Source: Heteronotia binoei (Eukaryota). From it: DNA of 64,000 nt. Below are positions 1-64,000 of the stretch, one piece after another. The position numbers and the translations under genes are program-made. The stretch is from NCBI RefSeq assembly GCF_032191835.1, contig NC_083224.1:34162001-34226000 (forward strand), given 5' to 3'. Each line of letters starts with the position of its first letter. Position 1 is the stretch's first letter. The notes beneath the pieces were generated by a model. The model ran no database searches and had not been told where the DNA came from. It saw only the letters and a program-made list of their open reading frames with translations.

Positions 1-757
1 TGTCTCTCCCATCCCTTGCACATTCCTTTAGGTTTATATATACCAACAATAAGCCGGCAACTCCCAAGTTTGAGACAGCACCAGAAAGTTATGTAGAGAT
101 GCAAAGTTGGTTGAGGCGTTTTCAATTATGGCAGCTCTTGCAGGTGATTTTATGAACCCAATGCAATGCCTGAAAATGTCCTTTGGAGCAAGTTTTATTT
201 ATCATTTAATAACACCTATAAGTGCAGCTCTGCTCATCAAACGCATCAAGGCATCATTTCATTAAACTGCAGCAGCCCAGTGGGATTACGATCACTTAAT
301 TAGATGTACTTTTATTAATGATCCCAGAAGCTTTGAAATAACCAGGACCATCTTTTTCATGCCGCAAATAGAGAGGATTCTTTCCCTACCTCTCCAAAAG
401 CTAATAAAAAAGGGAATTTTGTTGGCTGAATAAAAGCTCGTCTGCTATTTCATGCCTGGCAAAAACAAGTCGCTGTGACGCAAAGGAAGACAGGAAAGAA
501 ATTTTCCTCTTGCCAGCTAAGGAATACTAAAGTTCTGTCTCATTTTATGAAAAGATTCAAGGATATACCTCAAAACATACCTGTCATCATCTTCTCTTTT
601 TTTAGCATGTTTTTTCCTGTTGATTCTAAAGAAATTAATTTCAGCAACAGAGTGGCATGTGCTGGCATCATGGTCCTGGGTGAGGCCAATATGGCGCTGT
701 CCCATTGCACATTGGCTTTAACCATGCTCTGACAAATCTGAGAGGAATGCCATTTGA

Positions 758-1054
758 GGAAAAAGGAAAGGTCCCCTGTGCAAAGGTCCCGTTTCCAACT
801 CTGAGGTGATGTTGCTTTCACAACGTTTTCACGGCAAACTTTTTACAGGGTGGTTTGCCACTGCCTTCCCCAGTCATCTACACTTTCCTCTCAGCAAGCT
901 GGGTACTCATTTTACCGACCTCGGAAGGATGGAAGGCTGAGTCAACCTCGAGCCGGCTACCTGAAAACCCAACTCCCACCAGGAATCGAACTCAGGTCAT
1001 GAGCAGAGCTTAGGACTGCTATACTGCAGTTTTAACACTCTGCACCAGGGGCTC
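758..1054 (-). mobile_element. Sauria SINE
   Basis: Characteristic core tgggtactcattttaccgacctcggaaggatggaaggctgagtcaacc; tRNA-like head at the right end. Confidence 0.75.
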
Positions 1055-1297
1055 TTTTATTTCATTTGAGAGGAATCCCATAAATGTCCAGTGACACCTT
1101 AAAGACTTAGATTTATTGTGACAGAAGCTACTGGGGACTAGCATCTGACAATGTGGGGTCACAATCTATGGAAGTTTCTGCCATAGCCTATCTGTTAGAT
1201 TCACACCATTCCCACCCTAAATAGAGCTGCACCTTTCCAAGTCTGTTGAAGCCAATGGGGTAAGAAAAGCGTAACTCTTTCAGGGTGGTGTTGTAAG

Positions 1298-1514
1298 CAA
1301 TGTTCCCTCTAAGCTGAGTTAGCATGAGCTAGCTCACAGATTTTTAGCCTCCAGCTCACACCTTTTTGTCTTAGCGCAGGAAAAAATGGCCCCAGAACAC
1401 AATAATTTATGGCGTAGCTCACAACTTTAATGCCAGTAGCTCACAATTTTAATACCAGTAGCTCACAAAGTAGAATTTTTGCTCACAAGACTCTGCAGTT
1501 TAGAGGGAACATTG
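1298..1514. mobile_element. hAT MITE (TIR CAATGTTCCCTCTAA)
   Basis: Terminal inverted repeats; perfect 8-bp TSD GTTGTAAG on both sides. Confidence 0.85.
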
Positions 1515-3909
1515 GTTGTAAGGCTCCTTTTAGCTAACCTTCCTGGACCTGATAGCTTTTTTTAAGCAGCACTCCCACCCCTCCTGCAAGCTAGCGGCGC
1601 TACAGGCTTTTGTTTTTAAATGTTATGCCTATGTTGTACACTGCTCTGAGCCCGGCTTGATTCTAATTAAATATATACATATCAAATTTCTAGGGTGACT
1701 ATCCCAGCTCAGATCTGCCAGTTTCTTCCAGCAGAGGCAACTAAATCAATAGTTCCACCTGCTGACTGTTCAAGAGGCATGCAGGTTGCTTGCATTTGCA
1801 CTCTGTGGTTAACCACATTCCAAAAAAAAAAAAACAACAACCCCAAACCTGTGAATGAAATCAAGATTGCTACAGCAAACCATGGAAGAGATTTAAATGG
1901 TTCCTTGAATTCCACTACAAATGTTTGAACTTCAAAGAGATGAGACTGTACTAATTTGGCCCCGGACTAGCCACTGTGGCGTGTTAAAGCTGACCTGTTA
2001 AAGCACCAGCCAATAATTTATTTGCTTCGTTTATACTTTCCCTTTCTCCCCAGTGGGGACCCACAGTTGCTTATATCATTTTTCTCACCTCCATTTTATC
2101 CTCACAATTACCTTATAGGGTAGGTTAGGCTTACAGTGTGTGACTAGGTCAAGGTCACTCCAGCAAAATTCCATGGTGGGGTGAGGATTCGAACATGGGT
2201 CTCCTAGATCCTAGTCTTGACATTTTAACCAGTATACCACACTGACAATAACCCAATTAAGCCCTTCAAGATCTATTATGCACAATTATCATTAAGATAA
2301 TATTCGCTCGGTGTGCTTGCATTTTCTTGGCATAGAATTCACTTTAGAGACAACCTCTATTTATTTATTTACTTGGAGACTGCCTTTCCCTTACAATACA
2401 CAAACATGCACCAGTTAAGTCCATTAAAATAAAACACACTGTGAAACCACACCATATGTACCCCAACAAAACAGTACAGCCTACAAGAAAAGATCCAAGA
2501 AAATCAGCAGAAGCCCTCTAAAATAGCACTGCCATGCAAGCTCATCTAAAGGGATGTTCACTTGGCAGTCCATCCTTTGGGAGCGGAGCCACCATCAAAA
2601 AAGCCCTACGATAGGCTACAAATGACCTAATTTAACAGTAGATCAGAGAGCAGAAGTCATCGGGCAGAACAGAAGTAGAGAAGCTGTCATAACAAAAGCT
2701 GCTCCTTCAAGCAGAGCAATATACAATAATTGGAGACTATTTACAAACGAGGGTTTTGACAAGTGAAAATGTTTTAATCAAATTTATTGACAATTCCAAG
2801 CTATTGTCTTGGCCCCTGCAAAGTTATTACACACTGTTATGTATTGGAACTGGAGTTTGGCCTTAGGGCCAGCAGAGACTTGGCTAAGCTTGAGACCCTA
2901 AAACAATAGCCACCTGTGTGTAATGGGATGAAGGTAATGGGTTTTTGAGTGGGGAGGTCTGCATGCATATAAGCAGGGCCGTTGGTCCTGCCAGACAATT
3001 CTGTTCCTTTCTCACTATGCTGAATCACTGAATAAAGAGCTGAACTCACTATCTCTTGGGCATTCTCATGCTTTGAACCCAGAACATTATACACACCCTC
3101 TCTCTCAAACAATCCTTTGCATGTCAAATCAAAAGCAAGTCCTACTGAGGTCAAAGGGGTTCACTTCCTTCTTAGCAAATATATCAAATGGGAGCCAGTG
3201 TGATGTATTTGTTAAGTGTGTGGTGTGGTGTATTTGTTAAGATCTAGTATCTGGGAGGCCTCAGGTTCAAATCCCCACTCCTGCCATGAAAGCTTGCTGG
3301 ATGCCCTTGGGCCAGTCACACTCTTAGCCTAGCCTACCTCACAGGGTTGTGAGGATAAAAGGAAGGAGAAAATACTGTAAGCCACTTCGGGTCATCTGCA
3401 TTGGATAGAAAGGCAGGGTACAAATGATTTAAATAAACCTTATTTGTCAAGCAACTTTTCTGCTGGAAATCAGTATTCACCCAGTGCCTGGAAGTGTCTG
3501 GGACTGCTGTGATTTGAAGGGATTCACTTCATATAAAACTGACAGCCACCCAGCAGCGCCCATTCTGGAGAGTGTGCACATAACTAGTGCAATTTGTTTT
3601 TAAATTCTTTCATTTAAATGTGTCTTAACTATTTATTAATCCATGTGCTATTGAGAAGCTGAATGGCTTACTTATTTGTCTGTAATCTGCCCTCAGCCCA
3701 CTTGCGGGAGGGTGGAACATAAATATGAAAAATAAAAATAAATACATACTGAAAGTCTGAAATAAGGTAGTCTGACTATTCCATCACTTTCACAAAAGTG
3801 GAATTAAAAGCAAGTACCACCACCCCTCCAGTTCAGAATCATAAAAGAAACGAGGGAGCAACTTGCATGTTAAGTCGGAATTCTTCGGCATGTCATGTAG
3901 ACGCACACT

Positions 3910-4625
3910 CATAAGAACATAAGAAAAGTCATGTCGGATCAGGCCAATGGCCCATCCAGTCCAACACTCTGCGTTGCACAGTGGCCAAAAAAACCAGGTG
4001 CCATCAGGAGGTCCATCAGTGGGACCAGGACACTAGAAGTCCTCACACTGTGCCCCCACAAAGCACCAAGAATACAGAACATCACTGCCCCAGACAGAGT
4101 TCCAACAATACACTATGGCTAATAGCCAATGATGGACCTCTGCTCCATGTTTATCCAATCTCCTCTTGAAGCTGGCTATGCTGGCAGCCGTCACAACCTG
4201 TGGCAGTGAATTCCATATGTTAATCACCCTTTGGGTGAAGTACTTCCTTTTATCAGTTCTAACCCGACTGCTCAGCAATTTCATTGAATGTCCACGAGTT
4301 TTCGTACTGTGAGAAAGGGAGAAAAGCAGGGCTTTTTTCAGCAGGAACTCACAGGAACACAGTTCCGGCTGGCTTTGTGTCAGGGGGTGTGGCTTAATAG
4401 GCAAATGAGTTTCTGCTGGGCTTTTTCTACAGAAAAGCCTTATGTGAAACAATGGCGACATCAGGGGGTGTGGCCTAATATGCAAATGATTCCTGCTGGG
4501 CTTTTTCTAGGAAAAAGGCCCTGGAGAAAAGTACTTATTTTCTCCATTGTAACTTATGGGAATAATGGAGTGCCCAGCAGACATTTCAGTTCCCTCCTCG
4601 CTTTCTGATGACCCTGACCGGGCAG
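3910..4625 (-). mobile_element. CR1 LINE 3' fragment interrupted by a hAT MITE
   Basis: cataagaacataag tail; minus-strand translation RTDKRKYFTQRVINIWNSLP matches the CR1 ORF2 C-terminus. Confidence 0.85.
4327..4523. mobile_element. hAT MITE (TIR CAGGGCTTTTTT) nested in CR1
   Basis: Perfect TSD GAGAAAAG at 4319-4326 and 4524-4531. Confidence 0.85.
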
Positions 4626-5419
4626 GGAGGGCCTTCAATCCAGGGGATCCCCTGCCCCCACCTTGGTTTTGGTAACCCTACTCTCGCTGCACCTGCTTGC
4701 AGAGGTGGAAATTGGGGGTAATGGGCAGGATGGGCGAGGGCCTCCTCGTGGAAACAAAAGCAAGCGTACTCACGCTTTACATGAAAGGAAGTCCTGCTGA
4801 CTTCCGCGGGCTCTCCTTAAGGCTGCGGAAAGGGATGGAGAGGGGGATAAACTTCCGGAGACCGGGGAGCTGGGAAAGCCGGCCGATTAGTCTGCACATT
4901 CATGATTCCTGCATCCGGGGGGTTCTTGTCTGTGTGGCTTTCAGCGGGCCTGGCTTTGCCTCCCCAGTGGGCCCTAGAAGATTAGGAGCGGGATTGGGTG
5001 GGGGAAGTGGGAGGGCTTCTAGTGTCCCGGCCCTACTGCTGGATCTCTTGATGGCACTTGGTTTTTTTGGCCACTGTGTGACATAGAGTGTTACACTGGA
5101 TGGGCCATTGGCCTTATCCAACATGGCTTCTCTTATGTTATGATATTGTAGGGGTTGGGCTCGCACATGGTCGGTTTCGCGGTATTTCGGCTCACCGCAA
5201 AGATCTTCCCCACGTGCTTTTTTCTTTTGCCAGAATTCAGCGAACCGGGCACAAAGGTTAGAAGCGGCGGCACATGTTTTCCACGCCGGAGGGAGTCAGT
5301 TCAAGCCCTGGCACTCGCAAGGGGGCGCGCCCCGGCCAAATCTCCCCGCCCTGGAGAAAGCAAGAACACGAGCGCGCACCCAAGCCTGGAGTTGCGAGAG
5401 ACGCTCGTGGAGGGATCCC

Positions 5420-5434
5420 TGAACCCGCTCACCT
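5420..5434 (-). promoter_or_regulatory. CYP24A1: Proximal vitamin D response element (DR3): AGGTGA-gcg-GGTTCA
   Basis: Plus strand TGAACC cgc TCACCT, about 200 bp upstream of the TATA box. Same orientation and AGGTGAgcg half as the mammalian proximal CYP24A1 VDRE (from memory of the known element). Confidence 0.85.
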
Positions 5435-5584
5435 CTCCGCCTGCGCTCCTCCAGCCCTTCCCCTTGGCCTTCGGCCCGAATCGAAGGGGAGGGAGGGAGG
5501 GGGGGTGTAGGTAGGGGAGGTTTGGGCTGAAAGGCGCTGTGCCCGCCCTGCCAAACTTCCCCCGGGGCTCCCCTCCCCTCCCTT

Positions 5585-5592
5585 CCAATTGG
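5585..5592. promoter_or_regulatory. CYP24A1: CCAAT box (palindromic CCAATTGG)
   Basis: CCAATTGG about 40 bp upstream of the TATA-like element. Confidence 0.55.
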
Positions 5593-5626
5593 CCCTGGAG
5601 GAAAGTCCGGCGCCCGGCCCGAATAC

Positions 5627-5633
5627 TATATAT
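5627..5633 (+). promoter_or_regulatory. CYP24A1: TATA box (TATATAT); TSS predicted near 5655-5665
   Basis: Only TATA-like run in the GC-rich promoter; followed by an ATG-free leader of about 480 nt up to the start codon at 6137. Confidence 0.65.
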
Positions 5634-6136
5634 GCCTCGTTCCGTGCCCTCGACGGGAACTCAGCCGGGAGAGCGCGAAGCATCTCGTTTCTTCAGATCC
5701 GGGATAGCAGCGGCTGGATCCCTCCAATTTTGCTTGCCGTTGTCTAGGGAGAGATCCCTTTACGCTGTACATCCCGACGGCACTGCTCAGATCCCCTCCA
5801 GCAAGGCTTTGCTGCCAAGGAGACGCCTTCCTAATATATTCCCTGATCCTCCAAGATCTTCCCTTTCTGCAACTAGATTCCTGCCTCTTCGGTTCTTAGC
5901 AGCCGGCGGAGGATTCCCTGTAGAGTCCCTTTCGGTCTCCTGGGAGTTAAGATTCCCTCCTCCCAAGAGCGCCTCCTCACGCGCTTTCCTGCCTGCCTTG
6001 CAAGCAACCCTCCTGCCCCAATAGGTGAGGCTAGATCGGGTTAGAGCCACCCCCGGCCGAGAGATCCCAGCTAGCTCCGTGCGCCACGTGCACCCGGCCA
6101 GATCCCGCTTTCCTCCAGCGCTCTGTCCCCGAAGCC

Positions 6137-6409
6137 ATGGCCGCCTCCTCCTCCTTCAAGCGAGCCCCGCTGCTCGGCTCCCTGCTGAAGCGCCAGGGTC
6201 AACGTAGCGCGCCGGCTACTCCGCACCAGCAACAACTGCTGCCCACCTCGTCGGTGTCCGCCTTGCAGCCGAAGGAGGAGGCGCCGGCTTGCCCTTTCCA
6301 CTCTCCCCACTCGCTCTCCGCCCTGCCTGGCCCGACCAAGTGGCCCCTGGTGGGCAGCCTCTTCGACATCCTGCGGAAAGGTGGCCTCAAGAAGCAGCAC
6401 GAGACGCTG
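6137..6409 (+). CDS. CYP24A1: CYP24A1 coding exon 1 (mitochondrial targeting peptide to LPGPTKWPLVGSL...KQHETL)
   Basis: GCCATGG Kozak context; basic Ser-rich leader; LPGP-W-LxGS motif; GGLKKQHETL typical of CYP24A1; donor GTAAGT at 6410, phase 0. Confidence 0.95.
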
Positions 6410-6542
6410 GTAAGTCGCCCCGCCTCCCAAGCTGCCTGCACAAGCAACCCCAGGCAGCCATTGGTGGGGGGCAAGGGCTTCAAAGCCCAGCTACTGCTTT
6501 GCACGTGGAAGGTCCCAGGCCCAATCCCCAGTGATTCTAGGA

Positions 6543-6853
6543 CAGGGGTGGCCAAACTAGCTTAATGCAAGAGCCGCATAGAATAAATGCCAAATGTTTG
6601 AGAGCTGCAAGGTGTGTACATCGATGTTTGAGAGCCTCAGGGAAGGAAGGAAGATAAATAGATGGGGAGGGAAAGGAGGAAAGAAAGCAACTTTAAATGC
6701 ATTTTCCAAGCCATCAGCTGGCTTGATGAAGTGATTTAAAGAGACAAATGCCTTTTCCAAGCCTGCTGATGGGGGGGGGGGCTTCAAGAGCCACACAATA
6801 TGTGTGGAAGAGCCACATGTGTCTCCCAAGCCACAGTTTGGCTGCCCCGCCTG
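6543..6853. mobile_element. Charlie-like hAT MITE (TIR CAGGGGTGGCCAAAC) in intron 1
   Basis: Perfect TSD TTCTAGGA; a related copy starts at 8663 in opposite orientation. Confidence 0.8.
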
Positions 6854-7188
6854 TTCTAGGAAGAGGGTGCTGGGAAACCCTGGAGAATCATTGCTGGGTG
6901 ATCTGGCAGACTGTCTCAGCTCTGATGTTCATCTTGCATGAAAGGTGAGCATTGGAGCTCCTGCAGATGATGCTGCAATTGGACCTCTTGGTGTAACCTG
7001 AGAGCTGCACTTCAGAATCTTCTGTGACTTTTGCAAGGCATCCTGGGATGAACCTCTTGGAGGGTGCAGTGAAGTTGTTTGGGTTAACCAGATTGTCTTG
7101 ACATGATCCTAGTGTCCAGATCAGCACCTTGGGTCTGACAGGAGAGTTATTGCCCCCTTCCGGGAGAGTTTTCTGCCTCCTACATGCA

Positions 7189-7395
7189 CACACTTGGCTC
7201 AGTGCTGGAGCATCTGCTTGGCATGCAGAAGGTCCTAGGTTCAGTTCCCAGCATCTCCTGTTTAAAAAGGAAGAGAGGGATGAGACAATAGATGATGTGA
7301 AAGACCTCTGCCTGAGACCCTGGAGAACCACAGCCCAGTCTGAGTAGATGGTATGGACTTTGATGGGTCTGATCGAGGCACCTTCATTTGTGTTC
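7189..7395 (+). mobile_element. tRNA-derived SINE (related copies about 8068-8255, 15405-15585 and 35140-35340 on minus)
   Basis: A-box tggctcagtg and B-box ggttcagttcc followed by a shared body cctgagaccctggaga...ctgagtaga. Confidence 0.7.
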
Positions 7396-7403
7396 TGCTG
7401 CAG

Positions 7404-7594
7404 GTTGATTACCACCACAAGTTTGGCAAGATCTTCCGCATGAAACTGGGCGCCTTTGACTCGGTGCACATCGGCGCACCCTGCTTGCTCGAGGCTCTCT
7501 ATAGGAAAGAAAGCACCTACCCGCAGCGCCTGGAGATCAAGCCCTGGAAAGCCTACCGGGACTACAGGGGCGAGGGCTACGGACTGCTCATCCT
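7404..7594 (+). CDS. CYP24A1: CYP24A1 exon 2 ([16 protein letters not shown]...YGLLIL)
   Basis: CAG acceptor, GTGAGT donor, 191 bp; [16 protein letters not shown] is diagnostic of CYP24A1. Confidence 0.97.
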
Positions 7595-7744
7595 GTGAGT
7601 GGGAATGGGTCTGGGGCATTCCTGGGCTCTGAAGCCTGTCTAGGGGAAGGAGTCCTGATTCTCTGGTGTTAGGAGGGAGACATGCACCTTCTCTCCTTGA
7701 AGCCACTAGGCATTGCAGAATTCACTGCGAAACAGATTAGATAT

Positions 7745-7930
7745 GGTAGAAAAGAGTAAGAGTCCAGTAGCACCTTAAAGACTAACAAAATCTGTGGTAG
7801 GGGATGAGCTGTTGTGAGTCACTGCTCACTTCTTCAAATAACACAAAAGCTCATCCCTTGCCACACATTTTGTTAGCCTTTAAGGTATTACTGGACTCTT
7901 GCTCTTTTCTGCTGCTGCAGACAGACTAGC
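7745..7930. mobile_element. Penelope-derived inverted-repeat fragment
   Basis: Arms gagtccagtagcaccttaaagactaacaaaa and ttttgttagcctttaaggtattactggactc; related copies near 9150-9320, 18290-18480, 23925-24140, 55300-55400. Confidence 0.55.
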
Positions 7931-8795
7931 AGAGCTGCCCATCTAGATTGGATTTGGTTAGTTATTGCACCCCAAGTGATGTGAAGTGGTGGTGGAAAGT
8001 GCTATCAAGTCCCAGCTGACTTATGTCGAACCCATAGGAGTTTGAAAGCAAGAGATGATTTGGGGAGGGATGGTGGCTCAGTGGTAAAGCATCTGCTTGG
8101 TAAGGACAAGGTCCCAGGTTCAATCCCTGACATCTCCAACTAAAAAGGGTCCAGGTAAATAGTGAAAAACCTCAGCTTGAGACCCTGGAGAGCCGTTGCC
8201 AGTCTGAGTAGACAATACAGACTTTGATGGACCAAGGGTCTGATTCAGTAGATAATCAGGCCAGATGTTGCTTAGCTTCCAAGATCTGATGAGATTGGGA
8301 TAGCCTGGCCCATTCAGGCCAGGGCGCAGAAGTACAGAACCTGAATTCCCCATGTTTCTAAGCCCACACTGATCAAGGCTGGATACCTAATGAATTTTAG
8401 GTGGTTTTCATGTGTGATATCCATTCCTCTTCCCAAAAAAGTCTTTGAGCATCTCTCATTCTCTGCCATGACTGATTTTTTAAAAATATATAGTTCAGAA
8501 AACTTACGTATGTTCTGGCCTTACAAGACCTATTTAAGCACCTATAAAATATCATTAGTCTGCAATCCCATTTTGAAGACAAGACTATGCCAAACGGTTG
8601 TATATCAGAGCAGTCTGCTAATTTGGGATGGGTTTCAAGTGGGTAACCATGTCCGTCTAAAACAGGGGTGGCCAAACTGTGGCTCTCTCACACAAATGGT
8701 TTGGCTTTCAAAGCCCCATCACCCCATCAGCTGGCTTGGAAAAGACATTTGTCTCTTTAAATCACTTCTCCAAGCCAACCAGAGGCTTGGAGAAT

Positions 8796-10083
8796 GCATT
8801 TAAAGTAACTTCCTTTCCCCCTCTCTCTCTCTTCTCCCATCATTTTTCCTTCCTGCCTGCCTGCTCTCAAACATCTGACATTCATGTCTTGTAGCTCTCA
8901 TCTGACTTTTATTCTGTGTGGTTCTTATAAGAAGTTTGGCCACCCCAGTCTATAACAGTAGAACAAAGTTTGAGCGCAGTGGCATTTAAAGTAACTTCCT
9001 TTCCACCTCTCTCTCTCTCCTTCCATCATTTTTCCTTCCTGCCTGCCTGCTCTCAAACATCTGACATTCATGTCTTATAACTCTCATCTGACTTTTATTC
9101 TGTGTGGTTCTTATAAGAAGTTTGGCCACCCCAGTCTAAAACAGTAGAACAAAGTTTGAGTGCAGTGGCACCTTTGAGACAAACAAAGTTTCAATTCTAG
9201 GAATAAGTTTTTGTGTGCATGCACACTGTATCTGAAGAAGTGTGCAGGCACATTAAAGCTTGTATACAGAATTAAATTTTGTTCGTCTTAAACGTGCCAC
9301 TGCACTCGAACTTTGTGTTAAGGATGTACACTTTCGGTTCAAAATGGGTTCCTTCTGATTTCTGTACAAATTTACAGCCATTGCAGCAAATGGGATTAAG
9401 ACCACTTTTGTACTTGGATCAAGTCACTTGGTTGCAGAGTTTGGAAGCTGGTTAATTGCATCAGAGCTTGGAAGCTAATTACGGTTGGTTCTTGAATGGA
9501 AGGCCATCAAGGAAGAGACTGCAGAGGAAGGTGATGGCAAGCCACCTCTGCTCATCTCTTTCCTTACAAATCCCACGAGGTGGAACTTGATGGGATTGAC
9601 ATGAGTTGGCTGCAACTCAGTACCACAGTTTACCTTACTATATCATTTCTGAATGCTGTTGATGTGGAAGAGAAAGTCAGGAGATAAGTGTTTTTAGAGC
9701 AAAAGGCCATTTTTAGCCACCACTTGATTCAGAGAGAAGTGCAAAATATAGAGGAAACACAATACAGATACAGCCTAAAGTATGATGCATTTGCATCTAA
9801 GACCACTTTTTTTAAACATATTGCTCAATCTAAGTGGTGCCCGAAAATAAGTTTTTTTGGGGTAAATTTTTTGGGAGGAAAGTAACTTCCTTTCCACCTC
9901 TCTCTCCCTCCTCCCATCAATTTTCCTGCCTGCCTGCTCTCAAACATCTGCCATTCATGTCTTGTAGCTCTCATCTGACTTTTATTCTGTGTGGTTCTTA
10001 TATTAAAGAAGTTTGGCCACCCCGGTCTAAAACAGTAGAACAAAGTTTGGGTGCAGTGACACCTTTAAGGCAAACAAAGTTTT
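8796..10083 (+). repeat. Local triplication of a 186-205 bp MITE-end plus flank unit (8796-8981, 8982-9190, 9879-10083)
   Basis: Directly visible near-identical direct repeats starting aaagtaacttcctttcc. Confidence 0.9.
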
Positions 10084-10451
10084 ACTTGTAAGTTAATTTT
10101 ACAGTAAGAGTAGTTCAGCCATGGAATTGGCTGCCTTAACCTCATGATCTTATTTTTCTAAGTCCTATAAATGTGGGTCTTGGCTAAAGGACGCTTACAG
10201 TACCGTAGCATTACACTCTTTTAAACCCATTGTCTTCAGTACACTTATGACAGTGTAATTCTGCTCAGGATCATTCTGTTCATGTAATTCTTGACATTTA
10301 GCAGCCATTGGCATTGGCTGGTATTCCTTGTGAGGCTCCCCAAAATACTAAGAGAAAACACCCACATCAAAAGAACCTCTGCAAATGAATATGATAAGAT
10401 TTGTTTAAAATGAGGATCTCTTTAATTCTTTGTGCTTTTTATTTTGTGCAG

Positions 10452-10545
10452 AGAAGGGAAGGACTGGCAGAGAGTAAGAAGCGCTTTTCAGCAGAAGTTA
10501 ATGAAGCCCACAGAGATTGTGAAGCTGGATTCCAAAATCAACGAG
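10452..10545 (+). CDS. CYP24A1: CYP24A1 exon 3 ([19 protein letters not shown]...KINE)
   Basis: CAG/GT boundaries, 94 bp, frame continues from exon 2; WxxxR C-helix motif. Confidence 0.96.
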
Positions 10546-11029
10546 GTACCAGATTGGGGTGGGGGTGTTGTGCTTGATGGTTATTCTCAGAATCAATGAA
10601 ACGTCAAGAAATCTTGTCATTTAAGACTTATCCAGATACAGATGCTGCTGAAGATTTTGAAGAGTCTGCTTGGTATGGGTATTTTCACTGCTTGAAAAGG
10701 ACTGTCAAAGAACTGTCTCTGAAAACACCCCCCCAGTGTGGTAGAATCCTCCTTGCATTGTTTCATTTCAGACCCATATAAAGGGAATGAATTTTTGAAT
10801 GCTCCTGAAAATGATACTTTTATTTATTTAAAATATTTATGTATCTTTTTTTCCCTTCCAGTTCAAAGTAGTTTTATAAGTGGGAAATTAAGAACATAAT
10901 AACATAAGACAGGAGTGGCCAATGGTAGCTCTCCAGATGTTTTTTTTGCCTACAACTCCATGGCCAATGGCTGGGGCTGATGGGAGTTGTAGGCAAAAAA
11001 CATTTGGAGAGCTACCATTGGTCACCCCT

Positions 11030-11365
11030 GACATAAGAGAAGCCATGTTGGATCAGGCCAGTGACCCATCCAGTCCAACACTGTGTGTCACACAGTGGCC
11101 AAAAAAACCCGTGCCATCAGGAAATCCACCAGTGGGGCCTGGACACCAGAAGCTCTCCACTATGCCCCCCCATGCACCCAAAATACAGAGCATCACTGCC
11201 CCCAGACAGAGAGTTCCAACGATAAGCTGTGGCTAATAGCCACTGATGGACCTCTGCTCTATATGCTTATCCAGTCTCCTCTTGAAGCTGGCTATGCTTG
11301 TAGCCGCCACCACCTCCTATGGCAGTGAATTCCATGTGTTAATCACACTTTGGGTGAAGAAGTAT
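11030..11365 (-). mobile_element. CR1 LINE 3' fragment
   Basis: cataagagaagccatgttggatcagg tail, same family as 3910. Confidence 0.8.
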
Positions 11366-12767
11366 ATTAGGACTAGAGTAGTGTTTTTACTCTGATACAC
11401 TAGTTTCATGTAGGGATTTTTGTGTGTGCAGAGCAACATTCAAAAAATGTGAGCCACCTCGGTGGGAAGGGCGGGATATAAATCAAAATATAAATAAATA
11501 AATAATATCCTCCACCTTCAGACTAAAATGGCAAAATGAAGGAAGGGCTATACCACTTGATTTTGATTTATTTTATTTATTTTATGACTTCTATCCCGCC
11601 CTTCCCAACAAGTGGCTCAGGGCGGCTTACAACACAATGATCAATGCATACCTCCACTTTAAGAGAAACTGTACATGTGTCCCCTGTTGGAGAGTCACTT
11701 AGAGAGGATTCTGACGGTCATTATATGTTTTATGAACATGGGCTCTTGCTATGTCCAAGTGGCCAGACTTTGTCTTAACAAGTGGTGGCTATAGATTCTA
11801 TTACTCATTAGACATGTTTAGACATTTTAGTACTGTTCTTTCACACAACCTCTGAGGATATCAGCACTTAGCGAAGGGAAATAGCTGAATGTCTGAATCC
11901 ATAATGGAACTAAATGACATATTTCTAAAAAGCATGTATTCCCCTCTCAAGCAAAAATACAATATAATTAGTAGATGTTGCCAATTGCCCTGCTTATTGC
12001 TGTTACAATCAACCAACCAACCAAAAGAACACAAAATATTATAGAAGTGTTTGAGTTCTCCAGAATTCCTGGAAGGGGATGGGGGTAATTTTGGTCCTAA
12101 TCTGATGACTACACATCTGCATCCTATGTTGGGTAGATTAGGTGGAGCAGACTTCTGAGAAGAAGAGGGGGACAATGGAAGCTGCTAGTTGAAAATGTGA
12201 AAAACAGTAGATGATCTGTTAAAAACCAATAGATGGTCAAATGCCAAACAGAACAGGTCACTTAAAAGGCTGAAAGCAGAAGGAAAATGTTGTAGTTGTT
12301 AGATCAACAAAGATGGAGACTTACTTTTGGATGATGCTCTATGTAAACAAAGTCAGATTGGGTAATATTGCTTAATGATGGGGAAGCAAAAAACCCTGTA
12401 TCTTCCATTTGAAGAATCTCTCTGGTTATTGATTATGATACTTCCAAACAGACAGGGGTGGCTTTACATCAAATATTTAGCACCTACTCTTAAAAACAAA
12501 TTGGGGTCAAGATGCATTTATGAAATACACACGTTTCCCCACTGCTCACAGCTACACTGTATTTGGCAGTTTGAGAGGTTTAGATTAAAAAAAAAACCAT
12601 ATGAACATGAGGTGGAGCTAGTGAGTCAATTAATTTGAAAAATTTTGGAGTTTCAAGTGTGGAAAAATAATTCATTCTTGTGCTGTGGAAAACTTTGCAA
12701 CACTTTTTTAGAAAAATGAACATGTACTTGTGATTTATGATTCTATCTTTTAACATTTGTTTTGTAG

Positions 12768-12864
12768 GTTTTAGCAGATTTCATGGATCGAATAGACACA
12801 CTTTGCAACAAGAATGGAGAAATAGAAGATTTGTATTCTGAACTGAACAAGTGGTCATTTGAAA
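12768..12864 (+). CDS. CYP24A1: CYP24A1 exon 4 ([10 protein letters not shown]...LNKWSFE)
   Basis: TAG/GTAAGT boundaries, 97 bp, in frame. Confidence 0.96.
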
Positions 12865-13859
12865 GTAAGTTTTTGCCTTAATTCATAACTCTGGGTCAGA
12901 TATGTTGTACTGTACACTTGATTCTTTTCTGATGTCCAGTTTCTAGCTGTGACAGATTCTTTTCTATATGAAGGGGGAAAAAATGAAAGAACCTTTTACT
13001 GTTTAATAGGTTAGTAATACCCTCTTAGGAACAGAGTATAGTCTAGTTGCTGATCTTCAGTTGGTAGGTTAAGGTTTGCAAATGGATCACACTTTGATCA
13101 AACATGTTTGTATTTTTGGTTGCTTATATGCAACCTCTCCAGACATATATGAAGCCAGCTGACAATAGATCAATGCAAAGCCATTGGAAATGATGCCGTG
13201 CAACTCTGCAAACTATGGACTGTGATGACCCCAAGTTGAACATACATATGTGGAGATCAGAATATACTACCATTGTTTGGAGTGTTTGGTGGGGGTGTGG
13301 AGAGACCAAGAAAGAAAAGAAGAAATAAGTGCATACAGGCAGAAAGAGAACAAATCCAGAAATGATTGTGAAGAAAAGCAAGTTCCATAGATACTATTTC
13401 TCCCTTGCTTTACAAGGTGTACTCACCAAAATCTCGTATTTTGTATGAGAACCCTTTTCTGCTTTCTGTCTCATTACCCTAGCTCTTTAAAATGTGGTGA
13501 AAGACAGTCATGTACAGCTAAATTTCAAAAGCGAATTCCTGTACAGTAGGATGGGGTACATTCCAGTGAACACATAGAAACTGCTATGTAAAAATCTTGG
13601 TTTTCTCTCTTGACCTTCATTCTCAAAACCAAAAAAGTGAAACCTGAAGTGCAGCAATATTCACCTTCATTTGCTTGCAATTACGTCACTGGTATCTTGT
13701 TCCTTCCCCTGCCATTGGAATTTCAGCTATAAGCTTCTCACGTCAAGGAGCTAGGGGGTATCTATTTGTTTGTGCTTACAATGTGAGTGTGTGTGTGTGG
13801 GGGGGGGACGTCTCATATGCCCAACCACACTGAATAAATGACTCTTGTTTTCCGAACAG

Positions 13860-13951
13860 GCATGTGTCTGGTGCTGTACGGGAAGAGGTTCGGGCTCCTG
13901 CAACAGAATGTGGGAGATGAAGGCTTGAACTTTATCAAGGCCGTCAAGACG
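13860..13951 (+). CDS. CYP24A1: CYP24A1 exon 5 ([15 protein letters not shown]...FIKAVKT)
   Basis: CAG/GTAAGA boundaries, 92 bp, in frame. Confidence 0.96.
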
Positions 13952-14120
13952 GTAAGACGTTTTCCCCTCTAACTGTGTTAGACAGTTGATGTTTCACTTA
14001 AGTGGAGGTCCAGAAGTCCTTATAGGCATACCCTGTGCAGTTTGCATTGAGAGGGATGGGTTTTTCGTGTTGGAGTAAGCAGGGTCTGGGGTACAAAAGA
14101 AAAGAAGATGACTCTGTATT

Positions 14121-14264
14121 TCTAAATACAAAAGTCTGGCAGGCTCACACAAAGGCATGGGATCATATCTTCAAGACAGATAACTAACTGGGCACCTGCA
14201 GAAGCAGCAAATATGTTCTATGGCTCAAACTCCTTCTGGTTTAAATCCCCTACCAACAGCTTGC
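14121..14264 (+). pseudogene. CYP24A1: Partial duplicate of CYP24A1 exon 6 and intron 6 start, donor GT mutated to AT
   Basis: 144 bp matching 15198-15341 with 5 substitutions. Confidence 0.92.
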
Positions 14265-14543
14265 TAATTAGAAGAAGAAGAAGATATTAGATTTATATCC
14301 CATTCTCCACTCAGAGTCTCAGAGTGGCTCACAATCTCCTTTATCTTCCTCCCCCACAACAAGACACCCTGTGAAGTGGGTGGGGCTGAGAGGGCTCACA
14401 CAGAAGCTGTCCTTTCAAGGACAACTCTGCAAGAGCCATGGCTGACTCAAGTCCATTCCAGCAGGTGCAAGTGGAGGAGTGGGGAATCAAACCCAGTTCT
14501 CCTAGATAAGAGTCTGTGCACTTAACCACTACACCAAACTGGC
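14265..14543 (-). mobile_element. Squam3-like tRNA SINE
   Basis: Reverse complement of ccagtttggtgtagtggttaagtg head and (ttc)n tail; same family at about 32715-32963, 36332-36505, 45327-45545, 48813-49028, 57996-58270. Confidence 0.75.
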
Positions 14544-15144
14544 AAACTAGATAGGAAAGTGGGATTTACACCTTTTTCCCTGTTCTTCATCTGTCTCCAG
14601 ATTGCTACTGTTAGCAATCCTCTCAGAGGTTCTGCACAACAGAACTCTCTCACTCTCACTCTCTCACTCAGCAAGGTAGCTAGGAATCGATATCACTTTT
14701 CTTTAATCAGAAACTAACATGCTTGATAGTAAAGCTTTCTGTGCTCTTTAATCAGTTTGAATGGTAATTACTGGGTAATCACCCTGCCAACAATTCATAG
14801 AGGTAGCTGATATCTTTTTCCTGGAATGAATGAACAGACAAGGCATCCAGGATAGAGGTGGGCCATACCTGTCCAGCTCTTTCACACTCATTGGATGCTA
14901 CAGTATTTCAGGAGACAAAGTCTCCCTGGTCAGGTCATGAACCTGTGACTTATTTCAAGAGCCAGTGTGGAAACCTTTACCACTCATTCCAGTTTTTCCT
15001 CGGAGTCCCCAGTAAAAGTTCAGCCAAATTGGTGAAACCACAGGTCTGCTACAGTGGAAAGTCCCAGCTCCTCCTTGCCTCTTCTGCTTCCATTCTGTAT
15101 TTTTGTTGCACATTTTACAACTGACATTTATTTGTTTTTTGTAG

Positions 15145-15256
15145 ATGATGAGCAGTTTTGGAATGATGATGGTGACTCCAGTTGAGCTCCACAAAAGTCT
15201 AAATACAAAAGTCTGGCAGGCTCACACAAAGGCATGGGATCATATCTTCAAGACAG
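15145..15256 (+). CDS. CYP24A1: CYP24A1 exon 6 ([37 protein letters not shown])
   Basis: TAG/GTAACT boundaries, 112 bp, in frame. Confidence 0.96.
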
Positions 15257-16040
15257 GTAACTAACTGGGCACCTGCAGAAGCAGCAAATATGTTCTGTGG
15301 CTCGAACTCCTTCTGGTTTAAATCCCCCACCAACAACTTGCATGGCAAAGTCAGCTGCCATCTTCTGACTGGAAGGGAAATTTGACAGTTGGGTGGAGGA
15401 GAGGGGCCGTGGCTCAGTGACAGAGCATCTTCTTGACATGCCAGAGATCCCAGGATCAATCTCTGGTACCTCTAGTTAAAAGGACTAGGTAGGAATTGGT
15501 GCGAAAGAGACCCTGGAGAGCTGCTGCTGGTCTGGCAATACTCACCTTGATGGACTGATTCAGTATAAGGTGGCTTCATGTGTGGGACTAAGTATTTTCT
15601 GTTAAAAAAAAAATCCCCCAATGCAGTAAGCCACCTGTAGCTCTTCAGCATACCACCTGTGGTTCTTCTGAGCACTGTTCCTCTAAAGCAGGAAAGTGGG
15701 CTGTGCCCTTACCTGACAAGGTTTGTGGTTGGCAAGTGGTTCCCAGTGCTGGAGAGACAAGCAGTAAACTTCCCTGAAGTGCAGGCCTTACACCAGGGAT
15801 GGAAGTATATGCGGCTCTTTTTCTTGATAGTTTAAGTGCCAATGTGGCTCTCCATGAACTCTGGATTGAATTCCACTGTCATAAACTCATATCTGGAAGA
15901 AGGCTAGTGTAGGATTGTTTTCCTTGATTCCTTTGTTTTGTGCATGTGGAGTTTTTAAAAATGTAATGTGGAAGAGCCCTGTAAGTGACCCTTTTTGTTT
16001 CTTGATGATCACTCGTGGTTTTTCTCCTTTCCTTCCTCAG

Positions 16041-16186
16041 CAAAGCGTTCCATCAACAGCAGGCTGAAGAAATACTCTGCCAACCCCAGCGAAGATTTCC
16101 TTTGTGACATTTATTTTGGGAGCCGGCTTTCAAAGAAAGAGTTGTACGCAGCCATCACAGAGTTTCAGATTGCAGGAGTGGAAACG
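16041..16186 (+). CDS. CYP24A1: CYP24A1 exon 7 (I-helix ...TEFQIAGVET)
   Basis: CAG/GTAAGC boundaries, 146 bp; AGVET oxygen-binding motif. Confidence 0.96.
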
Positions 16187-17876
16187 GTAAGCAGAAGTTG
16201 CATTTTCTGCATTAAGAAAGAGCACACTGCATGACTTTCAGCTGTCTGTAACAGTGGCCTTCCCTTGCAATTGAATACGATTCTCTTTGTCTCATTTTGA
16301 GTACTCGCTGTTTAATAGATCATGGTTCAGACATGAGCCCTCCAGGGTGTCAGAGGTCTTTCACAGCACCTACGTCCTGATCTTTTTTTTAACAGGAAAT
16401 GAACCTGGGTCTTCTGTGCGCAAAGCAGTTACTCTACTAGTGAGCAACAGCCCTTCCCCAGAACTGCATCTCCATGTAGTTTTCTCTTCTCTGGCCAAAT
16501 CACAGGTAGAATTTGCCAGTAGAATCCAGGCCACAGGTTTCCAAACCAAATGCAACCTGAAGATTCCACCCAAGGCAGCCAGTGTGGGTTGGCCATACAA
16601 ACTTTTGATTCATATGGCAAGTTCTACAAAGTGACAAGACCAAGGAGTGATCATGAGATGCTGATCCCTGCTGTGAGGACTAGAAGGTGAATGCTCATAG
16701 TTCTGGCATATTGATGGCCCTGCAGCCAACTAAGAGAACAGTCTCATGCAAGACAGTGATGTGGGGCTCACCTTTGCACTACAGTTTGCTCACCATCTCC
16801 TTTCTCAGCTCTTCTGACTACCCCAGTGAGTGAAGAATAGGTGGTGTGTGCTGCAGGAAAGAAGCCATAAAAGATTAAATCTGCCTGTTGAGCAAGGCAT
16901 ACTCTTGAGGTGGGGCACCTGCCAGTGCCTAGAGGTTTTAATAGAGCCCACTGCTGCCAACTATTCACCTGTGCACCCCCCCCCCTCCCGCAATGCTTGC
17001 AATGCCTGCCTTTCCCCTACCTGGTTGCAAGGGCTCTTGTTACCTGAGCTCCTGGCTGCATGTGCTGCCCAGCTCTGCCAGGGAAGGATGTGCACCCTGG
17101 CATTTCTCCCAGTAGTCACAAGGTGGTACTCTGTCTGCTCCCCCTCCACCCAAAAAACCTGGAACATGCGCTGCTACTGGGCAAATGGCCAAAGGGGGGA
17201 AGAATCCAAACCTTTGGGCTAGGTTTTTTTTGCTATTGATATTCAAGGAAAAGTGAAATAATTGTTTCAAAGGTAAGTGCTTCTCACAGCCGCTGTGGAC
17301 AAATGTGTATGTTAGATCGGCATCCCAGGTTCCATTCTCTCCCAAAGTGGTTGTGAAGATGAAATGGGATAATCCCACACACTCCATCTTGAGCTTCTTG
17401 TCAGAAGGGTAAAATTTGACAGCAGTAGCCAACCTTTTGAGTGGCAGCTCGAGTTATGACATGACTGGTTATAGGTTATATAAATCTGCCCATGTTGGGT
17501 CGTCCCTGGACTACAGTTACATAAATTCAAGTCAACTTTTTATCTGAATAAGAAATCCTCATTCTTGATGCTTTAAATCCTGTACTCCTGCAAAGAACAA
17601 GTGGCCCGATTTTTTAAGATATGTCCTTGTTTTTATAATAGAAAGCAGGCAGTGGCAAGTATATTCCTGAGGCATAGTCTGCCACAGCCAAAATAACATG
17701 AGAGTCATGTGGCAAAAGAGTTGTTGTGACTAATAAGTTCATTGTGGCATACACTGTGAGCCAGAGCCCACTGTAGAAAGAATACGCATATTTTGAATGT
17801 TTCGCCATTGATTTGTCACATTAATTACTGAGCCTGCCAGGATCTGAGGCGCTGAATTTTTCTGCTCATGTTTCAG

Positions 17877-18043
17877 ACTGCCAACAGTTTGCTCTGGGCT
17901 CTCTATAACATCTCACGCAACCCACACGTCCAGGAGAAACTGCTTGAGGAAATACAGAGTGTGCTTGGGGCTGGAGAGAGCCCAAGCGCTGAACACTTGA
18001 AGAAAATGTCCTATTTGAAGTCCTGTCTGAAGGAATCTATGAG
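17877..18043 (+). CDS. CYP24A1: CYP24A1 exon 8 ([16 protein letters not shown]...LKESMR)
   Basis: CAG/GTAAAG boundaries, 167 bp; K-helix ExxR motif split across the junction. Confidence 0.96.
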
Positions 18044-18639
18044 GTAAAGTGTTCTGTGTAGACTTGTTGGCATGTAAAGGAATGCTGTGTTTTGTTTTTG
18101 CCACTTGGTTTCAGTCGGCTGTGAAGGATAATACATGTGATAATATGGAATAGACCACAGTCCTGTTTTTTTGATAGCAGTATTCATTATATACAATAGT
18201 TCCCCCTGCAGGTATTTATACATTCCAAAATGTTCAAAGCACTTTTCATGCAGTGTCTTTAACACCCTATAGATCCAGGAGGGCAGTCATGTTGGTCTGA
18301 AGCAGTAGGACAAAGCTTGAGTTCGGTGGCACCTTTAAGACCAACAGAGGTTTATTTCAGTTATGAGCTTTTGTGTGCAAGCATTCTTCCTCAGATACAA
18401 TGGAATGGCTTTTATTTCTGTTTTCATTATGTTATATCTGAAGAGGTATGCTTGCAAGGTGCCACTTCCTTCTTAACACCCTACGTTACACCAGAATTAA
18501 CTGTGTTGCAGAAAGGCAAGCTACACTTCTCTAGGTTTCCAAAGCCAGCTAGGTTTGAACTTCCCTACCGTTATATATCCCTGTTAGAAGTAACTTGTTT
18601 GAATAAAATAGTAAAGAAACTGTATTTATTTTGCTCTAG

Positions 18640-18718
18640 GCTGACTCCCTCTGTGCCATTTACCAGTCGGACCCTTGATAAAGAAACAACCCTTGGAGAC
18701 TGTGTGCTTCCTAAAGGG
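18640..18718 (+). CDS. CYP24A1: CYP24A1 exon 9 (RLTPSVPFTSRTL...LPKG)
   Basis: TAG/GTGAGT boundaries, 79 bp, in frame. Confidence 0.96.
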
Positions 18719-20144
18719 GTGAGTATATATTTCTACTACCCAAGGCAACTATGCATATCCAAGGCACACAGCCCCGTCCCTAAACGCTCTTCTTCCCTAG
18801 TCAGTGGGGTAGGTCCTTTATGTGAATCTAGGAAGAATGTGGTTCGAGGGGATGGGGATGTGCGCTTTTGTATTTTATTGCTTTCCATACTTTCAGCCGT
18901 TTTGTGGAAGCACAGTGGGCTGAGTCATATTGGACGAGTTTGAGAGCCAGCTTGGTATTCATATCACTTAACAGGGTTGGTCATTTTGACAGTTTCTAAA
19001 ATGACAAGGATCCCAGCATGATTTTTGAGGCTTCAATAGTTGCATGGCAGGCAAATATATACAGGTACATCTCAGGCTGTACCACCTTTTCACAGCATGC
19101 AGATACAGTGTTGTGGCACACATCCCATGCTGAATTTTTGTTCTTTTAAAGATGCAGATGCCCTTGCAGGGGGAAATACCACATTTTCTTAAAGCCTTTT
19201 CCCTTAATGTTTCCATGGTAAGGGAAGACTGCGTTCTCTCCCTGCCCCCACCTCCACCTCTCCTCTCTATGAATTCAGACAGGGTTATAGCATCACTTTG
19301 TGCAAGCTACAGGTAAGTCCAAACATTGAAAGCAGGTTGCTGGCTAAGGCTTGACATGTCCCAGGGTCAAAATATTGACCTCTGTTGCAACTTTGTTTAA
19401 AACTTTAAAGCATTTAAAGACTGAAAGCTTGCAGGCAAGGAATATTCTGTGTTTCAGTGACTCTTTCAGTGTCAAAATAGCTGTAGGTGACCTACCTTTA
19501 AAAAGACAAAAACCTGGAATGAAACCCCAGACACAGTCTCCAGTATTTTTGATTGTATATGAAGTTTAGGTCCCAAATACTCATCACATCTACCATGTGA
19601 CTACCATGGGGATATGCAGCTACAACAAGTGAGAGTTCCCAATGGGAACTCAATTCAGAACCATCTCAGAGTCCCAGTTTGGATCGGAATCATGGCATGG
19701 GGAGAGGCACTTTAAGGCCATCCCATGATGTTTTCCCAACCTGAAACAGCTCCAGGGTCATTATTTACATGGGGAGGTGGACTGTATATGCTCTGAAAGC
19801 TTACACATTCACACACACCCCAGGCAAAAAACTTGCCTCAGGACCATTTCAGGTCAGAAAAATCAGTGCATGGAGAATGCTAGTGCCCCCTCCTCTCCCC
19901 ACCCCACAGTCCCAATCCAAACTGGGCCTCTGCAGCGCTTCTGAATTGAGTTCCCATAGTAAACTCACAGCTGTCATATGGGGATCACATGGTAGTGTTA
20001 TGTATGGTTTGTCTCACAATGAACTTTGATGCAGTATCATACTATTGGTGGAGAAAACCATTTCCTTTGACTCGCACAACACTATTTTCCTTTAGCAAAA
20101 ACCGAACTTACTATCCCCCACCCCTATGGGTTTTGTCTCTGCAG

Positions 20145-20336
20145 ACAGTGTTGATGCTAAATAGCCACATCCTAGGATGCAGCGAAGAAAACTTTAGTGA
20201 CTGGACTCAGTTCAAACCCGAACGTTGGCTGCAGAAGAACATAAACCCTTTCGCTCACATTCCTTTTGGCATTGGGAAGCGGATGTGCATCGGACGCCGC
20301 TTGGCTGAGCTGCAGCTTCACTTGGCTCTTTTCTGG
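20145..20336 (+). CDS. CYP24A1: CYP24A1 exon 10 (PERW and heme-binding [10 protein letters not shown])
   Basis: CAG/GTAAGC boundaries, 192 bp; FxxGxRxCxG signature with the axial Cys (about C465). Confidence 0.97.
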
Positions 20337-20649
20337 GTAAGCTTGCAATTAACACCATATTCCCTGTGATCTTTATTTAATAAAAATTCCAGTTGTGAGG
20401 GGAAGTATGCTGTATGAACTTATCATCTTGTGTAACAATGAAAAGAGGATTTTCCTAATCCCTGAATTGTGCTATATGAATGCTTTCCTTCTTCATAAAT
20501 AGATTATATTTTTAAAAATGTTCCTCATTTTCTGACAAGATTCTGTTAAAGGAGACCTATTTTAAATAGCTTGTATCCCTCTGAAAAGAAGGCAGGGAGA
20601 GTGATTGCTGCTGATTCTCACCCAGTAGGCTCCCAGTCTTCCTTTTGTG

Positions 20650-20830
20650 CAGCCTTTTTTTGTAGCAGGAACTCTTTTGCATATTAGGCCACACACCGCT
20701 GGTGTAGCCAATCCTCCTGAAGCTTACAGTAGGCCCTGTAGTAAGAGCTCTGTAAGTTCTTGGAGGATTGGCTACAGCAGGGGTGTGCGGCCTAATATGC
20801 AAAGGAGTTCCTGCTACAAAAAAAGCCCTG
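20650..20830. mobile_element. Palindromic hAT MITE in intron 10
   Basis: Whole element is an inverted repeat; TSD CTTTTGTG / CTTTTCTG. Confidence 0.85.
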
Positions 20831-21037
20831 CTTTTCTGCATTAACAAGGGCCTGCTAACCCTCAGGATCATTATTACAGGGGACTTTCCTGTTGAAATGA
20901 ATGGAACTGGCCTGATTTTAAGGATGACTGAGTTGTGTCCTTGATTATAACTTGTGCAGACACAGATTTTGTGAGTTCCAAGAATTACCGTGTTAGCACT
21001 GGTTAAATGAAACTTTCCCTGATGTAGATGGTCCAAG

Positions 21038-21300
21038 TTAGCCCGATCTTGTCAGATTTCAAAAGTTAAACAGGGTCAGCCCTGGTTAGTTTTTGGCAGG
21101 GCTTTTTTTGTAGCAGGAGCTCATTTGCATATTAGGCCACACCCCCATGATGTAGCCAATCCTCCAAGAGATTACAGTAGACCCTGTAAAAAGAGCCCTG
21201 TAAGCTCCAGGAGGATTGGCTACATCAGAGATGCGTGGTCTAATATGCAAAGGAGTTCTGGCTACAAAAAAAGCCATGGTTCTTGGATGGGAAGCCATCA
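21038..21300 (+). mobile_element. 5S rRNA-derived SINE head split by a hAT MITE (21097-21278)
   Basis: gcccgatcttgtcagat...cagggtcagccctggttag[MITE]ttcttggatggga follows the 5S internal sequence; TSD GTTTTTGG / GTTCTTGG. Confidence 0.75.
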
Positions 21301-21509
21301 GCAGAGTCTGGGTTCACTGCATAGAGGCAGGCAATGGCATAACCACCTCTGAATGTCTTTTGCTTTGAAAACCCTATGCAGTCACCATAAGTTGGCTGTA
21401 ATTTGACAGAAATCTCTGCCCAGCTGCATAGGCCGAAAATAATTGGTTCCTAGGAAGCCTTGTTATCGGTAAGTTCCAGAGACTCAACTCTTTTCTCTTT
21501 CTCTCGCAG

Positions 21510-21621
21510 GTTGTACGGAAGTACCAGGTTATTGCAACCGATGACAAGCCAGTAGAAACCCTGCACTCCGGACTCCTGATACCCAACCGTGAAATCCCTG
21601 TTGCATTCAGAATACGATCAG
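21510..21621 (+). CDS. CYP24A1: CYP24A1 exon 11 (VVRKYQVIAT...AFRIRS), no stop codon
   Basis: Strong polypyrimidine CAG acceptor; C-terminal P450 beta region; ends TCAG|GTAAAG donor, phase 1. Confidence 0.9.
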
Positions 21622-22381
21622 GTAAAGAGAAGGGCTTCCTTAGGGAATTTTTGTGGTCATGCAAGCCTAAGAGAACAGCAGAGTAAAACTAGGTGATTTT
21701 TTTTTTGGTCCTGTTTATAATGCTGAAAGTGTGGCCGATCCTGAGCATTATAGACGTGCCTAAAGAACACCTTGGGGAAAGTTGAGCATTCTTTGCAGTA
21801 GGCATGGGTGCAATGGGAGATGTTTCTTTTGCCCACTTTTGTCTGTTTCTGTAGTAGTTTGTCCATTGGTGGCCTATTCCTTATGGTAGCCACTAAAACA
21901 CTAAGAATACTGGAATTGGAATGTATTCATTTGTTGCATCCTGAGAGAAACCAGCCATTTCTATTGCATTTGGAAAGGATCTGAAGACTTTTTTACAGCC
22001 CGTTTCTAGTTCAGATGACTTCTTTCCACTAAGAATCCTCTTGCTAGAGAAAGCAAACAGGATTGGAGTCCAACCCAGTGTAGATTATCTGGGCCATAAT
22101 AGATTTCCAGTGGGGGTTTCGTTACTGAGCAAGAGGCCTGCTGAAATGTTGAGCAGTTTCTTTTTCAAATATGACTGGCAGGATTTCTTCCTCACACTTG
22201 TCGAAGATCTTGAGCAGGCTGGGTTGTTGGAATACTATTACTTCAATATACACAGCCTTGAGGTATAAAGTCAGTAACTGTTATAGTAGAACAAGTATCT
22301 CAGTCTCTGAATGGAGCTTGTGCCACATAGCCTTTTCAGAACCACAAAGTGTAAACAATGCTCTCACCTTTTCCCCCTCAG

Positions 22382-22404
22382 ATACAGTGAAAAGGAAACA
22401 GTAG
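22382..22404 (+). CDS. CYP24A1: Probable coding part of CYP24A1 exon 12 (DTVKRKQ-stop)
   Basis: Acceptor ctctcaccttttccccctcAG at 22381; phase-1 join gives GAT ACA GTG AAA AGG AAA CAG TAG. Inferred, no transcript evidence. Confidence 0.6.
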
Positions 22405-23800
22405 AACATTTGCCAGCTGTTTCTTTTTCTGAAGATGACAACCGTGAATGCCTGGAGTCCCAGCTCCTGCCATCTCATTGAGGAAATGGCAGCCTGTAGG
22501 CATATACTGAGCAATGCCAATGGCAGGACCAGCCAGAATTTGTTCTGCCTTTGCTTAGAGGGGCAAGTCTCTCTGATGGCTGGAAGCTCACCTGAGCGGT
22601 TCTTGGAGCACTAAAGTGAAACTTGAGCTAGAGCCCCGCTTGTTTGTGTTTTTAAAAGGATGAAATGGAAGAATGACAAAGGCTGAAAGGCTCAAGAAAT
22701 CTCTTCAGGCCTGACAGAAATCCTGTACTGTTCAGCTGCCAGCACAAAATCCACTGGTCTGCTTAGTTTACTGTTTTGGTAGGGGAGTGTCACCTTCTCA
22801 GAAATGGATGCAATGATATTGTCAGATCAGGGATGAGAATGTGGGAGGAGAACCTTGTTTTCTCTCTTCTAAAATTCTTAACATTTTTAACATTCTGTAA
22901 GGATTTTAATTAGCTGCAGGACCAGCTGCTTGTTTTGATTTGCTTGTTTTCCACTTTTAAGTTGATTAAAAGAAGCCTTCCAAGAGAGTTGCAGGGTTGA
23001 TTATTATGGAGGGGAGGCAAACAGCAGCATTCCCACACGCTCATGAGAGCCCTGTCCACCCCCACCCCTCACTTGTGTGTATATAGGCAGCACAAATGGC
23101 TTTTGGGGAAAGGGTGTCTGTACGTACCTTCCAAATCCCCATTTCAGCTATCTTTGCCAGATGGCTCTTGAGAACTAGTAACTTGACTATGCCTAAGCAA
23201 AGCACATTGAGCGGGTTGCACATAAACAGAGCTCCACTGAGCCTATGAGAATACTTGAGCATCATAGCTGCAACAGGCTAAATTGCTGTCTGTGGGTTAT
23301 TTGAATTTCATTGCCTCTGTGTGACAGTCCAGGGGATTACTAGATAATTACAGTTGGGCCTGCACATTTTATAACCTCAGAGTAATATCAGTTGCAACTC
23401 TTGTGTACTAGCTGACCTGTAGCTGCATAAGTCCTGGTTTGGAAACACATCGAGGTAGTGAAGCACCACCCAGGGCCAAATATCTGGCTAGTGTGTTGCA
23501 CTGTTTGGTGCTTTATAAGGTGTGCAAAATTACACTCTGGCAGCATGGTATGCTGTGAAATATGAGTTGTATAGCTTACGTTTCCCCCCAATTCCTTTAT
23601 AATAAAGATGTGCCTTCTGTTTTTAAAATGTTGCATAAATGTCTGTTTTGTACAGTTTCATATTTAGACTCTTTTTAAAATGTGTGCTTTGGAAAACTGG
23701 TAAAGTTGATGATCAGTTGTACATGATGCGCGATTTGATTTTCTGTTTGTGTTCTTGATATTGAAGGTTTTTGTAATAAAAGAGAATTCTTTTTCACATG
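22405..23800 (+). other. CYP24A1: Probable CYP24A1 3' UTR
   Basis: Largely repeat-free, increasingly U-rich sequence ending at AATAAA signals. Confidence 0.5.
23775..23780 (+). terminator. CYP24A1: Candidate polyadenylation signal AATAAA (alternative at 23601-23606)
   Basis: AATAAA followed by U/GU-rich sequence, just before repeats resume at about 23925. Confidence 0.5.
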
Positions 23801-25747
23801 AGATACTTCTGTCTTTATTCAATAATCTTGTGTCCCAACATACTTTTGTTAGTGTAATTTGAAATCCCGTGAGAATGATTTGGTTGCATTTAGCTGCTAG
23901 CCTTAGGTAAATGAGCCATTTATCGAACAGTAAAAAGTCCAGTGACACCTTTAAGACTCACAAATTTTATTGTAGCATAAGCTTTCAAGAAACGCAGCTC
24001 TCTACTTTGTCTACCTGCATCTGACAAAGAGAGCTGTGTTTCTCAAATGTTTATGTTACAATGAAATTTGTTAGTCTTAAAGGTGTTACTGGGCTCTTTA
24101 CTATTTTGCAACAATAGACTAATACGGCTGACTACTGGATTTATCAAACAATCCTACAGCATTCAATTCATTTGGGGCCCTAGAGGAAATGCATCATGTT
24201 TCCTCTGGGCAGGGATCCCCAACCTTGTGGAGCATGTGGAATATTGAAAGAAAGGGATATTTTGAAAGAATATTGAAAAAGCACACCACAAAAAAGATTT
24301 CAAGGAGGTTGGGCCAATCACAAAACAGCTGCTGGGGCAGGATCAACTCTGCTATAAGGAAGAAATATAGTTTGGTTACATTTTAAAAGATAAATGTTTG
24401 CTTCTTGTGTTTCCACTGGGAGAGTTTGTAAGCCCCTCGTGAAGGAAAAGCTTAGGTAAGGGGTCCCCAATTTTTTTGAGCCTGCAGGCCCCTTTGGAAT
24501 TCTGATGCAGTATGCTGAGCACAGTCACAAAATGGCTGCTTGAGAAGGTGGAGCCAGTCACAAAAGGCTGCTGCAGCTTACCTTCAATCACACAGTGAAG
24601 ATCCTTATAGTGTGGGAGCTGCTGCCAAAGTAACATTTAAAAATCTGCAGAGCCAATCAGAAGCCTTGCTGGGAAAAACCCTACCTGGTCCCACCCACTT
24701 TCTAAAAACACTTGGCAAGCACCAGAAAAGGTATTGGCAGTGGCCATGGCGCCCATGAGCCCTGTGTTGAGGAAAAGGATGAACAACTATAACAGCTCTG
24801 GCCAGGATGAGCTCAGGGCTTTGCTAGTCACCCCGTGCTCTGGTTTATTTCCTTTTCCATTTCCATGCATGAGTCTTTGGTTTTTATCCTCAAGATTAAA
24901 AAAAAAAAGTGCCAACACTTTCCCAGCTCACAAGCCTTGGCACCTGGGGTGCTGTGTTGGGGGGTTCTCACTCCCAACAACCTTGTGAGGTAGATCAGAG
25001 TGAAGAACCCCAAATCACCCAACAAATTGAAAGGCTGAGCAAGGAATTGAATGTGGGTCTTCCAGGTTCTAGTTTAGCCTTCTAACCATGAACCCAGCTT
25101 GGATGAGTGCTTAGCAGGGGGGAACTTGCTGGGACGTTTCCTACTAGACAAAAAAAATCTGTACACTTTACCTGTTTGTTCCTTTTTCTGTTAAATGTAC
25201 AGCTCTCTTTTTTTAAAAAAATCAAGCTTTCGTGTACAAACACTTCACAAAAACTCATACCTTGAAATTTGTTGGTCTTAAAGGTTGCACTGGACTCAAA
25301 CTTTGTTCTACTGCTTCAGCCCAACATGGCTGCCCACCTGGATCTACAGTGTTATAACATTATACTACAGGGAACCAGCGTGATGTAGTGGTTCAGAGTG
25401 TTGGATTAGGATCTGTGAGAACTGGGTTTGAATCCCCCTTATGCCATGGAAGCTCACAGGGTGACCTCAGGCCAGTGACACTCTCAGCCTAACCTACCTC
25501 AACAGGGTTGTTATGAGGATAAAATGGAGGAGAGAATAATATAAGCCACTTTGGGTACCCACTGGGGTGAAAGGCAGAGTATAAATGATTACTAAAAATA
25601 AATATTCAGTTTCTGATTATTATTTTTTAAATGTGCACACTGGTCAGGAAGGAACTGTCCGTTGTGGGGAGAATGGCTGCTGTATCGGCAGTACCAGGAA
25701 ATTTTGAACTATCCCCTTCACATGGCCATCAACTAGGTTTTGCTATG

Positions 25748-26060
25748 ATCTTTCTCAAAGCTCAAGCAGCCCCATGGTGCAGAATGGTCAGCTGCAGGTA
25801 CTGCAGTCCAAGCTCTCTGCTCACAACCTGAGTTCGATCCTGGCAGAAGTTGGGTTCAGGTAGCCGGCTCATGATTGACTCAGCCTTCCATCCTTCCGGT
25901 AAAATGAGTATCCAGCTTGCTGGAGGTAAAGCGTAGATGACTGGGGAAGGCAATAGCAAACTAACCAAGAAAAAGTCTGCCAAGAAAACGTCCTTATGTG
26001 GCATCACCCCATAGGTCGGTAACGACTCAGTGCTTGCACAGGGGACTATCTTTACCTTCC
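25748..26060 (+). mobile_element. Sauria SINE
   Basis: Head agccccatggtgcagaatgg...gagttcgatcc and the same core as 758-1054 in the opposite orientation. Confidence 0.75.
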
Positions 26061-26425
26061 TCAAAGCTCTGCAACAAAGCATATTTGGGAAAGACCACAG
26101 GAGGTGCATGAATGCTTCACAATGCTGTGGGGAAGCAGGGGAAAAAGAATGCTTCCCAGTGCCAGTGAACACCTTGGGGCAAAAAAAAACCCCTGTGTGG
26201 AAATGGCCTGTAACTCAAAGGTTTTGCCATCTGAGGCTGCTCGAGAATCAGATCCGCTATCCATAACGCCAAGACATTTATCTGTAATGCATTTATTTCC
26301 TTTGAATAGCTGCCATTCACATTCTTGGAAACAAGCATATGCTTGTTGCTCCTCAGATTACCATCTACTCACCTTAGTTATGAAAGCAAGAAGGAGTTGG
26401 AACCCAAGCCAATTTGGTGATATAA

Positions 26426-26632
26426 TGGCTGATTCCGCACTCACCTTTCTCCTGGGCAGGCTTCCGTTTCTGGGCAGAGCAAACTGGCGATTTTGCACCA
26501 GTTGCTCCGCGCCAGCATCTTGCGCGGGGGAAACCCGCGATTTGCCCCACCGCAGTGTAAACCTGAAAAAACAATCATATCAACTCTTACAAAACCATTT
26601 CCAGGATTAGACTTTGCCTGTGAGTGTCAGCC
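26426..26632. mobile_element. Possible PIF/Harbinger-type MITE
   Basis: Imperfect TIRs GGCTGA with flanking TAA/TTA; internal GC-rich palindromes. Confidence 0.35.
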
Positions 26633-26724
26633 TTAGACAGAGCACCAGGAAGCAAATCACAGGAAATTTATTGGTTTGGTTTTGTGTTCAGAGTGGGGGA
26701 GAAAGCAATGATATTGTATGTACT

Positions 26725-26923
26725 CAGGACTTTTTTTTTAGCAGGAATGCACAGGAACACAGTTCCAGCTGGTGTGGTATCAGGGTTGTGGCCTAATAAG
26801 CAAATGAGTCCCAGCTGGGCTTTTTCTACCAAAAAAGCCCTGTGTGAAACAATGGTGATGTAAAGAGGTGTGCCCTAATATGCAAATAAGTTCCTATTGG
26901 GCTTTTACTACAAAAAAGTCCTG
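26725..26923. mobile_element. hAT MITE (same family as 4327)
   Basis: Perfect TSD TATGTACT. Confidence 0.85.
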
Positions 26924-27283
26924 TATGTACTCCATAATGTACGTTAATAATTATGTTTCCAGTTTTAATACTTGCATATTAGAATTCCTCCACCACCCCT
27001 TCTGTATAAGTTTGAGGAAATACATGTAAAAGAATTAGGTGATTTTAAAAATGTATTTGATCAAATCAGTCCGATCTAGTAAAGGTAAAACAATCTTTTC
27101 AATATTTTTTTTTCTGAGTGTAGGCTAACTTTTACTGCTGCGCCCCAGATAAATGACTCTAGATTATTTAAAATTAATATGCTGGAACTTCAGTCAAGAG
27201 CAGTTTGGGTGTGGCCCAGGCTTTTCTCCAGCAGGTGATTTTCCAACTCTCATTTCTAAGCCTTCCACTGTTATACCGATCTC

Positions 27284-27454
27284 CAGGGGTGGAATTCTAG
27301 AGGAGCTCCTTTGCATATTAGGCCATACACCCCTGATGTAGCCAATCCTCCAAGAGCTTACAAAAAAAGAGCCTTGTAAATTCTTGGAGAATTGGCTGCA
27401 TCAGGGGTGTGTGGCCTAATATGCAAAGGAACTCCTGCTATAATTCCACCCCTG
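27284..27454. mobile_element. Palindromic hAT MITE (TIR CAGGGGTGGAATT)
   Basis: Inverted-repeat structure; degenerate TSD CCGATCTC / CAGATTTC. Confidence 0.75.
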
Positions 27455-29894
27455 CAGATTTCCACCACTCTAAATAGGCACAACATTGGCACCCTTTTCT
27501 TTTTCAAAATTAATCTCCTCTTTTGTGTGAAAGTGTTGTTTCCACATAGCCAATGGGATTTGGCTCTATGGTGATGTCACTGAGGAGAAACAAAGCAAAG
27601 GCACTCTTGTTTTAGCTTTGTCAGTGGTGTCACTGTGGAGCCAGACCTCTTCATTGGCCATGTGATCATGTCATGAGTCCTAGAAACGAAGATGTATTCT
27701 TTCAGAAAGAAAATGGCAACTGTCGTGGGAATTATTTTGTACCCCCAGCAACATATAATCCGTTAACAGTATCAATGTAGGAGCTAATGGGGACTCAAAG
27801 GGACTACTGCCCAGGACCCAACAAAACCAGGGAACTGTAGTTGTGCTATCAAAAGAAGGAAGTGTGGGTGCAGCAAATGTTTTCACATTTAGAGCCCACA
27901 CAAATTATCAATAAAAGAGACACTTTGCATTGTGCTGTGGGTTTTATTGTTGTGAAATGGACTCCCCTACCACAGTTTTGTTCGAACTTGCTTAATACTG
28001 ACACATTATTTCTTAACTACTTGTTCTCAAACAGCCTACAGTTAATTGTGATTCTAGTAGCATCCACAAATCACTGGGTATTACAATAGAGCAGATCCAG
28101 ATCCAGTCTCTTGAAGCTGATCAAACAGGCTACTTCTCACCTAATTCACTTAAATTCCTTCAGTACCTTAACATGCTTTTTAAAAACTTACACTCAGTAT
28201 TATTAACTATAGATTCTTCTGTAGCATGTTTATAAATTAGGTGGGATTCATAGCATGTTTATAAATTAGGTCGGATTCTAATTTATATCATAGAACAACA
28301 TTTGATTCCAGTAGCACCTTTAAGACTAATAAAGTTTTATTCAGAATGTAAGCTTTCATGTGCATGCACACGATTTTATTCAATTGCTTCTGACCAGTCC
28401 AGCTGCCCACCTGGATCTAATTTATGTAAGTAACTGCTAAAACTGAAGTATATATCAAGGGATTTCCTCTGCATCAGTCCAAAATGAATGGTTGTGATAT
28501 TGCTTGTGTTGAGTGGGCATTTTTATCTTTTTTAAGGTTTCAGTCTGGAAATATTGGTCTGGATCCAGTCTAAGTTGGGAATTTTCACCAGTTTCACCTT
28601 CCCACTGCAGATGCCCTCCAAATGGTTTCTCAGGATTCACTGTTCCCCCAGCAGAAGTGCTCCGTGGCGATCAGAGGGCTGCAGTAGAAGGCAGGAGGCA
28701 AGGAAGCTCCATTCTTCAATTGCCTGGATCCAACCTAGCATTAAACACCCACTGAACTCAGTTAGATTTACTTCTGAATAAGCACGTTAAAAAAAAAACC
28801 AGGCAATTGGAGACAGTGGTTTAATTGTTGTGGTGCATTATTATGTAATCCTGCATATACCCTCAAGATCTTTGAAATTGCTTCCTTTTCTTTCCAGAAG
28901 CTTGTCAGGAGTTCTTCTGAGGACAGAATTATAAAATCACAGAGGTCCTTATAGGCTGTCTAGTCCCACCCCCTGTCCCATACAGAAAATCCAGAGCATT
29001 TCCAACATATGGCAGTCCAGCATCCGCTTGAGACAGGAAACTGGTTTCTTCATCAAACTGTTCTTACCAATAGGAAGTCTCCCCCAAAGGTCCAACTGAA
29101 ACCTCCCTCTCTGTAATTTAAACCCATTAGGTCTAGTTATACCCTCTGGAGCAGTACACTTCCCTCTTCCAATTGGCAGCCATTCAGGTATCTAAAGATC
29201 ACGATCCCCTGCAGCCTTCTCATCTCCAGTCTAAATGCACCTGGCTCCTTCAACTTCTCATTATAGAAGTCCTGCCTGACCATCATTTATGCCCTCCTCT
29301 GAACCTCTGCCAGTTTGTCTACATGGAAAGGAGAGTGCCCATGGGCCCAACTCCCCTGCTTGCCAGTTATAATAAAAATAATGGCAACCACTTTGACTTG
29401 CTAAGCACACCTTTCCCCCTAGCTGTGTCTGCACCGTTTAGTATTCCAGGGATCAGATTCATATCGGATGACTCCCCAAATAAACAACATGTTGAAAGAG
29501 ACAATGGGTTCCCCCCCACACACACCGCCTCTGCAGTTTTGATCCTCAAAGGATGTGCCCTGGCATGCATTCAGCCATTGAGTCTGCATGATGCTTTTCT
29601 GCGACGATTTTTGCCCCTGCAGTTATATACACATGAAATGCAGTGTTGGGTGACATCATGCCTGTACTGGGTGAAAATTTCTCATATTATAACTCTGTTG
29701 TTCACACCAGGAGTATGAGAAATTGCATGCATGGTTACCTTACTAAGAGTGTCCAGGGGAGAACCCTACTTATGAACGACAGACAGACAAACAGACAGAC
29801 AACCTTTATTGGCACATCAAAGATAAAGGTACGTTAAAAGTTTTAAAATACAGTGAAAGAACAAAGCAAGGTATAAACAAAATGCATCAGTTAA

Positions 29895-30170
29895 TAAGAA
29901 CATAAGAGAAGGCATGTTGGATCAGGCCAATGGCCCATCCAGTCCAACACTCTGTGTCACACAGTGGCCAATATATGTGTGTGTGTGTGTATACACACAC
30001 ACACACACACATATATATCTCCTGTGGCAGTGAATTCCACATGTTAATCACCCTTTGGGTGAAGACGTACTTCCTTTTATCTGTTTTGACTTGACTGCTC
30101 AGCAATTTCATTGATTGCTCAGCAATTTCATTGATTGCTCAGCAATTTCATTGAATTTCATTGAATGTAT
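29895..30170 (-). mobile_element. CR1 3' fragment with internal (TG)n(CA)n palindrome
   Basis: CR1 tail; minus-strand KTDKRKYVFTQRVINMWNSLP. Confidence 0.75.
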
Positions 30171-30842
30171 TTCATTGAATACCTTCCCTGGTTTGAATTG
30201 CAAGCTGAAGAAAACAGGCAACATTAAAGGTTATAAGGGGGTTATAACCAGAAAGTGTTGGACTTTAACTCTGTCGGGAAGGCACCATATACAAAGAATG
30301 GGATTAAAAAAATTCTTGGAACTTAATGTAAAGTGGATAAGTTAATAAATGATGCTTTTCTGCAACAATTCCACCCCCCTGCAGTTATATGCACATAAAA
30401 TGCAGTGTTGGGTCGCATCACACCTATACTGGATGAAATTTCTCCTGTTATAACTTATTGTTTACATCAAGAGCATGAGAAATTACATGCATGGCTACCT
30501 TGCTAAGAGTGGCTTTTCCCCCTTTGTCCATGGGAGCAACCTACTTATGAACGATGAAAAAAATGGACAGGAAGAAGGAATGTACTCCAGCAGAGATCCA
30601 TTCAAGAAATATTGGAAACATCTCTTGAAGGAAATGTTGGGTCCCATGCAATGCCCAGTCAGGTGAACCTCATAATTCCAGAATTTTGTCACCAGTTTCA
30701 GAGTCTCGTGGAGCTGTGAGCCCCGGGTTTCCTAGGTTTTTCTGCTTCCCAAATAGCCTCAGCTAAATGATTCAGAGTTCATCCTGGACTTCCAAAGTAG
30801 TTAGTGGCAACCTGATCTGAAAAAGAAATTACCCTCCTAGAG

Positions 30843-30972
30843 CAGGGGTGGCCAACGGGCTCTCCAGATGTTTTGTGCCTACAACTCCCATCAGCCCCAG
30901 ACAGCATGGTCAATGGCTGGGGCTGATGGGAGTTGTAGGCAACATCTGGAGAGCTACCGTTGGCCACCCTTG
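30843..30972. mobile_element. Charlie-like hAT MITE (related copies near 10911-11030 and 33502-33636)
   Basis: TIR CAGGGGTGGCCAAC; perfect TSD TCCTAGAG (the 33502 copy has perfect TSD CTGTAGTC). Confidence 0.85.
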
Positions 30973-32963
30973 TCCTAGAGGAATGTACCCTAGAGCATGG
31001 GTGGCTTTAAGTGTGGCTCTGTTGGCAAACATATGCTAGATGTATGGAAGGCAACCTTGACAACAAGTGTTATGAAACTGAACTCAAATCCTCTTATCTA
31101 ATTTATACACTTGCATACTGTAAAAGGTGCCAAGTTGTGAGAAATGAAGAGAGGAAATGGACTGATTCCAAGTTATGATATGTGATCTGGCACAGTAGGA
31201 AAAAGAGAGAGAGAGAGAGAGAGAGAATGATGGGGTCATTGAGTACACACAGCTAAGGTTCATGATCCTGATTCCTCTTCCACCAAAACAAAAATCTACT
31301 GGAGTTATGCTGTACGTCTACAGTCTATTTTCAAGAACCTGGAATTGCAATGATAATCTATCAAATCTACACAACAATAATCTATCAAATGCAGTAATGC
31401 CAATATGAACATATCATCTGTAAGTGTGCATTGGAAGAAAACAAAAAAAATTAATTAATTTGCTTCATTTATACCCTGCCCAACATACAAGGGATAGTAA
31501 GATTGTTGTTTCCTTATATGCAGCAAACTCAGTCCCCCAACTTCAAGACACTGTGGAGTGGGAGAAAAAGTGTCCAGAAAAAAGCCTCCATAGTAACACT
31601 TAAGACATTTCTAGACACATCTCCATGTCTTTACCACAGAGAGCAGGGAAATTCCTAGAGCAGAGGTCCTCAGCATGGTGCCTTTGGAGTTGGACACCAT
31701 GATGCCTGCCAGCACCTTTCTCGGGGCTCGCCAAGTGTTTTTAGAAAGTGGGTGAGGCTTGCTGGGACTTTTTGAATTCTCAGTATATCTGGTTTAATGC
31801 AGGCAGTGGCTTTATGCAATGTAATCTATTCTACCTGTACAAAATAGCACAGTGCAAATAGTAGAGTGATATCCTAAAAACACAGTGAAACTTGATTCTG
31901 ACCAGTTATGTGACAACCTTCCCCAGTCAGTATTTAAATTTTGACTTTTTATGGGATTTATAATTGTTTGTTTTGATTGCCTTTTAAAATAATGTTTTAT
32001 ATTGTAAGCTGCCTTGAGTTCCGCAAGGTAGAAAGGTGGCTAATAATGTTTTAAATGAAATAAAGAAATAATAAATAAACACAGTTGGGCTATGGGGCTA
32101 AAAGCATAATGCACCTAACTGGAACTTCTATTGAAGATGCCAGATTTTCCAAATTCAAATGTATTTTTATAATCCATGTGAAATCTAACAATAACATCAA
32201 ATTTTATTAGAAAAATGGTAGTTTTCCCCCAATTTCAATACTAGGGGAAAGCTACCACTGGATATGAAGATCAGTGTTCATGCATCTATCCAGGCATACA
32301 TGTAAGGCATGCATTGGCAGAGGTTTGGAGGCAGAGATTTTGTGTATAAGTGTTGAGTGTGTAAGAGTGTAAGTGTTCGGCCTTGGAAACAGGACTCATT
32401 ATTCAGTGCTAATAACCTCAACAATCCTACTGCAGCCATGAGGCCCCTTATGAAACACAAAACATTTAGTTCTAAGGGACAGCTTCAAAACAACAACAGG
32501 GAGGAATGTAGTTCATTCTTTGGAAAAAATTACACTTTGCTTTCTTGGACGTGCTTTTGCTGACAAGCCAGAATAGTTTGGCGCTTAATGGAGCATGTGT
32601 CCATTGAACTCAAAGCAGGATGGGAATGAGGAAGAGATGGCAAGCCATGTGCTAAGTGACACTGAAGAAAGCATACAGTTTGGTGTAGTGCCAGTTTGGC
32701 GTAGTGCCAGTGTAGAGCCAGTTTGGTGTAGTGGTTAAGTGTGTGGACTCTTATCTGGGAGAACTGGGTTTGATTCCCCACTCCTCCACTTGCACCTGCT
32801 GGAATGGCCTTGGGTCAGCCATAGCTCTGGCAGAAGTTGTCCTTGAAAGGGCAGCTGCTGGGAGAGCCCTCTCCAGCCCCAGCCACCTCACAGGGTGTTT
32901 GTTGTGGGGGAGGAAGGTAAAGGAGATTGTGAGCCGCTCTGAGACTCTTCGGAGTGGAGGGCG

Positions 32964-33103
32964 NNNNNNNNNNNNNNNNNNNNNNNNNNNNNNNNNNNNN
33001 NNNNNNNNNNNNNNNNNNNNNNNNNNNNNNNNNNNNNNNNNNNNNNNNNNNNNNNNNNNNNNNNNNNNNNNNNNNNNNNNNNNNNNNNNNNNNNNNNNNN
33101 NNN
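32964..33103. other. Assembly gap (140 N)
   Basis: N run beginning inside a SINE tail. Confidence 0.99.
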
Positions 33104-33790
33104 CAAAATAAGCAGCGCAATCAGTTGGGCACAAAAATTCCCTTTTGGTAAATGTGAGCATGTCTGAATACCAAACCAAGAAGGGAGAGAAGTGTCAAAG
33201 TAATGGAAGGGAGAATTGTGCCACACAACACAGAAAACATGTCTTTCTCTGGGTGTTACATTGATGTTTCTTAAATTACGACAATCCCATGCACCTTTAA
33301 TAGAGTGGCCAGTTCCTGAAGATGCTTCTTAAATTACAACAATCCCATGCACCTTTAATAGAGTGGCCAATTCCTGAAGATTTGGAGAATGGAGCCTAGA
33401 AAGGGCAGAGTTTGGAAAGGGGAGAGACCTTAGTGAATATATTGCCTATATTCCACTCTCCAAAGCAGCCATTTTCTCCAGGGGAGTTGATCTCTGTAGT
33501 CCAGGGGTGGCCAACAGTAGCTCTCCAGATGTTTTTGCCTACAATTCCCATCAGCACCAGCCATTGGCCATGCTGGCTGGGGTTGATGGGAGTTGTAGGC
33601 AAAAAACATCTGGAGAGCTACCATTGGCCACCCCTGCTGTAGTCTGGTGATAAATTGGAATTCCAGGAAATCTCCAGGCCCCACCAGGAGGTTTGCAATC
33701 CTAACCATTTAACACCCATGTACTTGAGTTCTGGGCCCAATCAAGACTTCCAGGGAAATGCACATGGAAGTTACAAGAAAAGTGTATGTC

Positions 33791-33958
33791 CAGGGCTGGC
33801 CTGTCATTAGGCAAACTAGGTGATTGCCTAGGGCGCCAACCTTCTGAGTGCACCAAGTTGAGTACCCCCTGTGTGACTTGGTAATGTTATCAGTGCAGTG
33901 GGAGGGGTGTCAGAAGTTAGCCTTGCTTAGGGTGATGGACAGTCTAGGGCTAGCCCTG
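33791..33958. mobile_element. hAT MITE (TIR CAGGGCTGGC)
   Basis: Perfect TSD TGTATGTC. Confidence 0.8.
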
Positions 33959-36900
33959 TGTATGTCATTCGCCCACAAAATATTAGCTGCAATTTAATAG
34001 CATTGTTGCACTTGTGACAAAACATGGGCTTGCCAGCAAGGAAGGAAAGCAGGAATGAAAGGAGAGATAGATGGGGATGTGGTGCATCCACATAGATGTT
34101 AACAGCTTGGTGACTCCATGGCTGCTTGGTTTTTCGAACATGCTGATTTCTGTCTGTGAATGATTTGGCACATGGATCTGTGCTATAAAAACATTAGTGC
34201 TTTTTTTTTTTTTTTAAATAAGTTTTTGTAAGCAGAAGTTTCCAGATTCTGTTCCAGGCTTCTAAAGTAGCAGGGCTGTCCTGCTGATTGGCCCTGTACT
34301 TTCCAGGCTCACACATGAATGGTCTATTTGACTCCTAACAATATTAAGTTTTTAATCTCTCCTTTCCTTCAAGGAGCTGAGTTTGCTATACATAGTTCTC
34401 TGCTCCTCCATTTCATCCTCACCAAACCTCTGTGAGCTAAGCTAGGCTAAGAGAGAATGACTGACCCAAGGTCACCCTGTGAGTTTCGTGGCAGAATGGA
34501 GATTCAAACTGGGTCCTAATCTGGTACTCTATAAAGATACAAAATTGATCCTCTGATCTGTATTCATCTAGCTACAACATCTCTTCTATTTTCAAGGCTG
34601 TACATCAGGACTATGAGACTTTGTACACCTGCTCTATGGTATTCAAGAGGCCTCCAGGATAGTGTATTGGCAGATCTTCTGCAGTCCTTCCTATAGGATC
34701 AAGAAAATGACTAGAATGACACACAGCTTTGAACTACTGGTACTGAACTGGAAAATCACATTTATGATACGAGCAGCAATGCCTTGGTGTGGATCAGAGG
34801 GGGCAGCCTTCCCTAACACCACTGTTCTACCAGCACATCTGGAACTCCTCATCCAGGCAATAGTTCATAAGTAGTACACCCATTTCACATGTTGAAGGTC
34901 TCAGCTTGAGTCCCTGACTTCTCTGTTTTAAATTATCTCACACAGCTGGACTGCAGTGGACCTCTGACCAGAACCCTACAGATCCAATGCCTACCAGAGT
35001 AAACACTATTGGGCTAGGCAAGCCAATGTCTGGTTTTAAGACGAGGCAGTGATATTGCATTTAGCCATGATGGCAGGTGCTATAAGTGTCTGCTTCTTCA
35101 TATGTTCACAAGTTCCACCCACTTTACACATAGTCCACGAACACATGAAGCTGCCTTCTACTGAGTCAGACCTGTGGTCCATCAAGGTCAGTACTGTCTA
35201 CTCAGACTGACAGGAGCTCTCTGGGGTCTGAGGCAGAGGTCTTTCACTTCCCCTGCTAACTGATCCTTTTTAACAGGAGATGTTGGGGACTGAACCTGGA
35301 CCTTCTGTGTGCCAAGCAGATGCTCTAGCCTTAAGCCACCATCCAGTAAATTCTGAGTTGCTTATTGGGAACTTCATGTTGTCTCAGACCACCTGAGCTG
35401 TCTTTTGTCCTCTTTGTGTTTTTGCTAACATTTTAATAACTTGGCATATGAATCCATTGTCTAAATTTCAAGGAATGCAATGAAGCTTCAGAAAGGCATG
35501 TCAGAAAGCCAACAGCTCAGCATGAGTGATCTTGTACTTATTAACTAAAACATGCTGCTTTATTTCTCTCCACTAATTGGACACCTTAAGCCTATTATTA
35601 AACCATTACTGGCAGATGCAAGAGTGGCCTCACCCATAATGAATTTACCAGCCGCTGGCATACCACAAAGGGGCATTTTTAATAGTTAAGGGCTAAACTC
35701 AAGAGCACATAGGATTTTCCAGCCCATTAAGAAATATTGCACAACCGGCAACATTGTGAAACCTCTCAATGACTTCAAAGGATTAAAAACATGTTTTTGC
35801 ATATCAAACGTTAGGGAATGTATAGCGCCATCCTCAGGAAAGTTATACCCTTCCAAGTCCATTTACTTTAACGGGCTTAGAAGGGTTTAACTCTGCTTAG
35901 GATGACATTACTACTGTGTTTAGCCACAAAATGCACAGTCCAAGCAGTTATACTGTACTTACGTCACTGTGTGTGTTAAATGGCATCATGTCACTTCCAG
36001 CTTATGGCAACCTGACGAATTAATGACATCCAAAGCATCCTATCATTAACAGCCTTGCTCAGGTCTTGCAAACTGAAGGCCGTGGCTTCAATTTCAAGGG
36101 AGGTCTTCCCCTTTTCCTGATGCCTTCAATTTTCCCCAACATGACTGTCTTTTCCAGTGACTCCTGACTTCTCATAATGTGACCACTGCTTAGTCATTTT
36201 AGTTTCTAGTAAAATTTGATCTAGAAGCCACTTATTCGGTCCACGGTATCCATAAAACTCTTCTCTAATACCACATTTCAAATGAATCAACTTTCTTGCT
36301 GTCAGCTCTCTTCATTGTCCAGCCTACAGCAGAGAACCAGTTTGGCGTAGTGGTTAAGTGCACAGACTCTTATCTGGGAGAACTGGGTGTAATTCCCCAC
36401 TTCTCCACATGCACCTGCTGATGTGACACAAGTTCTCTCAGAGCTACTCTGCTCGAGAGCAGTTATGGGAGAGCTCTCTCAGCCCACCTACCTCACAGGG
36501 TGTTTTTGTTTTGTTTTTCCTATTCAAGTCAATTGGACCTGAAAAATATCAGTATTCCCAAATATCAGCATTGTTATTGTACTGGTGTTCGGGGACTATC
36601 CCCATAATGGAGGATTTCACTCACCATGTTGTGCTACAATGTGACTCACTGAGTTCATGCCCAAGTAAAAGCCAAATAATATTGTTTTTTTTAATTTGTG
36701 CATGGCTATTTTGGTAGCCAAATCAGATTGTCTAATCTGTATTTGACTGAATAAATACCTGAAAAATATCAGTAAGGTATTTTTTGGGTATTTATTTGGC
36801 TCACATCTCTACCAGCAACCCATCCTTAGACTTAAGAATCTCTTCTTGTTCCTTCGTGGTTCCGCTTCCCATTCTCAGTCTCCTTAGCTGGTCTTTCTTT

Positions 36901-37789
36901 GGCTTCTATGGCAAGATGTGTTCAAGTGGTACAATGGCTGCTTACAATTTCTTGGAAAATGTACGGTGAGCATCTTTTGCCTGGACAAGAACACACTAAG
37001 AATATAAGAAGATGCCAGCTTAATCCATCCAGTTCAGCATCCTGTCTCACACAGTGGTCAACCAGTTATTGAGGAGGACCAACTACAAAGCTCAGAGGTA
37101 AAAGCCTTCCCCAATGCTGCCTCCTGGCATTGATATCCAGCAGTTTACTGCCTCTGTCTGTGGAGGTTCCTTTTAGTCATCATGGCTAGTAGCCATAGGT
37201 GGACCTATCTTCCATGAATCTATCTAATTCCCCTTTACATCAATGCTTGTAGCCATCACTTCTTCCTTTAGTAGCAAATCCCACAAATTAATCATTCTAG
37301 TAAAGAGGTACTTCTTTTGGCCATCCTGAATCTGCTGCCCATCAGCTTGATTGGGTGCCCTAAAATTATACCCATTGCCCTTTCCCTAAAGAGGTTGTGC
37401 TCATGTATCCACTTCCCACAGATTTAAGTTTTTTAGTTTCAACAGAGAGCCCGCGCTGGCCATTTGCTTTAGCAGAGCTCAGTTACACACAATGAGAAAG
37501 AACAAATGTGGAAACTCTATCCAAACAATTAGCAGAAGGGATTTACAGTCAATGGGTTCATTGCAGAAAAAAAAAATAAGTCTTTCCTTTGAATTTCAGT
37601 ATTTTGATTCAATCTTTAGTCAGGGAAGACAAAGGCTCATTGTGAAGTAATAAATCCATTTGGTTTGAGTGAGTAAAACACACAGGAATGTGTGTTTCAA
37701 CAACACAAAAACCCCTGTAGAAACTACATCCAAAAATGCTACTTTTAAATAACCCAAATGATTGTTTGGTGTGTTTGCGGAAAAACTAT

Positions 37790-38180
37790 ATGTTGTCAAA
37801 GGCTTTCACGGCTGGAGTTCATCAGTTGTTGTAGATTTTCTGGGCTGTATGACCTTGGTCTTGGCATTGTGAGACCTAACATTTCACCAGGAATTGTGAC
37901 TGGCATCTTCAGAGGTATAACTCAGAAAACTGGAGTTCTCTCTGGGTCAAGTGAGAAGAAGATGGTAGGTAGGTAATTTATATCTACTCAGGAAGGTGGA
38001 GTAGGGCTGAGTCATTATCTTGTAGGACCCAGCTACATTCAAAAAACTAAAATGAGATCCAACTGGCAAAATCACCAGACAAATAAGCTCGCTGATCAGG
38101 AATTCTTCACTTCATCCTGACATGCACAAAAAACTATGCAAGACACAAGCACGGCCACCACGACTAAATGGATTCCCTAA
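37790..38180. mobile_element. Penelope-like retroelement remnant: inverted 3' end plus RT fragment
   Basis: tgttgtcaaaggctttcacggc end motif; + strand PPRLNGFPKIHKD resembles the PLE RT motif PRLYGLPKIHK; hammerhead-like core on the minus strand. Confidence 0.7.
37874..37916 (-). ncRNA. Minimal hammerhead ribozyme-like motif
   Basis: Minus strand ACCU-CUGAAGA-U-GCCAG-loop-CUGGU-GAAA-UGUU-AGGU: core boxes, stem II and 4-bp stem I present. Confidence 0.55.
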
Positions 38181-39189
38181 GATTCATAAGGACTCATTTG
38201 AGAAGAATACTTTGAGAGACGGGCATGTGCAAGAGATGGCTTATAAAAAATTTATTTGGCTTATGAAAAAGCAGCATTCAGCGAAACATGATTTTTCAAG
38301 CTGGCGATCACGTGAAGGCAAACTTACCTTTGGAGCTGACTTTTGTGGATAGATTCTATGCCAGGATTTAACTTTGGATTTTCTACAACCTCTCAAGGAC
38401 TAAGAACTCTTTCAGAGTCACGCGGTAAAATTGACTTGTTCTTTATGGGACACTGTGCTTATAAGTTTTGTGTCTATACTGTTGTTATATTAATGCTTAT
38501 TTATCTATAAAAAGTATTCTGAATGTTTTTACTTAAAGTATGTGTACGTTTTAGGCGCAGTTGTTATCCATAGTTTGGGAGCATACCCCATTGAATTCAG
38601 CAGAGCTTACTCCCAAGTTCACATGCATCATATCTAGCTGAAAGTTTACAACAGGGGTGGCAAATTTCCAGCCTGCAAGACAGAACCAGCCCACCTAGGA
38701 CTTTAATCAGGCCCACTGGGCTCTTTTCTCCCCCCCCCCCACTCCACTCCTGTCATCACCCTTTGAAGCTCCAGGGCTGCCGAAGTTCCCAGCTCCTTCT
38801 TCCTTGTCTTTGCAGGCTGAAGCAGGAAGCAAAGCTGCAAAGAAAATGTGGAATGGACTTTCCGTGAAGGTCTCTGGACACAGAGACCTTAATGGAAAAT
38901 CCATTCCATGTTTTCCTTGCACCTTTGACTGTGCTACAATGTATTTTAATAAGTGGCCAACTAGAAGCTGTTCCTTGCTGGAATTGTGTGACCTTGCAAT
39001 TAAGAGGTTGATGCTTTGAGCCAACATGTCTCTGCTGAATGGACCTTAGAACTGGCGCCTAGTGAGTACTCTAACCTGGGAATCCACAGTCAAAGGGGGA
39101 GGGCTTTTTTGTAGGAAAACTCATTTGCATATCAGGCATATTGAATTATTTAATTTATTCATAAATGATCTGGAACTAGGGGTGGGTAG

Positions 39190-40125
39190 TGTAGTCTAGT
39201 TTGCAGATGATACCAAATTATTCAGGATAGTGAAATCCAAGGCTAACAGTGAAGAGCTCCAAGAGGACCTCCACAAACTGAGTGAGTGGGCAATAATGTG
39301 ACAAATGAAGTTCAGTGTTGGTAAGTGTAAGGTGATGCACATTGAGACAAAAAAAATCCAATTATAGGCTAATGGGATCTTAACTTGCTGAGACTGAAAG
39401 GGGAAAAGATCTTGGGGTCTTAATGAATGTGTCAGCCCACTGTGCTGCAATGGTTAAAAAAAAATAAAGAGGCAAACTATGTTAGGGATAATTAGGAAAG
39501 GGATTAAGAATAAAGCAGCCAATATTGTGATGCATCTGTATAGAACTATGGTGCAACCTCATTTAGAGTACTGTGTACAGTACAATGACATCTCAGAGCT
39601 GGGAAAATTACAGAGGAGGGCAACCAAGATGATTGAGGGCTGGAGCACCTTCCCTGCGAGGAAAGGCTGAAGAGTCTGGGACTTTTCAGTTTAGAAAACA
39701 AATGACTAAAGTGGGACATGCATGGGGTAGAGAGAGTTGACAAAGAGAACTTTTTCTCCCTCTCCCAAAACGCTAGAACTTGAGGACATCCAATGACGCT
39801 GATGGGCAATAAGTTTTGGACAGACAAAAGGAAATACAACTTTATACAGAGAGTGATTAAAATGTAGAATTTGCTGCCAGAGGAAGAAACAGCTTTAAAA
39901 AGAGATTTGATAGATCCATGGAGGATATGTCTAGCAACAGCTACTAGCTGTGGTGATTGAGGGGAACCTTCACATTCAAAGCCAGGAGACAATATTACAA
40001 GAAGGCCTCGGCCTCTGTGTTCTGTTGTTGGCTGTCCAGAGGAACTGGTTTGCCACTGTGGGAGACAGGATGCTGGGCTAGATGGACTATTTGTCTGATT
40101 CAGCAGGGCTCTTCTTATGTTCTCT
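39190..40125 (+). mobile_element. Degenerate CR1 ORF2 3' part (RT motif FADDTKL) and tail
   Basis: tttgcagatgataccaaatta, QPHLEYCVQ motif, frameshifts, ending cttatgttct. Confidence 0.85.
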
Positions 40126-41374
40126 CAAGTTATCTGTGGCGCATTAGACCTGTGAGGGCCCATTCATATTCCTCAGCAGTGACTTAATGTTGCAGTCCTC
40201 GTAGGGAACAGGCAACTGTGAACAAATGTGAGCCAGTCTGAAGATTTCATTTGCCTCCACAGTATGCTACAACAAATTATCACCTAATTATGTCGCATTA
40301 TATCACCGCCACTCGACCAGCTGGGTTTTAAATTGGGTGTGCTGTTCATTTGCATTTTTAAGCACTCATTGACATTGATTCCTTGTTCTGTTTTTCAGGC
40401 GCTGGACAGTTTATAATATTAAAAAGATTATAATGATCATTTAATAAGATGCAGACTGAGCAGTTGCCTGGCAGTCTGCCCTGCTGAATGGAAGCAGTAT
40501 TCCAATTCCTAGTTTCACTGGCTGCTTTGCATTAAGAGCTATGTCAAAAGAACCAAAGAATTACTCACAATTAGAAATAGGGTTTTTTTTTAAATAACCC
40601 ACTGTGATGGACTGCACCTTTTAAGAGGCTTACAAGTGCTGTACCAACAACTAAAGGACTGTGAATTGTTAATTCTTCACAGAGCCAGAGAGCCTTGAGT
40701 GACAGGCTGCTTTAAGCAATCTGATTGGTTAGCATCAGCTGAGCAAAAAATAAAAGGCCTTGAGAGAGCTGAATGCTGAGAAGATTCAGTCAGATTCCTG
40801 CCTTAACTGAGAAGATGTTCTAAGGCTGTCTGAGAATAGCCCTGTTAGAAAAGGGGGTTTACTGCTGACAGGGTCATATTTCAGCCTTGACTGAATACAG
40901 TCTGGATTCAGTATTAGCTGAGAGTAATTAGAACACAGAACTGGAGGAAAGTTTGGCAAGGAAGTTTGGGTAGTAGAGGAGACTCCCATTCAGACCAAGG
41001 GAAAGGGGATAGATCTTCTAGAGAGAGAAGATCTCCTACCCAGTCAAACAGGAAAAGTTGTCTCTGAGGAGTGTGGAGATACCTGCTCTGGTGCGATTAG
41101 AAACTGCCTGTAGTGACTTTAAAAGTCAGTCAAAAACTCAAGAAGATTACTGGTGTTCCAAAGAGAAAGGGTCTGGGTACTGGAAAGAGTGTACCAGCCT
41201 TTTGGGCACAAAAAAAAACAACCAGCAATTATGCAAATAAAGTGAATTAGAATGTTTGAGAAACACTGGAACAAAAGCCTCTCAATATCAAGATCTAAAT
41301 AACTGCAAATCATTTAAGAACCTCTCATTAGCCTGATATATAAGAACAAAAGTGTGTGCTTGTACTAGTTTCAC

Positions 41375-41686
41375 TAGAATTCACTGCCACAGAAACTGGT
41401 GGCAGCCACAAGCATAGACAGTTTCAAGAGGGGATTGGAAAAACATCTGGAGCAGGGGTCCATCAGCAGCTATGAGCCACAAGGGATAGATGGACCACTC
41501 CATCTGGGGCAGTGATGCTCTGCATTTCTGGTGCTTGGGGGGCAGCAGTGGGAGGACTTCTAGTGTCCTGGCCCCACTGGTAGACCTCCTGATGGCACCT
41601 GGGGTTTTTGACCACTGTGTGACACAGAGTGTTGGACTGGATGGGCCACTGGCCTGATCCAACATGGTTTCTCTTATGTTCTTACA
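41375..41686 (+). mobile_element. CR1 3' fragment
   Basis: Ends ctcttatgttctta; same family as 11030. Confidence 0.8.
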
Positions 41687-42949
41687 GTACCTCAGTAATT
41701 TCAACCCCTAATTTCATCTCTTTCCCTTCAATATTAAATAAAACATTTAGTTATGTTTGAATTTAAAAAGTGACTTAAATGCCATTGTCAAGGGTTTTAG
41801 TGAAAGGATTATCCTATTCCTTCCCTCAGGTTTCTAGGCTGAGCCAAAATATCTCACTGACACAGAGTGGGACAGCCAAAGTTTCTTCAGGGGAGAAGAA
41901 AACACCTTACCAGGGCTGCTCAGTCAGTGAAGGGACAGAGAAATGGAGGGAAAATTTTGCCTCTGAGCGAGGGAAGTGAATGGGGTACAGCATACCCAGA
42001 ATGTTCTGTTGTTCCATAGCTCTGATCCTTGGTGATAGTAGACTTATCAGTTTTGAAAATATGGCCTCTACAGAGTGTTATAAAATAAAAACCAAGGGCA
42101 TTTGGCAATGAGTTTCCAATGTCACTAAGATGTACACATTTATTCTGTACAAGGTTCTAATAAGGTGAAATGAAAAGAGAAGACTGAACATAAGCAAGTT
42201 CCACTATGGAGATGCTACATAATTGTATACTTTGTTTTGTCTTCAAGCTGAGAAACTCAGTGACCTTGTTGCTAGGCAAAATAATCCGTTCCCATCTTTA
42301 CCATCTTCCTCACACCCTGGATGACATGCATGTAGTCTCCAAGACGGATCCCGCAACAGCATGTACTGAAAATTGGGCTCAGCATCAAAACAAATGGCTC
42401 CAGGAACATTAGCCTTCCAAGAACAGAGTAATCATCCCTCTGTAACATTCCCCCATTCATGCTAATCATGTTAACCTACTTATTAGAGGATAAACACACA
42501 TTTTTAATTTGTTTCCAGCTGCCTCATGATTCACAATGGCTGGAGGCAGAAGAGACACCTTTCAAATCAAATGCTTGGTTACACCACAACAATAACACAT
42601 TGGGATGCTTAAAGAAACCCAAAGGCTTATTATACAACCAAACCCAAGAATCTTCTTGAGTTGCCTATCTTATGGAAATTTTTTTCTGACCTGCTTCAGA
42701 TTCTCAGCAATTGCTTGTTTCTGTAATGCAACCACCACAGTGCATTTTGCGTTTGCAAAACCAAACTCCTATTTCCTTTTTCAGACCTTCTTCTCTGGTC
42801 AAAAACAGTGGAAGAAATGCATATAGATCTTTTTTTTCTCTTTCAGATTTTGATTCAGGTTGTTTTGCTTGGATTCCTCAATAGTGTAGTAACGTGTGGC
42901 AGGAATCGTATAAAGATAATTTCTGCTGATTTCAATAGGAAACACAGTG

Positions 42950-43260
42950 AGACAACTAAGGAAGAGTATGATAGAGGTTTATAAAATTATGCACGGGATA
43001 GAGAGAATTGAAAAAGAGAACTTTTTCTCCCTTTCCCCAAATACTAGAATTTGGGGGCATCCAATGATGTGTAGTAGATTCAGGATGAACAAAAGGAAAT
43101 ACTTCTTTACACAAAGTGATTAAAATGTGGAATTTGCTGCCGGATGATGTAGTGATGGCCACAGGCATAGACAGCTTTAAAAGGTAATTAGATAACTCCA
43201 TGGAGGAAGGTCCATCAGAGACTACTAGCCATGGTGACTAAAGGGAACCTTCATGTTCAC
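42950..43260 (+). mobile_element. CR1 3' fragment
   Basis: gaggtttataaaattatg...gggcatccaatga...gatagacagctttaaaagg. Confidence 0.75.
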
Positions 43261-44189
43261 AGGCAGTCAGTCTGTTCTTATGTCCACAAACTGTTTTGTT
43301 TCTTGCCAGATTAGAATGAATTCTCAGGAGTTGGAGCCTTCACCTGAATTGGAGGCAAACAGGAGAAAGCCTCCCTATTCTACAGGAGCCAAAATGATAA
43401 GTTGCAGACCCATCTTGGGAAAGGCAAAAAAAAAAAAAACATGCTTTGGACAAGCAGTCCGCATAGGTAGGGAGGGAAATGGGCCTGCTTTCCCTTCACT
43501 GGCGCATTCTGCTTTAGTGAATAGGCAAAATCATGCTTACCCCATAAACACCTGCTTAGTTCTAGTTTGAATTTATGCCCTCTCTCCAAGAGGTCTCAGA
43601 TCCTGAGCCAGCAGTTATCATTCATTCTCAGAAGAAACTTAAACCTTCCTAACCAGTGATCTCTTTCATCTTTGCGCATGCTTACAGTTTACTAGGGGTG
43701 AAAGTCCACCTAACCCTTCCATCTGGCTATTTCTCGGGGTTGGTGGGCAGAGTCTGGGCCTTTCTCTCTAGCCCCAGATAACAGGATACTTCAGAGGGAG
43801 AAACTCTCTCTCCAGGCCTCTGAGTGTGACCAATGACTGAGGAAAATGCTTGCTGAATGCAGAAACATCAGTCTTGACTGTTCTGCTTGCTGTGAACATG
43901 GCCAATTGTTCTGATTAGACAAGGAATGCTGCAAATGTTGCATCAAAAGGCTGTGGTCACCCATGAGTAGAGTTGCCAGGCACAGCAAATGGTGGTAGTT
44001 TGAAAAGGCAGAGACATGAGGGGTGCCATCAGGCAACAGTGTGATGTCACTTATGGGGAAAACCCAGAAGTGACATCACACTGCTCTAGGAATTTCTGGA
44101 AATTTTATGATAACTCTGATCTGCTGAACTCATGGCTGCAAGAGCTGAACAGTTTCCAGACATCTGTGGTGCAGAATGCAGAGTTCTAG

Positions 44190-44619
44190 CAGGGGTCATT
44201 TAGTAGAAAAAGAGGTGCTGGAGCTCATTAGCACAACTCATTTGCATATGCCACACACCCCTGACATCACTGGAAGGTGTACTAAATTATATCAGCTCAG
44301 CATCTACCTTAAAATGCTTCTTGAATTATAATTGTCATAATAAAATCTTACTCCCATCATACTTTTTAAATTACTTTCTCCACTGTGGCTACAGTGGCAT
44401 GATGAAGATTTCCATCTGTCTGCTTTATATGTTTTGGTTATTTTCCCATTTTTTATGGGGAAAAATATTAGAAAGTTTGTCAAATCTTAAGAGCTCAGCA
44501 AAATTTTTACAGGGGATTTGAACAATGGAGCCCAGAAATAAGTATATTTTTAGGGGGGGAGAGAAAGAGCACTATAAAATTTAGAAGTTCCTGTGAGCTC
44601 CTGCCCAAAATGAGACCTG
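44190..44619. mobile_element. Non-autonomous hAT element related to the octamer-bearing MITEs
   Basis: Imperfect TIRs CAGGGGTCATTT / AAATGAGACCTG; internal ctcatttgcatatgccacacacccc; TSD ambiguous. Confidence 0.55.
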
Positions 44620-47600
44620 GTTGCTAGGCATGGTCATGACAACTGACAATTGACTTGCGGGGGGGACATAGGGGACACCATCAGCAACAGAGTGACATCA
44701 CTTCTGGGGAACCTCTGGTCACTTCCATGTCATGTCATATCCTTCTAACTGTAGGCAAACTGTAGAGTTTCTGGCAATTCCTAGAGTGGATCAAAGTCAC
44801 TGATGGCCTTTCTCCAACTCTGGTAGGAGAATGGCAGTCCTACACTGTAGCTCTGATGGTGTTCATTTCCTTGTAGTGGTGGAGTTTCATTTCTTTGGCT
44901 TGTTGAAGGTGTTTCTTATCTGTGCAGCAGGTGAAATCAATTTCTCCCCAGGGTCATGGATAGTCAAGTTGCATGCATACCTTTTACAGGAACTGTTTTA
45001 GTAGTTTGGTAGAAAATGGTACCAAGCAAAGAATCATAGGTTCCGTTTCCACAGGGGAGAAACAAACTCAAAAAAGAGATCGTCCGGCAGACACAGCAGA
45101 ACATTTGAAATCATCCCTATGGAAAGAGTACTTCTTAGTAATGATCCAAAAATAAATTGTGTAATTTTTGTTCTTTTGCATACTTTTTTTTTCTTTTTTG
45201 CAGTTTGGAACCACATGACACACGGAAGGGCTGCCCTGCATTATTTAAGCAAATGTTAGCATAGCGATTAAAAGCCAACCTCCCTTTTAATGTAATTTCC
45301 CTATCAGGTAAATATAGGAAAACAGAGAGCCAGTTTAGTGTAGTGGTTAATTGTGCAGACTCTTATCTGGAAGAACCGGGTTTGATTCCCTATTCCTTCA
45401 CTTGCACCTGCTGGAATGGCCTTGGGTCAGCCATAGCTCTAGTAGGAGTTGTCCTTGAAAGGGCAGCTGCTCTAAGAGCTCTCTAAACCCCACCCACTTC
45501 ACAGGGTGTCTGTGGGGGGCAAGATATAAATCCAATATCTTCTTCTTTACATATGCTGGTTATGCCATTAATTTTAATATTTGCTTAAATGTCATTGTTT
45601 TATTGTTTTAATTTTCATACGTAAGCCACCTTAACTACAGAAAATATTCCACAGCCTCCTTCTTGAATTCATCCGAAATGCCCCCAATTTATAAGCATGA
45701 CAAAAATCAAGGACCACTTTTGATTTTGAGATAAAGGACCAGAAATCAAAACGACAGTCAGATGTGTAGACCCAAATGTCTTTGCTGGCTAGAGCCAGAT
45801 TTAATTCCTCCAGCGTTCTTTACAAATCTCGCTTTTTTGAAGCTGGAATTGTTAGCTATTATGCTTATTCCACAGTTTAAGCAGCTGCTGAAAGTACTAT
45901 GACCTCGAGGAATGTTTTGTTTGGCCTAATTGTCCTAGTGTGGTGGTTCTTATTTTTATCTCAGCAAATTAAAGTTTTACCAGGGTTGGACTTTTGTCTA
46001 TTTTTAACTTTTTTCATAGAAGACTGCCCTGAGTGAACCGAGACCGCTGATCCTCTGAGGTCAGGTGTACTATTAATAGACAGGAACTTTTGCCCTGGTT
46101 CTCACTGAAGCAGTAAACTTTTTTTCTGGGTCATAACAGCTCAGAGGACTCACATGACTGAAATTTTCTCTGTGCACAACAAGAATACCCTGCATTCATT
46201 TAAAAAAAAAAAAAAACTACTACAACTACCATGTTACTACTACTACCATGTTAGGGAGTGGTGAAGCCAGACACCCTAGTTTCTATAAGCAGGGTCATAT
46301 TTGTATGGAGGATTTTTTCATCCTGTGAGTTACCACCTGAAGTGGTAACTAGGTTTATGACCTGCGTGAAGTGTTTCAGAGATACTTAATCAGAGGTCGC
46401 AGTGAGTGTTTCAGATCAGCCTCTGCCCTTTCCCTTAGTTTTGTAGACTTCGTACCTGCATTAAATGGCATAAAAATACCAGGTTGCCTGCCAGGAACCC
46501 CGAACATGCAGCAACATGTGGCGTTAAACCAGAAAGCAAGTTATGGTTCACAATCTTGTTCCTGGTTGCACTCCTCTCTTAATGCAAGAGAAGCTGTTTG
46601 CACCAGAGGTCAAACTGGGGAGACCAGAGTTCATATTCCTATGAAACCAGTCATCAAAAGTTACATATGGCCATAACCTGCAAAGCCACATAGCAGTGTT
46701 TACTTTTCACCCCACATGTTTACTTGTCACCCCACAGGTCCCTCAAAGAGTAGAGGTACATTAAGATGATGTGAAGCCCTTAGTGTAGGGTTGCCAGATC
46801 TGGGTTTGTCAGCAAAGGGTTCATTGAAGTTTCAAAATGATCAGACTTGTCTTTGTTAAAAACTAAGTTTCATTTATTGATTACAACAATGTTACTCTCT
46901 ACATGGATTCATTGAAACTGATAACAGACAGCTTGAACCATTGGCATTTATGAATACACTTCAAAGGCTTTGGGCTTTAAACTATTTCTCATAATAAAAC
47001 TACAGTTGTTCCTGCAAGTAACACTTTCACACGCCTGCTTATCTTTTACTGGTGATGGTTACATTCCCCCCCCCCCCTTGGTGATGTCCTTGCTTTGCTC
47101 GGGAGGCGCCAGGGAGGCTAGCTGGGCGCTTTGCACTTCAAAGGCCTCACTGGCCTTTGGAGTCTTGGCAACCTCCATTCCCACCCCTCCTCTTTTCCTT
47201 GCAGGACACATATGTTAGTAGCATAGAATTTTATTCAGTAATGATATTAGTAAGCAGGGATTAAATACATTCATAAAGCAAAGAGACTTCAATGAAGCAC
47301 AGTCTGACAGGGTTGGGGCAAGGAGGGAATTCAGTGGGCTTCCAAAGTGGCCATTTTCTGTTGCCTGGAGATCAGTTGTAATCACAGGGGATTTCAAGAC
47401 ACCACCTTGGCAACCCTACCTGTGTCACTTCAGAATATGAAGGAACAACTTGCACAACTGAATGATTCCCTGGGGGGGTGGGGGAGATCTCTCACTCACT
47501 GTATACAGAAATTAACACATTGGGTAAAAGATCACCATAGAACTGTTCTTTCTAACAGATTCTTTTCCAGTGAGCAGGAAACGTTAGTCTTCACATCGCA

Positions 47601-49051
47601 CTGAAATACCTGCTTCTCATCTCTGGGTCTTGAAAGAAGCTTAAATTTCTTACCCTTTCTCTCTCTCTCTGCCCCTGTGATCACAAGTACATAGGAGGGC
47701 AGAGGCCCAGAGTATATTTTAAAACTTGATTTTGACCTACCTTTCAGCATATACAGTAGATTTTTTTCCTCCCATTCAGGGGCGTAGCTAGGGCTTTGGG
47801 GGCCCGGGGCCCAAGATTTATGTGGGCCCCCCTACGTGTGTGCACACCACCGGAAACAGGAAGTGACGTCACTTCCGGCGACGTCACTTCCGGTGACATC
47901 ATGCCACCGCCGTCACTTCCTGTGACATCATTTCCCCCGTGCAACCTGCCGGAAACAGGAAGTGACATCACTTCCTGTGACATCATTTCCCCCCGCGCCA
48001 CCTGCCGGAAGATTTCCTTTTGGCTTAAATTAAATTTTAGCCCTTCTGGATTAATTTCAGTAATTCTTTCAAAAAAATTCCAATCGTGCTGGGTGAGAGC
48101 TGGTGAAACTACATTTATATGCCCCCCGCCCTATGCCATCTTGGATTCATTAGATGTAATTAGGGTAAGTCAGGGCTATAACTCTTCAAGTAGACAGAGT
48201 GCAGGCACAGTGTTATCCAGTGGTAGGGAATCATGGTAAAAGCTTGGCTCTGGCAGACCATTTCTGTGCTTTAGAATTCCCAAAGGACTGTCATCTTCAC
48301 TTGCTTTAAAGTGTTACTATCAGTTCCTCTGGAAGGGAGATATACATTTATTCCTTACTGTCAAAATGTTTGCCCTTGCCAACTGCACATGGCTGAATCA
48401 GTGTGCCACTGTATTGTCCTTTTTATAGGGACATTTGGTCTCTATAAATAACTCTACTTTTTTTCCAGGCAGACCTGATTAATTTTATATTTTCCCTCCT
48501 CTCAGACCATTCTAACGAAACCACCTCTAAGGTGGACACATTTTTAGGAAACAGCTGGTTAGGACTTTTTACTAATTTTCTGAAATTTTACTGCATATAG
48601 ATGTACTGATGACTCTTTCTGTGTGCCAATCATGGTTGATCTATGATCACAACAAAGGTGGATTGATTGACTGAAATTAATAGTGCTGTCCAAATATGAA
48701 ATAGCCAGGGGTTCACAAAATTGGCTTGGCTTATTAACCAGTCTGAATCTGTGCTCAACACCTTTAGTCCTTTGATCTGTGCTTGTGCTGGGAGTCTCCT
48801 TGGTGCATCTTAGAGCCAGTCTGGCGTAGTAGTTAAGTGCGCGGACTCTTATCTGGGAGAGCAAGGTTTGATTTCCCACTCCTCCACTAGCAGCTGCTGG
48901 AATGGTATTGGGTCAGCAGAGGTTGTCCTTGAAAGGGCAGCTGCTGTAAGCACTCTCTCAGCCCCACCTACCTACCAGGGTGTCTGTTGGGGTGGGGGAA
49001 GTAAAGAAGATTGTGACCACTCTGAGATTCAGAATATTAAAAAAAACATTC

Positions 49052-49328
49052 TGTGCAAGCACTGGTCATTTCTGACTCTGGGGTGACATTGCTTTCACTT
49101 TTTCATGGCAGACTTTTTATGGGGTGGTTTGTCATTGCCTTCCCAAGTCATCTACACTTTCCCCCCAGAAAGCTGAGTACTCATTTTACCGACCTCAGAA
49201 GGATGGAAAGCTGAGTCAACCTCGAACTGGCTACCTGAACCCAGCTTCCGCCGGGATCGAACTCAGGTCATCAGCAGAGCTTAGGACTGCAGTACTGCAG
49301 CTTTACCACTCTGCGCCACAGGGCTCTT
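49052..49328 (-). mobile_element. Sauria SINE nested in the composite hAT
   Basis: Same core as 758-1054. Confidence 0.75.
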
Positions 49329-50257
49329 TAAATAGGGTGGGATATAAATCCAATTTCTTCTTGTTCTTCGTAGCAGCATAAATGAGCTAAAACCTCACCT
49401 TTTGCCAGAGGTTTTGGAAGGAGGTGGGCTCTTTTTTGTTCTCCCACTGATTCATTTTCAAAAACGCAGTACAAATGTAGTAAGACCCTGACTCTCCCTT
49501 GAGCCTTCTAGTATATGAATAAGGTTGACTGGAGAAGTCCAGATGGCTCTTTTGCTCTAGAACAGGGGTGTCAAACATCCGTCCCGCGGGGGGCCTCTCT
49601 CCTCTCCATCAAACAGTTCTGCAAAGGCAGGAACTCACTCGACCATTGTGGCCAGCCTCCACGTCATTCTGTGGGCTCTTTAAATTCTGCGCTTGTTAGA
49701 GTAGAGGAGCCATCTGGCCTCTTCCCCTCCCCTCCAAGCAGCTTTGCAAAGGCAGGAGTTCCGTTGACTGAGCCCGCTAGCCCTGCGTTGTTCCGGTGCC
49801 TCTTCGATCTCACGCCTGTTCAAGCAGAGCAGCCTCCCTGGTCTCTTCCCCTTCCCACCAATCAATTTTGCAAAGGCAGGAAGGAGCTCAGTCCACGGAG
49901 TCCACGTCATCCTGGCGCTTCTTTGAATCGCCGAGGTAAAGCAGCTGCCTGGCCTCTTCCCCTCCCCACCAAGCAGTTTTGGAAAAGCTGGAACTCAGCC
50001 AGCTAGCCCTGCTTCGTTCTGATGCCTCTTTGAATTGTGTGCTTGCTGGGATAGAGCAGCCGTCCTGATCGCCTCCCATCCCCCCAAAGCAGATTTGCAA
50101 AGAGGAGGGAGGGAAGGAAGGAGGGAGGAAGGAAGGGAGGAGGGAAGAAAGGAAGGAGGGAAGGAAGGAAGGAAGGCCGCCCCCTCCCGCCAGCGCCCCC
50201 CCTCCCGCCAGCGCCCCCCCCCCCCCGCTTTCGGCCCCCTCCCTCCCTCCCAGCGAC

Positions 50258-50442
50258 CTCCGCCGCTTCCCGGCCTCCACCGCCGGGCCCCGCGCGCGGG
50301 CAGGGAAGGCGGCGCCGGCGAGTGCAGCCGGCTTCTGAGGGGCCCCTTGGCCTCTCCGCCGCTTCCCGGCCGCCGCCGCCGGGCCCCGCGCGCGGGCGGG
50401 GAAGGCGGCGCCGGCGAGTGCAGCCGGCTTCTGAGGGGCCCC
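50258..50442 (+). repeat. Two 89-bp GC-rich direct repeats (50258-50346, 50354-50442)
   Basis: 3 mismatches between copies, CpG-dense. Confidence 0.9.
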
Positions 50443-53141
50443 CAAGGGGCCCCCCAGACCTGGGGCGATCCGCCCCCCGCCCCCCCCTCCCTACGCCACT
50501 GCTCCCATTAAAGAGTCTATTACATTTCCTTGTTTTTGAGTTATATCTAAGAAGTAGCCAGAAATACTACTAAAAAGAATCTTGTAAAATCTGAAGGGTT
50601 GTATACAAGTGTGAAGCCCAAAATCTTGAAAATTCTTCCAGTTTCCAGGTCTGGAGGCCATTTCACACCTTTGGCTTTTTAGGGATGCCTCCCCTGGAAG
50701 TACAGCTCATCTCCCGACTACAAAGATCAGTTCCCCTAGATAAAATGGATGCTTTGGGAGGTGGACCTCTTGGCATTGTACCCCACTGAGGTCTCTGCCC
50801 CCTCATGCTCTGCCCCAAGTCACCAGGAGTTTCCCAACCTGGCTGTGATAATACCCCCCGCATCCCCCACTGGTGGCCAAAAGGGGACCTGGGAACCCAT
50901 TTCAAGTTCTATTCATTAGGGACTTTGATAGTAACAAACAATCCCTTCCTTTTTAGCCTAATCCATATGAAATTTTCCTCCAACTATCTAAATTAACTGG
51001 ACCAGTTTTGCCAGTTTTTTTGGTGGTACAGCGATATCTGTGGCAGGCATTCTACTTTCAGTTTCCATTTCCTTACACAGTACTTTTTTTTCCCTTGGAG
51101 GGAAAAGGGAAAGGGGTAAGGGAAGGGTGAAACAGGGTGAGAAAACACAGCAGATATATGCTTGACTTGGCATGCTGGCCAAACAGAACATTCAACTTGT
51201 GTTGTGCCAAATAATATCATCCTTGGTTGTTTTCTTTCTGCAGTGTTTTCCTCAGTCAGTGGTGGCTCAGGGCCAAACAAGATGTGAAAGGACCTTCATG
51301 GCTGCCACAAGGATGCTGCTGCCATTTTAAAGAGCTTTTTAAAAATGCTGTGAGGGTCTGATCCTGACTGAGCCTGCAGAGCGACAGGCTAAGGAGTGCT
51401 TGTTTCCCACTCTTGTGCCTCATCAAATGTGGCATAGTGGTTAAGTGACAGGCTCTAATCTGGAGAACCAGGTTTTCTTCCCCTGTCCTCCACATGAAGC
51501 CTGATGGGTGACCCTGGGCCAATCACAGTTCTCTCTGAACTCTCTCAGCCCCTCCTACCTCACAAGGTGCCTGTTGTGAGGAAAGGAAGGCAAGGCAATT
51601 GTATGCCACTTTGAGACACCTTAAGGTAGAGAAAAGCAGTGTATAAAAACCAGGTCCTCTTCTCTTCTTCCACTAAAACACTTCTCACAACTGTTTTGGA
51701 ACTTTAAAAGGCATGGAAGACAACAGGCATTGGGAAAAACAGCTTTATGCCTCACAGCATTTTAAAATCCCTTTAAAATGGTGATGGCATCGTCTTGGTG
51801 GCCATGATGATATGATGTTTAGTTTGGCCCTTGCTTTCTCGGAAAAGGCTCTCATTCTATATTTACTCAGGGGTGAGGATGGTCTAAGGCAGAGTTTCCC
51901 AAACTTTTCTTTCCCGTGGCCTGGTTATTTTTACACTTCTCCTTCGTGGACAACTAAAATTTGGGGGTGGAGCCGGGAGACAGGAATTATGTCATTTTCT
52001 GTAGTGTCAAGGACCAAGTGATGTTACTTCCGGGTCACACTGAACCAAAACTCCACCTTTTCCTGTGATGTCACTTCCAGGGCACTCCCCCAAACCTGCC
52101 TCTTTTTCGTAAGTAAATTCATTTTCAGAAAAATCTCTCTGAAACTCATGCTGAGCCAAAATGGGGGTGGAAAGTGGGCAGGCCTCTCTTTTCACCCCCA
52201 CACCTGCATGCAGCTATCTGTTTGTGTATTCTTTTCCAGCTTGCAAGCACTCCTAATGCCCATGTTCAATTGCCTGCACTACCTACACATCCCTTCCTCA
52301 ACAGCACTGGCCAGTGTATGCAATTGAGAGTGTTGTTGCCATTGCCATCAGGAATGCTAGCACTGTTACCACCCACACTGGGCCCTGGCAGCTGCTCTAC
52401 CTCAAAATATGCTGACACATTTAGTAGGCCCTTCCTTCAGCTGCTACTCCTGGAACCCTGCCTCAAGCTACAACCAAGCCTGCTTGGTTTCAAGAAAATC
52501 TTTCGACAGCTATTTTTCATACTTTTCTTTGGTTGAAACATGGGGAAATTACTGTGAAAGATAGCAGAGAATTGTATTGCAATTAATGAATTAATTTCAA
52601 GTTATATGAAGTTCATACAAGCTTTTCTGCAGTTATCCCAAAAAGGATATTTATTAAGGGCTTGCAGCTTTTTATTGGCTGTGTTTTCCATGCCTTTAAA
52701 AGCAACCTGTTGTACAGATAGCCAGTGAACTACTTTCATCCTTTTTAATATCTACAGGAGGAGTTTAATTTTGGTGTCAGACAGCTGTTAAAAGCAGGAC
52801 CAGTAAAATGGTGGCAAGTTCATAGTACCATCTCTTCCAGTGTTGTTGAGATATACCTCAGTAATCTCCAATAATCTCTTTCTGCCCCACACCTCTTACT
52901 CTCACTCACTCACACAGAAATCTCATAGAAGGCCAGCTGGTTACAACTGAGGGTGCCAACTTTTCATTGGCAGAGGACCCACGTTGGATCAGGTCAGTGG
53001 GCTATCCAGTCCAAAATCCTCTCATACAATGCCCAGAAAGCACCAGAATGTCCACCACCGGGGGCAGGGCACTAGAAGCCCTCCCACTGTTGCTTCCCCC
53101 CCTCCCAGCACCAAGAATACAGACAGAGCATCACTTGCAGG

Positions 53142-53143
53142 GA

Positions 53144-53230
<87 letters not shown>
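53142..53230 (+). repeat. (GAAA)n microsatellite
   Basis: About 22 perfect units. Confidence 0.97.
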
Positions 53231-53231
<1 letters not shown>

Positions 53232-53436
53232 GGAGGGGCAAAGGAAAAAAAAAGCCTTCCTCACCATCAGATGACTCCAGCCAGCAAAAATTATGCCCAG
53301 GTAGGGTTCCCAAGTCCATCCCCAGAAATATCTGGGGACTTTGGGGGTGGAGCCAGGAGACTTTGGGGGTGGAGCCAGGAGACACTGGGGTGGAGCTAGG
53401 GGGGAGGGGGGGAAATGACGAGCCCTGGCCCGCCTC

Positions 53437-53673
53437 CACGTCCCCGGCCCGCCTCCACCCCCCCCTCCGCTTCCACCCCAAAAGCGGAGCGGGCGAGGTG
53501 GCAGCGGCGTGGCGGCCTCTTCTCCACTCGCTGTGGCTGCTCCTCCAAGATGGTCTGAGCCCATCTCGGAGGAGCAGCCACGGCGAGCGGAGAAGAGGCC
53601 GCCGCTGCCGCCTCGCCCGCTCCGCTTCTGGGGTGGAAGCGGAGGGGGGGGGTGGAGGCGGGCCGGGGACGTG
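53437..53673. repeat. 237-bp GC-rich near-perfect inverted repeat
   Basis: Arms 53437-53553 and 53561-53673, 7-nt loop. Confidence 0.9.
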
Positions 53674-54368
53674 TCGAGCCGCGAGTCTGGGTCCTAGAAG
53701 GGCCTGGATTCGCGGCTTGCCATGCTCCTGGCCTGCCTCGCCCTCCCCTGCGCTGCTGCCACCTCTTGGCTGCTCCTCTGAGATGGGCTCAGCCTGGGCT
53801 CATCTCGGAGGAGCAGCTGCGGTGGGAGGAGAGGGGGCAGCAGCGGCGCAGCGGCCCCGGGATGCGGCGGCTGGCCATGCTCCCCGGCGCCGTTTCCACC
53901 CTCTCCCCCCGCTTCCGTTTTTTGGGGGAGCGGGGGAAGAGGGTGGAAATCCTGGGGTCCCCCGCCAGGGCGGGAGGGTTGGGAAGCCTATGCCCAGGGG
54001 TCATTTGGTAAAATAAAATAGCTACTGGAATGCCCACTCCCCGCCCCTCCTGGCTGAAAAAAACACACACACCCTTCTTTGCCGCCCAGGCCTCCCAGGG
54101 AAATCTCCCTAAAAGAACATACTGCAAGGCACATGAAAGCTCATACCTTGAAGAACACTTCATGGGTCTAAAGTGCCAGTGGACGCCAGCTTTTCTCTCA
54201 AACACTGGGTGTGGGGGAGAAGGAAGGAGAGGCAGCACAGCTCCTCTCTGCACAACACAGAGATGGGGCGGGGCTAGCTTTGGCTTTTCTTGTGACCCAG
54301 TAGTGAGGCTTCCGTGGCCCAGTACCAGTTTACGACCCTGCAAATGGGAAACACTGGTCTAAGGCATC

Positions 54369-54979
54369 TAGGATTGCCAATTGCCTGCTTTTGGCAGAAA
54401 GTCTCTCTGCATTTCAGTCCTCCCACCCATCCTTGCATCTGGTCTGGAGAGAGAAATGGCTGATGGTGGTGGAAATTACATTGTGTGACATATCAACATC
54501 ACTTCCGGGTGAACACCCAGACATGATGTCAGTATGTCAGGTGACACTTTAGAATTGAGGGGATTCCAGAAAGTCACCTGATGCGCTAAGGTCACGTTCA
54601 TGTTTTCATGCGGAAGTGACGTTGATGCTTCTAGCTGAGGTGGTGGATGAAAAATCATATGGCCTCCCTACTTCAGACAGCCATAGTTTTTGGCCCATAA
54701 GATTACTGACATCTGTGTTCTGGCCCAGCTATGAGGCAACATACAGGATTTTTTTTCCTGTCACCATCCTGGTATTTTAATTAATGTTATCTGCGGTTTT
54801 AACTTGTAATTCATTGGGGGAGGGGAGTTATTGTAAGTTTTATATGTTGTTACCTGCCTTGAGCCCACTTTTGGGGAGGACAGGTTATCAATTCAAAATA
54901 ACAAATGAATAAATAAATAATGTGCTGTGCTACATTATTTCTGACCCTTGCCTCACCTCCAGAGTTCCTGGCAACCCTA
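54369..54979. mobile_element. hAT element of the TAGGGTTGCC-TIR family (related ends near 46786-47418 and 56010)
   Basis: TIRs TAGGATTGCC / GGCAACCCTA; TSD AAGGCATC / AAGCCATC. Confidence 0.75.
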
Positions 54980-56621
54980 AAGCCATCCCACCTATCAGAA
55001 GTTGCTGTCATACTATCCAGCCTGCCAGTTAATTTCTGGCTCTCCATCACTGCCCTCTATGCCCTTGCCTTCAGAGGGGATGTGGGTGGCAATTAGAGAC
55101 AGGGCATTTTCTTCAGTGGCAGCTTGCCTCCAGAATGACCTTGATGCTCCTCCAGCGCTAGCTTTACTTTCTGTTAGGTGCACAGCCAAAACACATCTTT
55201 TACCCAGGCTTTCTCTTATTAGCTTTTAAATCACCCAGTTACTTATACATAACTAGCCCTTCCTGGCAACTAACCCCCCCCTCTACCTATATGTAAGGCT
55301 TGAGGAAGTCTGTTTCAATGTATCTGAAGAAGTGTGCCTGCACACCAGAGCTTACTTCCAGAATTTAACTTTGTTGGGCATAAAGGTGCCACTGGACTCA
55401 GACTTTCTTCTTCTAGCTTTTTAATGGCCTGCTTAGAATCATAGAATCACAGAGCTGTAAGAGGCCATACAGGCCATCTAGTCCAACCACCTGCTCAATG
55501 CAGGATGAGCCTAGAGCATCCCTGACAAGTGTTCATCCAACCACTGTTTAAAGGCTGCCAGTGAGGGGGAGCTCACTGTAAGGAAAAGCTTACATCCCCC
55601 GGCAGGGAACATTCACATGCACGATGCACGCGCTGGTGACAAAAAGATGTCACCCGGAAGTGACGTCATCAAAATGATGGCACCCATGCGGGGTCGCTCT
55701 AGGCATTTCCGGGGAAACTTTATGGTTTTCCCAGTTGCTCTAGCCATTTGGGATGTTTAAAATCTATGGTACCTATTGTACCATAGAGTTTTACCTCCCA
55801 AATGGCTAGAGTGTCCAGGAAAACCATAGAGTTTTTCCAGAAACGCCTAGAGCGGCCCCACATGGGTGCCACCATTTTGATGATGTCACTTCCAGGTGAT
55901 GTCATCGTGCCAGCTATGCAGGGGAGGTTCCCCCTGCTGGCCCAATGGGGGCTGGCAGGTTGAGAACCTCCTGGGTGGGAGATTCCCCACCCGGACCAGG
56001 GGCTTGGCAGCCCTACACAGGCAGCACAGAAATATCCTAAATAAATATATGTATAAGGGCAATCTCCATGCTGTCAGCTGATAACAGTATGCAGATCAGG
56101 ACATACAGGCCAATCCGAAGAATGTTGACTTGAAAGCAGGAGACTAACTAGAACTGACATTATTTATGTATACTTTTGAGTCACCTCTAGGATAGAGTAT
56201 GTCTGGGTCACCCTTCCAGATGAGCCCATTAGGGGAGGGCAGGATATAAATCTGATAAAATAAAATAAATAAATAATTTGTTCTCTGGGTCACCCTTCCA
56301 AAAAAGCAGTTTTCCCATACAATAAAAATGCTCCCCTGCCCCCTCCTTCGGGGCTTTGACCATCAGGACCCTAGTCCAAGCACATCCCAATGCCATTTTC
56401 TTTGGTTCCCCTATCCTCTCACTTGACTTACTCTCACACTCATTCATGCTTTGTGAAATTGCTTTGTGAGAAGGATGACAGAGAAAAATGGGTCTCGCCA
56501 GACATCCATGTCCAGTTAACTCCTAACTGAACACCTCAAACAGGCTGTCTGGAAAGGTGGCATGAAAACGTTCTTACGTCCTAAATAAATAAGTGGGAAA
56601 ACACATCTGGTTCAGACTGAG

Positions 56622-56636
56622 GTTTCATTGGGTTCA
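56622..56636 (+). promoter_or_regulatory. Candidate downstream DR3 VDRE GTTTCA-ttg-GGTTCA
   Basis: Motif match only; extra half-site GGTTCA at 56609. Confidence 0.35.
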
Positions 56637-56672
56637 ACAGGGTTTATGCCCCTAGTATAGGAGGGTTGTAGC

Positions 56673-56843
56673 CAGGGGTAGAATTCTAGCAGGAGCTCCT
56701 TTGCATATTAGGCCACACACCCCTGATGTAGCCAATCCTCCCAGAGCTTACAAGGCTCTTCTTTGTAAGCTCTTGGAGGATTGGCTGCATCAGGGGTGTA
56801 TGGCCTAATATTCAAAGGAGCTCCTGCTAGAATTCCACCCCCG
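56673..56843. mobile_element. Palindromic hAT MITE (same family as 27284)
   Basis: Perfect TSD GTTGTAGC. Confidence 0.85.
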
Positions 56844-57599
56844 GTTGTAGCCTTAACATTATACTGGGGAAATGGGAAGTTAGGTTTCATTTGAACCATG
56901 TGACCTGGTTACTGAAAGGGGCAAAGTTCTTCCTATCGGCTTCATAGAGGACCCAATAGGGTCAACCCTAAGCAGATTTACTGCTTGCTTTTGGTATCCC
57001 TGGCTTGTTCACGTTTCTCCTTTCTGTACACTCTGGGGTTTGCAGTCACACTTTAACTGCAAACACATTATTCATTGTTCTGTCCTCTGTAAACCCAGCT
57101 TGCTATTATCAGCAGAAGGCCGCAGAGCAGGCTTTTCAAAGTAATACGATTTTTTTTTTCTTTCTTTCCCTGATAAGCTGTTTCTAATCTTTTTACACTG
57201 TGGGAGCAAACAGCAGAGACAATTGAGATAGATATGATGAAAAGATAATTGTGCCCTTTCTTTCTCTTTTTCTCCCTCTTCTGAACCCTGGACAACTTCG
57301 CTGCCATGCAGTGATAAGAATCAGGGATGTCAAATGAGCTGTGACATGAACTGGAGGTAAGTGTGACAGACGAGGCTCATTAAATAATTAACCTCCACTG
57401 GTAACTCTGCAATGTACCTGATGACCCTGAAGCCACAACAGCAAGAGAATGGGTTTGAGAAGTGTGCAAGCTGACCTCCCTTCCAAACCCTACCGTGCTT
57501 AAAAAACAAGTGCATAATCAATTCAGAGATGCCATTTCAGATTTCAACCAAGGTGGAAAACAAAAGATTGTGAGAAAGAATCTTGTGACACCTCAAAAG

Positions 57600-57778
57600 C
57601 AGGGCTGGATCTAGGGGTGGGCAGAGGGGGGTGCTTGCCCCGGGCGCCGATGGAGGGGGGGCGCCAAATTGGGTATGGAGTCCATTGTATTCTATGGGAC
57701 CATAAGATAGAATGGCCCATAAGAGGGCATCATTTTTTAATTTTGCGCCCCCTCAAAAAACATGTAGATCTGGTCCTG
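57600..57778. mobile_element. hAT MITE (TIR CAGGGCTGGATCTA)
   Basis: TSD CTCAAAAG / CTCAAAAA. Confidence 0.75.
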
Positions 57779-60700
57779 CTCAAAAACAAACAAGTTTATC
57801 CTGACTTCAGAGCTTCAGAGTTTGTTGGAACTCGGACAGAGTCCTTTTTGTCAAATGTATGAAATGCTCTCTCTCTCTCTCTCTCTCTCTCTTCATGGGT
57901 CTGAATTTGCCCTTGTTCATTTTTTTCCCCTTCCCCATTAAGCGTATCCTCTGGCAACTACAGGCAGCTTTCTCAGTCTTTCTTGTTAAAAAAGAGAGCC
58001 AGTTTGAAGTAGGGGTTAAGTGAGCCAACTCTTATCTGGGAGAACCAGGTTGGATTCCCCATTCCTCCACTTGCGGCTGCTGGAATGGTCTTGGGTTAGC
58101 AATAGCTCTCACAAAGCTGTCCTTGAAAGGGCAGCTTATGGGAGAGCGCTCTCAGCCCCACCTACTTCACAGGGTGTCTGTTGTAAGGGAGGAAGGTAAA
58201 GGAGATTGTAAGCCACTCTGAGATTCAGAGTGAAGGGTGGCATATAAATCCACTATCATCTCCTTCTTCTTGTTAAAGCTAAAACATGCAATAACAGAAT
58301 ATCCTAATGATCCAAGGCTAGTTGATCCAAAGTTAATTAAGATTTCAAATAACATGCAGGTCTCAATAAAGAAAGAACTCAAATAAAAATAAAATAAAGA
58401 TAAAAGCCCCAAGAATGGGACATAGCTGTCAAACATCCCCCCCCCCCCCCAGCCTAGAACTGACAGTCGTTCTGTCCTTCTTTTGGGCACATTATGCACA
58501 TAAATCTTACTGCAGATTTTCAGAGCAGTGAGCCTTTAATTTTGTATTTGGATTCTGTGCTTGCCTTACACACCATTCTTTTTCTTCTGGCATATTTATA
58601 CTGCAGCTACAATTTAAAAATGCACTTTTCTAAATTGAGGTGCAATGGCACTTGTGACATGGCGGGGGGGTATTCACAGTTTTTAAAAACAAAATTACAG
58701 AATTGCCCTATCTGCACAGCAGCATCCAGCAAGCACCTTCCATTTAAATCCTTGTGGTTCAGGTTTTGCACATGCATTCTAGCATTAGTTCATTGAATTA
58801 AAGGGAACAGAAAATAACACAGGCAAAGGGAGGACCCACTGCTGAAACTGACTAGACCTTTTCTGAAACTTACAAGTAGTTGTGAAGCCCCTTTTTTCCA
58901 TATTGCCATGCACTTAGGGCTTCTCTGCAGTTATCAGCCACTGTGAAAAATGGGAGAGAGTCGCACAATCTCATAATATGGAGGGACATGTTGAGTGTAC
59001 AGAATACGCAGTAGAACCCAGCGACACTAGCATTGCAAGCTTTGATCATTGGCAATGTGTGTGTGTGCATGTGTGCGCCTATGCAACGCCAGCTGCAACT
59101 CCATCAGGCTTTGACACAGGGCTGCAGTTTGTATGGGGAAGGAGTCCTCTGGCAGAACTCCAGAAAGCTTTTTTAGTCTGTGCCACTCAATTGAAAAAAA
59201 TCGGAGGGAGGGGGTCTTTTTGCTGATGCCCTTTTTGCTGACGTAGCTGATGAAACAATGGTTATGCTTTAATAAATAGCTTAGAATCTAAGTAGAGATT
59301 CTCTAATAGAGAGAATGGAGAAAACAAGTTGTTTTAATAATTGTGTACTATAACCAGAATGAACCTGTAGCATTACTGAGGTGTACTTCTGTCTAGGAGT
59401 TAAATGATCTGGTACAGGAAAGCTAGACATCTAGGTTTCTTAAGTGCACACTTATACATGAACCAGGCCTAACCAGAGACATCCAGAACACTTTGTTCCC
59501 CTCTTCTCCAATTTATCCTCACTACAATAATGGAAGGTAGGTTAGGCTGAGATATTGTGACTGGTCCAAGGCCACCCAGCAAACTTCCATGGCATGAATA
59601 GAGATTTGAACCAGAGTTTCCCAGATATCAGCCTGACACTAACCATTATACCACGCTGGCTGTCTTAGTGGATAGTGCCTGAAGTTTGCCTATCATGCAA
59701 CACTGACTGATGCATAAACTCCACAGCTTGTCAACAAAAAGGAAGCAATTTGCTTGAAGCAGCATATTCCTTTGTTGACTCATCCGTACAATCAACTCTA
59801 TTCTGAAGGTTGTGGATCTGTTGCAAATGATATGCATCTTAACTGGATTGTAATTAAAAAGACCCACTTTGAATTGCTGATGATATTGCAGTCTGTCTTC
59901 TGATTTGAGAAATATGTGAAGATAATTAGACACTGTTGTCTTCATTAGCCACCCTTAACCTACAACCAGCATTGAGATACTATTTTGAGCATAGATGTAT
60001 TGTTTTAATTACAAAACAGCAAATAAAGAGAAGTCTGTTTATGGAATCCTAGTTCTGCTAGATTTAGGCTGAATCCTAGCCTAAATCTAGTCACATGACA
60101 GATTTTCACCCTTGCCTTCAAAATGAGTCTATTGGTTCCCATAATCAGAAATACAGCATTTTATAAAGTTTTAAAAGTATTTTAGTCATGCTGTATATTC
60201 TTACATCAAGATTTTGTTTTGGGGCCCAGTCTCCTGAAGAAACACAAAGTACCGTAATTCTGTGTCAATAGTTCTTTAACTTCTGATGAGGAAATCTTAA
60301 ATTTCCATCCATCAGTGTTCCAGGACAGCATTTTCAAACACTGGCCTGTTGGTGCATTTGACATATTTTCCAGTCATTGGTTGGCATGGATTTCTTGGAA
60401 AGAATCATTGCAAGATTTAGTTTGTCCAGTTACAGGGCTAGATTGTTTAACCCCCCTTATAGATCATCCAAGGATGATGTCTTGGGTAAACGAACAGTCA
60501 CATTTACATACAGTAGAAAATTGATTATATTAAATGTTCTTAATGTGGGAATAGTAGACTGTCGGGAGTTTACTTGCTTGAACTATTGTGGGGCAAGTGT
60601 TATGGACTATTATCTCCACTGATTTGATTAACCTGGTAAACTATCTTGAAGGGGGAGGACTATTGCTGTGGTCATGTGCCTTTATTTCTGTTAATAAGTT

Positions 60701-63700
60701 TGCCTAATGATTTTGGTACCCAAAATAGTCATCTGATATCCATCTGTCAAGGTCACAGCAAATTGAAGACAATAAAATGGAGTTCTGAAAACTATACTTT
60801 GTGTAGAACCTTGACATTCTCAGATAAATGTTGTGCTCTTAAGGTAGATATTATTTGGACCTTGTGTGTATGATAGCTGCTGCAAGCTAGAGCAAATCTA
60901 CTTCCACTTGTTGCCTGTGTACTTTAAACCAATCTATTGAGATAAGACCCGTAAACATACAAAAATCCTGGAGGTTTTTGCCTTTGGCATAGAACAGGGG
61001 TCACTGGGGAAGGGGGGGTGGGACCACGAATTTCCTGCATGATGTCATGCTACTGAAATACTTATTGGAAGATACTGTAACTCAGGCAGTAGCAAAATAT
61101 TGAGATTTTAGCCATAAATAATTGGAAGTTTTTAACAAAGTAGAGATGGTCAATGATGCCATTTTTAAGGTTTAACACTGGTGGAATTTGGATATGAGAA
61201 TGCTTTTATGTAGTCAGAAATTGTGATCTGTGATTATGAGATTTTGTATATTGTTATTGCTGGTTAATTGACCATAATAAATTGAAATTGAATTGGATTG
61301 GATTTTCTGCATTGTGCAGGGGGTTGGACTAAATTATTTTTGGGTTCCTTCTAACTCTGTGTTTCTATGTTTTCACCATACAGGGACTACAAGTCGGCTA
61401 TGAGTTGATGGCACTTTCTATCACCATCCACATACACAGCCCCTTGATTGAAGTCCAAATTTATTCCACAAAGCCTGTTAGTTCATGCTTGTCATATACT
61501 GAGACAGACCACTAGCACAAACAGCATGCTACCTGAGACTGTTTTCATGGATGGTGGCAAGGAATGAACCGAAGTCCTTCAAGAAGCAAAGCTCCACCAG
61601 TGAGCTTAAGACCTTGCCACAAAACATGTTTACATGTTCCATTGTATCTGCCACAATTTCACCACTTTCTCCAGTGAAGAAAAATGTGCAGCTTGACAAA
61701 AAACAACTACATGGAGTTTCTCTAACCGTAACCACAGGTTTCCTCTAACCAAAAGTGCAGCTGCAGAATTCCTGTTATTGTTACAAGAGCTCAAAAAAGT
61801 AAAAAGCCACTAGAGAACACTGAGGGTCTATTTAGTGGTTTGTTAGGAGTGGGAATGTCCATTTCCAGTAATGTAAAGCTTCAAAAATGGCTTCTCAAAG
61901 CAGCCAGAAAGTTTTAAAAAGACACAAAAAAATCTATTTTGGAGTTGTGGTGGACTATGCCCTGGGAAAATCCAAAATAGATCCAGTCAAGAACTTTCAA
62001 GACCCAGCTTTCTCTGAGGTTACTTACTCTACAGACCTCAAATGTCTGGCTCAGCTGAGATTCAAGTGAGTGAGTTTTCTGAGAATATTAACTCTGTAGC
62101 ACTACAATTTAGATCTGATTAAGTCTGGGCCTAACTATATATCACGTATGAACAAAGTTTGAGCCCAGTTTTATTCAAGATATAAGTTTTATTCAAGATA
62201 TAAGCTTTTGTGCGCAGTCCATACATATCCGTAGAGGGTGAACAGTAAATTAGCATTCAGCATAATGAAGATGTTTAACAGAGTCAAGGACCAAAAAAGC
62301 TTAGTTCATATGGTTACCATTTGTTTGGGTTTATTATTTGTTTGGGGGGGGGAATAATGAAGGAAATAAATATTTCAGAATTGGAGATTGATGGACAAAT
62401 GTGTCCTTAATTGTGTGGTGCTGAAAGTAATTAACTGAAACCTTGGCATTACACTCCATCCCCTGGAATTAAACCCAAACAAATAGTTGGGCTACAGCTG
62501 ATATCTCAGGACAACAAACCCAGGATAAAAACTTCCACTAGTACAGTGTAGTCCAACTCTCACAGGCTGGAGATGTAAGTGTTGGTGTGGGCAGGGAAAA
62601 TCCAGTTGGGATTGCCAGCCTTTCTCCTGGCAGGATCTGTTTCCAGCCAGGCCTCATTTTGGATGGCCTTTCTCTCCCTTCCTTCATGTTCACATGGGAC
62701 CTGTTTTTTATATCCCTGCCTTTGGACTGGTAAGCCAGTTTAGGTCCATCATCACCACAAAGACAAGAGACCCAGCAAAGGGAGGCCTCCCTCTAATTCT
62801 GTCCTTCAAATAATTTTGAGGTAAGTTAGCCTGGGAGAGAGAGAGAGAGAGAGAGAGAGAGACGTCACCTTTTGAATCTCATGACTGAGAGGGGCTTTAA
62901 ACTTGGGTACTATTCCGACACACTAACCTCACTCTCAACACATGTACTATTGATTGATTAATTGATTTTAAAAATTCCATCCCACCTTTCCCTCGTGGCT
63001 TAAGGCAGCTTATATATATATTTTTTTTAAAAAACATGCATAAACCCTATTTAACCCTTTCCCCAAGAAAATGCTTCCAGCTTAAATGTTGGCCTTTAGG
63101 ATCCTTTGATGTTTGGAGAAACCATTTTTGGAGTTTTACATTACTGGAAATGGACATTCCCACTCAGTTTTCATTTTTCAAATATTTTGCAAGGTTTTGA
63201 AAAGCTGCCCTTCTTCATTGAGTGCTGAATGACTGATGATAAAGTTATTAGCAGAGCTAGACTTACACATGTTGCTTAATGGAAATCATTCATTGGTGGT
63301 GCATTTTTTGTAGCTGTTGTTATATTTTCCATCCATTAGCTTTTGCATGCTGCTTCAAGTGAATGCATGGAGGAGGGACCAGATTTTCAAAGACAGAAAT
63401 AAAATAACTGAAAAAAAATGGAAAAGGTGCAGAGCACAGTTTGTGGCAGAGATGATCAGTGTTATCAATCGCTGCCTCTTCTCCCCTTACTGCAGGTAGA
63501 AAAGAATGTGGCTTGTGCCCGACAGTTGCTGAAAGTGAGTACAAGGACATCCAACAAGGGTAAGGATACAAACTTGCATCCCTGGTGCTTACAAAATTGT
63601 CACCCCATGCCTCCATGTATCTTATCATCATGTATGGGTGTGTAAGCCACGGCTGGGGCTGAAACCACAGCACCATGGCTATTTGCTCTGCATTGGACTC

Positions 63701-64000
63701 ATGTGGAACCTGAGCACATGATAAGCACGCATTCACATCTGAGACAGAAACAGTTTCTCCTGCAAGGCTGACATTGGCTCAGGAGCGCAGATAGGAGCAC
63801 CCTGCTGGGAGGCCAATTTGTGTTTCCCCTTGTCCTGATCTCGCCCTTAGCCTTTTTGGCATGGCTCAGAGAAGGCACAATGAGACAAAGTTCTGACTGA
63901 GATCAGATCTGCTGAGACGTGGATCCAGGAGGTAGAGTTGAATGCATTGATTCTGAAGACACAGAATTGGGAGCTTTCTCCAGGGCTGACTTGGGTGAAA

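Follow-up and report, generated by a model that had tools for sequence, protein, structure and literature searches.

Loss of the CYP24A1 stop codon in sampled geckos probably recruits an untranslated exon and adds a short C-terminal tail

The window analysed here, a stretch of 64,000 nucleotides from the gecko Heteronotia binoei, carries on its forward strand the coding region of CYP24A1 in 12 exons (6137–22404). CYP24A1 is the 1,25-dihydroxyvitamin D3 24-hydroxylase, a mitochondrial P450 that degrades vitamin D. The spliced model was built against the protein of Gekko kuhli and joins exons 1–4 (6137–6409, 7404–7594, 10452–10545 and 12768–12864), exons 5–8 (13860–13951, 15145–15256, 16041–16186 and 17877–18043), exons 9–11 (18640–18718, 20145–20336 and 21510–21621) and the coding part of exon 12 (22382–22404) into a product of 525 residues, every junction having consensus GT–AG dinucleotides. 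The database proteins nearest to this product are all named CYP24A1, the best match among the solved P450 structures is rat CYP24A1 (E = 3e-207), with CYP11A1 at 2e-80 or weaker, and the haem-binding motif FxxGxRxCxG is present, as it is in the rat and other vertebrate enzymes, which belong to the same fold family. The Pfam family PF00067 (p450) is found with E = 2e-89 on the RefSeq protein XP_060089218.1, which is identical to residues 104–525 of the model. Judged from these comparisons, the gene in the window is the orthologue of CYP24A1 (mitochondrial cytochrome P450 family 24) and is otherwise intact.

The XP_060089218.1 locus in the H. binoei assembly GCA_032191835.1 matches positions 4440–25404 of the window at every one of the 20,965 bases. 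The RefSeq protein itself comprises 422 residues and starts at Met104 (window 7440), exon 1 being missing from the RefSeq model; the intact exon 1 reading frame at 6137–6409, which is 72% identical to the N-terminus of the Paroedura protein, would complete the 525-residue protein, and the public H. binoei model therefore looks N-terminally short. In intron 5, tblastn places a partial second copy of exon 6 at 14122–14214 (exon 6 itself lies at 15145–15256). Both strands of intron 10 hold, at 20557–21352, reading frames with ...HIRPH...VANPP... motifs, with a similar one near 4033–4485; these look like an interspersed repeat family. Further along the window there is a run of 140 N (32964–33103) and, downstream of CYP24A1 at around 50000–54000, a region with a GC content of 0.52–0.53 compared with about 0.42 around it, possibly a CpG island belonging to an adjacent gene.

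Exon 11 (21510–21621) is preceded by tctcgcag and consists of 36 codons representing the ancestral C-terminus (translation VVRKYQVIATDDKPVETLHSGLLIPNREIPVAFRIR), the serine codon TCA at the ancestral stop position (21618–21620) and a single base G, directly followed by the donor GTAAAG. This arrangement had been described in an earlier note on the same DNA, which also held that the 36 codons are those of the mammalian C-terminus; both statements agree with the present analysis, the 36 residues aligning end to end with the last 36 of rat CYP24A1 (PDB entry 3k9v; E = 3.6e-10), the chain of which ends in ...AFRPR where the H. binoei counterpart has ...AFRIR. In the rat and other vertebrate genes, too, one exon holds the last 36 ancestral codons, with a donor and another exon coming after it. 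Intron 11 (21622–22381; 760 nt) runs from the donor GTAAAG to the strong acceptor tttccccctcag, the boundary ccccctcag/AT falling between 22381 and 22382 (a slash marks the splice boundary throughout), and exon 12 begins at 22382–22404 with AT ACA GTG AAA AGG AAA CAG TAG. Joined to the G of exon 11, this start reads DTVKRKQ before the stop TAG at 22402–22404; the H. binoei tail after ...AFRIR is SDTVKRKQ, 8 extra residues, and the C-terminus predicted for the extended protein is ...AFRIRSDTVKRKQ. The spliced reading of 525 residues given in the earlier note is thus that of the full 12-exon model. Beyond the stop, exon 12 continues as 3' UTR from 22405 to a putative end at 23795, with AATAAA at 23601 and 23775 and similarity among geckos up to about 23930.

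The NCBI coding sequence for H. binoei ends at window position 22404, so the public annotation already uses the junction between 21621 and 22382, with the same acceptor as had been proposed, and already includes the SDTVKRKQ tail. From conservation and the RefSeq annotation, we infer that this junction is spliced and the tail translated in H. binoei. A search of transcript fragments with the C-terminal 90 residues of the G. kuhli protein returned mammal, fish and other matches and no gecko fragment, and literature searches returned no paper on the C-terminus of gecko CYP24A1 or naming the exon that holds the stop codon.

The end of exon 11 was compared as DNA in 11 species comprising five geckos, other sauropsids and the rat. 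Heteronotia, Gekko kuhli, Eublepharis macularius and Paroedura picta all read CGA TCA G/GT and Sphaerodactylus townsendi reads CGA CCA G/GT. A stop codon stands at the same place in the colubrid snake Pantherophis (CGC TAA G/GT), the bird Rostratula (CGA TAA G/GT) and the turtle Caretta (CGA TGA G/GT), and also in the lizard Podarcis, which has one extra base compared with the other sauropsids (CGA TAA AG/GT); the garter snake Thamnophis elegans has CGC CAA G/GT. In the rat the exon ends CGG TAG GATGCTGAG/GT, with TAG nine bases further from the donor, and the genomic stretch from stop to donor reads TAG...GAG/GTGAGC. The proteins give the same picture. All six gecko species sampled extend beyond the arginine, adding 4–8 residues across the exon 11–12 junction, whereas ...AFxxR is the end of the protein in the rat and in nearly all other vertebrates. 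The protein ends at the arginine in about 20 non-gecko squamates, Sphenodon, turtles, Gavialis, most birds, and likewise in mammals, frogs, most teleosts, the coelacanth and sharks. The extension is therefore not special to the H. binoei genome; it is common to the geckos sampled and already present in RefSeq proteins. The possibility raised in the earlier note that the arrangement is general to sauropsids is not borne out by the comparison of gecko and squamate C-termini.

Judged from the stops in the snake, turtle, bird and lizard outgroups, the ancestral sauropsid gene had its stop codon, either TAA or TGA, a single base ahead of the intron 11 donor, and the sense codon of geckos is derived. 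The change from TAA to TCA, which had been suggested from the H. binoei sequence by itself, appears the most parsimonious because the snake, the bird, a lizard transcript and Podarcis have TAA, with TGA in the turtle. The gecko sample covers three families (Eublepharidae, Sphaerodactylidae and Gekkonidae) and no pygopodoid gecko, and a stop loss in all Gekkota is an extrapolation from it. Given the gecko phylogeny, the stop loss would date back roughly 100 million years.

In all five gecko genomes the acceptor is the same and the donor is conserved, with introns of 760–811 nt. Gecko exon 12 begins with ATACAGTGAAAAGGAAACAG..., which aligns with cag/ATACTTTTTGAAGGAAGACAG... in Podarcis and with aag/ATATCTTCCTGAAAGACAG... 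in the bird Rostratula. The Logan transcript contig L013, from a non-gecko squamate, contains an uninterrupted coding sequence of 517 codons, as expected for a spliced mRNA, and its junction reads ...AGA AGA CGA TAA G/ATCTACTTTGAAAGAAACAAGC. The stop thus lies one base before the junction (CGA TAA G/ATCTACTTTGAAAGAAAC, with ATCTAC... following), and as this TAA is upstream of a junction that is used, exon 12 is untranslated in that squamate. The DNA of the gecko tail is homologous to untranslated sequence in Podarcis, the bird and L013, which together with the outgroup stops supports the proposal of the earlier note that loss of the stop turned UTR into coding sequence. Simple pattern searches for exon 12 in the turtle and the rat did not locate it; in the rat it is presumably untranslated, given the published 12-exon rat gene and the genomic TAG...GAG/GTGAGC. 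A stop codon within about 50 nt of the last junction escapes nonsense-mediated decay, and the ancestral sauropsid stop lies within that distance.

Taken together, it is very likely that a stop loss across the gecko clade recruited the untranslated exon 12 of CYP24A1 and added a short, probably near-neutral tail. In the ancestor, exon 12 would have been spliced on and left untranslated, as only one base separated the stop codon from the intron 11 donor and translation had already ended. On the stem of the sampled geckos the middle base of this stop would have been altered, most simply from TAA to TCA, with a later change to CCA in Sphaerodactylus. The consensus of a 5' splice site is MAG/GTRAGT, and the last two bases of the former stop codon double as positions −3 and −2 of this site; because the stop overlaps the donor consensus in this way, TAA to TCA removes the stop and yet leaves CAG/GTAAAG, and the donor would have remained consensus after the stop was lost. 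Translation would then cross the unaltered exon 11–12 junction in phase 1 and terminate once exon 12 presents a stop in frame, which in H. binoei would add 8 residues (SDTVKRKQ) to an otherwise intact enzyme. Programmed stop-codon read-through was also considered and was rejected, as the genomic codon is TCA (serine) and there is no stop to decode.

The tail is SDTVKRKQ in Heteronotia and Gekko kuhli, SDTIKRKE in Paroedura and PDAVKRKD in Sphaerodactylus (+8 in each), and SGMI in Eublepharis (+4), where TAA stands in place of the AAA of the other geckos and AAAGGAAACAGTAG is kept downstream of the stop. Over the 23 nt of the tail, the identities of the four other geckos to the window are 0.96, 0.74, 0.70 and 0.83, comparable to those of the next 100 nt of UTR (0.81, 0.74, 0.67 and 0.75), whereas for exon 11 they are 0.96, 0.93, 0.89 and 0.92. 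Over this short stretch and five species, the tail thus appears to evolve like UTR and unlike the enzyme, that is, under weak constraint, which argues against a strong role for it, including the effects on membrane or adrenodoxin interaction or on stability that the earlier note had raised; the extension is probably nearly neutral, with a small functional weight for vitamin D biology.

That the tail is instead a selected functional addition, for example through KRK altering contacts with the membrane or adrenodoxin or the turnover of the enzyme and hence vitamin D catabolism, seems unlikely. The tail has persisted in three gecko families, four species have both KRK and a stop at the same position, and two substitutions within the tail are synonymous (GTG or GTT, AGG or AGA). 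The retention of KRK and of the stop position in these four species of two families, a small sample, could reflect some selection on the peptide. The conservation of the tail is, however, no higher than that of the adjoining UTR, the Eublepharis tail is only four residues long and is without KRK, and unrelated CYP24A1 tails arose in other lineages. Moreover, the purine-rich stretch behind KRK is preserved in untranslated sequence as well, namely after the stop in Eublepharis and in Podarcis, L013 and the bird, which points to constraint at the RNA level; the purine-rich start of exon 12 may be conserved as RNA, perhaps as an exonic splicing enhancer. An AlphaFold2 model of the G. kuhli protein, made from an alignment of 38 sequences, has a mean pLDDT of 63, and of about 64 for residues 511–519, the block that contains the tail, and is too poor to place it.

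When the sequences are put in register, TGA stands in Podarcis and L013 where Eublepharis has TAA and the other geckos AAA, and snakes have G as the first base of this codon. A lead drawn from this register, by parsimony on a small sample with the Euleptes DNA left out, is that the tail grew in two steps, first to +4, up to the in-frame TGA or TAA retained in Podarcis, L013 and Eublepharis, and then, through a second stop loss (TAA to AAA), to +8, exposing KRK. The second stop loss would date to the common ancestor of Sphaerodactylidae and Gekkonidae.

A different C-terminus would result if intron 11 were retained or partly removed, the protein then ending in ...RIRSGKEKGFLREFLWSCKPKRTAE or in another form that terminates within the intron. 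The reading frame into intron 11 is open for 22 codons (SGKEKGFLREFLWSCKPKRTAE) up to a stop at 21684–21686, and the first 100 nt of the intron and a block at about 21752–21780 are better conserved than the remaining intron. The RefSeq protein of Euleptes europaea ends in a tail, VWQFLSITDLPEEQLWEIQKVVHTSQ, that differs from those of the other geckos and that maps to this intron 11 block and not to exon 12. We nevertheless consider a C-terminus encoded by the intron distinctly improbable. The read-in frames of the five geckos differ in length (22, 25, 25, 68 and 3 codons), the intron has no AATAAA or ATTAAA, the first lying at 22965, its donor and acceptor are consensus-like and conserved, and the NCBI models in five geckos, H. 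binoei included, join to exon 12. The intron-retention product outlined in the earlier note accordingly stands as to its stop at 21684–21686, and finds no support as a C-terminus, its reading frame being unconserved (3–68 codons) and poly(A) hexamers absent from the intron.

The block at about 21752–21780 is conserved among geckos, with 88% identity between Sphaerodactylus and Eublepharis over 60 nt; it was also placed at about 25060–25210 of L004. The Euleptes tail was considered as a longer reading of exon 12, since LPEEQL occurs also in another frame of snake exon 12; this was rejected because the tail maps to the conserved block within the intron in Sphaerodactylus and further geckos. A search with the back-translated motif of the Euleptes tail gave no match. 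The block could be an alternative exon, a splicing element or an annotation artefact; as the Euleptes tail maps to it, another splice form, a minor one, may exist in some geckos.

That sauropsids or squamates ancestrally had the extended form, with the stop arising elsewhere, is very improbable: several unrelated vertebrates also carry extended tails, but these are unrelated in sequence, the arginine is the last residue in species from sharks to tuatara and in about 20 non-gecko squamates, and Thamnophis differs by one base from Pantherophis (TAA to CAA). An assembly or base-call error at 21619, with TAA as the true codon, which the earlier note had itself named as a danger, has next to no chance of being the explanation, because only the prior chance of such an error speaks for it and four independently assembled gecko genomes carry C at this base, and a sense codon at the homologous site in these genomes shows that the stop is truly absent.

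The preferred reading, a stop loss in geckos that recruited exon 12, can be compared with known systems. The extension of C-termini by stop-codon loss and co-option of the 3' UTR is a known phenomenon (Andreatta et al., 2015, Genome Biol Evol, PMC4494051). As in the extensions reported there, a point change would have removed the stop, the UTR being read to the next in-frame stop. In the gecko gene, in contrast, the co-opted sequence lies in a separate downstream exon, so that the added coding sequence runs across a splice junction; the gecko event is also fixed and old (three families), not polymorphic, and the lost stop overlapped the donor consensus. A parallel is the stop loss in the garter snakes, which struck this codon as well and involves the same phase-1 junction together with a homologous exon 12. 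Here the first base was changed from T to C (TAA to CAA), so that the two events differ in the base altered, and Thamnophis elegans and T. sirtalis share an unrelated 16-residue tail, QDSTGGTADIFVRQNS, from an event much younger than that of the geckos. On this sequence comparison, the loss of the CYP24A1 stop in garter snakes is independent of that in geckos. Extended tails in passerines, a barbet, salamanders, Pelobates, anchovies and the reedfish Erpetoichthys suggest further separate stop losses; among the non-gecko extended tails the check at the DNA level covers Thamnophis, the others being protein tails of which some may be annotation artefacts. A stop inside the donor consensus, together with a spliced UTR exon that offers an early new stop, suggests why the stop may be lost repeatedly, and would make this position a recurrent stop-loss hot spot in CYP24A1. 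The combination of all three proposals, in which the donor-overlapping stop is such a hot spot, the gecko tail grew in two steps and the basic tail tunes vitamin D catabolism, has a small chance of holding as a whole.

In conclusion, the extension of gecko CYP24A1 is a new and ordinary example of a known phenomenon that is already contained in the annotations. The gecko CYP24A1 models with 4–8 extra residues are probably correct and not mis-annotations, while those of Euleptes, with its different tail, and of H. binoei, with exon 1 missing, need a second look. The gene offers a clear and dated case, in a well-studied enzyme, in which formerly untranslated sequence was turned into coding sequence over a splice junction. 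If the basic tail alters the stability of the enzyme or the binding of its partners, it could have helped to tune the catabolism of vitamin D in a lineage that was ancestrally nocturnal.
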